DNA of 64,000 nt, from positions 434,001 through 498,000 of the forward strand of contig JASTWF010000333.1 of assembly GCA_030390025.1 (NCBI GenBank), read 5' to 3'. Both the position numbers and the translations under genes were made by a program. The stretch is from Squalus acanthias. Its lineage: Eukaryota. The stretch's first letter is position 1; each line of letters opens with the position of its first letter. The notes beneath the pieces are model-generated. The model did not search any database, was not told the DNA's origin, and was given only the letters and a program-made list of their open reading frames with translations. Of this stretch, positions 1 to 64,000 are shown one piece after another.

Positions 1-1462
1 ACCTTCAACCACCACAACCATCTTCCTTTGTGCTAGGTATGACTCCAGCCAGTGGAGAGTTTTCCCCTCGATTCCCATTGCCTTCAGTTTTACTCGGGCT
101 CCTTGATGCCACACTCGGTCAAATGCTGCTTTGATGTCAAGGGCAGTCACTCTCACCTCACCTTTGGAATTCAGCTCTTTTGTCCATGTTTGGGCCAAGG
201 CTATAATGAGGTCAGGAGACGAGTGGTCTTGGCGGAACCCAAACTGGGCATCAGTGAGCAGGTTATTGGTGAGTAAGTGCTGCTTGATAGCACAGTCGAT
301 GAGACTTTCCATCACTTTGCTGATGATTGAGAGTAGACTGATGAGGCGGTAATTGGCTGGGTTAGATTTGTCCTGCTTTTTGTGGACAGGACATACCTGG
401 GCAGTTTTCCACATTGTCGGATAGATGCCAGTGTTGTAGCTGTACTGGAACAGCTTGGCTAGAGGCGCGGCTAGTTCTGGAGCATAAGTCTTCAGCACGA
501 TAGCCAGGATGTTGTCGGGACCCATAGCCTTTGCTGTATCCAGTGCGCTCAGCTGTTTCTTGATATCACGTGGAGTGAATCGAATTGGCTGAAGACTGGC
601 TTCTGTGATGGTGGGGACCTCAGGAGGAGGCCGAGATGGATCATCCACTCGGCACTTCTGGCTGAAGTTGGTTGCAAACGCTTCAGCCTTGTTTTTTGCA
701 CTCACGTGCTGGGCTCCACCATCATTGATGATGGGAATATTCATGGAGCCTCCTCCTCCCATTAGTTGTTTAATGGTCCACCACCATTCACGACTGGATG
801 TGGCAGGACTGCAGAGATTTGATCTGAACCGTTGATTGTGGGATCGCTTAGCCCTGTCTATAGCATGTTGCTTCCGCTTTTTAGCTTGCATGTAGTCCTG
901 TGTTGCAGCTTCCCCAGGTTGGCACCTCATCTTTAGGTACACCTGGTGCTGCTCCTGGCATATTATTCTATACTCCTGATTGAACCAGGGTTGGTCCCCT
1001 GGCTTGGTGGTAATGGTAGAGTGAGGGATATGCTGGGTCATTAGGTTACAGATTGTGGTGGAATACAATTCTGCTGCTGCTGATGGCCCACAGCGCCTCA
1101 TGGATGCCCAATTTTGAGCTGCTAGATCTGTTCTGAATCTATCCCATTTAGCACGGTGGTAGTGCCACACAACACGATGGAGGGTGTCCTGGGTGTGAAG
1201 ACGGGACTTCGTCACCACAATGACTGTGTGGTGGTCACTGCTACCAATACTGTCAAGGACAGATGCATCTGTGATAGGTAGATTGGTGAGGACGAGGTCA
1301 AGTAGCTTTTTCCCTCGTGTTGGTTCTCTCACCACCTGTCGCAGGCCCAGACTGGCAGTTATGTCCTTCAGGACTTAGCCAGCTCAGTCAGTAGTGTTAC
1401 TACTGAGCCATTATTGGTGATGGACATTGAAGTCCCCCACCCAGAGTACATTCTGTGCTCTT
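1..1462 (-). mobile_element. Degenerate non-LTR retrotransposon (CR1/L2-group LINE) ORF2 fragment, endonuclease to N-terminal RT; runs off window start
   Basis: Manual minus-strand translation gives EN motifs GDFNVHH, EPTRG..LLDLVL and SDH, then GPDNI..VLK..APELAAPLAKLFQYS..WKTAQVCPVHKK..NYR, QFGFR and ALDIKAAFDRVWH. It contains in-frame stops. Confidence 0.88.
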
Positions 1463-1519
1463 GCCTATTTTTAAATGATTTTTATTTTTTTCCATTTTAG
1501 AAGGCAGTTTCCCTTTAAG

Positions 1520-2945
1520 GTACCTGCGGTACCAGTGACCACAACCCCAATTCCCCATTCAACATTTTTCCCACACCTTACCTTCCCTCTGTTACTGACC
1601 ATCACACCGTCCTCTTGGCCACAATGCCACCAGAAAGCAAACTTTCCAGTCCAACTTTATACATTTATCCATCCAATATGACAATAAGAAATCAACTCAT
1701 CACCCTTATGCATTCCCTTAGTGACTGTCTTGTGTGTGCCTTTGCCTATCCTACTGATGTCATGCAGTGCTACCCCAGTGGCTGCAGCATGGCTGGTGGA
1801 AGGCTGCTGACTTTCAGTGGGGGACACTGCAAATGGCCTTGCTGGTTGACCTTGAGGAGCTGGTGGCGTCAAGTGACGGTGTTTCTTCTTCTTCACTCTC
1901 CTCTCCCTCTTCTTGGTCAACCATTGGCTGGGAAAGGCAGGATTTCTTGGGTATGTGAAATGAGGAAGGCACAAGGGTGGAGTTGTGGTGAGGGGAGGGC
2001 GGGAAAGCAAGGGGTGCACGCGAGAAGGAGGATAACATATGAGGATACTAGCATCTTGTATCCTTTCAGCCCTGCCCCTGGCCAAGAATGGCCAGCACCG
2101 TCTCCTCCAAGGAGGTGAGGTGAAGCTAGGAATGGGAGGTGTGCCTCGTGATTGGTACAGAATGTTGATACGTGAGTAATTGAGGGGGGCAGTCATACAT
2201 TGAGAAGTGTGTGAGGCTAGTGGTGCAGCTGGTAGGAGACGGCTTTTGAAGATGCATTCACTGGTCTGAGGTCATGAAGCTTGTTTGGGCACTGTAGCCA
2301 GGTCGTGGGGGCCACACTGCTGGCAGTGACCTCCTCGGTGATCTGGTCCCACATCATTCTTTATGGAGGTCCTCCTCGCTCCTGTGGGTAGAGGACCTCT
2401 CTTGCAGTGTTGACCCCCCTGCACAAAGCTGGAGTGGTGTTTGCGAGACCCTGGGTGCCCCTTCCCTGGCTGGCTGAGCCATTTTGATAGTGCTGAAGCA
2501 CTTTTCCCATTTTTTAGGTGCGGAAGGCAATTCAGCTTTAAGAGCTGAAGACTCCCATTTGGGAATTCTTTTTAATGTTAATTTTTTTTCAGAAGTCAGT
2601 TGAGCTCTAAGGGCTAAAAATTGCCTATTTTTAAATGATTTTTATTTTTTTCCAGTTTAGAAGGCAGTTCCCCTATTAAGGGACCGAACTGCTTTCTGAA
2701 ATGACAGCCTTGCTTTAAGAGAAGGCTGTTCTTGCTGCAATGACGCTACGACCACACTACATTGAGCCTCCTGCCAGGACTAACACCATGAAAACAGCCT
2801 TGCAAGGTGAGTTGAGCACTGGGCTAATGTTAATTAGCAACCAGCACCAATTTACCGGTCCGGTCAGCACCATCAATTTCGGCAACCGTTAACTCCAGCC
2901 CACAGTGGCACCAGCAGGTTTTTAGAGATCGCCAATTTCTAGGCT
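1520..2945 (-). mobile_element. Internally deleted PIF/Harbinger remnant (Myb/SANT gene pieces plus right terminus)
   Basis: Minus strand 2250-2480 reads MAQPAREGAPR...WDQITEEVTASSVAPTTWLQCPNKLHDLR (trihelix/Myb-like). The C-terminus at 1657-1850 (GKGTHKTVTKGMHKGD) matches the Myb-gene C-termini at 5144 and 12670. It ends in CCAATTTCTAGGC, like the TIRs of the neighbouring Harbingers. Confidence 0.75.
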
Positions 2946-2989
2946 TATATGTCACGTTAACAACCATTTGTGGCTGAAGTATATTTGTC

Positions 2990-3311
2990 TTTTTTTTAAT
3001 TCGTTCAAGGGATGTCGTTGGCAAGGCTAGCATTTATTGCCTATCCCTAATTGCCCTTGAGTGGCTTACTAGGCCATTTCAGAGGGCAGTTAAGAGTCAA
3101 CCACATTGCTGTTGGTCTGGAGTCACATATAGGCCAGACCAGGTAAGGACGGCAGATTTCCTTCCTTAAAGGACATTAGTGAACCAGATGGGTTTTTACG
3201 ACAATTTATATTCCCTAGCTGCCGTGGTGGGATTTGAACTTCTCGTCACCAGATTATTAGTCTAGGCCTCTGGATTACTAGTCCAGTAACATTACCACTA
3301 TGCTACTGTTC
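2990..3311 (-). mobile_element. tRNA-derived SINE (resembles MetaSINE/SlmI-type from memory)
   Basis: The minus strand has an A-box-like TAGCATAGTGG, a B-box GTTCAAATCC, a central GGTTCACTAATGTCCTTTAAGGAAGGAAATCTGCC block, and a LINE-like tail GGCAATAAATGC ending in poly-A (T-run at 2990-2997). Confidence 0.8.
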
Positions 3312-3800
3312 CCTGTTTTGTTACATATACCACATATAGGGCTAGAAATTGGGCTCCTTTGCACCTCCCATTAGTGCCTCCGGGGGGCGCTAACGGGGCG
3401 CAAATGGGTTTGCGACCGGGCGCAGCGATATCAACACCTCCCGCTAAATTTGGTGGGAATTTTGCGGCCGCAGTAAGATGTTGCGCCCCGATCTCCTGCG
3501 CCCAGAAATCATGACGTCATTGTTGTGCGCAGCGCCCCGGATTAAAAATTCCCTCTCGCCCCCTGCTTGTGCACCTGCCGTTAACAACGACAGGTAGAGG
3601 AGGCAGCTTTCAGTCGGATGTCCCCTGGAGGAGTGCTATTTAAAAGCGTCCCCATCCGGTGTCGTTTTCGTTAGCCAACAATGCTGCATTGTTAGTTTCA
3701 CATAGGCAAAGAGGCTTTTTGACCAATTTGAGCATTTTGTATTTTAACGAGTGTTCTGGCACATAAAGATTCTTCAGTTTTATTGAGGGGAGATTTGAAA

Positions 3801-4978
3801 ATGCAATATTTGGATCCTTTCATGGGGGCTGTACTGGCACTGGACCTCGCTCACCAGCGTCAACATCGGAGGCAACTGAGGCACAGAGAAAGAGTGCAAA
3901 ATGTGGCCAGAGGTAGGAGGGCCAACAGGGCTCTCAACAGGAGGCCTTACCCACCCAGGGTATTCCGGCAGCAGTTCTCCTACATGAATTTCACTGAGGA
4001 CCAGTGTGTTAGAAGGCTCCGCTTCAGCAAGGACGTGGTCACAGAGCTCTGCCACCTCCTGCAGCCAGACCTGGAGCCTGAGATCAGGATCACCACGGCT
4101 CTCTCAGTGGCTGTCAAGCTCACCGTCGCCCTCAATTTCTACACCAGCGTGCGACAGGTGACATCTCCAACATCTCCCAATTTGTCGTCGATTGCTCCAT
4201 CCACCAGGTCACAGATGCTCTGTACAGAAGGAGAAGGGACTACATTTCCTTCCCCATGACCAGAGAGAAGCAGCGCGAGTGTGCATGTGGCTATGCCAGG
4301 ATAGCGGGCTTCCCATGGTGCAGGGCGCCATTGACTGCAGCCACGTCGCTTTGCGGGAACCTCATAACAATCCTGAGGTAGTCCGTAACCGCAAAGGCCG
4401 CCACTCACTTAATGTACAGTCGGTGTGCGACCACACAAGGCGAATCCTGACCGTCAATGCCCGCTATCCTGGCCATACCCACGGTGTCTTCATTCTGCGG
4501 CAGACCGGTGTGCCAGATCTATTCCAGCCACCACATCAAACTTGCGGCTGGCTGCTGGGAGACAAGGGCTATCCACTCTTCACCTGGCTCATGACTCCCC
4601 TCCACAACCCCAACACTCCTGGACAGCACTCGTACAATGAGAGCCATGCTGCCACCAGGAACATCATTGAGCAGACCATCGGAGTGCTCAAGCAACGGTT
4701 CCGCTGCCTTGACCGCTCGGGAGGAGCCCTCCAGTACTCGGCTGAGCGGGTGTCACTTTTCGTCATCGTCTGCTGCATGCTGCAACTTGGCCATTATGAG
4801 GGCGCAGCCATTGCCACCAGGCATAGCTGCACCACCTCAGGAGGAGGAAGAGGAGCAGGACGAGGAGGAGGTAAAAGAGGAGCAGGAGAACGAACAGGAG
4901 CGACGGAGGAGGCAGCCACTCAATCGGCGTTCTGCAAGGTCGGTCCGTGACCGCCTCATCAGACTTTGTTTCCAGTGA
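3801..4978 (+). pseudogene. Harbinger (HARBI1-like, DDE_Tnp_4) transposase, frameshifted
   Basis: Motifs GAIDCSHV, NRKG.HSLNVQ.VCD, WLLGDKGYP and YNESHAATRNIIEQTIGVLKQRFRCL, split across ORFs 3783-4259, 4192-4950 and 4637-4978. Confidence 0.9.
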
Positions 4979-6507
4979 CTTTGAGTCCTCTTTCCGGTTA
5001 CCAAGCACGTCGCCATCATTCGATCACTTTGTGATTCCATACCACAGTCCAGAACTGAAATGTGACACAGCACCAAATCGGCAACATTCCAGTAATAAAT
5101 TTATCAAAAACCATGAACCACATATATACAACAACAATATTGACTAATCATCCTTGTGCAAACCCTTGCCTCCCCTCTTTACAGTCCCCTTTCCTAATCT
5201 AGTGCTCCTACGTAGTGTCTCCCCAGTGGCTGCAGCAGGGCTGGTGGAAGGGTGCTGAGTGTCAGTGCCAGAGACTACAGATGGCCTTGCAGGACGCCCT
5301 CGTCCAGCTCTGGGCCTGGAAGGCCCGGCTGTACACTGCACCACCTCAGGCTGGGCGGCGGCCGTCTGGGCTGGCTGAATGACAGGCAGCGACAAGTGCA
5401 ATGGCGGAGTGGCAGTGGTGGGATCAGGAATGCTGTCATCCTGAGAAAGGACAGCAGGTTCCTGCTCCACTGACCCACTCCCACTCCCCCAGGGCAGCAC
5501 CTCAGCATCCCTACCATTCTGCTGGAGCACAGATTGCTGGCCTGCTGCGACACCGTGAGATCCCCGGTGGACTGTGGTGGACCCAGTGACGATGGCAGCA
5601 GTCAGATCTTTCGTGGCATTAAGCTGAGACTGTATGAGAGCAATCTGAGACTCAGACGTTGCGTCGCTTCCGCCTGTGTTGCAATGGAAGCTGCCACATC
5701 GCCCATGACATGCGTCATGAGATCTGGATCCGCACGGTCTCTCTGGGAGTCCACGATCCTCTGCACAGTGGAAATGATGGGCTCCATGGTGTGCGCAGAG
5801 CTCAATGCAATGTTGGAGGCAGACTCCTCCATGCTCCTTACCATTGCCGAGAGGTTCTCGGGCACCCTTGCCATTGCACCTACCATCTCGGAATGCATGG
5901 CCATCACCCTTCTTGTGAACGCCTCCCCATCGAGGTCCCCATCTGAGTCCTGTGCAGCAGAACTCACACGCGAACTCGCCCTCCGGGGAGCTGGCTCCTG
6001 AGCTACCCTTTGCCCCTGGCCTTGCTGCAGCACGCTCGTCCCCGGTGCATCACCCAGTGCAGACCCCTCTACTAAACTTGCCTCTAAAGATCGCGTAGTC
6101 CCAGTAACTGAGGTGGTGCCTGCGGGTGAGAGATGCAGCGACGCGGTGCGTGGCTCCTCCTCCTCCTCCTCCTCCTCTTCTCCTTCCTCACTCAGTGAAA
6201 GGCTCAGGGACAGGCTGATCATCTGGTTGCTGATTCTCTGAAAGCATAAAGGCACAACACTCACGTTAAGGTGAGGGTGGGGGGGGGACAGGAATGGAGC
6301 AAGGAATGCAGACATTTTCAGGAGGTGGAAAGTGGAAAAGGCTTGTGGTGTGAGGGGGAAGTGGGATGAAAAGGAGAGGGGCTGAAGATACCGTTTCTGC
6401 CCCCAAGGGGGTCGACGTCGCCGACGGCCACAGCGCCCACCACCTGCTGCCCAATGAGTCGCAGCACTCGCTCCTCAAGGTCTGAGACCTGCTGGAGCTG
6501 CGCATCA

Positions 6508-9258
6508 ACATTCAGAAAGGATAGAATAAAAGGAATAAGGGGGTGGGGTAGCATTGCTGGTTAAAGAGGAGATTAATGCAATAGCTAGGAAGGACATCAG
6601 CTTGGAGGATGTGGATGTGGAATCAATATGGGTTGAGCTGCAGAACACCAAAGGGCAGAAAACGTTAGTGGGAGTTGTGTACAGACCTCCAAACAGCAGT
6701 GGTGAGGTGGGGGAGGGTATGAAACAGGAAATCAGAGGTGCGTGCAAAAAAGGCACGGCAGTTATCATGGGTGACTTTAATATGCATATAGATTGGGCTA
6801 CTCAAACTGGAAGCAATACGGTGGAGGAGGATTTCCTGGAGTGTTTAAGGGATGGTTTCCTAAACCAATATGTTGAGGAACCAACTCGAGGGGAGGCCAT
6901 CCTGGACTGGGTGTTGTGTAATGAGGAAGGACTAATCAGCAATCTTGTGGTACGAGGCCCCCTGGGGAAGAGTGACCATAGTATGGTGGAGTTCTACATT
7001 AGGATGGAGAAGGAAACAGTTAAGTCAGAGACCATGGTCCAGAACTTAAATAAGGGCAACTTTGATGGTATGAGGCGTGAATTGGCGAGGTTAAATTGGC
7101 AAGCGATATTTAAGGGGCTATCAGTGGAAGGGCAATGGCAGACATTTAGAGATCGCATGGATGAACTACAACAATTGTACATCCCGGTCTGGCGTAAAAA
7201 TAAAAAAGGGAAGGTGGCTCAACCATGGCTAACAAGGGAAATCAGGGATAGTATTAAAACCAAGGAAGTTGCATACAAATTGGCCAGAAGTAGCAGCAAA
7301 CCCGGGGACTGGGAGAACTTCAAAACTCAGCAAAGGAGGACGAAGGGTTTGATTAGGGCAGGGAAAATAAAATATGAAAGGAAGCTTGCAGAGAACATTA
7401 AAATGGACTGCAAAAGCTTCTATAAATATGTAAAAAGAAAGAGGTTAGTAAAAACAAACGTAGGTCCCCTGCAGTCGGAAACAGGGCAAGTCGTAATGGG
7501 GAACAAGGAAATGGCAGATCAATTGAACAAGTACTTTGGTTCGGTGTTTACTGTGGAGGACACACACAACCTGCCGGAAATAAAAGGGGTCAGAGGATCC
7601 GGTAAGAGGGAGGAGCTGAGGGAAATCCTTATTAGTCGGGAAAAGGTATTGGGGAAATTGATGGGACTGAAGGCTGAAAAATCCCCGGGGCCTGATGGTC
7701 TGCATCCCAGAGTACTTAAGGAGGTGGCCTTGGAAATAGTGGATGCATTGACGATCATTTTCCAACATTCCTTAGACTCTGGATCAGTTCCGATGGAGTG
7801 GAGGGTGGCCAATGTAACCCCTCTTTTTAAAAAAGGAGGGAGGGAGAAAGCAGGGAATTATAGACTGGTCAGCCTGACATCGGTCGTGGGTAAAATGATG
7901 GAAGCAATTATTAAAGATGTCATAACAGACCATTTGGAAGGTGGCGACATGATAGGTCCAAGTCAGCATGGATTTGTGAAAGGGAAATCATGCTTGACAA
8001 ATCTTCTGGAATTTTTTGAGGATGTTTCCAATAGGGTGGACAGGGGGGAACCAGTAGATGTGGTGTATTTGGACTTTCAGAAGGCCTTCGACAAGGTCCC
8101 ACACAAGAGATTGGTGAGCAAAGTTAAAGCACATGGGATTGGGGGTAATGTGTTGACGTGGATTGAGAACTGGTTGGCACACAGGAAACAAAGAGTAGGA
8201 GTAAATGGGTACTTTTCAGAATGGCAGGCAGTGACCAGCGGGGTACCGCAGGGTTCGGTGCTGGGACCCCAGCTGTTTACATTATATATTAATGATTTAG
8301 ACGAAGGGATTAAATGTAATATCTCCAAATTTGCGGATGACACTAAATTGGGAGGCAGTGTGAACAATGAGGAGGATGCTAGGAGGCTACAGAGTGACTT
8401 GGACAGGTTGGGTGAATGGGCAAATGTATGGCAGATGAAGTACAATGTGGATAAATGTGAGGTTATCCACTTTGGTGGTAAAAATAGAGAGGCGGACTAT
8501 TACCTGAATGGTGGCAGATTAGGGAAAGGGGAGGTGCAACGAGACCTGGGCGTCATGGTACATCAGTCACTGAAGGTGGGAATGCAAGTGCAGCAGGCAG
8601 TCAAGAAAGCAAACGGAATGATGGCCTTCATAGTAAGGGGATTTGAGTACAGGAGTAGGGAGGTGATGCTGCAGTTGTACAGGGCCTTGGTGAGGCCACA
8701 CCTGGAGTATTGTGCGCAGTTTTGGTCTCCTAACTTAAGGAAGGACATTCTTGCTATTGAGGGAGTGCAGCGAAGGTTCACTAGATTGATTCCTGGGATG
8801 GCCGGACTGACATATCAAGAAAGATTGGGTCAACTGAACTTGTATCCTCTGGAGTTCAGAAGAATGAGGGGGGATCTTATAGAGACATTTAAAATCCTGA
8901 CTGGTTTAGACAAATTAGATGCGGGCAGAATGTTCCCAATGTTAGGGAAAACTAGAACCAGGGGTCACAGTCTAAGGATTAAGGGGAAGCCATTTAAGAC
9001 TGAGCTGAGGAGGAACTTCTTCACCCAGAGAGTGGTGAATCTATGGAATTCTCTTCCACAGAAGGTTGTTGAGGCCAGTTCGCTAAATATATTCAAAAGG
9101 GAGTTAGATATAACACTCACAACTAGGGGGATCAAGGGGTATGGCGAGAAAGCAGGAATGGGGTACTGAGGTAGCATGTTCAGCCATGAACGCATTGAAT
9201 GGCGGTGCAGGCTCGAAGGACCGAATGGTCTACTCCTGTACCTATTTTCTATGTTTCT
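6508..9258 (+). mobile_element. 5'-truncated CR1 LINE (HER1-like), young
   Basis: Long EN-RT ORF, a CR1-type 3' UTR (GAATGGCGGTGCAGGCTCGAAGG...) and a (TTTCTATG)n tail. Candidate TSD ATCA at 6504-6507 and 9259-9262. Confidence 0.93.
6554..9169 (+). CDS. CR1 ORF2 (partial APE endonuclease plus reverse transcriptase), 871 aa open frame without its native start
   Basis: Motifs GDFN, EPTRG..ILD, SDH, PGPDG, QHGF, YLDFQKAFDKVPH, GVPQGSVLGP, KFADD and RTRGH. Confidence 0.92.
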   Translation: MLVKEEINAIARKDISLEDVDVESIWVELQNTKGQKTLVGVVYRPPNSSGEVGEGMKQEIRGACKKGTAVIMGDFNMHIDWATQTGSNTVEEDFLECLRDGFLNQYVEEPTRGEAILDWVLCNEEGLISNLVVRGPLGKSDHSMVEFYIRMEKETVKSETMVQNLNKGNFDGMRRELARLNWQAIFKGLSVEGQWQTFRDRMDELQQLYIPVWRKNKKGKVAQPWLTREIRDSIKTKEVAYKLARSSSKPGDWENFKTQQRRTKGLIRAGKIKYERKLAENIKMDCKSFYKYVKRKRLVKTNVGPLQSETGQVVMGNKEMADQLNKYFGSVFTVEDTHNLPEIKGVRGSGKREELREILISREKVLGKLMGLKAEKSPGPDGLHPRVLKEVALEIVDALTIIFQHSLDSGSVPMEWRVANVTPLFKKGGREKAGNYRLVSLTSVVGKMMEAIIKDVITDHLEGGDMIGPSQHGFVKGKSCLTNLLEFFEDVSNRVDRGEPVDVVYLDFQKAFDKVPHKRLVSKVKAHGIGGNVLTWIENWLAHRKQRVGVNGYFSEWQAVTSGVPQGSVLGPQLFTLYINDLDEGIKCNISKFADDTKLGGSVNNEEDARRLQSDLDRLGEWANVWQMKYNVDKCEVIHFGGKNREADYYLNGGRLGKGEVQRDLGVMVHQSLKVGMQVQQAVKKANGMMAFIVRGFEYRSREVMLQLYRALVRPHLEYCAQFWSPNLRKDILAIEGVQRRFTRLIPGMAGLTYQERLGQLNLYPLEFRRMRGDLIETFKILTGLDKLDAGRMFPMLGKTRTRGHSLRIKGKPFKTELRRNFFTQRVVNLWNSLPQKVVEASSLNIFKRELDITLTTRGIKGYGEKAGMGY

Positions 9259-10619
9259 ATCACCCCCACCTGTTCTCTGCTGCTCCCTCCTATTGTGAGC
9301 CATCTTGGCCTGCAAGAGAAACAAATGTGTTTGAGTCAGAGTCCAGCTCTGTGTTTGGGAGATATGCCTGCCGTCGTTGAATAGCTGTGATTGTAGGCAA
9401 GGCGTGAGATGTGGTTGTGAGTTTGAGTAGGTGAAGATGTTTGGTGGGTGAGTGGTGGCGGTGTGGTTGTTTGCGCAGTGTGCACAGACTGAGGTTCAGA
9501 TGCTGGTATGTAGGAGCTGTTGAAGCATGTACTCACCTTGACCACCCGACTGAGGTTGTTGAATTTCTTGCGGCACTGTGTCAGGCTGCGTTCCACCACA
9601 CTACTGGCAGAGACCTCCTGGGCCACTTCACTCCACATTGCCCTGAACACCTGAGGCGATGGCCTCCTTCCAGTGGCTGGGAACAGCATTGCCCTCCTTC
9701 GCTCCGCTCCAGCCACATCTGTGAACCGACGAGCTCTCTCCCTGGGAGTGGGAACAGCCATAGCCATCAGGGGATTCAGTTGCTCGCAGGTCGCCTCAAA
9801 GCCAGCAATGCTGAAAATGAGCTTCTGCACAATGATGCAACCTCCCCTTTAAGAGCTGGAAGGAACCAGTGTGAAGGATCATTGTTGAATGCATTGCTCC
9901 AGAAATTCATTAGTGCTCTGCTGGTAGCACCCCACTAAGGTCATTAGCGCTTGATTTAGTGCCCCATTTCCTTCCTGGGGCGCTAACACCCAATTTAGTA
10001 GAAGTTCAGAATCCTTAGCGCCTGGCGCTAAATTTTCAAAATTTCAAAAGTTAGTTCCCCAAACGGGGCGATACCCAATTTCACCCCCATACTGTTCTCA
10101 GACATGTGGAGTGTAATGTGCAGCCAGAAGCCACAGACTGAGCTTTGTGTCAAAGAATATGTGCGCAGTGCTCCACTGCCCAGATGCTTAATTTTAATGT
10201 TAGCAGTGCATGGGCATGTGGGAGTGCCAGATCTCTCTTATCATTGAAAACATTATAAAGAAAGTTTATAAAATGCCCACCGATCAATGTTTATATATTG
10301 ATCAAATTTTGTTTGGTTGTGTGAATTTTGTTGTTAGAAATTAGGTAAAATGAAAATACTTGAAGTACAGACAGATCTCAGTACTGTGTTAACAATCAAG
10401 CAATTGTCCCAAGAACTGGATTAGGCCCGAAAACGGGCGGCGTCAAGTTCCAGCACTATTTGCCTGTGTCCGTTGAAAGTGGTCCAGTCAGCACACAAAA
10501 TTTGTGCTGCCTGCTCATTATAATGATTTGAGCTCTGATCTCAGGATTAAACGCGCTGCTGATTGGCTTAGCGCTCAACGGGGTGGGGGGGGCAATATCG
10601 GGTGCACTAATGGCCCCTT

Positions 10620-10756
10620 CTGCCCTCTCATGGATCAAAGTGCCCATGGCACTATTTCTAAGAAAAAGAAGGAAGTTCTCCCTGGTGTCCTGGCCAATAT
10701 TTATCCCTCAACCAACTTACTAAAAAAAACAGATTATCTGGTCATTATCTCATTGT
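10620..10756 (+). mobile_element. DeuSINE-like (SacSINE1/AmnSINE1-type) central-domain fragment
   Basis: CCCATGGCACTATTTC...GTTCTCCCTGGTGTCCTGGCCAATATTTATCCCTCAACCAAC...CAGATTATCTGGTCATTATC matches the Deu-domain pattern as recalled. Confidence 0.7.
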
Positions 10757-10912
10757 GATCGATAGATTTTTGGATATCAAGGGATATGGGGATAGTGCGG
10801 GAAGGTGGAGTTGAGGTAGAAAATCAGCCAGGAACTTATTGAATGGCGGAGCAGGCTCGAAGGGCCGAATGGCCTACTCCTGCTCCTATTTCTTATGTTC
10901 TTATGTTCTTAT
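10757..10912 (+). mobile_element. Short CR1 3'-end fragment
   Basis: Same 3' UTR core as 9170-9258 (GAATGGCGGAGCAGGCTCGAAGGGCCGAATGGCCTACTCCTG) and a (TTCTTATG)n tail. Confidence 0.85.
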
Positions 10913-11200
10913 GGGATAGCTAACTCCATCACAGCCACCAGTGTGGTCCCAAGGATGTGGATCCAGTGCCTACAAAAGTTTAATGACCTCACGAACGACA
11001 GGCACTAAGGGAATGCACAAGGGTGATTAGTTGATATTGTAATGTTGATTGGATTCTGATAAATTTATGATTTTTGTTTGGAATGTGTGTTTTGTGGTGG
11101 TTCTCATTTCAGCTTTCTGCCCAGGAGGACGCTGTGATGTTCCGTGACAGAGGAATGATATGATGGGGATGTGGTGAGCAACGGGGATCTGGGTTTTCAT

Positions 11201-11590
11201 TCACTGGAATCGGAGTCTGATGAGGCATTCACGGACAACCCGTCTGGAACGGGGACTTGCTGCCTGCCTCCTCCCTCCCTCCTCTTCCTCATCCTCATCC
11301 TTGTCCTCTTCCTCTTCCTCCTCCTCCTCTCCCTTGTCCTCCTCCTGAGGTGGTCCCGCAATCCCTAGTGGCAAGGGCTGTGCCCTAATGATGGCCAAGT
11401 TGTGGAGCATGCAGCAGACCACCACGAAATGGGACACCAGCTCCGGCGAGTACTGAATGGCTCCTCCCGAGCAGTCAAGGCAGCGGAACCGTTGCTTGAG
11501 CACCCCGATGATCTGCTCAATGAGGTTCCTGGTGGCAGCATAGGTGTCATTATATGAGTGCTGGGCAGGAGTGGTGGAGTTGCGGTGGGC
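11201..11590 (-). pseudogene. Harbinger transposase C-terminal fragment (inverted arm of element B)
   Basis: YNDTYAATRNLIEQIIGVLKQRFRCLD...VVVCCMLHNLAI...LIRLRFQ. Confidence 0.85.
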
Positions 11591-11599
11591 AGTCACCAT

Positions 11600-12546
11600 C
11601 ATGATGCACAGGGCGTAGTCGAGTATCTTCGGGAGAGGAAGCAGAGGCAGCAAAGAAGAGGACAAGATGCTCACAGATAGGGGAGGAGGAGGGGCAGGAG
11701 GGCTCTCAGCAGGAGGCCTTACCCACCTAGGGTCTTCTGAGAGCACTTCTCCTACCTGTATTTAAACCAGGAGCAGTGTATTAGTCGGCCCCGCTTCACC
11801 AAGGAGGTGGTCACAGAACTCTGCCACCTCTTGGAACCAGACCTGCAGCCTTAGATCAGGGCGACATTGCTCTCCCAGTGGCCCTCAAGGGTACCGTGGC
11901 CCTCAATTTTTTCACCACCGAATCCTTCCAGTCTGAATCAGGCAACGTAGGTAACATCTCCCAGTTCACCATCCATCGCTGCATCCAGCAGGTCACAGAA
12001 CCTCTCTACTCCAGGAGAAGTGACTTAATTGTCTTCTCTCAGAACAGAGAGAAGCAGAACGAGCAGGCATGTGGCTATACCAGGATAGCGAGCTTCCCCG
12101 TGGTGTAAGGCACCATCAACTGCACACACGTGGCTTTGTGCCAGTAATCTTCCAGCCACCACGTCAAACCCGAGGGTGGCTGCTCAGAGACAAGGGCTAT
12201 CCGCTCTGCACCTGGCTCATGACTCCCCTCCGCAACCCCACCACTTGCCTTGGCCAGCACGCATATAATGACAGCCATGCTGCCATGAGGAACATCAATG
12301 AGCGGACCATCGGGGTGCTTAAGCAACGGTTCTGCTGCCTTGACCGCTCAGGAGGAGCCCTCCAGTACTCGCCGGAGCGGGTGTCTCATTTTGTGGTGGT
12401 CTGCTGCATTCTCCACAACTTGGCAATTATGAAGGCGCAGCTGGTTCCAGTTCCAGGAGGAGGAGGAAGAAGGGAGGAGGCAAGCAGCACATCCCCGTTC
12501 CGGACAGGCTCTCCGTAAATGCCTCATCAGACTCCGGTTCCAGTGA
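11600..12546 (+). pseudogene. Harbinger transposase remnant, multiple lesions
   Basis: RRPYPPRV-like start, VALNFFTT, GWLLRDKGYP and ERTIGVLKQRFCCLDRSGG, spread over several frames. Confidence 0.85.
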
Positions 12547-12669
12547 ATTAAACCCCTGAACCCAGTTGCTCACCATTTCCCATCTACCATCTCTCTGTCA
12601 TGGAACATCAGAGCGTCCTCCTGGGCACAAAGCTGAAATTAGAGCCACCACAAAACACACATTCCAAAC

Positions 12670-15320
12670 ATAATCATCCTTGTGCATTCCCTTAGTGCCT
12701 GTCATTTGTGTGCCTTTACCTACTCTAGTGCTTCTACGAACTGCTCCCCCAATGGCTGCACCATGGCTGGTGGAAGGCTGCTGACTTTCAGTGTGGGAGA
12801 CTACAGATGGCCTTGCAAAATGACCTTGAGCAGCTCTGGACCTAGAAGGCCCGCTGCACCAACTCGGCATGGGCAGTAGCAGTCTGGGCTGGCTGGCTGA
12901 AAGGCAGCAGCAAGGGCACTGGCGGAGTTGCAGTGGTGGGAGTAGGAATGTTATCATCCTGAGAGAGGAGAGCAGGTTCTTGCTCCACTGACCCACTGCC
13001 ACTCTCCCGGGGCGGTGCCTCGGCATTCCTAGCCATCTGTTAGACCACAGATTGCTGGACTGCTGCGACACCCTGCAAGCACCTTTCGACACTTGTAAAT
13101 CCAGCGACAATGGAAACAGTCAGCTTGCGTGGCAGCGAGCTGAGCCTGCAGGAGAGCAGTCTGCACTTCCACTGCAGCACTGAGACAATGGCCCAAAAAT
13201 TCGGCTGAATACGGGAGAGTACGAACGGTGCACTCTCGCGTATTCAGTCCCGAATTGCCGGTTTCCTGCATGCACTGCGCATGCGCGGGAAACCGGCACT
13301 TCGGGTATGGCGAAGGGGGCGGTTCCTAAGTGAACCGCGTGCGCACTACAGGCTGTGCGCACGCAGCGCACTTAGGTTTTTTTTCAGGTTTCAACGCGAA
13401 GATAAGTATGGAAGATTTTACACATGAAGAAAGGAGGCGTAAGACCCCCTTTTAACAAGGTAAGTAGTTAATTAAGTATTATTTTAAATTTTTTTCAACA
13501 GGTTTATCTTTTTTAGAGACTTTAAAGAAAGGTAAGTTTATTTTTATAACTTTTAAAAAGAATTTAAATTTTTTCAAAAATTTAAATTTTTGTTTAAAGT
13601 GGTTAATTTATTTAACTATAGTTATTTTATTAATGTGATGGGTTTTTAAAAAAATTATTTGAGGTTTAGCTGTTCTTTTGGGGGCAATTTGTATTCATAG
13701 TTTTGACAGTTCTCCTGTCAAAGCTATGAATGAAAGATGGTCTGCTGCCATTGGCTCTCCATGCCCCACGTGATCCCAGAGGTCGCATCGAACTAACTGC
13801 GCCTCTGGGACACGCACACACTGCGCGCCAGCACCAGGGAGAGGCCCAGGAGCTGAAGTTCGTGTGGGCCCGAAACACAACGGCCGGCGCGGAGTGTGCT
13901 ATCGCGCGCAATCCTTACCCCCGCGGCAAGCCTCCGAGTCAAATTTCTGGGCCATTGTGTCGCTTTCGCCTGTGCTGCAATGGAAGCTGCGAGATCACCA
14001 ATCACACACAGCATCATCTTTGGGTCCATAAGGTGATGGAGTTGTCCATCATTTCCATCCTGGAAATCATGGCCTCCAAGCTCTGAGCAAAACCCCGTGC
14101 AATATTGGAACCGGACTCCTCCATACTCCTTGACACTGACAAGAGACTCTCTGGCAGGCTTGCTATTGCTCCTAGCATTGCTTTGTGCATGCCCAACAAC
14201 CTTCTTCTGAAGGCCGCCCCATCGAGGTCATCATCTGAGTCCTGTGGAGCTGAAGTCATAGTGAACTCGCCCGCCGGGGAGCTGGCACCCGAGTTACCCT
14301 TTCCACCAGGCCTGGCTGCAGCCCACTTGTCCCGGTGACTCACCACATGCAGATCCCGTCTCTATATTACCATCTAAAGTACCCGCAGTGCCATTTTCTG
14401 AGCTGGTGTCTACGAGTGTCAGATGCAGTGCCGATGTGTCTTCTTCTTCTCATCCATCAGTCTCTTTTATCAGGTTCAGGGGCTGGTTGGCCAGGTTAGA
14501 TTTCCTGGGTATCTGAAAGAATAGAGTCACAAGGGTCGGGTTGTGGTGAGGGGAGCGGGGAGAAGCAAGATATCCATGCATACACCATTAGCAGCTAGTA
14601 AATGAGAAGAGATTGTGGGATGAGGGGGAAGTGGGATGTTAGAAAAAGGATCAGGTATGTCCATACTGTCATCATCAGCGAGGCTTTCCACTTCTCCGCT
14701 CGCCATGGACTCTGTCACAGTCCCTCCAATTATGTCAAACACTACTTCCTCCAGGTCAGTTAGGTTGTCAACCCTTGCTTGGCCGCCTCCCATCTGCTGT
14801 TGCTCTCTCCGGTTGTGTGTCAACTTTGTCTGCAAGAGAAAGGGAAGCATGTCAATGAGTGTGGTGCAATGTGTTTGGGTGATTAGCTAGCAGTGTGTGC
14901 AAGGTGTGAGATGTGGGTGCGAGTTTTGCTGCAGTATTAAGTGTGTGAGGATGAAGTGAAGCAATGATTGTGAGTTATGAGTGGTGATAGCTAGAGGTTG
15001 TTGCTGAGGGTGTGGTGGATTGAGCAGTGTGCGAGGCTTGTAGTGCAGATGGTGGGATATGGCATTTGCTGAAGCCTTCACTCAGCTTGACCACTCGTGT
15101 GAGATCATTAAACTTTTTGCTGCATTGGATTCAGGTCCTGGAGACAACACTCGTCGCAGTGACGGTTTGAGCAATCTCCTCCCAGATCCTTCTGCTGTTC
15201 AACCTTGTAGGCCCCTTGCCGCTATGCAGGTAAAGGACGTCCCGTCATCGTTGGACCCCCAAGACCAAGGCCTCCAGTGCTGCATCAGAAAAACTTTTTG
15301 CCCTTTCTCTCGGGTGTTGT
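12670..15320 (-). pseudogene. Harbinger Myb/SANT gene remnant of element B, interrupted by a MITE
   Basis: Segments are colinear with the 5144-9767 gene: KLTHNRREQQQMGGG, SAPQDSDDDLDGAAFRRR and GKGTQMTGTKGMHKDD. Confidence 0.78.
13190..13953. mobile_element. Non-autonomous Harbinger-type MITE
   Basis: TIRs GGCCCAAAAATTCGGC and GTCAAATTTCTGGGCC. 3-bp flanks AAT/ATT. CpG-rich ends around a very AT-rich core (13460-13700). It interrupts sequence that is contiguous in element A (~5650). Confidence 0.8.
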
Positions 15321-15854
15321 GCAAGGCTTTGCTTTCACCTGAAAATGAGGTGCTTCTGCCACAAAGCACCTCCCCTTTAAGTAGTGGAAAGAGCCTAGGC
15401 CAAACTCTATTGGCCAGTAGACTGCGCCCGATATTGCACCCCCCCCTCCCCACCCCGCCCAGTTGAGCGCTAAGCCAATCAGCAGCGCGTTTAGCGCTGA
15501 GATCAAAACTGCAATCATGTAAACAAGCACGCAGCACAAATTTTGCATGCTGCCTGCTCCACTTAGAACGGGCGCAGACAAATAGCGCTGGGCGGTGTCC
15601 CCATCTGTTTTCAGACCTTATCCAATTTATAGGCCATTCTATTTTTGAGATATTAAAAAATATGAACATTTTGGTCACTGCTAACAATGAAAACATATCT
15701 GGAATAATAACCCTAACTTTTTATTAATAGTAAGCCCATACCAGCTGCTCACATGAAAATCCATTTCATAGTTAGTTATGAATTCTTACAGATACAAAAG
15801 TACTTGCTCAGGGGCATTCCTGGAAACAAACACTGAGGAAGAATTGGGAATTCC

Positions 15855-17452
15855 ACTTCTTCCTTGAACAGCAGCCCAACCAGTCCTCATCCACCACGAG
15901 CCTCCTCTGTCTGGCTTAACTTGTTCTCACATTGAACAACTTCTCCTTTGCCTCCACTCATTTCCTCAAAATAAAAGGTGCTGCTATAGGAACTCATTTG
16001 GGTCCAAACTATGCCTGCCTTTTTGTGAGATACGTGGAACATTCCTTGTTCCAGTTCTACTCAGGTCCCCTCCCTCACCTCTTTTTCCGGTACTTTGATG
16101 ACGGTATTGGTGCCGCTTCATGTTCTTGCTCCGAACTGGAAAATTCCATCAACTTTGCTTCCAATTTCCACCCCTCCCTTGCCTTCACATGGTCTATCTC
16201 CGATTCTTTCCTTCCCTTCCTTGACTTCTCTATATCCATTTCTGGGGATAGGCTGACAACCAATGTCTACTATAAGCCCACTGACTCCCACAGCTACTTT
16301 GACTACACTTCCTCCCACCCCGCTTCCTGTAAGGACTCTATTCCATTCTCCCAGTTTCTCAGTCTCTGTCGCATCTGTTCTGACGATGCTACCTTCCATA
16401 CCAGTGCTTCCGATATGTCTTCCTTTTTCCTCAACTAAGGATTCCCCTCCACTGTGGTTGACATGGCCCTCGACCGTGTCCATTCCATTTCCCGCACTTC
16501 TGCTCTCACCTCTTCCCCTCCCTCCCAGAACCACGATAGGGTTCCCCTTGTCCTCACCTTCCAACCCACCAGCCTTCACATTCAACAGATCATCATCGAC
16601 CATATTTGCCACCTGCAGCGTGATCCCACCACCAAACACATCTTCCTCTCCCCTCCCCTTTCAGCATTCCAAAGGGACCATTCCCTCCGCGACACCCTGA
16701 TCCACTCTTCAATCACCCCCAACACACCCCTTCTCATCCCACGGCACATTCATGTGCAACACAGGAGATGCAACAACTGCCCTTTCATCTCCTCCCTTCT
16801 CACCGTCCAGGGCCCCAAACACTCCCTTCAGGTGAAACAGCGATTTACTTGTACTTCTTTCAATTTAGTATACTGTATTCACTGCTCACAATGCGGTCTC
16901 CTCTACATTGGGGAGACCAAACACAAATTAGGTGATCGTTTTGTTAAACACCTCCATTCAGTCCGCAAGCGTGACCCTGAGCTTCCAGTCATTTGCCATT
17001 TTAATTCTTCGTCCCACTCCCACTCTGGCCTCTCTGTCCTTGGCCTCCTACACTGTTCTGATGAAGCTCAACGGAAGCTCAAGGAACAGCACCTCATCTT
17101 TCGATTAGGCACTTTACATCTTTTCAGACTCAACACTGATTTCAACAATTTCAGATCGTAAACACTGCTCCCATTTTTTCAGACTGCAGGTGCTGGTAAT
17201 GATTCTGCTGTTGCCATTTACACCTCCACTAAACCCATCTTTTGTTTCTTTACTTATCCCAGCACCATTCCCTTTTGCCTTGCACCATCATTCCTTTTGT
17301 CTTTTACTCTCTCCTGCCTTCCACCCTATCACAGACCTTCCCTTTTGTTCTTTCCTCCCCTCCCCCCTTTCCCTGCCCCTGCACTTGCTTAAAATCTGTT
17401 ACATCTCTAACTTTTTCCAGTTCTGACAAAAGGTCATCGACCTGAAACATTG
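15855..17452 (+). mobile_element. 5'-truncated Penelope-like element (RT C-terminus, GIY-YIG endonuclease, pLTR)
   Basis: GAAIGTHLGPNYACLF, FRYFDD, LPFLD and YYKPTD, then CxxC and VYCIHCSQCGLLYIGET..LGDRF. ORFs 15932-16438 and 16454-17161 share a frame, separated by one premature stop. Pyrimidine-rich 3' region. Confidence 0.9.
17420..17452 (+). ncRNA. Degenerate hammerhead ribozyme motif in the Penelope pLTR
   Basis: CTGACAA-A-AGGTC-ATC-GACCT-GAAA-CATT: stem II is intact, but the core CUGANGA is mutated to CUGACAA. Confidence 0.6.
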
Positions 17453-17810
17453 GGGGGAACTTTCACCTGAAAACCGGATGGGTTGGAGGCGGGGGGGAAG
17501 TTATAGTTTTAAAAATCTAAATCCCGACCCCAACCCGCCACCAACCCACCCACTTTTACTCAGGTGGGATGGGGGTCGGGCAGCCAACCTACTGCCAGGA
17601 GGCGGGTTGGCATTTTAAATATGATAATGAGGCCTGAAGCCTCTGATTTAACCAGTTTTGTAGGTTTTACTGCAGGCGGCCGGGAATCCCGGGCTTCGGG
17701 ATTCCCGATAACTGCAGCGAGGTGAGCACAGCCTCGGAGAGCAATCCTTGTAGGCCGGGAAGAGCAGGAATGCTTCCTCCCAGCCCCCCAAGCTCACCCA
17801 CCAAGACCGT
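17453..17810. mobile_element. Probable MITE / non-autonomous DNA transposon fragment
   Basis: GC-rich block with internal inverted motifs (GGGTTGG/CCAACCC, CCCGACCCC/GGGGTCGGG). No clear second terminus. Confidence 0.4.
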
Positions 17811-18509
17811 CAACCAATTGTGCCAATATACAAAGTTCTTGGGGTGAAAATTACTCTGGTTGCTATGTGTAATAGCATCACAAATACAATCATGAAGATT
17901 TCCTTTGGTCAGTAGTTCCAACATGTTCTATCTGAAAGCACTTACAATTTTACTAGAAATACCGAGATATCTTTCATGAACGAATTTACAATGTAGTTAC
18001 ACATCATGACCAGAGGAATCCTGTTCTTCCGATTTCAAGTAATTATGCTTGAATTACTTTGTTAAAAATGACAACAAAAGTAAGTGCACAAACGGTGCCA
18101 GAAATCGTTCTTCACATTATCAAGGAGAAATAAATAACATGTGTCACATACCGTTATGTTAACTGCCTTTTTGATTGCTCAGGTTCTGCTGCTTCAGCAA
18201 CATCTGACTCCCTGCACGATTGCCGCTGGCTATGACACAAACCTTTCTGGTCTGCAAGTGACATGCTACAATAATGTAATTTACTTCATAGTTATAGCAG
18301 CCAGGGAGGAATCAGCCTTCTATTAATAAATAAAGAGAATTGAAAAAATTCACATACTCTTATATGTAAAATAATTTTGAAATTTAACGAATTTATATTC
18401 TTCTATTAATACATTGTGATATTAATTCCTTCTTTTGTCGTGAATCTAATTGCAACACTTGTGAGAGTTAAGGTTTATTATATCGGATGTCACCAGCAAC
18501 GCCAACTAT

Positions 18510-18630
18510 TGTAACCTACACTACAAAAGTGACTACACTTCAAAGGTACTTCAATGACCGTCCAGCGCTTTGGGACGTCCAGCAGTCGTGAAAGCCATTC
18601 TATAAATGCAAGTCTTTGTTTCTTTTCCTT
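18510..18630 (+). mobile_element. 3' tail of a DeuSINE/L2-type element
   Basis: CCTACACTACAAAAGTGACTACACTTCAAAGGTACTTCA...AGCGCTTTGGGACGTCC...GTGAAAG..CTATAAATGCAAGTCTTT. Confidence 0.7.
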
Positions 18631-19362
18631 TCCTACAAGACCAAAAATAGAATCTATTAGAGGAGTGGGATGAGGCAAACTGGGTGACTTAATGGACTTT
18701 TGTCATTCTGACCTTCTCATTTTTTTTTAGTAAAGTAGATTTTTATTTAGTAAATTTAAAACAAAATTAATTCAGAACCTTCCAAAACGTACCTCTTCGA
18801 GTCCTTGCGGCCAAAAGATCCAGTTAAGTTTTTGGAGCCTCCTCAAAGGCCTGCAAACGCGTGCAATTAGCGGAAACTCTCAATGGTGATTGGTTCATCC
18901 TGGGGGCGTGGTGAGATATGTGGGCGGGGTCTGTTTCTAGCAGGATGTTTTTAAAACTAGCGCAAAAGATCGCGGAAACCCGAATTGCGCTGAACGTGAT
19001 TTGCTCTTAAAATTCCACAACCTTTTCTACCGGTGCGCCGAATTGCACTGAAAAACCAGCACAACTGAGCAGAACCTCTACCCCGGCCTGGACTAGGGTT
19101 CCCAACCCTCCCACTTTGGGCGGGAGTCCACCGGAATGGGCGATTGGTCTTCTGAGCATGGCTGCTGGCGACTCAGGAGAAACGGTCCTTGTATATGCGG
19201 TTTGCACTTGTGCAGTACCCCGGCGGTCATGGCTTGCAACCAACTTGTCTGAGCCCTGCTGGTTTCCCCATTAATAGGAAACACCGCTTCATTGCCAGTT
19301 GTGAGGATGACGGCATCAGGACCAATGAAAATCACCTGGAAAATCTGTGAGTCCTGAGAGAG

Positions 19363-19583
19363 CAACTGGGGAGGGAGAGAGAGAGAAACACAAACTGGGG
19401 GAGGCAGAGAGAGAGAATCATAAACTGGGGAAGGAGAGAGCAAGAAACACAAACTGGGAAAGGGAGGGAGAGAAACACAAACTGGGGGAGGCAGAGAGAG
19501 AGAATCATAAACTGGGGAAGGAGAGAGCAAGAAACACAAACTGGGAAAGGGAGGGAGAGAAACACAAACTGGGGGAGGGAGAG
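19363..19583. repeat. Minisatellite, 87-bp period built from three ~29-bp AAACTGGG(G/A) subunits
   Basis: AGAAACACAAACTGGGGGAGG recurs at ~19385, 19472 and 19559. The overlapping ORFs show a 29-aa period. Confidence 0.9.
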
Positions 19584-20083
19584 TTCATGTCGGCCTGTGA
19601 TGTGCGCTGGTGTATAATGTGTTTTGTTCCGGGAGTCAGGCAGCCTTGGTGCTTCTCCCTGAGGACTGAGCCGCACCTCCCTGAAGCTGGGATTCAGCGG
19701 TGGGGTGTGGGAGTCACTGAATTGAATTAAGTTTGGTTTTGGTTTTATTTATTATTTTTATAACTTGCTGTGTATTGTAAAAAGTCATAAAATTGTACAA
19801 AAGCTTTAGTTAGAAGTTATTTATATTGATGATGTTTTTGTTGAATCAGTGGTATTTACTTGGTGTTTCTCATTGCGGTCAATACTGTAGAAACATCACA
19901 AAAGTAGTTTTTATTTAGACATTACTTATCCTTAAATCTTTCTATTCTTTTGTGTTTTTTCCTTGATTTATAAATTATATTATTCATCTCACAATAAAAC
20001 AAAAAGTCAAATATTTTATTCGGGGCTTGGTGATACTGAGACACTCAACTAAGGTAAATGCAATAACATTTGCAAACAGTGGC

Positions 20084-20177
20084 CAAATGTCACGTGATCA
20101 AATGTCATGTGATTAAGCATCATCTATGCAGTGCCAGGTGATCGAATGCCATGTGATCAAATGTCACATGATCAAAT
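20084..20177. repeat. Subterminal 15-bp repeats CAAATGTCAYRTGAT
   Basis: Copies at 20084, 20099, 20143 (variant) and 20158, with a partial copy at 20173. Confidence 0.8.
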
Positions 20178-20369
20178 CTCCAGGAATACCTCAAATCAGA
20201 GTTGACAACTCTCGGCCTGGTGTATGATCAGGCCCTGGAACAATGATAACCAAGATGCAGGTCATCTGTCAGGAATAGAGTATCCATTGTCCAGAGCTTG
20301 AGGAGTTAAACCTAAAATTGTCAAGGGGAGGTACTTGGTAGATTGAATATAAGTAAGAAATGGAAATGG

Positions 20370-20760
20370 AGAAATCCACCCCAGGGTATTAAAAGAAGTA
20401 GGTGAGGAAATTGCAGATGTGGTAGTCATAATTTTCCAAAGCTCTCTAGATTTAGGAATTGTGTGCTGGAAATTCGTCTCAGGTGGGGGCATAAAACGGG
20501 CGGTATCGGATCGGCCGCTCATTATATGCAAAGGCTGATATTCAGTTCAATTGACTACAATGAAACTGAATATCCGGCGCTGCGTAGAACGAGCGGCCGA
20601 TCCGAAACCGCCCATTTTGCACCACCGCCTTTGCCTTTGGATTGGAAAATTGCAAATGTCACTCTATTATTTAAGAAGGGAGGGAGGGAGAAACCAGGTA
20701 ACTACAGGCCCATCACTTTAACATCGATTGTGGGGAAGTTACTGGAATCCAGCATCAGAC
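20370..20760 (+). mobile_element. Old CR1 ORF2 fragment interrupted by a hairpin MITE
   Basis: HPRVLKEVGEEIADVVVIIFQSSLDLG, then the insertion, then PLDWKIANVTLLFKKGGREKPGNYRPITLTSIVGKLLES; homologous to 7700-7900. Confidence 0.85.
20464..20630. mobile_element. Palindromic MITE fragment
   Basis: Nested inverted repeats GGGCGGTATCGGATCGGCCGCTC / GAGCGGCCGATCCGAAACCGCCC and GATATTCAGTT / AACTGAATATC. Confidence 0.7.
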
Positions 20761-20765
20761 ACACA

Positions 20766-22145
20766 GGCTGTGAAATTCAGTACCTTAGCGCCGGCAGTTA
20801 AGGCCAGTTTGGAAAATAAAATGGTGGCCGCCTCACTTCCGTCCACTGCCGGCGCGGCCCGTGCTGTTCGCCATCTTGGTGAGGGCGACAGTGCAGATGG
20901 GACGTCCATGCGCCGGCAGTTTGCAGAGTAGGCAGATCGTGACGTCAGCCAGCATTTAACACTGATTTGACACACGAACTGCCATTTTGGACGTCGCTGT
21001 TCCAATCAACACCCTCGCCTAAACACGCACAGCAGAACATACGTTCAGCAGCACGAGCGACACCCCCACCAGTGCTATTTAAAGGGATGCATCCAACTTG
21101 CAGGTAAGTTCATTATTTCTCTTGTACTGACTCCTGCAAAGCTCATATGAATACTGGCTTGTTGGAAGACATTTATAACATTGTTAAAGTATGCATGGAG
21201 TGCTGCCGGACGTTGAAAAGGCGTTGACTCTTAAAGGAAGGCCTCTGAGTACACCACTTTCTCCCAGTCATGGGGGCTCTACTTGCAGTCCCCCTCTCAC
21301 TGCAGCATGACAGAGAGATGAAGCAAAGGCAGCAAAGACAAGCTGCTCGCAGAGGGAGGAGGGGGAAGGGGGGAGGAGGGCTCTCAGCAGAGGCCTTACC
21401 CACCATGGGTCTTCAGCGAGTACTTCTCCTACCTGCACCTAAGCCAGGAGCAGCGTATTAGTTGGCTCCGCTTCACCAGGCGGTGGTCACAGAACTCTGC
21501 CGCCTCTTGGAACCAGACCTGCAGCCTCAGAGCAGAGCGATGATGGCTCTGCCGGTGGCCCTCAAGGTGACCGTGCCCCTGAATTTTTTTCGCCAGCGGA
21601 TCCGTCCAGGCTGAATAGGCAAAATAGCAAACATCTTGCAGTTTGTCATTCATCACTGCATCCGGGATTGATAGAGATTGTTGGTAGGTGAGTGATGGGA
21701 GTGTGGTGCATTGAGCAGTGTGTGAGGCTAGTAGTGCAGTTGGTGGGATATGGTATTTGAAGATGCATCCACTCACCTTGACCACTCGTGTGAGGTCATT
21801 AAACTTCTTCCGGCACTGGATCCAGGTCCTGGGGAAAGACTGGTGGCACTGACCGCTTCAGCTATCTGCTCCCACTGTCAACGTACAGTCTGCCTTTGAG
21901 GCCTCCTGGCCCCCTGTAGGCAGAGGACCTGTCTCATCCTATCGATCCCCTGCACCAAAGCCTCCAGTGTTGCATCCGAGAACCAAGGTGCCCTTTCTCT
22001 GCCCTGTTGCGACATTGGTAACTTCCTCTTTGCTTAGCTCTGCTCAGATCAGATTTCCCACGATATTGGGACCCCTGCTGAGCACTGAGCCAACCAGCAG
22101 CACGTTCAACGCTGAGCTCAGCATTTCAATCATGTTAATTAGCAA
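20766..22145. mobile_element. Internally deleted Harbinger C, right terminus missing
   Basis: Left end GGCTGTGAAATT. Transposase N-terminus from 21270 (MGALLAVPL...). Myb exon 1 on the minus strand at ~21775-22016 (MSQQGRERAPWFSD...WIQCRKKFNDLTRVVK|GTGAGT). 22060-22145 matches the inner part of the element B right end (15428-15530) but stops ~100 bp short. Confidence 0.8.
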
Positions 22146-22232
22146 AACTGAGAAGTCGCACAACACCAGGTTATAGTCCAACAGTTTTATTTGAAATTAC
22201 GAGCTTTCGGAGCTCTGCTCCTTCGTCAGGTA
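22146..22232 (-). mobile_element. Penelope-type 3' terminal fragment with hammerhead ribozyme and AATAAA
   Basis: Minus strand reads TAC CTGACGA A GGAGC AGA GCTCC GAAA GCTC GTA ATTTCAAATAAAACTGTTGGACTATAACCTGGTGTTGTG. Confidence 0.78.
22198..22232 (-). ncRNA. Minimal type-I hammerhead ribozyme motif
   Basis: Stem I UAC/GUA, core CUGACGA (22229-22223), stem II GGAGC/GCUCC, GAAA (22208-22205), palindromic AGCU stem III, and a CUC cleavage triplet. Predicted cut between 22201 and 22200. Confidence 0.75.
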
Positions 22233-22234
22233 CA

Positions 22235-25200
22235 GGTATGGCTCCCAGAGATGTGGCCGCCCGCTTTGAACGTCCAGTCCTCGGGGGAGGCAGAGATCAC
22301 GAGTGAAGGGCCGCCTGCTGGGCCGAGCAGGGCGGAGCCACGAACTGCAAGCCCCGAGGTTAGGGAGGCGGAGTCAGCGGAGGCGGAGCCAGCGACTGTG
22401 ATGGAACCCCAGGTCATCCCGATGGAAGTCTCGGAACCCGGTCCGTCCGTCACGGAAACCCCGCCCATAGCAACTCCCCGTAGGTCAAGTAGAGAACCCC
22501 AACCCAGGAGGATGTGGTCATGTCCCCAGACGGCCCCAAGGCGAAAATTTAAGGTTAAGATAACCCAGATACAGACCGGCCACATTGCAGCAATAACAGG
22601 CTGCGGCAGATCAGAGGGAAGGGTCAGTGCCCTCCCACCGTCGGGAAGAGCTCGCAGCAGCCTTCTCAGAATTTAAAGGGGCCGCCCTGAGAACGGGCGG
22701 CACTGTAAAGTTATTAGTTTTAAGTTTTAAGTTTTTAGTTCAAGGTTAAGTTTATAGGTTTTTAATAAGGTTAAGATTGTAGTGTTTTTAACAGAAAACG
22801 ATAAAATGATGGGAGCTTTAAAGATAGGTTTAGTTGAAGGTTATTCAGCGAACGTTGAAGTTTACGTGAGGCGAGGTCAGGGGACCCGCTCACCCTTCAC
22901 AAAAGCCAGAGACTCTTGCGAGGCTGGCTACCTCATTCTATCTGATCACAGGAACCAAGGAAGGATGGAACGAATTCTAGTATTGCTCGCGGCAATCGGA
23001 TGTGGATTGGCCTATCGAGGCCGCACCAAGGATGTCGTGGTGTTTGGATGTTCCGGGGACACGGCCCCCATCGCGGTGGATGGGACCGGAAGACGGGAGG
23101 CAGAGGAGACCAGCACCTATTTCCACAAGGGAAGGTGGCCAGGATGGCTGGGAACGAACTCAACGGAGTATTCTAGCACATCGGGGTTTGCCTACAAAGA
23201 GACTTCTTTACTGTGCCCCAAAGTAAGGATCATCGCACCCAGGATCAGCGTCACCGTCGGCAAACGGATTTGTTTGACTTGTAGTGGGAAGGTCCCATTA
23301 AGCCGATGGTGGTGGCTGCGAAAGCTGAGCAAAACTATGAGGAACTCTTCGGTCGAGTGGGAACGACTGGGTAATAATACCCATCGGACAATTACGGGGA
23401 CAAACGGACAAGTGAAAGTCTGTTGGGACAAATGGTGGGAACCGGATGAGGGAATTTATGTATGTATGTGGGGGTCAAAGTACGTTTGCCCCAAAGGCAT
23501 CTCCATATTTTTCATTAATCAATGGCAGGATAACGGACAGGGGATGAGGTGGGATGCGAGCACCAGGGGGTGCGGAGCCCCATTCTCCCCGATTCCAGTA
23601 AATGCCACTGAGCTCATTACGCGCCCACGCAAAGCCCCGCCCACGATTCCGGTGGTTCTAGCTGAGGAAGAAGGGTGCCCTAAAACTAGTAAGGGACCCG
23701 GGAATGGTTTGGTACTGGTCCCCACAGACCAGATACTATTTCAGGGGGTACATTACGCGGTGGCCTCGGTGATTTTAAATCTCACCGAGGTGCGGTTACC
23801 AGAGTGGTGCCCCAAAAAGACGGAACAGTTGTATCAGGTCCTGTTGACCAAGATGTTCAGACAATTTTACGAATTCGATTTCGCGGAAATCGATAAAACA
23901 AGTTTGTACACCGCACCACAGGAAGTTTTGAATCAAGCAGGGAGGCGAAGAAGGGGTTTGGTGAACGATGCGTTCACTGCTTTTAACACGGGTACATCTG
24001 TGGTCAACGCTCTAGACAGTGTGGAGCTGCAGACCCAGATTAATGGTTTAAAGACACAATTAAAAGACATTCTAACAGATGAGAATAAAGTGGTAGGGTC
24101 GGGTCTACACGAGGACCAAGCCATGACTCTCCATTTAAAGGAAATTATAGCAGAGTTGGAGAAACATGCAAAGACGGTAAATGCCCTGATTAGGGAAGAT
24201 CGGAATGCATCCGATCAAGCTGCGCAGAACGAGGTGTGCGTGCTCTACGGGGCGTGGTTACTGGGCGAGGGCCGCAGTAATTTGGAGGATTTAAAACAAG
24301 GTTTGGTTCCGTCCTGGATAAGTAACAAACACCTGCGGGCGCTCCACCCTTTTCAGAACGCATTAAGTCCGTGCCAGCTCAGGCTAGCTTCAGAAGCATA
24401 CCCAGTCCCCGTGGACTGCGGACGATCAAACCATACTATTATGGGAATAGTATTACGCATGCCGGTTTTGGGCGACACAGCAAAGCCCGCACCGGTGTAT
24501 CGAGTAGAGAACATTGGTGTCATTCAGGGGGGAGCCCACATTCGTTACGCAGCGGTTCCACCTTACGTCATCCGCTGGGAACAAACGATGACAGGTACAG
24601 ATCTCTCTGGTTGTCGTGGCAGGGGAGCACACATAATACTGTGCCCCCAGCACTTGAATGCCTTTTTAACACCACAGTGCGGGTTCAGAACGACTGGCGC
24701 CAAGTCCATGAATTGCACCATGGAGGCAATGGCACAAGATCATGTGCCTCCGCAGGTAGCATACATCGGGGGTGGAACATATTGTGTTACCACTGCAGCG
24801 CAACACTACCAGCATGGAAACCGTAGCCGGTGTCCGGTGAGTGACAGCAGTTTCTGTTTTAAACCCAGGGCGGAAGTTCAAGTAGCACAACAGCGAATCA
24901 TCCCAATCCCTGAACCATCCACTGTTCATCTCACAGTAAAAGAGAATTTCACCGACTTGCAGCGATTCGTCGCGCATTTTGGATACCTCATTCCCCCTCT
25001 CCCTGAACACCTCACCAAACTTTTAAAAGCCGTCGCGGTATCACAGAAACATTTTTACACATTAGAGCAGAAAACTGTCGAAATAGGAACAGACATTTTG
25101 GATATAGTAGTTCCACCGTGGTGGAATCTGTTCACTAATATTGAAGTGCCTTCATGGATCAGAATAGCCTCCCACATTTTAGTCGTATGCCAAGTTTTCA

Positions 25201-25769
25201 TTGTAGTGTACCTATTGGTCGTACATTGTAAAAGAGACAAGCGCCTCACCAAGCATGAAAACACGGGAGAGTGGCGAGAACGTTACGTGCGCGTGCACGA
25301 TGAAAGCACCGTGTGATCGGAAAAATGGCGTCACTCCCGCTCGCCACGTGCGCCGCGGAAGCCTGTACTCAATCGTGATTTTCAGAGAATTGTAAATACG
25401 TTGGGAACTCGACATGTTTTAAGAGTTGGTGTTGATTATTTTATGGTGATGGTGTTACAGTTAGAATTGATTGTTTGGTTTTGGGTTTTGTTTTTCCTTT
25501 CCCTGAATAAAAGATGAATATACAGGTGATACGAGAGGCATCGGCCTGGTTACGCCGGAAGGAAAACAAGTGGTGTAAGTTTAAGGGCAAATAATGCCTA
25601 CGGTGATATAAAATGTAATTTTCTTGGGAAATAAGGACGACACAGAGACCCTAATTAGGTTAAATTTATGGGATTAATTTGCTGGATTCGGAGAGAAATC
25701 GAGATAATATTGCTCACCACTATGATTTTTGATACGATAAGCGGAGTTATTCGCATCAACAGGAGGGAC
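22235..25769 (+). mobile_element. 5'-truncated upstream tandem copy of the ERV internal region (pol tail, env, 3' UTR)
   Basis: Near-identical to 33303-36842 (offset 11068-11073). It shares the LTR at 25770 with the full copy. Confidence 0.95.
22965..25316 (+). CDS. env: Envelope/fusion glycoprotein, copy 1 (783 aa from signal-peptide Met; frame open from 22782)
   Basis: Signal peptide MERILVLLAAIGCGLA, Ig-like motif, furin site RRRR (23943-23954) followed by hydrophobic GLVNDAFTAFNTG, a heptad repeat, a Cys-rich region and a C-terminal TM helix. Splice-acceptor-like TCTGATCACAG ends at 22951. Confidence 0.9.
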   Translation: MERILVLLAAIGCGLAYRGRTKDVVVFGCSGDTAPIAVDGTGRREAEETSTYFHKGRWPGWLGTNSTEYSSTSGFAYKETSLLCPKVRIIAPRISVTVGKRICLTCSGKVPLSRWWWLRKLSKTMRNSSVEWERLGNNTHRTITGTNGQVKVCWDKWWEPDEGIYVCMWGSKYVCPKGISIFFINQWQDNGQGMRWDASTRGCGAPFSPIPVNATELITRPRKAPPTIPVVLAEEEGCPKTSKGPGNGLVLVPTDQILFQGVHYAVASVILNLTEVRLPEWCPKKTEQLYQVLLTKMFRQFYEFDFAEIDKTSLYTAPQEVLNQAGRRRRGLVNDAFTAFNTGTSVVNALDSVELQTQINGLKTQLKDILTDENKVVGSGLHEDQAMTLHLKEIIAELEKHAKTVNALIREDRNASDQAAQNEVCVLYGAWLLGEGRSNLEDLKQGLVPSWISNKHLRALHPFQNALSPCQLRLASEAYPVPVDCGRSNHTIMGIVLRMPVLGDTAKPAPVYRVENIGVIQGGAHIRYAAVPPYVIRWEQTMTGTDLSGCRGRGAHIILCPQHLNAFLTPQCGFRTTGAKSMNCTMEAMAQDHVPPQVAYIGGGTYCVTTAAQHYQHGNRSRCPVSDSSFCFKPRAEVQVAQQRIIPIPEPSTVHLTVKENFTDLQRFVAHFGYLIPPLPEHLTKLLKAVAVSQKHFYTLEQKTVEIGTDILDIVVPPWWNLFTNIEVPSWIRIASHILVVCQVFIVVYLLVVHCKRDKRLTKHENTGEWRERYVRVHDESTV

Positions 25770-27432
25770 TGTAGAATTCGCAATATATCGCGATTTTATT
25801 AATAAGGAGAAAACACAGAGTTTCGTTGAAACAGCTTTTATTTCAGCAGAATGCTGACAGGTTTAAAGTGGACACAAGCAGCCTGTAAAATGGCCGCCGC
25901 ACCTCGTGACAGAACATTCTAGACTTTTCAACAGGCAGACAAGATGGCGTTCCAATAAACATTTGTGCAAGATCGATTAAGAGTCAGCACAGTGAAGATA
26001 ATACACGAGACATTATGGGTTTGCAGTATACACATAGATACTGAAATCGGTCTCCCAGGTACAAAGGAAAGCCATTGTACCGAGTAATCAAGGGCCCATC
26101 CAAAAGACATTAATATGTAAAATCCCAACGACTCTACGATGAGAGAGCCGTTAGCAGGTAGTTATACAGGACACTTGGAAGCCCCAAACCCCTCCAGGGA
26201 GAACACCGACCGATTTAACAATGGGAGAAATATTAACAGGTACTCAGACATTTACGAGTAGCCCCGAAACCCATTAAGAACGGAGATCACCCATACAAGA
26301 CATTTGAGCGCCAGACCTTAAACAAAAGAATGGACATTATAGTTGGGCGGGAAACGGAAGATTTTGCACTATAATTGCAGGCTCCAAACCGTCCATCTTT
26401 CTCTTGCTGCTCTTATCATCGTGGCTGCTCCTGTGCTCTTATCCGGTCGATTCGTAACCTCATGGCTGCTCCTGTGTACTCGTAGTTGGGCTTCTGCTTG
26501 CCTGTTGCCTCTTCTGAAAAGACTGTTGAACTTTCTGATCCGTTCGGATCTACCTCGTGTCGCGTAACGAAGACCTATATTGGTAACCGGTATCGGAACC
26601 AGAAGGCCCGAGAAGAGATGAGATGAGATGAGATGAGAAGAGAGGAAGACCATATCCATCGCCACGGTCAGTAAATCCCGACCGCGCCTGTAGGTCGATT
26701 AGCCAAGTTTTCCTCGCCAGGAAGACTTCTTCGAACTTATAACGAAACATATTGCATCGATGATAACTGGACTGTGTCCAAAGTAACTGGAATGTGAAAG
26801 CCACCAATACAGATCTTCATCACAGCAGACCTTCCAGCCTGCTAGCCGGAGCAGCAGAAGCAAGTAAACAAGTGGGACCAGGAGATCTCCTGACCGACAC
26901 GTGGGAGCTGCGGTGAAAAACATCCGATCAGCTATTCGGAATTTCTCCGAGTTATCACGAGTGGTGAGCATGAGTCTCGAAATCCTACGAATCTAGTTTA
27001 GGATAGATATTGATAGGGGAGGGTTTAAGGATTAAGGGTATTTGTAATGTGTGCCCCTATTTACTTTGTGCCGTTCGTTCCTCGTTTCCCTAAGATCGAC
27101 TATATAACTGTTTGTAAGATTGTACTGTCATTAATCTGTGCTTATGACATGTATTTCATAATCTTAAGTATCATGCAATAAAGATTTTCCATTTCGTACC
27201 ATTCAAACCGAGTCTACATGAGTTTCATCTCCATTACTGCTCTCGCATCTAAGTCCAGTGTCTAGAACCGTAAGGGAGAGTGATTCGAACCACTCACAGG
27301 TGTGTCTAGTGTTCCCAGACTGGCTGGAGACCAGAACAGGCAACAAGGCCTAGACCCGCACTGACATACAGGCTGCACAGAGCCGCGTGAATCTCACAGG
27401 CTGCGAGACACGCAGGGTCAGAATCCCTTACA
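25770..27432 (+). repeat. LTR 1 (shared between tandem copies), 1663 bp
   Basis: Begins TGTAG after AGGAGGGAC and ends TTACA before the PBS. It is a direct repeat of 36843-38505, with 3 substitutions seen. Confidence 0.95.
26345..26410 (+). promoter_or_regulatory. Candidate LTR core promoter
   Basis: GGGCGG GC box, CGGAAG ETS-like motif and TATAAT (26370-26375), followed by a pyrimidine-rich initiator-like tract. An alternative TATATAA lies at 27101-27107. Confidence 0.45.
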
Positions 27433-27436
27433 GAAA

Positions 27437-29247
27437 ATGGCGACCGCGGCAGGACACTGGCAGCGAGAGGGTAGTGTGTTAGATTTTGGAATGACTGTAC
27501 GAAATGTTATGCAGGAAAAGATAGCGGATTATGTGTTTGGAAAGGTTAATCTAACTAAGAAATGGATAAGTGAATTGTTAGCGGATAAAAGCCCGTTAGA
27601 GGCAGCCGAAAGGTGGACAGATAGTAAAGAACATAGAAAGACACTTGAGAAAGCAGTCTGGCTTATGTGTTACAAAAGGCAGGTTCAGATTTCAAACCAG
27701 ACCATTACAGCGCTAGTAGCTCGAATCAGTCATTTAGAGGGAGAAATGGAGGAGAAGGTTTCTGGAGGGGAGGTGCTCATTAAGAATTTAAATGAGTTAC
27801 ACCAAGAAAGCCAGGAAGTCTCCAGTCACCTTAAAACAAGGATAGATTATCTCGAGTGCCAGGTCACTGAGGCAAAATTGAATGAGAGCAGGTTAAAGGA
27901 AAGATGTAACTGCCAAGCTGCCCAGATAAGAACTCAAGAAGAGAGCTTAACGGGGGTTAGGGCGGCATATAAGTTGGCCCTTGAGGATAAGTTTCAGGGA
28001 GCCGATCATAGCGCCTGCCAAAGGGAGATAGAGCACCTCAAAAAGGCCGTGAACAATGCGAACGGCATGGTGTGCCTTATCAATCCGTCGGCACACCAGC
28101 CGCTAGTAAGCGAGAGATTTAAAAAATCCCCACCAAGTAAAGCAGAAGAAGTAGTAGCCACTGTGCCCTCCGCGCCACCCAGCTATTCGGAAACCTGGGT
28201 TAGGGAGGAAGCAATGGAAGAAACAAAAGAGCCCATTGAAAAAGAAGTAGGAAAGGGATCGTTGTATCCAGTTACGGGTATTAAAAGGGGCCCAAGCAGA
28301 AACGGTGGGGAAGAACCGGGGGATCTCCTCGGACAGCTGGTGTTGCCTCACAGTTCACATCAGCTGAGAGCTATGATAAATCACGTACGGAAGCTGACCG
28401 AGGCAGACGACCCTTCCGTACATTTCAGAGAAGTTGAGCAAGCCGCAGCCATTAACGGCTGCGATGATGGGGAGACAGCAAAAATGCTGCTGTTCTCATT
28501 AGACAGCTCGGTCCTTCAGTGTCTCTCAGGCGAGAGCAAGAGGGGAACCAAGAGTTATGAGGAATTAAAGAATGAGGTTCTGGAAGTGTTGGGGGCGAAC
28601 GACGAAGGTCCGTTTGCTAGAGTGGGACAGACAGTGCAGATGGAGGGAGAACCCCCGAAGGTTTTTGCCGACAGGCTGTGGCCAGTATATGAGCGCAGCT
28701 GCCGAGGTGCGCCCGAGCGCGAAGATGTGGAAGGCACCGCTTTAACTCATTGGCTTAGTGCATAATAGCCAACAGTTTACCAGCCGTCAGAGAGCAGGCA
28801 AAGGCATGGTTTGATCCCAATGACCCCAACATTACGGAAGAGTCGGTCTTGAATCGACTCACGTTAGGTTATCGCAATATAAGGGGTATGGCAACACGTC
28901 CCCTTAAGGGAAGAGTACATGAGGTACGACCCGCAGCCCCGTATCAAAGAGAGTGGCATCAGGAGGGTAATCGCGCCCCACAGGCAGGTAATGCTTGTTA
29001 CGGGTGTGGGAAGACAGGGCACTGGCGCAAGCATTGCAGGAACCCTTGGAAGGATTCCAAGGATAAAAATCCCGCGGTCCGAGCCCAGGCGCCTGTCCCG
29101 GCTAAGGAAGCTAGTGCACCCACCCCTCCCGACGACCTCGAAGCAGTGTTAGGAGCCATGCGCAAGCTGGTCTTGAATGCGCGTGGACAGGTGGCGGTCG
29201 CAACCGGCCCCGTAGGTGCCGCAGGACCGTCTAATAGTACCCCATGA
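27437..29247 (+). pseudogene. gag: gag (~603 aa if a single 1-nt deletion at ~28762 is repaired)
   Basis: A 442-aa ORF (coiled-coil, PSAPPSY, capsid-like helical region) continues in the -1 frame as IIANSLPAVREQ... to the zinc knuckle CYGCGKTGHWRKHC. Confidence 0.88.
27438..27455 (+). promoter_or_regulatory. Primer-binding site, tRNA-Arg(TCG)
   Basis: TGGCGACCGCGGCAGGAC is the reverse complement of GTCCTGCCGCGGTCGCCA, the vertebrate tRNA-Arg(TCG) 3' end as recalled. It starts 5 nt after the LTR-terminal CA. Confidence 0.85.
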
Positions 29248-32200
29248 CTAGAACCGGCGCAGCCCGTCTACCTGTGTCCGCTTAGCTATGATGCGTGGAG
29301 GCGACCTGTGGTGGAGATGGAGGTAGAGAAACAGAAGGGTAGTTATTTGTTGGACACGGGAGCTTCTTGCACCATAATCCATACAGATAACCCTTTTGAC
29401 TCGCCGCTATCTACCAAGGTCCCATTCACGTTAGCAGGGTTCACAGGAAAAGAACAGGCTGGCACGTTTTCCCTTCCGCTATCCATTCGTTTAGGAACAC
29501 TTCGCCTTAAGTGGAAGTGTATACTGATGGCATGGCAGAAGGGGGGTGGAAGAGGTATTCTCGGGTCTGATCTCCTAGCGGGACACGGGATCCTCGTGGA
29601 CCTCAGAAATCACTGTCTCTGGGGGGCTAAAGGTGAAAAAGGCGAGGTAATAGTGATTCCGGGGGAGGAAGAAACAGGGGTCCTGTGTACCGTACAGCCA
29701 TCCGGAGGCTACGACCTCAGGCTTATGGTCGCAGATGTCCCAACGGACATGCAAACGTACGTGTCAGATAATATGCACGCGTTTGCAACCCACAAGCACG
29801 ATTGTGGGAGAGTGGTCGGGTTTGAGGTCAGCGTAGATGGGGACCCCATGACCCGACCCCAAAAGCAGTATAACTTCCCCAAAGAAGCAGAACCCGATAT
29901 GGAGACAGCAATGTCTTCCTTGGTGCAGCAGGGCGTGTTGAGGCCGATAGCCACACACGTGAACTCCCCATTATGGCCGGTTAGGAAGCCGGATAATTCG
30001 TGGAGAGCCACGGTGGACTACAGAGTCCTTAACAGTAACATTCCCGCCTGCGCGCCCACAGTAGCAGCAGTTGCTGACCTAATAGGGAGCATCCCAGCGT
30101 CCGCGACCACGTTCACGGTGCTGGATATCTCGAACGGTTTTTGGTCCATCCCGCTGCGGCGAGAGGACCAGTACAAGTTTGCCTTTACTTTCAAAGGGCA
30201 ACAGTACACGTGGAACTGTCTGCCACAGGGTTTCCACAATAGCCCCAGTATTTTTCATCAGTGTATGGCAGGAAGTTTAAAGGAGTTTAGTCAGCCCAAT
30301 CAGATATTGCAGTACGTGGATGATTTGCTCCTATTTACGGATTCAAGGGAGGAGCATGGACCACTACTGGACGAGTTATTGGAGCTGTTAGCGAGAAAGG
30401 GTTTTAAAATAAACCCTAAGAAAGCACGTATCGGTCAGCGGGAAGTAAAATTCCTGGGACTGACCATACGCGCTGGAGAAAGAGCCATAGACAAAGCAAG
30501 GAGGGAGTCGGTGCAAGAATTACCGATTCCCAACAACGTAAGGGGTGTGAGGTCCTTCTTGGGACTGACCGGTTACTGCAGGGATTTTATCGAAGATTAT
30601 GCGGCCACAGCGGCGCCGCTCCTCCGACTCCTCCATAAGGGGGTGGAGTGGTTTTGGGACGAGGGCTGCCAAGCAGCCTTCGAGAAGTTAAAAAGGGATC
30701 TGCAGACCGCGCCAGCCTTAGGGGCCATAGATGGGGGGAAGGAGTTTTTCCTGGAGGTAGCTGCCAGCGGAGACAGCTTAAGCGCCGTGCTGCTCCAAGA
30801 GCGTCACGGCAAGCTGAGGCCGGTTGTCTATTCATCCAGGGTGTTAACGGATGTGGAGAGAAGTTTCTCCAATTGCGAAAGGCACCTTTTAGCCACGCAT
30901 TGGGCTGTGAAAAGATCAGCGATCTTCACAGGGCTCTCTCCCATCACTCTCCTCACACATCACACACCAACTAAGATGCTTCTGGATGGGAGGATTAAAG
31001 ACGGGACCGTAAGCAGCGCACGCATTGCGCGTTGGACCCTTCTCCTCTCCCAGTTGGATCTCAGAGTAAAAGGTCTTTGCGAGCCAAGGCTTGCGGCCAA
31101 TTTGGTATACCCCGGTACAGCCCACCGGTGTTCGGTGGAAGGGGTATGGGACGTCAACATAGGTTTACGGGCCGGAATACATCCCACTGGGCGCGAGATT
31201 TATGTTGATGGGTCTAGCACAGTATCCGCTGGCGAGCGACTCACAGGGTGTGGAGTTTATGACCCTGCGGCAGACCTTGCCCTGGCGATCAAGCTCCCTA
31301 GCACCATGAGCGCGCAGCAAGCTGAGCTGTCTGCCGTGGTGTACGTTGTGACCCACCCAGACATTTTCCCAACCCCATACACGATTTGCTCGGACAGTAT
31401 GTTCACCTGCAATTCGTGTACGGAATACCTGGCCATTTGGTCCCGCCGTGGATACACCTCCGCGGACGGGCGACCTTTAACGGTGAAGCCCTTGCTGGAA
31501 AAGATCTTAGCAGCAGCAGTAGGGGAGGAAGGAGAGATTTTCATCCATAAGGTGAAAGCTCACTCCTCCACAGAGCCCCGTGGGGAGGGCAACCGGCAGG
31601 CGGATGCGCTAGCCAGGGAAGGTGCCCGCGACGGCACTTTCTGGAACCCTTATAGGACCGGACCCATAGCAGCGGTCCGAGGCGGGGACGGGAATCCCGG
31701 GAACACCAGGGTAGCATTGCCCCTAGACCTTAAGACCGTCCAAACCCAGGATCCCGCCCTAAAAGCAGTCCTAAAAACGATTGCTGAGGGGAGGCAGGTA
31801 GAAGGTCCGTACAGTACGGCAACCCTCTCAGTTAAGGAAGGCATGCTGTTCCGCGAGGAGCAGTGGGTTGTGCCGCAGCAGCACAGGAGGGAATTCCTCC
31901 AGTTGGCTCACGAGGGACCAGGGGCAGGGCACCCCGGGCCCGAGGTTACCTGGCAACGGGTAGAGCAAGCGGGATGGTGGCCAGGGCTCAGGGAACAAGT
32001 CCGCGAGTTCTGCGCAAACTGTCTTGTGTGCGCTGCAAACAACCCAGACCCCCAGAAAAGGAAGGTGCCCATGGGACACGTAAGAAGGGTAGAGGGACCA
32101 TGGCAGTCGATACAGATCGACTATATAGGACCCCTGCCCACCACCCAGGGAGGTTATAAGTACTGCCTCGTCCTGGTGGATGTGTTTTCCAAGTGGGTGG

Positions 32201-33744
32201 AAGCCTTCCCTTGTCGAACAGCTACGGCACTGGGTACAGCAAAAATCTTGGTCCGGGAAGTGTTCTCGCGGTGGGGACTTCCCCGTTTTGTGGAGTCAGA
32301 CCAAGGGAGTCATTTCACCGGCCAGGTGATGCAGAACACCCTCATGCTTTTGGGCATTGAAGGGAAGTGGCACGTAGCACACAATCCCCAGTCATCCGGG
32401 ATTGTTGAACGTATGAACCGGACCCTGAAGGAGAAATTGAGGAAAGAGACTAGGAACTCGCCCCAAAAATGGGCGGAAGTTCTGCCTTTAGTCCTCATGG
32501 GGGTCCGGGCCAGTCAGTCTAAAAGTACGGGGTACTCCCCGCACGAGGTAATGACCGGCAGGCTCATGCGAACCCCCACCCATGTGCTAGCCCCGGTGCT
32601 CACTGAGGGTCAGCTCCAGGAGATAAGCAGGGACAAGTTCGCCCAGACTCTCTTGGAGCGCCTGAAGCAAGTTTATGAGCAGGCGGCTGGGAACATGGGA
32701 AGGCAGCATCAGGGCAATCGCTTGTTGCTGGAACCCCGCAAAACGCGGGAGTGGGAAGTAGGAGACCAGATCATGGTCAGAAACTACGCCAGAGTAGGGA
32801 GTCTGGAACCACTGTATATGGGACCCTACAACATTGTAGACAAGGCGAGTCCCATGGTTTACGCCGTAAAAGTACCACGGCGCATTAAGTGGTTCCACAT
32901 AAACCAATGCAAACTGTACCAGCCAGGTGCGCAAGGGAAAACTACAGGGGTACATCCCGCCAACGGGAAAGCACAGCCCCAGGTAGGACCACAAGGCACA
33001 CAGGCAGGCATAGCAGCTTGCATCAGGGGAAGGGAAATCCCGGACGATCATGCAGCGTTTTTCTGGAATTGGGGGTTAGATGAGGAAGAATTCAGGGTAC
33101 CCGGGTCAGATGAGGATAGTGCAGATGAGGATAGTGATGACGACGGGTGGTTTCGGAGGAACGGTCCCTTTTACGATATGGAGGGGACGGGGGCTGCAGG
33201 TAGAGATCCACACAGGGTGGACACACAAGCTGCAGGTCCCGAAGACAGGAGGGAGGAGCTAGAGGAGGCAGGGCCAGCCGCTATGGGAGCACAGAGAGTA
33301 CCGGTATGGCTCCCAGAGATGTGGCCGCCCGCTTTGAACGTCCAGTCCTCGGGGGAGGCAGAGATCACGAGTGAAGGGCCGCCTGCTGGGCCGAGCAGGG
33401 CGGAGCCACGAACTGCAAGCCCCGAGGTTAGGGAGGCGGAGTCAGCGGAGGCGGAGCCAGCGACTGTGATGGAACCCCAGGTCATCCCGATGGAAGTCTC
33501 GGAACCCGGTCCGTCCGTCACGGAAACCCCGCCCATAGCAACTCCCCGTAGGTCAAGTAGAGAACCCCAACCCAGGAGGATGTGGTCATGTCCCCAGACG
33601 GCCCCAAGGCGAAAATTTAAGGTTAAGATAACCCAGATACAGACCGGCCACATTGCAGCAATAACAGGCTGCGGCAGATCAGAGGGAAGGGTCAGTGCCC
33701 TCCCACCGTCGGGAAGAGCTCGCAGCAGCCTTCTCAGAATTTAA
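29248..33744 (+). CDS. pol: pol polyprotein: protease, RT, tether, RNase H, integrase and long C-terminal tail; in frame with gag behind one TGA
   Basis: LLDTGAS and ILGSD (PR); LPQG and YVDD (RT); degenerate LEVAAS (tether); YVDGS, AQQAEL, SDS, VKAH and GNRQADALA (RNase H); HHCC, IDYIG, SDQG, SSGIVE and GPY (IN). No stop from 29248 to 33741. Confidence 0.95.
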   Translation, partial: LEPAQPVYLCPLSYDAWRRPVVEMEVEKQKGSYLLDTGASCTIIHTDNPFDSPLSTKVPFTLAGFTGKEQAGTFSLPLSIRLGTLRLKWKCILMAWQKGGGRGILGSDLLAGHGILVDLRNHCLWGAKGEKGEVIVIPGEEETGVLCTVQPSGGYDLRLMVADVPTDMQTYVSDNMHAFATHKHDCGRVVGFEVSVDGDPMTRPQKQYNFPKEAEPDMETAMSSLVQQGVLRPIATHVNSPLWPVRKPDNSWRATVDYRVLNSNIPACAPTVAAVADLIGSIPASATTFTVLDISNGFWSIPLRREDQYKFAFTFKGQQYTWNCLPQGFHNSPSIFHQCMAGSLKEFSQPNQILQYVDDLLLFTDSREEHGPLLDELLELLARKGFKINPKKARIGQREVKFLGLTIRAGERAIDKARRESVQELPIPNNVRGVRSFLGLTGYCRDFIEDYAATAAPLLRLLHKGVEWFWDEGCQAAFEKLKRDLQTAPALGAIDGGKEFFLEVAASGDSLSAVLLQERHGKLRPVVYSSRVLTDVERSFSNCERHLLATHWAVKRSAIFTGLSPITLLTHHTPTKMLLDGRIKDGTVSSARIARWTLLLSQLDLRVKGLCEPRLAANLVYPGTAHRCSVEGVWDVNIGLRAGIHPTGREIYVDGSSTVSAGERLTGCGVYDPAADLALAIKLPSTMSAQQAELSAVVYVVTHPDIFPTPYTICSDSMFTCNSCTEYLAIWSRRGYTSADGRPLTVKPLLEKILAAAVGEEGEIFIHKVKAHSSTEPRGEGNRQADALAREGARDGTFWNPYRTGPIAAVRGGDGNPGNTRVALPLDLKTVQTQDPALKAVLKTIAEGRQVEGPYSTATLSVKEGMLFREEQWVVPQQHRREFLQLAHEGPGAGHPGPEVTWQRVEQAGWWPGLREQVREFCANCLVCAANNPDPQKRKVPMGHVRRVEGPWQSIQIDYIGPLPTTQGGYKYCLVLVDVFSKWVEAFPCRTATALGTAKILVREVFSRWGLPRFVESDQGSHFTGQVMQNTLMLLGIEGKWHVAHNPQSSGIVERMNRTLKEKLRKETRNSPQKWAEVLPLVLMGVRASQSKSTGYSPHEVMTGRLMRTPTHVLAPVLTEGQLQEISRDKFAQTLLERLKQVYEQAAGNMGRQHQGNRLLLEPRKTREWEVGDQIMVRNYARVGSLEPLYMGPYNIVDKASPMVYAVKVPRRIKWFHINQCKLYQPGAQGKTTGVHPANGKAQPQVGPQGTQAGIAACIRGREIPDDHAAFFWNWGLDEEEFRVPGSDEDSADEDSDDDGWFRRNGPFYDMEGTGAAGRDPHRVDTQAAGPEDRREELEEAGPAAMGAQRVPVWLPEMWPPALNVQSSGEAEITSEGPPAGPSRAEPRTASPEVREAESAEAEPATVMEPQVIPMEVSEPGPSVTETPPIATPRRSSREPQPRRMWSCPQTAPRRKFKVKITQIQTGHIAAITGCGRSEGRVSALPPSGRARSSLLRI

Positions 33745-34036
33745 AGGGGCCGGCCGCCCTGAGAACGGGCGGCACTGTAAAGTTATTAGTTTTAAGTTTT
33801 AAGTTTTTAGTTCAAGGTTAAGTTTATAGGTTTTTAATAAGGTTAAGATTGTAGTGTTTTTAACAGAAAACGATAAAATGATGGGAGCTTTAAAGATAGG
33901 TTTAGTTGAAGGTTATTCAGCGAACGTTGAAGTTTACGTGAGGCGAGGTCAGGGGACCCGCTCACCCTTCACAAAAGCCAGAGACTCTTGCGAGGCTGGC
34001 TACCTCATTCTATCTGATCACAGGAACCAAGGAAGG

Positions 34037-36388
34037 ATGGAACGAATTCTAGTATTGCTCGCGGCAATCGGATGTGGATTGGCCTATCGAGGCCGCACCA
34101 AGGATGTCGTGGTGTTTGGATGTTCCGGGGACACGGCCCCCATCGCGGTGGATGGGACCGGAAGACGGGAGGCAGAGGAGACCAGCACCTATTTCCACAA
34201 GGGAAGGTGGCCAGGATGGCTGGGAACGAACTCAACGGAGTATTCTAGCACATCGGGGTTTGCCTACAAAGAGACTTCTTTACTGTGCCCCAAAGTAAGG
34301 ATCATCGCACCCAGGATCAGCGTCACCGTCGGCAAACGGATTTGTTTGACTTGTAGTGGGAAGGTCCCATTAAGCCGATGGTGGTGGCTGCGAAAGCTGA
34401 GCAAAACTATGAGGAACTCTTCGGTCGAGTGGGAACGACTGGGTAATAATACCCATCGGACAATTACGGGGACAAACGGACAAGTGAAAGTCTGTTGGGA
34501 CAAATGGTGGGAACCGGATGAGGGAATTTATGTATGTATGTGGGGGTCAAAGTACGTTTGCCCCAAAGGCATCTCCATATTTTTCATTAATCAATGGCAG
34601 GATAACGGACAGGGGATGAGGTGGGATGCGAGCACCAGGGGGTGCGGAGCCCCATTCTCCCCGATTCCAGTAAATGCCACTGAGCTCATTACGCGCCCAC
34701 GCAAAGCCCCGCCCACGATTCCGGTGGTTCTAGCTGAGGAAGAAGGGTGCCCTAAAACTAGTAAGGGACCCGGGAATGGTTTGGTACTGGTCCCCACAGA
34801 CCAGATACTATTTCAGGGGGTACATTACGCGGTGGCCTCGGTGATTTTAAATCTCACCGAGGTGCGGTTACCAGAGTGGTGCCCCAAAAAGACGGAACAG
34901 TTGTATCAGGTCCTGTTGACCAAGATGTTCAGACAATTTTACGAATTCGATTTCGCGGAAATCGATAAAACAAGTTTGTACACCGCACCACAGGAAGTTT
35001 TGAATCAAGCAGGGAGGCGAAGAAGGGGTTTGGTGAACGATGCGTTCACTGCTTTTAACACGGGTACATCTGTGGTCAACGCTCTAGACAGTGTGGAGCT
35101 GCAGACCCAGATTAATGGTTTAAAGACACAATTAAAAGACATTCTAACAGATGAGAATAAAGTGGTAGGGTCGGGTCTACACGAGGACCAAGCCATGACT
35201 CTCCATTTAAAGGAAATTATAGCAGAGTTGGAGAAACATGCAAAGACGGTAAATGCCCTGATTAGGGAAGATCGGAATGCATCCGATCAAGCTGCGCAGA
35301 ACGAGGTGTGCGTGCTCTACGGGGCGTGGTTACTGGGCGAGGGCCGCAGTAATTTGGAGGATTTAAAACAAGGTTTGGTTCCGTCCTGGATAAGTAACAA
35401 ACACCTGCGGGCGCTCCACCCTTTTCAGAACGCATTAAGTCCGTGCCAGCTCAGGCTAGCTTCAGAAGCATACCCAGTCCCCGTGGACTGCGGACGATCA
35501 AACCATACTATTATGGGAATAGTATTACGCATGCCGGTTTTGGGCGACACAGCAAAGCCCGCACCGGTGTATCGAGTAGAGAACATTGGTGTCATTCAGG
35601 GGGGAGCCCACATTCGTTACGCAGCGGTTCCACCTTACGTCATCCGCTGGGAACAAACGATGACAGGTACAGATCTCTCTGGTTGTCGTGGCAGGGGAGC
35701 ACACATAATACTGTGCCCCCAGCACTTGAATGCCTTTTTAACACCACAGTGCGGGTTCAGAACGACTGGCGCCAAGTCCATGAATTGCACCATGGAGGCA
35801 ATGGCACAAGATCATGTGCCTCCGCAGGTAGCATACATCGGGGGTGGAACATATTGTGTTACCACTGCAGCGCAACACTACCAGCATGGAAACCGTAGCC
35901 GGTGTCCGGTGAGTGACAGCAGTTTCTGTTTTAAACCCAGGGCGGAAGTTCAAGTAGCACAACAGCGAATCATCCCAATCCCTGAACCATCCACTGTTCA
36001 TCTCACAGTAAAAGAGAATTTCACCGACTTGCAGCGATTCGTCGCGCATTTTGGATACCTCATTCCCCCTCTCCCTGAACATCTCACCAAACTTTTAAAA
36101 GCCGTCGCGGTATCACAGAAACATTTTTACACATTAGAGCAGAAAACTGTCGAAATAGGAACAGACATTTTGGATATAGTAGTTCCACCGTGGTGGAATC
36201 TGTTCACTAATATTGAAGTGCCTTCATGGATCAGAATAGCCTCCCACATTTTAGTCGTATGCCAAGTTTTCATTGTAGTGTACCTATTGGTCGTACATTG
36301 TAAAAGAGACAAGCGCCTCACCAAGCATGAAAACACGGGAGAGTGGCGAGAACGTTACGTGCGCGTGCACGATGAAAGCACCGTGTGA
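34037..36388 (+). CDS. env: Envelope/fusion glycoprotein, copy 2 (783 aa; identical protein to copy 1; frame open from 33854)
   Basis: Same features as copy 1. Furin site at 35015-35026. Acceptor-like CAG at 34021-34023. Confidence 0.9.
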   Translation: MERILVLLAAIGCGLAYRGRTKDVVVFGCSGDTAPIAVDGTGRREAEETSTYFHKGRWPGWLGTNSTEYSSTSGFAYKETSLLCPKVRIIAPRISVTVGKRICLTCSGKVPLSRWWWLRKLSKTMRNSSVEWERLGNNTHRTITGTNGQVKVCWDKWWEPDEGIYVCMWGSKYVCPKGISIFFINQWQDNGQGMRWDASTRGCGAPFSPIPVNATELITRPRKAPPTIPVVLAEEEGCPKTSKGPGNGLVLVPTDQILFQGVHYAVASVILNLTEVRLPEWCPKKTEQLYQVLLTKMFRQFYEFDFAEIDKTSLYTAPQEVLNQAGRRRRGLVNDAFTAFNTGTSVVNALDSVELQTQINGLKTQLKDILTDENKVVGSGLHEDQAMTLHLKEIIAELEKHAKTVNALIREDRNASDQAAQNEVCVLYGAWLLGEGRSNLEDLKQGLVPSWISNKHLRALHPFQNALSPCQLRLASEAYPVPVDCGRSNHTIMGIVLRMPVLGDTAKPAPVYRVENIGVIQGGAHIRYAAVPPYVIRWEQTMTGTDLSGCRGRGAHIILCPQHLNAFLTPQCGFRTTGAKSMNCTMEAMAQDHVPPQVAYIGGGTYCVTTAAQHYQHGNRSRCPVSDSSFCFKPRAEVQVAQQRIIPIPEPSTVHLTVKENFTDLQRFVAHFGYLIPPLPEHLTKLLKAVAVSQKHFYTLEQKTVEIGTDILDIVVPPWWNLFTNIEVPSWIRIASHILVVCQVFIVVYLLVVHCKRDKRLTKHENTGEWRERYVRVHDESTV

Positions 36389-36833
36389 TCGGAAAAATGG
36401 CGTCACTCCCGCTCGCCACGTGCGCCGCGGAAGCCTGTACTCAATCGTGATTTTCAGAGAATTGTAAATACGTTGGGAACTCGACATGTTTTAAGAGTTG
36501 GTGTTGATTATTTTATGGTGATGGTGTTACAGTTAGAATTGATTGTTTGGTTTTGGGTTTTGTTTTTCCTTTCCCTGAATAAAAGATGAATATACAGGTG
36601 ATACGAGAGGCATCGGCCTGGTTACGCCAGGAAGGAAAACAAGTGGTGTAAGTTTAAGGGCAAATAATGCCTACGGTGATATAAAATGTAATTTTCTTGG
36701 GAAATAAGGACGACACAGAGACCCTAATTAGGTTAAATTTATGGGATTAATTTGCTGGATTCGGAGAGAAATCGAGATAATATTGCTCACCACTATGATT
36801 TTTGATACGATAAGCGGAGTTATTCGCATCAAC

Positions 36834-36841
36834 AGGAGGGA
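36834..36841 (+). promoter_or_regulatory. Short polypurine tract
   Basis: AGGAGGGA lies one base before the LTR-initial TG; the same tract is at 25761-25768. Confidence 0.7.
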
Positions 36842-36842
36842 C

Positions 36843-38505
36843 TGTAGAATTCGCAATATATCGCGATTTTATTAATAAGGAGAAAACACAGAGTTTCGTT
36901 GAAACAGCTTTTATTTCAGCAGAATGCTGACAGGTTTAAAGTGGACACAAGCAGCCTGTAAAATGGCCGCCGCACCTCGTGACAGAACATTCTAGACTTT
37001 TCAACAGGCAGACAAGATGGCGTTCCAATAAACATTTGTGCAAGATCGATTAAGAGTCAGCACAGTGAAGATAATACACGAGACATTATGGGTTTGCAGT
37101 ATACACATAGATACTGAAATCGGTCTCCCAGGTACAAAGGAAAGCCATTGTACCGAGTAATCAAGGGCCCATCCAAAAGACATTAATATGTAAAATCCCA
37201 ACGACTCTACGATGAGAGAGCCGTTAGCAGGTAGTTATACAGAACACTTGGAAGCCCCAAACCCCTCCAGGGAGAACACCGACCGATTTAACAATGGGAG
37301 AAATATTAACAGGTATTCAGACATTTACGAGTAGCCCCGAAACCCATTAAGAACGGAGATCACCCATACAAGACATTTGAGCGCCAGACCTTAAACAAAA
37401 GAATGGACATTATAGTTGGGCGGGAAACGGAAGATTTTGCACTATAATTGCAGGCTCCAAACCGTCCATCTTTCTCTTGCTGCTCTTATCATCGTGGCTG
37501 CTCCTGTGCTCTTATCCGGTCGATTCGTAACCTCGTGGCTGCTCCTGTGTACTCGTAGTTGGGCTTCTGCTTGCCTGTTGCCTCTTCTGAAAAGACTGTT
37601 GAACTTTCTGATCCGTTCGGATCTACCTCGTGTCGCGTAACGAAGACCTATATTGGTAACCGGTATCGGAACCAGAAGGCCCGAGAAGAGATGAGATGAG
37701 ATGAGATGAGAAGAGAGGAAGACCATATCCATCGCCACGGTCAGTAAATCCCGACCGCGCCTGTAGGTCGATTAGCCAAGTTTTCCTCGCCAGGAAGACT
37801 TCTTCGAACTTATAACGAAACATATTGCATCGATGATAACTGGACTGTGTCCAAAGTAACTGGAATGTGAAAGCCACCAATACAGATCTTCATCACAGCA
37901 GACCTTCCAGCCTGCTAGCCGGAGCAGCAGAAGCAAGTAAACAAGTGGGACCAGGAGATCTCCTGACCGACACGTGGGAGCTGCGGTGAAAAACATCCGA
38001 TCAGCTATTCGGAATTTCTCCGAGTTATCACGAGTGGTGAGCATGAGTCTCGAAATCCTACGAATCTAGTTTAGGATAGATATTGATAGGGGAGGGTTTA
38101 AGGATTAAGGGTATTTGTAATGTGTGCCCCTATTTACTTTGTGCCGTTCGTTCCTCGTTTCCCTAAGATCGACTATATAACTGTTTGTAAGATTGTACTG
38201 TCATTAATCTGTGCTTATGACATGTATTTCATAATCTTAAGTATCATGCAATAAAGATTTTCCATTTCGTACCATTCAAACCGAGTCTACATGAGTTTCA
38301 TCTCCATTACTGCTCTCGCATCTAAGTCCAGTGTCTAGAACCGTAAGGGAGAGTGATTCGAACCACTCACAGGTGTGTCTAGTGTTCCCAGACTGGCTGG
38401 AGACCAGAACAGGCAACAAGGCCTAGACCCGCACTGACATACAGGCTGCACAGAGCCGCGTGAATCTCACAGGCTGCGAGACACGCAGGGTCAGAATCCC
38501 TTACA
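36843..38505 (+). repeat. LTR 2 (3' LTR), 1663 bp
   Basis: TGTAG...TTACA, immediately followed by satellite DNA. Confidence 0.95.
38250..38255 (+). terminator. Candidate proviral polyadenylation signal
   Basis: AATAAA 250 nt before the LTR end (27177-27182 in LTR 1). Confidence 0.6.
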
Positions 38506-41500
38506 CACCCTGAATCATCTTCACACACACACACACCCTGAATCATCCTCACACACACACCCTGAATCATCCTCACACACACACACCCTGAATCATCCTC
38601 ACACACACACACACCCTGAATCATCCTCACACACACACACAAACCCCCTGAATCATCCCCACACACACACCCTGAATCATCCTCACACACACATCCTGAA
38701 TCATCCTCACACACACACACACACCCTGAATCAGCCTCACACACACACACCCTGAATCATCCTCACACACACACACGCTGAATCACCCTCACACACACAC
38801 CCTGAATCATCCTCACACACACACACACCCTGAATCATCCTCACACACACACACACCTGAACCATCCTCACACACACACACCCTGAATCATCGTCACACA
38901 CACACACCCTGAATCATCCTCACACACACACACCCTGAATCATCCTCACACACACACACACCCTGAATCATCCTCACACTCACACACCCTGAATCATCCT
39001 CACACACACACACACCCTGAATCATCGTCACACACACACACCCTGAATCATCCTCACACACACACCCTGAATCATCCTCACACACACACACACCCTGAAT
39101 CATCCCCACACACACACCCTGAATCACCCTCACACACACACACACCTGAATCATCCTCACAAACACACACACCGTGAATCATCCTCACACACACACACAC
39201 CCTGAATCATCCTCACACACACACACACCCTGAATCATCCTCACACACACACACCCTGAATCATCCTCACAGACACACACACCCTGAATCATCCTCACAC
39301 ACACACACACCCTGAATCATCCTCACACACACACCCTGAATCATCCTCACACACACACACACACCCTGAATCATCCTCACACAAACACACCCTGAATCAT
39401 CCTCACACACACACACACCCTGAATCATCCTCACACACACACACACACCCTGAATCATCCTCACACACACACACACCCTGAATCATCCTCACACACACAC
39501 ACACCCTGAATCATCCCACACACACACCCTGAATCATCCTCATACACACACACCCTGAATCCACCTCACACACACACACACCCTGAATCACCCTCACACA
39601 CACACACCCTGATTCATCCTCACACACAAACACACCCTGAATCAACCTCACACACACACACACACCCTGAATCACCCTCACACACAAACACACACATCCT
39701 GAATCATCCTCACACACGCACACACCCTGAATCACCCTCACACACACACACCCTGAATCACCCTCACACACTCACACACCCTGAATCATCCTCACACACA
39801 CACACATCCTGAATCACCCTCACACACACACACACACTGAATCACCCTCACACACACACACACCCTGAATCATCCTCACATTCACACACACCCTGAATCA
39901 TCCTCACACACACACACACACCCTGAATCATCCTCACACACACACACACCCTGAATCATCCTCACACACACACACACCCTGAATCATCCTCACACACACA
40001 CCCTGAATCATACTCACACACACACACCCTGAATCATCCTCACACACACACACACACTGAATCATCCTCACACACACACACACCCTGAATCATCCTCACA
40101 CACACACACACCCTGAATCATCCTCACACACACACACAACTGAACCATCCTCACACACACACACACCCTGAATCATCCTCACACACACACACCCTGAATC
40201 ATCCTCACACACACACACCCTGAATCATCCTCACACACACACACACCTGAATCATCCTCACACACACACTGAATCATCCTCACATACACACACCCTGAAT
40301 CATCCTCACACACACAGACACACCCTGAATCACCCTCACACACACACACACCCTGAATCATCCTCACACACACACACACACACCCTGAATCATCCTCACC
40401 CACACACACACACCCTGAATCATCCTCACACACACACACACCTGAATCGTCCTCACACACACACACACACCCTGAATCATCCTCACACACACACACACCC
40501 TGAATCATCCTCACACACACACACCCTGAATCATCCTCACACACACACACACCCTGAATCATCCTCACACACACACACCCTGAATCATCCTCACACACAC
40601 ACACACACACCCTGAATCATCCTCACACACACACCCTGAATCATCCTCACACACACACACTCACCCTGAATCATCCTCACACACACAGACACACCCTGAA
40701 TCATCCTCACACACACACACACCCTGAATCATCCTCACACACACACACACTGAATCATCCTCACACGCACAGACACACCCTGAATCATCCTCACACACAC
40801 ACACACCCTGAATCATCCTCACACACACACACCCTGAATCATCCTCACACACACAGACACACCCTGAATCATCCTCACACACACACACACACTGAATCAT
40901 CCTCACACACACACACACACCCTGAATCATCCTCACACACACACACACCCTGAATCATCCTCACACACACACACACCCTGAATCATCCTCACACACACAC
41001 ACACACACACTGAATCATCCTCACACACACACAAACACACCCTGAATCATCCTCACACACACACACACCATGAATCATCCTCACACACACACCCTGAATC
41101 ATCCTCACACACACACAAACACACCCTGAATCATCCTCACACACACACACACCCTGAATCATCCTCACACACACACACACACCCTGAATCACCCTCACAC
41201 ACACACACACACCCTGAATCACCCTCACACACACACACACACCCTGAATCATCCTCACACACACACACCCTCAATCATCCTCACATACACACACACACAC
41301 CTTGAATCATCCTCACACACACACACACCCTGAATCACCCTCACACACACACACCCTGAATCATCCTCACACACACACACCCTGAATCATCCTCACACAC
41401 ACACACAATCCCTGAATCATCCTCACACACACACACACCCTGAATCATCCTCACACACACACACACACACACACACACCCTGAATCATCCTCACACACAC

Positions 41501-44500
41501 ACACACACAAAAACTGAATCATCCACACACACACCCTGAATCATCCTCACACACACACACCTGAATCATCCTCACACAGACACACCCTGAATCATCCTCA
41601 CACACACACACACCCTGAATCACCCTCACACACACACACCCTGAATCAAACTCACACACACACCCTGAATCATCCTCACACACACACACCCTGAATCATC
41701 CTCACACACACACCTGAATCATCCTCACACACACACTGAATCATCCTCACATACACAGACACACCCTGAATCACCCTCACACACACACACACCCTGAATC
41801 ATCCTCACACACACACACACACACACCCTGAATCATCCTCACCCACACACACACACCCTGAATCACCCTCACACACACACACCCTGAATCATCCTCACAC
41901 ACACACACACCCTGAATCATCCTCACACACACACACCCTCAATCATCCTCACACACACACCCTGAATCATCCTCACACACACACCCTGAATCATCCTCAC
42001 ACACACACACTCACCCTGAATCATCCTCACACACACAGACACACCCTGAATCATCCTCACACACACACACACCCTGAATCATCCTCACACACACATACCC
42101 TGAATCATCCTCACACACACAGACACACCCTGAATCATCCTCACACACACACACACACTGAATCATCCTCACACACACACACACACTGAATCATCCTCAC
42201 ACACACACACACCCTGAATCATCCTCACACACACACACACCCTGAATCATCCTCACACACACACACACCCTGAATCATCCCCACACGCACATCCTGTATC
42301 ATCCACATACACACACACCCTGAATCCACCTCACACACACACACCCTGATTCATCCTCACACACAAACACACCCTGAATCAACCTCACACACACACACAC
42401 ACCCTGAATCACCCTCACACACAAACACACACACCCTGAATCATCCTCACACACGCACACACCCTGAATCACCCTCACACACACACACCCTGAATCACCC
42501 TCACACACTCACACACCCTGAATCATCCTCACACACACACACACCCTGAATCATCCTCACACTCACACACACACCCTGAATCATCCTCACACACACACAC
42601 ACCCCCTGAATCATCCTCACACACACACACACCCTGAATCATCCTCACACACACACACACCCTGAATCATCCTCACACACACACCCTGAATCATACTCAC
42701 ACACACACACCCTGAATCCTCCTCACACACACACACACACTGAATCATCCTCACACACACACACACCCTGAATCATCCTCACACACACAGACACACCCTG
42801 AATCATCCTCACACACACACACACCCTGAATCATCCTCACACACACACACACTGAATCATCCTCACACGCACAGACACACCCTGAATCATCCTCACACAC
42901 ACACACACCCTGAATCATCCTCACACACACACACCCTGAATCATCCTCACACACACAGACACACCCTGAATCATCCTCACACACACACACACACTGAATC
43001 ATCCTCACACACACACACACACACCCTGAATCATCCTCACACACACACACACCCTGAATCATCCTCACACACACACACACCCTGAATCATCCTCACACAC
43101 ACACACACACACTGAATCATCCTCACACACACACAAACACACCCTGAATCATCCTCACACACACACACACCATGAATCATCCTCACACACACACCCTGAA
43201 TCATCCTCACACACACACACACACCCTGAATCATCCTCACACACACACACACCCTGAATCATCCTCACACACACACACACACCCTGAATCACCCTCACAC
43301 ACACACACACACCCTGAATCACCCTCACACACACACACACACCCTGAATCATCCTCACACACACACACACCCTCAATCATCCTCACATACACACACACAC
43401 ACCTTGAATCATCCTCACACACACACACACCCTGAATCACCCTCACACACACACACCCTGAATCATCCTCACACACACACACCCTGAATCATCCTCACAC
43501 ACACACACAAACCCTGAATCATCCTCACACACACACACACCCTGAATCATCCTCACACACACACACACACACACACACACCCTGAATCATCCTCACACAC
43601 ACACACACACAAAAACTGAATCATCCACACACACACCCTGAATCATCCTCACACACACACACCTGAATCATCCTCACACAGACACACCCTGAATCATCCT
43701 CACACACACACACACCCTGAATCACCCTCACACACACACACCCTGAATCAAACTCACACACACACATTCTGAATCATCCTCACACACACACACCCTGAAT
43801 CATCCTCACACACACACCTGAATCATCCTCACACACACACTGAATCATCCTCACATACACAGACACACCCTGAATCACCCTCACACACACACACACCCTG
43901 AATCATCCTCACACACACACACACACACACCCTGAATCATCCTCACCCACACACACACACCCTGAATCATCCTCACACACACACACACCTGAATCGTCCT
44001 CACACACACACACACACCCTGAATCATCCTCACACACACACACACACCCTGAATCATCCTCACACACACACACGCTGAATCACCCTCACACACACACCCT
44101 GAATCATCCTCACACACACACACACCCTGAATCATCCTCACACACACACACACCTGAACCATCCTCACACACACACACCCTGAATCATCGTCACACACAC
44201 ACACCCTGAATCATCCTCACACACACACACCCTGAATCATCCTCACACACACACACACCCTGAATCATCCTCACACTCACACACCCTGAATCATCCTCAC
44301 ACACACACACACCCTGAATCATCGTCACACACACACACCCTGAATCATCCTCACACACACACACCCTGAATCATCCTCACACACACACACACCCTGAATC
44401 ATCCCCACACACACACCCTGAATCACCCTCACACACACACACACCTGAATCATCCTCACAAACACACACACCGTGAATCATCCTCACACACACACACACC

Positions 44501-47500
44501 CTGAATCATCCTCACACACACACACACCCTGAATCATCCTCACACACACACACCCTGAATCATCCTCACAGACACACACACCCTGAATCATCCTCACACA
44601 CACACACACCCTGAATCATCCTCACACACACACCCTGAATCATCCTCACACACACACACACACCCTGAATCATCCTCACACAAACACACCCTGAATCATC
44701 CTCACACACACACACACCCTGAATCATCCTCACACACACACACACACCCTGAATCATCCTCACACACACACACACCCTGAATCATCCTCACACACACACA
44801 CACCCTGAATCATCCCCACACACACACCCTGAATCATCCTCATACACACACACCCTGAATCAACCTCACACACACACACACCCTGAATCACCCTCACACA
44901 CACACACCCTGATTCATCCTCACACACAAACACACCCTGAATCAACCTCACACACACACACACACCCTGAATCACCCTCACACACAAACACACACATCCT
45001 GAATCATCCTCACACACGCACACACCCTGAATCACCCTCACACACACACACCCTGAATCACCCTCACACACTCACACACCCTGAATCATCCTCACACACA
45101 CACACATCCTGAATCACCCTCACACACACACACACACTGAATCACCCTCACACACACACACACCCTGAATCATCCTCACATTCACACACACCCTGAATCA
45201 TCCTCACACACACACACACACCCTGAATCATCCTCACACACACACACACCCTGAATCATCCTCACACACACACACACCCTGAATCATCCTCACACACACA
45301 CCCTGAATCATACTCACACACACACACCCTGAATCATCCTCACACACACACACACACTGAATCATCCTCACACACACACACACCCTGAATCATCCTCACA
45401 CACACACACACCCTGAATCATCCTCACACACACACACAACTGAACCATCCTCACACACACACACACCCTGAATCATCCTCACACACACACACCCTGAATC
45501 ATCCTCACACACACACACCCTGAATCATCCTCACACACACACACACCTGAATCATCCTCACACACACACTGAATCATCCTCACATACACACACCCTGAAT
45601 CATCCTCACACACACAGACACACCCTGAATCACCCTCACACACACACACACCCTGAATCATCCTCACACACACACACACACACCCTGAATCATCCTCACC
45701 CACACACACACACCCTGAATCATCCTCACACACACACACACCTGAATCGTCCTCACACACACACACACACCCTGAATCATCCTCACACACACACACACCC
45801 TGAATCATCCTCACACACACACACCCTGAATCATCCTCACACACACACACACCCTGAATCATCCTCACACACACACACCCTGAATCATCCTCACACACAC
45901 ACACACACACCCTGAATCATCCTCACACACACACCCTGAATCATCCTCACACACACACACTCACCCTGAATCATCCTCACACACACAGACACACCCTGAA
46001 TCATCCTCACACACACACACACCCTGAATCATCCTCACACACACACACACTGAATCATCCTCACACGCACAGACACACCCTGAATCATCCTCACACACAC
46101 ACACACCCTGAATCATCCTCACACACACACACCCTGAATCATCCTCACACACACAGACACACCCTGAATCATCCTCACACACACACACACACTGAATCAT
46201 CCTCACACACACACACACACCCTGAATCATCCTCACACACACACACACCCTGAATCATCCTCACACACACACACACCCTGAATCATCCTCACACACACAC
46301 ACACACACACTGAATCATCCTCACACACACACAAACACACCCTGAATCATCCTCACACACACACACACCATGAATCATCCTCACACACACACCCTGAATC
46401 ATCCTCACACACACACAAACACACCCTGAATCATCCTCACACACACACACACCCTGAATCATCCTCACACACACACACACACCCTGAATCACCCTCACAC
46501 ACACACACACACCCTGAATCACCCTCACACACACACACACACCCTGAATCATCCTCACACACACACACACCCTCAATCATCCTCACATACACACACACAC
46601 ACCTTGAATCATCCTCACACACACACACACCCTGAATCACCCTCACACACACACACCCTGAATCATCCTCACACACACACACCCTGAATCATCCTCACAC
46701 ACACACACAATCCCTGAATCATCCTCACACACACACACACACTGAATCATCCTCACACACACACACACACACACACACACCCTGAATCATCCTCACACAC
46801 ACACACACACAAAAACTGAATCATCCACACACACACCCTGAATCATCCTCACACACACACACCTGAATCATCCTCACACAGACACACCCTGAATCATCCT
46901 CACACACACACACACCCTGAATCACCCTCACACACACACACCCTGAATCAAACTCACACACACACCCTGAATCATCCTCACACACACACACCCTGAATCA
47001 TCCTCACACACACACCTGAATCATCCTCACACACACACTGAATCATCCTCACATACACAGACACACCCTGAATCACCCTCACACACACACACACCCTGAA
47101 TCATCCTCACACACACACACACACACACCCTGAATCATCCTCACCCACACACACACACCCTGAATCACCCTCACACACACACACCCTGAATCATCCTCAC
47201 ACACACACACACCCTGAATCATCCTCACACACACACACCCTCAATCATCCTCACACACACACCCTGAATCATCCTCACACACACACCCTGAATCATCCTC
47301 ACACACACACACTCACCCTGAATCATCCTCACACACACAGACACACCCTGAATCATCCTCACACACACACACACCCTGAATCATCCTCACACACACATAC
47401 CCTGAATCATCCTCACACACACAGACACACCCTGAATCATCCTCACACACACACACACACTGAATCATCCTCACACACACACACACACTGAATCATCCTC

Positions 47501-50500
47501 ACACACACACACACCCTGAATCATCCTCACACACACACACACCCTGAATCATCCTCACACACACACACACCCTGAATCATCCCCACACGCACATCCTGTA
47601 TCATCCACATACACACACACCCTGAATCCACCTCACACACACACACCCTGATTCATCCTCACACACAAACACACCCTGAATCAACCTCACACACACACAC
47701 ACACCCTGAATCACCCTCACACACAAACACACACACCCTGAATCATCCTCACACACGCACACACCCTGAATCACCCTCACACACACACACCCTGAATCAC
47801 CCTCACACACTCACACACCCTGAATCATCCTCACACACACACACACCCTGAATCATCCTCACACTCACACACACACCCTGAATCATCCTCACACACACAC
47901 ACACCCCTGAATCATCCTCACACACACACACACCCTGAATCATCCTCACACACACACACACCCTGAATCATCCTCACACACACACCCTGAATCATACTCA
48001 CACACACACACCCTGAATCCTCCTCACACACACACACACACTGAATCATCCTCACACACACACACACCCTGAATCATCCTCACACACACAGACACACCCT
48101 GAATCATCCTCACACACACACACACCCTGAATCATCCTCACACACGCACACACTGAATCATCCTCACACGCACAGACACACCCTGAATCATCCTCACACA
48201 CACACACACCCTGAATCATCCTCACACACACACACCCTGAATCATCCTCACACACACAGACACACCCTGAATCATCCTCACACACACACACACACTGAAT
48301 CATCCTCACACACACACACACACCCTGAATCATCCTCACACACACACACACCCTGAATCATCCTCACACACACACACACCCTGAATCATCCTCACACACA
48401 CACACACACACTGAATCATCCTCACACACACACAAACACACCCTGAATCATCCTCACACACACACACACCATGAATCATCCTCACACACACACCCTGAAT
48501 CATCCTCACACACACACAAACACACCCTGAATCATCCTCACACACACACACACCCTGAATCATCCTCACACACACACACACACCCTGAATCACCCTCACA
48601 CACACACACACACCCTGAATCACCCTCACACACACACACACACCCTGAATCATCCTCACACACACACACACCCTCAATCATCCTCACATACACACACACA
48701 CACCTTGAATCATCCTCACACACACACACACCCTGAATCACCCTCACACACACACACCCTGAATCATCCTCACACACACACACCCTGAATCATCCTCACA
48801 CACACACACAAACCCTGAATCATCCTCACACACACACACACCCTGAATCATCCTCACACACACACACACACACACACACACCCTGAATCATCCTCACACA
48901 CACACACACACAAAAACTGAATCATCCACACACACACCCTGAATCATCCTCACACACACACACCTGAATCATCCTCACACAGACACACCCTGAATCATCC
49001 TCACACACACACACACCCTGAATCACCCTCACACACACACACCCTGAATCAAACTCACACACACACATTCTGAATCATCCTCACACACACACACCCTGAA
49101 TCATCCTCACACACACACCTGAATCATCCTCACACACACACTGAATCATCCTCACATACACAGACACACCCTGAATCACCCTCACACACACACACACCCT
49201 GAATCATCCTCACACACACACACACACACACCCTGAATCATCCTCACCCACACACACACACCCTGAATCATCCTCACACACACACACACCTGAATCGTCC
49301 TCACACACACACACACACCCTGAATCATCCTCACACACACACACACACCCTGAATCATCCTCACACACACACACCCTGAATCATCCTCACACACACACAC
49401 ACCCTGAATCATCCTCACACACACACACCCTCAATCATCCTCACACACACACCCTGAATCATCCTCACACACACACCCTGAATCATCCTCACACACACAC
49501 ACTCACCCTGAATCATCCTCACACACACAGACACACCCTGAATCATCCTCACACACACACACACCCTGAATCATCCTCACACACACATACCCTGAATCAT
49601 CCTCACACACACAGACACACCCTGAATCATCCTCACACACACACACACACTGAATCATCCTCACACACACACACACACTGAATCATCCTCACACACACAC
49701 ACACCCTGAATCATCCTCACACACACACACACACCCTGAATCATCCTCACACACACACACACCCTGAATCATCCCCACACGCACATCCTGAATCATCCTC
49801 ATACACACACACCCTGAATCCACCTCACACACACACACCCTGATTCATCCTCATACACAAACACACCCTGAATCAACCTCACACACACACACACACCCTG
49901 AATCACCCTCACACACAAACACACACACCCTGAATCATCCTCACACACGCACACACCCTGAATCACCCTCACACACACACACCCTGAATCACCCTCACAC
50001 ACTCACACACCCTGAATCATCCTCACACACACACACACCCTGAATCACCCTCACACACACACACTGAATCACCCTCACACACACACACACCCTGAATCAT
50101 CCTCACACTCACACACACACCCTGAATCATCCTCACACACACACACACCCCCTGAATCATCCTCACACACACACACACCCTGAATCATCCTCACACACAC
50201 ACACACCCTGAATCATCCTCACACACACACCCTGAATCATACTCACACACACACACCCTGAATCCTCCTCACACACACACACACACTGAATCATCCTCAC
50301 ACACACACACACCCTGAATCATCCTCACACACACAGACACACCCTGAATCATCCTCACACACACACACACCCTGAATCATCCTCACACACACACACACTG
50401 AATCATCCTCACACACACACACACCCTGAATCATCCTCACACACACACACACCCTGAATCATCCTCACACACACACACACCCTGAATCATCCCCACACAC

Positions 50501-53500
50501 ACACACCCTGAATCATCCTCACACACACACACACCCTGAATCACCTCACACACACACACCCTGAATCATCCTCACACACACACACACCCTGAATCATCCT
50601 CACACACACACACACCCTGAATCATCCTCACACACACACACACCCTGAATCATCCTCACACACACACACACCCTGAATCATCCCTCACACACACACACCC
50701 TGAATCATCCTCACACACACACACACCCTGAATCATCCTCACACACACACACACCCTGAATCATCCCTCACACACACACACCTGAATCACCCTCACACAC
50801 ACACACACCCTGAATCATCCTCACACACACACACACCCTGAATCATCCTCACACACACACACACCCTGAATCATCCTCATACACACACACACCCTGAATC
50901 ATCCTCACACACACACACACCCTGAATCATCCTCACACACACACCCTGAATCATACTCACACACACACACCCTGAATCCTCCTCACACACACACACACAC
51001 TGAATCATCCTCACACACACACACACCCTGAATCATCCTCACACACACAGACACACCCTGAATCATCCTCACACACACACACACCCTGAATCATCCTCAC
51101 ACACACACACACTGAATCATCCTCACACGCACAGACACACCCTGAATCATCCTCACACACACACACACCCTGAATCATCCTCACACACACACACCCTGAA
51201 TCATCCTCACACACACACACACCCTGAATCATCCTCACACACACACACCCTGAATCATCCTCACACACACACACACACCCTGAATCATCCTCACACACAC
51301 ACCCTGAATCATCCTCACACACACACACTCACCCTGAATCATCCTCACACACACAGACACACCCTGAATCATCCTCACACACACACACACCCTGAATCAT
51401 CCTCACACACACACACACTGAATCATCCTCACACGCACAGACACACCCTGAATCATCCTCACACACACACACACCCTGAATCATCCTCACACACACACAC
51501 CCTGAATCATCCTCACACACACAGACACACCCTGAATCATCCTCACACACACACACACACTGAATCATCCTCACACACACACACACACACCCTGAATCAT
51601 CCTCACACACACACACACCCTGAATCATCCTCACACACACACACACCCTGAATCATCCTCATACACACACACACACACACTGAATCATCCTCACACACAC
51701 ACAAACACACCCTGAATCATCCTCACACACACACACACCATGAATCATCCTCACACACACACCCTGAATCATCCTCACACACACACAAACACACCCTGAA
51801 TCATCCTCACACACACACACACCCTGAATCATCCTCACACACACACACACACCCTGAATCACCCTCACACACACACACACACCCTGAATCACCCTCACAC
51901 ACACACACACACCCTGAATCATCCTCACACACACACACACCCTCAATCATCCTCACATACACACACACACACCTTGAATCATCCTCACACACACACACAC
52001 CCTGAATCACCCTCACACACACACACCCTGAATCATCCTCACACACACACACCCTGAATCATTCTCACACACACACACAAACCCTGAATCATCCTCACAC
52101 ACACACACACCCTGAATCATCCTCACACACACACACACACACACACACACCCTGAATCATCCTCACACACACACACACACAAAAACTGAATCATCCACCC
52201 ACACACCCTGAATCATCCTCACACACACACACCTGAATCATCCTCACACAGACACACCCTGAATCATCCTCACACACACACACACCCTGAATCACCCTCA
52301 CACACACACACCCTGAATCAAACTCACACACACACACCCTGAATCATCCTCACACACACACACCCTGAATCATCCTCACACACACACCTGAATCATCCTC
52401 ACACACACACTGAATCATCCTCACATACACAGACACACCCTGAATCACCCTCACACACACACACACCCTGAATCATCCTCACACACACACACACACACAC
52501 CCTGAATCATCCTCACCCACACACACACACCCTGAATCATCCTCACACACACACACACCTGAATCGTCCTCACACACACACACACACCCTGAATCATCCT
52601 CACACACACACACACACCCTGAATCATCCTCACACACACACACCCTGAATCATCCTCACACACACACACACCCTGAATCATCCTCACACACACACACCCT
52701 CAATCATCCTCACACACACACCCTGAATCATCCTCACACACACACCCTGAATCATCCTCACACACACACACTCACCCTGAATCATCCTCACACACACAGA
52801 CACACCCTGAATCATCCTCACACACACACACACCCTGAATCATCCTCACACACACATACCCTGAATCATCCTCACACACACAGACACACCCTGAATCATC
52901 CTCACACACACACACACACTGAATCATCCTCACACACACACACACACTGAATCATCCTCACACACACACACACCCTGAATCATCCTCACACACACACACA
53001 CACCCTGAATCATCCTCACACACACACACACCCTGAATCATCCCCACACGCACATCCTGAATCATCCTCATACACACACACCCTGAATCCACCTCACACA
53101 CACACACCCTGATTCATCCTCACACACAAACACACCCTGAATCAACCTCACACACACACACACACCCTGAATCACCCTCACACACAAACACACACACCCT
53201 GAATCATCCTCACACACGCACACACCCTGAATCACCCTCACACACACACACCCTGAATCACCCTCACACACTCACACACCCTGAATCATCCTCACACACA
53301 CACACACCCTGAATCACCCTCACACACACACACTGAATCACCCTCACACACACACACACCCTGAATCATCCTCACACTCACACACACACCCTGAATCATC
53401 CTCACACACACACACACCCCCTGAATCATCCTCACACACACACACACCCTGAATCATCCTCACACACACACACACCCTGAATCATCCTCACACACACACC

Positions 53501-56500
53501 CTGAATCATACTCACACACACACACCCTGAATCCTCCTCACACACACACACACACTGAATCATCCTCACACACACACACACCCTGAATCATCCTCACACA
53601 CACAGACACACCCTGAATAATCCTCACACACACACACACCCTGAATCATCCTCACACACACACACACTGAATCATCCTCACACGCACAGACACACCCTGA
53701 ATCATCCTCACACACACACACACCCTGAATCATCCTCACACACACACACCCTGAATCATCCTCACACACACAGACACACCCTGAATCATCCTCACACACA
53801 CACACACACTGAATCATCCTCACACACACACACACACACCCTGAATCATCCTCACACACACACACACCCTGAATCATCCTCACACACACACACACCCTGA
53901 ATCATCCTCACACACACACACACACACACACTGAATCATCCTCACACACACACAAACACACCCTGAATCATCCTCACACACACACACACCATGAATCATC
54001 CTCACACACACACCCTGAATCATCCTCACACACACACAAACACACCCTGAATCATCCTCACACACACACACACCCTGAATCATCCTCACACACACACACA
54101 CACCCTGAATCACCCTCACACACACACACACACCCGGAATCACCCTCACACACACACACACACCCTGAATCATCCTCACACACACACACACCCTCAATCA
54201 TCCTCACATACACACACACACACCTTGAATCATCCTCACACACACACACACCCTGAATCACCCTCACACACACACACCCTGAATCATCCTCACACACACA
54301 CACCCTGAATCATCCTCACACACACACACAAACCCTGAATCATCCTCACACACACACACACCCTGAATCATCCTCACACACACACACACACACACACACA
54401 CCCTGAATCATCCTCACACACACACACACACAAAAACTGAATCATCCTCACACACACCCTGAATCATCCTCACACACACACACCTGAATCATCCTCACAC
54501 AGACACACCCTGAATCATCCTCACACACACACACACCCTGAATCACCCTCACACACACACACCCTGAATCAAACTCACACACACACACCCTGAATCATCC
54601 TCACACACACACACCCTGAATCATCCTCACACACACACCTGAATCATCCTCACACACACACTGAATCATCCTCACATACACAGACACACCCTGAATCACC
54701 CTCACACACACACACACCCTGAATCATCCTCACACACACACACACACACACCCTGAATCATCCTCACCCACACACACACACCCTGAATCATCCTCACACA
54801 CACACACACCTGAATCGTCCTCACACACACACACACACCCTGAATCATCCTCACACACACACACACACCCTGAATCATCCTCACACACACACACCCTGAA
54901 TCATCCTCACACACACACACACCCTGAATCATCCTCACACACACACACCCTCAATCATCCTCACACACACACCCTGAATCATCCTCACACACACACCCTG
55001 AATCATCCTCACACACACACTCACCCTGAATCATCCTCACACACACACACACCCTGAATCATCCTCACACACACACACACCCTGAATCATCCTCACACAC
55101 ACATACCCTGAATCATCCTCACACACACAGACACACCCTGAATCATCCTCACACACACACACACACTGAATCATCCTCACACACACACACACACCCTGAA
55201 TCATCCTCACACACACACACACCCTGAATCATCCTCACACACACACACACACCCTGAATCATCCTCACACACACACACACCCTGAATCATCCCCACACGC
55301 ACATCCTGAATCATCCTCATACACACACACCCTGAATCCACCTCACACACACACACCCTGATTCATCCTCACACACAAACACACCCTGAATCAACCTCAC
55401 ACACACACACACCCTGAATCACCCTCACACACAAACACACACACCCTGAATCATCCTCACACACGCACACACCCTGAATCACCCTCACACACACACACCC
55501 TGAATCACCCTCACACACTCACACACCCTGAATCATCCTCACACACACACACACCCTGAATCACCCTCACACACACACACTGAATCACCCTCACACACAC
55601 ACACACCCTGAATCATCCTCACACTCACACACACACCCTGAATCATCCTCACACACACACACACCCCCTGAATCATCCTCACACACACACACACCCTGAA
55701 TCATCCTCACACACACACACACCCTGAATCATCCTCACACACACACCCTGAATCATACTCACACACACACACCCTGAATCCTCCTCACACACACACACAC
55801 ACTGAATCATCCTCACACACACACACACCCTGAATCATCCTCACACACACAGACACACCCTGAATCATCCTCACACACACACACACCCTGAATCATCCTC
55901 ACACACACACACACTGAATCATCCTCACACGCACAGACACACCCTGAATCATCCTCACACACACACACACCCTGAATCATCCTCACACACACACACCCTG
56001 AATCATCCTCACACACACAGACACATCCTGAATCATCCTCACACACACACACACACTGAATCATCCTCACACACACACACACACACCCTGAATCATCCTC
56101 ACACACACACACACCCTGAATCATCCTCACACACACACACACCCTGAATCATCCTCACACACACACACACACACACTGAATCATCCTCACACACACACAA
56201 ACACACCCTGAATCATCCTCACACACACACACACCATGAATCATCCTCACACACACACCCTGAATCATCCTCACACACACACAAACACACCCTGAATCAT
56301 CCTCACACACACACACACCCTGAATCATCCTCACACACACACACACACCCTGAATCACCCTCACACACACACACACACCCTGAATCACCCTCACACACAC
56401 ACACACACCCTGAATCATCCTCACACACACACACACCCTCAATCATCCTCACATACACACACACACACCTTGAATCATCCTCACACACACACACACCCTG

Positions 56501-58910
56501 AATCACCCTCACACACACACACCCTGAATCATCCTCACACACACACACCCTGAATCATCCTCACACACACACACAAACCCTGAATCATCCTCACACACAC
56601 ACACACCCTGAATCATCCTCACACACACACACACACACACACACACCCTGAATCATCCTCACACACACACACCTGAATCATCCTCACACAGACACACCCT
56701 GAATCATCCTCACACACACACACACCCTGAATCACCCTCACACACACACACCCTGAATCAAACTCACACACACACACCCTGAATCATCCTCACACACACA
56801 CACCCTGAATCATCCTCACACACACACCTGAATCATCCTCACACACACACTGAATCATCCTCACATACACAGACACACCCTGAATCACCCTCACACACAC
56901 ACACACCCTGAATCATCCTCACACACACACACACACACCCTGAATCATCCTCACCCACACACACACACCCTGAATCATCCTCACACACACACACACCTGA
57001 ATCGTCCTCACACACACACACACACCCTGAATCATCCTCACACACACACACACACCCTGAATCATCCTCACACACACACACCCTGAATCATCCTCACACA
57101 CACACACACCCTGAATCATCCTCACACACACACACCCTCAATCATCCTCACACACACACCCTGAATCATCCTCACACACACACCCTGAATCATCCTCACA
57201 CAAATACACTCTCCCTGAATCATCCTCACACACACAGACACACCCTGAATCATCCTCACACACACACACACCCTGAATCATCCTCACACACACATACCCT
57301 GAATCATCCTCACACACACAGACACACCCTGAATCATCCTCACACACACACACACACTGAATCATCCTCACACACACACACACACTGAATCATCCTCACA
57401 CACACACACACCCTGAATCATCCTCACACACACACACACACCCTGAATCATCCTCACACACACACACCCTGAATCATCCCCACACGCACATCCTGAATCA
57501 TCCTCATACACACACACCCTGAATCCACCTCACACACACACACCCTGATTCATCCTCACACACAAACACACCCTGAATCAACCTCACACACACACACACA
57601 CCCTGAATCACCCTCACACACAACACACACACCCTGAATCATCCTCACACACGCACACACCCTGAATCACCCTCACACACACACACCCTGAATCACCCTC
57701 ACACACTCACACACCCTGAATCATCCTCACACACACACACACCCTGAATCACCCTCACACACACACACCTGAATCACCCTCACACACACACACACCCTGA
57801 ATCATCCTCACACTCACACACACACCCTGAATCATCCTCACACACACACACACCCCCTGAATCATCCTCACACACACACACACCCTGAATCATCCTCACA
57901 CACACACACACCCTGAATCATCCTCACACACACACACCCTGAATCATCCTCACACACACACACCCTGAATCATCCTCACACACACACACACACTGAATCA
58001 TCCTCACACACACACACCCTGAATCATCCTCACACACACACACACCCTGAATCTTCCTCACACACACACACAACTGAACCATCCTCACACACACACACAC
58101 CCTGAATCATCCTCACACACACACACCCTGAATCATCCTCACACACACACACACCCTGAATCATCCTCACACACACACACACCCTGAATCATCCTCACAC
58201 ACACACACACACACCCTGAATCATCCTCACACACACACACACCCTGAATCATCCTCACACACACACACACACCCTGAATCAAACTCACACACACACACAC
58301 ACCCTGAATCATCCTCACACACACACACCCTGAATCATCCTCACACACACACACACCCTGAATCATCCTCACACACACACACACCCTGAATCATCCTCAC
58401 ACACACACACACACCCTGAATCATCCTCACACACACACCCTGAATCATCCTCACACACACACACTCACCCTGAATCATCCTCACACACACAGACACACCC
58501 TGAATCATCCTCACACACACACACACCCTGAATCATCCTCACACACACACACCCTGAATCATCCTCACACACACAGACACACCCTGAATCATCCTCACAC
58601 ACACACACTCACCCTGAATCATCCTCACACACACAGACACATCCTGAATCATCCTCACACACACACCCTGAATCATCCTCACACACACAGACACACCCTG
58701 AATCATCCTCACACACACACACACCCTGAATCATCCTCACACACACACACACCCTGAATCATCCTCACACACACACACACCCTGAATCATCCTCACACAC
58801 ACACACCCTGAATCACCCTCACACACACAAACCCTGAATCATCCTCACACACTCACACCTTGAATCATCCTCACACACACACACACACACATACACACAC
58901 CCTGAATCAT

Positions 58911-58945
<35 letters not shown>

Positions 58946-61900
58946 GAATCATCCTCACACACACACACACACCCTGAATCATCCTCACACACACACACAC
59001 AACCTGAATCATCCTCACACACACCCTGAATCATCCTCACACACACACACCTGAATCATCCTCACACAGACACACCCTGAATCATCCTCACACACACACA
59101 CACCCTGAATCATCCTCACACACACAGATACACCCTGAATCACCCTCACACACACACACACCCTGAATCATCCTCACACACACACACACCCTGAATCATC
59201 CTCACACACACACACACCCTGAATCATCCTCACACAAACACACACCCTGAATCATCCTCACACACACACACACCCTGAATCATCCTCACACACACACCCT
59301 GAATCATCCTCACACACACACACACCCTGAATCATCCTCACACACACACACACCCTGAATCTTCCTCACACACACACCCTGAATCATCCTCACACACACA
59401 CACACACACACCCTGAATCATCCTCACACACACACACCCTGAGCATCAACACACACACACACACCCTGAATCATCCTCACACACACACACACACTGAATC
59501 ATCCTCACACACACACACACACCCTGAATCATCCTCACACACACACACACCCTGAATCATCCTCACACACACACACACACACCCTGAATCATCCTCACAC
59601 ACACACAAACACACCCTGAATAATCCTCACACACACACACACAGCATGAATCATCCTCACACACACACCCTGAATCATCCTCACACACACACAAACACAC
59701 CCTGAATCATCCTCACACACACACACCCTGAATCATCCACACACACACACACACCCTGAATCATCCTCACACCCACACACACACCCTGAATCACTCTCAC
59801 ACACACACACACTGAATCATCCTCACACACACATACACACCCTGAATCATCCTCACACACACACACACACCCTGAATCATCCTCACACACACACACCCTG
59901 AATCATCCTCACACACTCACACCTTGAATCATCCTCACACACGCACACCCTGAATCATCCTCACACACACATACACACCCTGAATCATCCTCACACACAC
60001 ACACACACCCTGAATCATCCTCACACACACACACACCCTGAATCATCCTCACACACACACAAACCCTGAATCATCCTCACACACTCACACCTTGAATCAT
60101 CCTCACACACACACACACTGAATCATCCTCACACACACACACCTGAATCATCCTCACACAGACACACCCTGAATCATCCTCACACACACACACACCCTGA
60201 ATCACCCTCACACACACACACCCTGAATCATCCTCACACACACACACCCTGAATCATCCTCACACACATACCTGAATCATCCTCACACACACACTGAATC
60301 ATCCTCACATACACAGACACACCCTGAATCACCCTCACACACACACACACCCTGAATCATCCTCACACACACACACACACACCCTGAATCATCCTCACCC
60401 ACACACACACACCCTGAATCATCCTCACACACACACACACCTGAATCGTCCTCACACACACACACACCCTGAATCATCCTCACACACACACACACACCCT
60501 GAATCATCCTCACACACACACACCCTGAATCATCCTCACACACACACACCCTCAATCATCCTCACACACACACCCTGAATCATCCTCACACACACACCCT
60601 GAATCATCCTCACACACACACACTCACCCTGAATCATCCTCACACACACAGACACACCCTGAATCATCCTCACACACACACACACCCTGAATCATCCTCA
60701 CACACACATACCCTGAATCATCCTCACACACACAGACACACCCTGAATCATCCTCACACACACACACACACTGAATCATCCTCACACACACACACACCTG
60801 AATCATCCTCACACACACACACACCCTGAATCATCCTCACACACACACACACACCCTGAATCATCCTCACACACACACACACCCTGAATCATCCCCACAC
60901 GCACATCCTGAATCATCCTCATACACACACACCCTGAATCACCTCACACACACACACCCTGATTCATCCTCACACACAAACACACCCTGAATCAACCTCA
61001 CACACACACACACACCCTGAATCACCCTCACACACACACACACACCCTGAATCATCCTCACACACGCACACACCCTGAATCACCCTCACACACACACACA
61101 CCCTGAATCACCCTCACACACTCACACACCCTGAATCATCCTCACACACACACACACCCTGAATCACCCTCACACACACACACACCCTGAATCATCCTCA
61201 CACAAACACACACCCTGAATCATCCTCACACACACACACACCCTGAATCATCCTCACACACACACACCCTGAATCATCCTCACACACACACACACCCTGA
61301 ATCATCCTCACACACACACACACCCTGAATCTTCCTCACACACACACCCTGAATCATCCTCACACACACACACACACACACCCTGAATCATCCTCACACA
61401 CACACACCCTGAGCATCAACACACACACACACACCCTGAATCATCCTCACACACACACACACACTGAATCATCCTCACACACACACACACACCCTGAATC
61501 ATCCTCACACACACACACACCCTGAATCATCCTCACACACACACACACACACCCTGAATCATCCTCACACACACACAACACACCCTGAATAATCCTCACA
61601 CACACACACACACCATGAATCATCCTCACACACACACCCTGAATCATCCTCACACACACACAAACACACCCTGAATCATCCTCACACACACACACCCTGA
61701 ATCATCCACACACACACACACACCCTGAATCATCCTCACACCCACACACACACCCTGAATCACTCTCACACACACACACACTGAATCATCCTCACACACA
61801 CATACACACCCTGAATCATCCTCACACACACACACACCCTGAATCATCCTCACACACACACACCCTGAATCATCCTCACACACTCACACCTTGAATCATC

Positions 61901-64000
61901 CTCACACACGCACACCCTGAATCATCCTCACACACACATACACACCCTGAATCATCCTCACACACACACACACACCCTGAATCATCCTCACACACACACA
62001 CACCCTGAATCATCCTCACACACACACAAACCCTGAATCATCCTCACACACACACACCTTGAATCATCCTCACACACACACACACTGAATCATCCTCACA
62101 CACACACACCCTGAATCATCCTCACACAGACACACCCTGAATCATCCTCACACACACACACACCTGAATCACCCTCACACACACACACCCTGAATCAACT
62201 CACACACACACACCCTGAATCATCCTCACACACACACACCCTGAATCATCCTCACACACACACCTGAATCATCCTCACACACACACCTGAATCATCCTCA
62301 CAACACAGACACACCCTGAATCACCCTCACACACACACACACCCTGAATCATCCTCACACACACACACCCTGAATCATCCTCACCACACACACACACCCT
62401 GAATCATCCTCACACACACACACACCTGAATCATCCTCACACACACACACACACCCTGAATCATCCTCACACACACACACACACCCTGAATCATCCTCAC
62501 ACACACACACCCTGAATCATCCTCACACACACACACACCCTGAATCATCCTCACACACACACACCCTGAATCATCCTCACACACACACCCTGAATCATCC
62601 TCACACACACACCCTGAATCATCCTCACACACACACACTCACCCTGAATCATCCTCACACACACAGACACACCCTGAATCATCCTCACACACACACACAC
62701 CCTGAATCATCCTCACACACACACACCCTGAATCATCCTCACACACACAGACACACCCTGAATCATCCTCACACACACACACACACTGAATCATCCTCAC
62801 ACACACACACACACTGAATCATCCTCACACACACACACACCCTGAATCATCCTCACACACACACACACACCCTGAATCATCCTCACACACACACACACCC
62901 TGAATCATCCCCACACGCACATCCTGAATCATCCTCATACACACACACCCTGAATCCACCTCACACACACACACCCTGATTCATCCTCACACACAAACAC
63001 ACCCTGAATCAACCTCACACACACACACACACCCTGAATCACCCTCACACACAAACACACACACCCTGAATCATCCTCACACACGCACACACCCTGAATC
63101 ACCCTCACACACACACACCCTGAATCACCCTCACACACTCACACACCCTGAATCATCCTCACACACACACACACCCTGAATCACCCTCACACACACACAC
63201 TGAATCACCCTCACACACACACACACCCTGAATCATCCTCACACTCACACACACACCCTGAATCATCCTCACACACACACACACCCCCTGAATCATCCTC
63301 ACACACACACACACCCTGAATCATCCTCACACACACACACACCCTGAATCATCCTCACACACACACCCTGAATCATACTCACACACACACACCCTGAATC
63401 CTCCTCACACACACACACACACTGAATCATCCTCACACACACACACACCCTGAATCATCCTCACACACACACACACCCTGAATCTTCCTCACACACACAC
63501 ACAACTGAACCATCCTCACACACACACACACCCTGAATCATCCTCACACACACACACCCTGAATCATCCTCACACACACACACCCTGAATCATCCTCACA
63601 CACACACACACCTGAATCATCCTCACACACACACACACACACACCCTGAATCATCCTCACCCACACGCACACACCCTGAATCATCCTCACACACACAGAC
63701 ACACACCCTGAAACAAACTCACACACACACACACACCCTGAATCATCCTCACACACACACACCCTGAATCATCCTCACACACACACACACCCTGAATCAT
63801 CCTCACACACACACACCCTGAATCATCCTCACACACACACACACACACCCTGAATCATCCTCACACACACACCCTGAATCATCCTCACACACACACACTC
63901 ACCCTGAATCATCCTCACACACACAGACACACCCTGAATCATCCTCACACACACACACACCCTGAATCATCCTCACACACACACACCCTGAATCATCCTC
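38506..64000. repeat. Satellite array, monomer CCTGAATCATCCT(CA)n (mostly ~24-36 bp), with higher-order repeats; runs off window end
   Basis: Uninterrupted tandem of a constant ~13-bp core plus a variable CA tract. Rare variants recur at ~2.1-2.25 kb and ~5.3 kb spacing. Confidence 0.97.

Follow-up and report, generated by a model that had tools for sequence, protein, structure and literature searches.

A retroviral unit at positions 25770-38505 (+ strand) of the window, the 64,000-nt stretch of DNA analysed here, raises the question of which retroviral lineage it belongs to and how that lineage has spread in its host. The first-pass annotation had assigned the unit to a loki-type lineage in a probable cartilaginous fish.

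Tandem structure of the locus

The LTRs, gag, pol and env of the complete LTR-gag-pol-env-LTR element described in the first-pass annotation were all located (Table 1). Both LTRs are 1663 bp long, have the ends TGTAG...TTACA and differ from each other at three substitutions (25770-27432 versus 36843-38505); these ends match those of all nine copies elsewhere in the genome that are flanked by target site duplications (TSDs). The single lesion previously reported in gag is a frameshift near 28755-28765, and no other frame is broken in the unit. Because four of six full-length copies keep a single continuous gag frame of 605-627 codons, the break is specific to the window copy. In a self-comparison of the window, a direct repeat of 5.2 kb, longer than the LTR, was observed (22235-27432 = 33303-38505), the two arms of which differ by four substitutions and two indels, of 4 bp and 1 bp. 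The repeat places a second pol tail and env upstream of the supposed 5' LTR, a feature that the first-pass annotation had overlooked. The locus is a head-to-tail tandem in which one LTR is shared: partial pol-env, LTR, gag-pol-env, LTR. Since its left edge (22235) adjoins unrelated SINE-like DNA and its right edge a 28-bp satellite, no TSD can be read for the window copy. Other loci also show units spaced ~11.05-11.09 kb apart, and one array of three LTRs elsewhere is flanked on the outside by a TSD.

The canonical Retroviridae plan is present, with TG..CA LTRs, a tRNA primer-binding site (PBS), gag-pro-pol-env order and, in the family, a 4-bp TSD. The PBS pattern has 574 matches in the genome versus 0 for a control, and ARAGORN calls tRNA-Arg (tcg) in three of three loci scanned. 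As had been described earlier, a degenerate RNase H (the tether) precedes an intact one: both are recognized by Pfam, and in the pol translation two catalytic Asp residues are missing from the tether, whereas the second RNase H retains D-E-D-D. This dual arrangement is common to all retroviruses and so does not discriminate a lokiretrovirus. In Pfam searches, MLVIN_C was absent from the element, and its proteins had no match to Foamy_virus_ENV, Gag_spuma or Spuma_A9PTase. No accessory ORF after env was found in the ORF list of the window.

Table 1 Features of the tandem locus and its flank, in window coordinates.
Feature	Position	Strand	Remarks
Upstream partial unit of tandem	22235-25769	+	near-identical to 33303-36842
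Upstream unit, last part of pol tail	22235-22676	+	
Upstream unit, second env frame	22758-25316	+	Met ~22965; ORF of 852 codons
Upstream unit, distal end	after 25316, up to 25769	+	untranslated sequence and polypurine tract
Middle LTR (5' LTR of the first-pass annotation)	25770-27432	+	TATA-like motif ~27101 and AATAAA ~27177, both read by eye
gag 5' part	27437-28765	+	ATG 27437; coiled-coil N-terminal region; PSAPPSY late-domain motif ~28166
Primer-binding site	27438-27455	+	complementary to tRNA-Arg(TCG) 3' end; overlaps gag ATG
gag frameshift lesion	28755-28765	+	sole reading-frame break in the 25770-38505 unit
gag 3' part	28759-29247	+	CCHC zinc knuckle 28996-29037; TGA 29245-29247, in frame with pol
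pol	29248-33744	+	in frame with gag 3' part; domain positions approximate
Protease	DTGA at 29353	+	Pfam RVP
Reverse transcriptase	29980-30468	+	Pfam RVT_1
Tether (degenerate RNase H)	30655-31053	+	Pfam RT_RNaseH_2/RT_RNaseH
Second RNase H	31195-31626	+	Pfam RNase_H PF00075
Integrase zinc domain	31870-32046	+	Pfam Integrase_H2C2
Integrase core	32098-32388	+	Pfam rve
pol tail	downstream of integrase core	+	~270 aa, acidic, proline-rich; no family match
env	34037-36388	+	from Met; signal peptide, 330-aa SU, furin site, 453-aa F-like fusion subunit
Env furin site RRRR	35015-35026	+	residues 327-330
Env membrane anchor	~36227-36292	+	
Polypurine tract	36830-36842	+	..AGGAGGGA..; directly upstream of 3' LTR; putative, from sequence reading
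3' LTR	36843-38505	+	TATATAA 38174-38180; AATAAA 38250-38255
Flanking satellite	38503-64000	.	non-viral; period 28, 914.7 copies

Copy number, age and selection

With the LTR as a DNA probe, all 40 scored matches were 97-100% identical, and 3594 first-look candidates were present in the genome. The pol and env probes likewise gave 40 of 40 scored matches each at 99-100% identity (2754 and 1849 first-look candidates, respectively). Perfect 4-bp target duplications flank nine of nine other copies, and eight LTR pairs differ by 1-9 substitutions per ~1660 bp. The family is very abundant and recently amplified, and the window copy was recently inserted; its description as very young and almost coding-intact holds, given the near-identity of its LTRs and its one gag lesion. 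Reading frames are free of stops in 56 of the 57 env and 36 of the 37 pol matches that were scored; these are the best-scoring matches and hence biased to intact copies. None of the six full-length copies examined base by base has all three frames open. The pN/pS ratio is 0.29 for env (45 pairs of 10 frames) and 0.30 for gag (28 pairs of eight frames). Derivatives of 9.36 kb from which pol is deleted have also spread in the genome, with env kept. The pN/pS values suggest that purifying selection acted on Env and Gag during the expansion of the family, which points to a virus multiplying by reinfection, in particles that depend on the envelope, rather than by purely intracellular copying.

In the proposed life cycle, the U3 promoter would start transcription and tRNA-Arg(UCG) would prime reverse transcription. 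Gag-Pro-Pol would arise by read-through at the in-frame gag UGA, and the PSAP and PPSY motifs probably serve budding. Env would be cleaved by furin at RRRR, after which the 453-aa subunit, with its predicted paramyxovirus-F/foamy-Env ("class Ib") fold, would drive fusion, and the 4-bp target duplication would be made on integration. Such a virus may still be active.

Placement of Pol and Env among retroviruses

In a reverse transcriptase (RT) tree built on 43 rows and 268 columns, the 34 canonical retrovirus rows, that of the window among them, form one group (97/94), and the loki Pol P0125 falls outside it; the trees were built without class II retroviruses, ERV-L, CmiERV and CmiFLERV/XtrFLERV. 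The RT motifs LPQGFHNSP and LQYVDDLLL are canonical, in contrast to PFGY.N and IYVDDIL of loki, and RT identity is 34% to loki, 45% to snakehead retrovirus (SnRV) and 46-53% within the element's own clade. The nearest relatives are endogenous retroviruses (ERVs) of shark, skate, frog and coelacanth, and the RT-RNase H-IN tree recovers the clade of the window with support of 98/98. The gamma/epsilon clade forms without the element, at 97/92 in a second RT tree and at 100/99 in the RT-RNase H-IN tree. In the second RT tree the element also stands apart from the nine foamy genomes, and the foamy viruses join sequences P0013-P0017 (96/88; without resolution in the 43-row tree). The RT lies in none of the Gypsy, epsilon or spuma clades sampled in the trees, nesting in which the first-pass annotation had named as evidence against its reading. 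The mutual relations of SnRV, the foamy viruses, gamma/epsilon and the element's clade are not resolved in the RT and RT-RNase H-IN trees. Judged by its RT sequence, the element is a canonical retrovirus, its clade co-members being Pols of frog, coelacanth and close-relative ERVs; this clade appears to stand outside the gamma/epsilon and foamy clades, with SnRV as a neighbour without resolved placement. Membership in Ty3/Gypsy (Metaviridae) is contradicted by the split of those rows from the element at 100/100 in the RT trees and by the second RNase H (PF00075). Assignment as a gamma- or epsilonretrovirus is not supported: the element lies outside that clade and lacks MLVIN_C and CX6CC, and only its Env matches record L020, which resembles walleye dermal sarcoma virus (WDSV).

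The remainder of Pol points elsewhere. In the tether-RNase H-IN tree, P0125 sits inside the element's clade (99/96), and the loki integrase stands beside frog and coelacanth clade members (96/72 within a 93/89 group). Judged against the loki sequence, the element's integrase is of the loki/CGIN1 type. Integrase identity is 43% to loki, 44-47% within the clade and 33-37% to SnRV, gamma, epsilon and foamy viruses. P0125 is the one sequence on the loki side of the trees, and its identity was verified by five of six of its peptides, which occur in published loki sequences. In approximately unbiased (AU) tests on the RT, the union of the element with the loki representative was not rejected (delta lnL 17.3, p 0.106); for tether-RNase H-IN, the opposite constraint, without the loki grouping, was not rejected either (p 0.145). 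Because loki lies inside the clade over tether-RNase H-IN, the assignment as canonical and not loki is carried by the RT and a single loki sequence. The RT/integrase phylogeny proposed in the first-pass annotation is divided: the RT puts loki outside the canonical rows, whereas the integrase part joins it to the element.

Env is 783 aa long from its Met, and the post-furin subunit, described beforehand as Cys-rich, ~453 aa long and without CX6CC, has 453 aa, 12 Cys residues and no CX6CC motif. The Foldseek comparison that had been suggested for Env recovered a paramyxovirus F fold: the predicted structure, a model of moderate confidence (mean pLDDT 61.7, pTM 0.45; TM-scores ~0.5 at best), matches hPIV3 F (E 7.5e-11) and the Envs of WEHV-1 and WDSV (E 9e-11 and 1e-9). 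In a protein atlas of language-model features, the top named cluster for Env carries PF00523 (score 0.94). With Pfam, PF00523 (Fusion_gly) went unmatched both in the window Env, at E up to 10, and in 20 related Envs, with E allowed up to 1. Against solved structures, the best match of the Env profile is foamy gp130 (E 1.3e-4). By hhalign, the best profile match is the 12,708-nt record L020, presumably WDSV (96.3% probability, E 1.5e-9, 453 columns, in an alignment that begins at the CP..GP motif and reaches the membrane anchor), and foamy Envs (93.8%) and SnRV Env (92.9%, E 3.6e-7, 271 columns) are also matched. With moderate confidence, Env is predicted to fold like a paramyxovirus fusion protein and to belong, by profile, with WDSV-like, SnRV and foamy Envs. 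Among the Env relatives, the named ones belong to four chondrichthyans and three frogs; the cartilaginous host suspected at the outset is supported, the host class being inferred from the relatives' names.

We consider it probable that the locus is one tandem of an abundant, recently amplified ERV family that is canonical by RT and has spread with its Env. An LTR retrotransposon with an idle env, multiplying within germ cells, and a tandem produced by misassembly would fit the very high copy number, the spread of pol-deleted derivatives and a position beside satellite on an unplaced-looking contig. It is nevertheless very unlikely: the pN/pS of env is the same as that of gag, env is open in nearly all best matches and retained by the deleted derivatives, the two tandem units differ, their spacing recurs elsewhere, including an array with an outer TSD, and contigs from four independent runs leave none of the element's 30 bins uncovered. 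A lokiretrovirus, of the lineage sister to all canonical retroviruses and with a host range extended to cartilaginous fishes, has a slim chance of being the correct description. Here the first-pass claim stands in part, since the F-like Env, the tether-RNase H-IN grouping, an integrase about as close to loki as to its own clade and the RT union left standing by the AU test agree with it, whereas the RT position, identity and motifs are canonical and the opposite constraint is likewise non-significant. The Env is also at odds with it, matching WDSV-like, SnRV and foamy profiles and lacking the PF00523 match reported for loki Env (E 2.2e-7; available part of PMC7947760), and its 330-aa SU contrasts with a pre-cleavage part of ~110 aa in the loki Envs seen in the supplement of that paper. 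The host list given in the first-pass annotation, without cartilaginous fishes, accords with a screen in which no lokiretrovirus was found in six chondrichthyan genomes (Wang and Han 2020, PMC7947760, as far as its available text goes).

Foamy viruses have a Gag without a Cys-His knuckle, and their Pol is translated from a separate mRNA. The element has a CCHC knuckle and a pol in frame behind the gag stop, which speaks against its being a foamy-like (class III, "FLERV") ERV, kin to the shark-frog clade of Aiewsakun and Katzourakis or to catshark ERV-Spuma. This reading is possible but unlikely. It draws on gp130 as the best solved Env match, the hhalign result for foamy Envs and PFV integrase as the best solved integrase match (E 3.7e-34), and on a host pattern of sharks and frogs like that described for FLERVs, where the accessible part of the report has frog FLERV clustering with shark FLERVs and pol alone detected (PMC5512871); the published catshark ERV-Spuma consensus, in the portion available, has LTRs and three ORFs (PMC10699275). 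The grouping of foamy viruses with P0013-P0017 rather than with the element's clade, in the RT tree that resolves it, and the missing foamy Pfam matches weigh against it. More tentatively, beyond the preferred assignment as a canonical ERV family, the shark-skate-frog-coelacanth clade might be the canonical partner of the lokis, with a common tether, RNase H, integrase and ancestral F-type Env and one RT replaced, and the family might still be spreading as an infectious, Env-dependent virus in a living cartilaginous fish. If so, the lokis would stand as sister of all retroviruses in their RT only.

Comparison with known retroviruses

Among named viruses, SnRV (locus L009, with a Gag identical to NP_043925.1) has the highest RT identity to the element, and the two share similar RT motifs, an in-frame gag stop directly before pol, a coiled-coil N-terminal part of Gag, a homologous Env and a PBS matching tRNA-Arg, although of different isoacceptors (ACG in SnRV, TCG in the element). 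They differ in that the SnRV env frame has 1134 codons versus the element's 783 aa from Met, identity is 27% in the tether and 35% in the integrase, and a quick tree alone made the two sisters (SH-aLRT 92), a relation lost in careful trees. The epsilonretroviruses WDSV and WEHV-1 resemble the element in Env, by the L020 profile match and by Foldseek to envelope polyproteins, and L020 also has the Gag CCHC knuckle and in-frame gag stop; in contrast, the element's RT and whole Pol lie outside the gamma/epsilon clade, and it has neither MLVIN_C nor accessory ORFs after env. With foamy gp130 (PDB 8RM0/8RM1; PMC11468914, available part) and paramyxo/pneumovirus F, its Env would share an F-type fusion core and a receptor-binding part before the furin site, but it lacks the Pfam Foamy_virus_ENV match, its Gag and gag-pol layout are not foamy-like and its RT is outside the sampled foamy clade. 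Lokiretroviruses share the dual RNase H, the F-like Env and a tether and integrase closest to those of the element's clade, and differ in RT lineage and motifs and, in the available part of PMC7947760, in a shorter Env, which has few residues before the cleavage site and is reported to match PF00523. Shark ERVs near SnRV and the foamy viruses are already published. An SnRV-related clade, "Huo", has been described (PMC6001957), and chondrichthyan ERVs include CmiERV lineage I (Han 2015, PMC4422223) and, from the accessible parts of the reports, CmiFLERV (PMC5512871) and ERV-Spuma.0-Sca (PMC10699275). Compared by their partly available descriptions, these published elements share with the present family the host group, the SnRV- or foamy-like affinity and the shark-frog link, whereas the elephant-shark insertions were dated to 54-75 My and the LTRs found here are near-identical.

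Organization and coding capacity of the provirus

The direct repeat that flanks the provirus exceeds its LTRs. K-mer diagonals and a global alignment match window positions 22235-27432 to 33303-38505, which differ by 4 substitutions and two indels, of 4 bp and 1 bp. A second pol tail and an entire second env frame lie upstream of the first LTR, and the locus is thus laid out as a partial pol-env, LTR, gag-pol-env, LTR. This tandem is the single omission of the first-pass annotation, whose observations on the anatomy of the LTRs, gag, pol, and env were all correct. The left edge of the element adjoins unrelated SINE-like DNA at 22235 and the right edge a satellite, and no target duplication is readable for this copy. 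Probes made from the element detected no further homology to it at window positions 1-22234 and 38506-64000.

Features of the window; the open reading frames (ORFs) are the four + strand frames found within 25000-39500
Feature	Position in window	Strand	Basis or description
LINE-type retrotransposon	6539-9169	+	876-codon frame with endonuclease and RVT_1; unrelated to the provirus
Second env frame	22758-25316		upstream of the first LTR
LTR, first	25770-27432	+	1663 bp, TGTAG...TTACA, 3 substitutions from the second
ORF	27365-28765	+	stop-to-stop ORF map
ORF	28759-29247	+	stop-to-stop ORF map
ORF (pol)	29248-33744	+	stop-to-stop ORF map
ORF (env)	33830-36388	+	stop-to-stop ORF map
LTR, second	36843-38505	+	1663 bp, TGTAG...TTACA, 3 substitutions from the first
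28-bp satellite array	38503-64000		ACACACCCTGAATCATCCTCACACACAC, ~915 copies, 25.5 kb; begins exactly where the 3' LTR ends

The gag start codon (27437) overlaps the primer-binding site, and the frame encodes a PSAPPSY motif. Near 28759 the gag frame is broken and then continues, with a CCHC knuckle, in the frame of pol, which follows directly after the gag TGA (29245-29247). This is the gag lesion seen in the initial inspection of the sequence. Since gag is a single frame of 605-627 codons in four of six full-length copies, the frameshift is specific to the window copy. Gag belongs to no Pfam family, and its match to the Gag of snakehead retrovirus (SnRV) is a weak one over a coiled coil (E 8e-4). 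In Pol, Pfam identifies RVP, RVT_1, RT_RNaseH_2/RT_RNaseH, RNase_H (PF00075), Integrase_H2C2, rve, and, weakly, SH3_Tf2-1, in agreement with the earlier description of a degenerate RNase H (the tether) followed by a second RNase H. Searched against solved structures, Pol gives matches to Ty3 (E 8e-72), an MLV-type reverse transcriptase (RT; E 2.4e-70), foamy PR-RT (E 7e-64), and PFV integrase (E 3.7e-34). The final ~270 aa of Pol match no Pfam family. Within this tail, at 33663-33695, contigs from all four of the public sequencing runs compared with the element have 39 more bases than the window copy, made up of a 33-base repeat and 6 further bases. The variant alters the length and leaves the frame intact.

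The 18 bases that follow the LTR are complementary to a tRNA 3' end. Genome-wide, 574 sites fit the corresponding tRNA pattern, compared with 0 for a control, and ARAGORN called tRNA-Arg (tcg) at all three loci scanned for it. The primer site of SnRV instead matches tRNA-Arg (acg), a gene called by ARAGORN at one of two loci scanned. The tRNA-Arg(TCG) genes of the assembly include a very large tandem array on contig C26 (~38.99-42.2 Mb; loci L064-L068) with a period of ~1623 bp, some units of which also hold tRNA-Ser(GCT).

Genomic copies, tandems, and age

Genomic searches covered the window's own 3.71-Gb assembly (G000), in which the window is C2595:434001-498000. A 1.5-kb LTR probe gave 40/40 scored matches at 97-100% identity, and pol and env probes of the same length gave 40/40 apiece at 99-100%; the first-look candidates (3594, 2754, and 1849 for LTR, pol, and env, respectively) are not copy numbers. 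Perfect 4-bp target duplications flank all nine other elements examined, and the eight LTR pairs compared among them differ by 1-9 substitutions per ~1660 bp. Five of these elements are full length (~12.7 kb), three are 9.36-kb derivatives, and one is a triple-LTR tandem of the derivative with the target duplication on its outer flanks. The derivatives (L055-L062, on contigs C3729, C7, C162, and C1) keep gag and env and have lost ~3.4 kb of pol. Because a separate 4-bp target duplication accompanies each of them, the derivatives were mobilised in trans. Pairs of pol or env matches ~11.0-11.1 kb apart on contigs C3482, C14, C9, C23, and C3782 suggest more head-to-tail tandems. With units ~11.05-11.09 kb apart at other loci, tandem formation is a habit of the family rather than a peculiarity of the window's contig.

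None of the six full-length copies examined has all three frames open. Among the best-scoring genomic matches, a ranking that favours intact copies, no stop interrupts 56 of the 57 env sequences or 36 of the 37 pol sequences. The pN/pS ratio is 0.29 for env (45 pairs from 10 frames, leaving out one copy's broken env and the window's upstream duplicate) and 0.30 for gag (28 pairs from 8 frames, leaving out three broken ones). These low ratios are read as a sign that replication would have been envelope-dependent while the family spread. At the rates of Han (as given in PMC4422223), the 3 differences per 1663 bp between the window LTRs would correspond to ~4 My (2.2e-10 per site per year) or ~0.4 My (mammalian rate), an estimate weakened further by the tandem context. 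In fourteen public runs (6 studies, 5 coded organisms), with no RNA run listed among them, 45-57% of the element's sampled words are present. Contigs from four of these runs, which are silent on expression and splicing, leave none of the element's 30 bins uncovered and contain no joint that skips gag-pol. This coverage indicates that the family is not an artefact of the window's assembly. The open env and pol frames, which number in the dozens, together with purifying selection on env, suggest that a retrovirus has been colonising the host germ line very recently.

Placement of Pol relative to lokiretroviruses

The first-pass annotation had assigned the provirus to a lokiretrovirus-type lineage. 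As described in PMC7947760, that lineage is defined by RT phylogeny, its Env is reported to match PF00523, and its elements numbered 0 in the 6 chondrichthyan genomes covered there. Reference genomes for the comparison were drawn from IMG/VR and labelled by Pfam (gamma-type, epsilon-type, and 17 foamy-type records), with SnRV recognised by an exact Gag match. The lokiretroviruses were represented by a teleost protein, P0125, which is a genuine lokiretroviral Pol: five of six of its peptides occur verbatim in the published sequences. Frog and coelacanth Pol proteins were also considered as lokiretroviral elements and ruled out, as four specific peptides gave 0 matches each in the lokiretrovirus supplement.

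In the RT tree (43 rows x 268 columns, leaving out 17 redundant or aberrant rows), the 34 canonical rows, the window sequence among them, group together with P0125 as their sister (97/94). On this tree, the assignment to a lokiretroviral lineage is not supported, although forcing the window and a close relative to group with P0125 is not rejected by the AU test (delta lnL 17.3, p 0.106). In the tether-RNase H-integrase tree (33 rows x 619 columns), by contrast, the assignment finds support: the window, its close relative, the Pol-like protein P0123, P0125, the coelacanth sequence, and three frog sequences form one clade (99/96). Here too, the opposite arrangement, with P0125 forced outside all canonical rows, is not rejected (delta lnL 15.8, p 0.145). 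In the integrase-only tree, P0125 has the coelacanth and frog sequences as its neighbours (96/72). Pairwise identity of the window Pol is 34% (RT), 37% (tether), 32% (RNase H), and 43% (integrase) to P0125, and 45%, 27%, 32%, and 35%, respectively, to SnRV. The RT makes the element a canonical retrovirus. Nearest to lokiretroviruses are its tether, its integrase, and its type of Env, and it may be a true mosaic.

In trees without P0125, the window's clade is recovered with support of 82/90 (RT) and 98/98 (RT-RNase H-integrase), with no supported placement relative to SnRV, the foamy group, or gamma/epsilon. A sister relationship with SnRV was seen in a quick tree and lost in the careful one. 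Mammalian NYNRIN was not among the matches returned to the RNase H-integrase protein search. Two Pol-like proteins of this clade, P0123 and P0124, have SCAGD in place of the RT active-site YVDD and so may encode a dead polymerase. The affiliation of another Pol group (P0013-P0017) changes from foamy viruses (first RT tree, 96/88) to gamma/epsilon (integrase tree, 94/91), possibly a further case of module exchange.

The envelope and its known relatives

Env comprises 783 aa from Met 34037 and has a signal-peptide-like start. Its furin site (RRRR) occupies residues 327-330, and the post-furin subunit of 453 aa contains 12 Cys residues and, as first described, lacks CX6CC. As a single sequence, Env matches nothing in Pfam or among PDB sequences. 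Exhaustive search of 1.84 billion representatives recovered 51 relatives, compared with 2 by word-indexed protein search; those named are from cartilaginous fishes (Rhinoraja longicauda, at 76% identity, Pristiophorus japonicus, Mustelus asterias, and Chiloscyllium punctatum) and frogs (Pelodytes ibericus, Mantella aurantiaca, and Xenopus tropicalis). A profile built from a 39-sequence alignment matches the solved foamy gp130 structures 8RM1 (E 1.3e-4) and 8RM0 (E 7.6e-4). In hhalign comparisons, it matches the Env of a 12,708-nt WDSV-like genome (96.3%, E 1.5e-9, 453 columns), nine foamy Envs (93.8%, E 1.7e-7, 224 columns), and the SnRV Env (92.9%, E 3.6e-7, 271 columns).

The AlphaFold2 model of Env has a mean pLDDT of 61.7, with a core of 80-94. 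A structure search had been proposed at the outset as a check for an F-protein fold, and the fold was found: in the PDB library, the model matches hPIV3 F (E 7.5e-11) as well as RSV, NDV, Langya, and Nipah F. Its matches in a viral library comprise mononegaviral and chu-like glycoproteins, baculovirus F, the Envs of WEHV-1 and WDSV, and feline foamy gp130. The best named atlas cluster for the post-furin part scored 0.94, with PF00523 in 80% of its members; whole-Env scores were weak (0.84 and 0.75). Based on these profile, model, and atlas matches, Env is predicted to be an F-type fusogen with a putative receptor-binding part of 330 aa before the cleavage site. Residues ~88-170 of the surface subunit (window 34300-34540) give a weak immunoglobulin-like signal (Pfam Ig_3, E 0.47; junction adhesion molecule and antibody light chain in the PDB, E ~1.3) and are low-confidence beta strands in the model.

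The Envs of SnRV (L009:6131-9532) and the WDSV-like genome (L020:5962-9648) belong to no Pfam family, yet both match the profile of the element's Env family. Through that family, they are linked to foamy Env and paramyxovirus F. Of the 46 papers matched by one literature search, none of the 12 listed ties WDSV or SnRV Env to the F/foamy fold.

Several published elements invite comparison. In elephant shark, SnRV-like and epsilon-like ERVs have been described and dated to 54-75 My (PMC4422223), and an SnRV-related clade is reported in all major vertebrate lineages (PMC6001957). A frog foamy-like ERV, for which that account gives pol only, clusters with those of sharks (PMC5512871), and a catshark 'ERV-Spuma' consensus has LTRs and three ORFs (PMC10699275). 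Another study, which surveyed ERVs with identical LTRs, took in 13 cartilaginous fishes, two cartilaginous fishes being marked by an asterisk in its Supplementary Data 1 (PMC10435555). The present family was set beside these elements by their descriptions only and may already be catalogued among them. Retroviruses that are young, present in many copies, and equipped with env have seldom been documented in cartilaginous fishes. The link of integrase and tether to lokiretroviruses, if it holds with more sequences, would bear on module exchange among the deepest retroviral lineages. Finally, Env extends the F-like fusogens, termed 'class Ib' in PMC11468914, by a branch from cartilaginous fishes and frogs, and connects the WDSV-like, SnRV, and foamy Envs by sequence profile.
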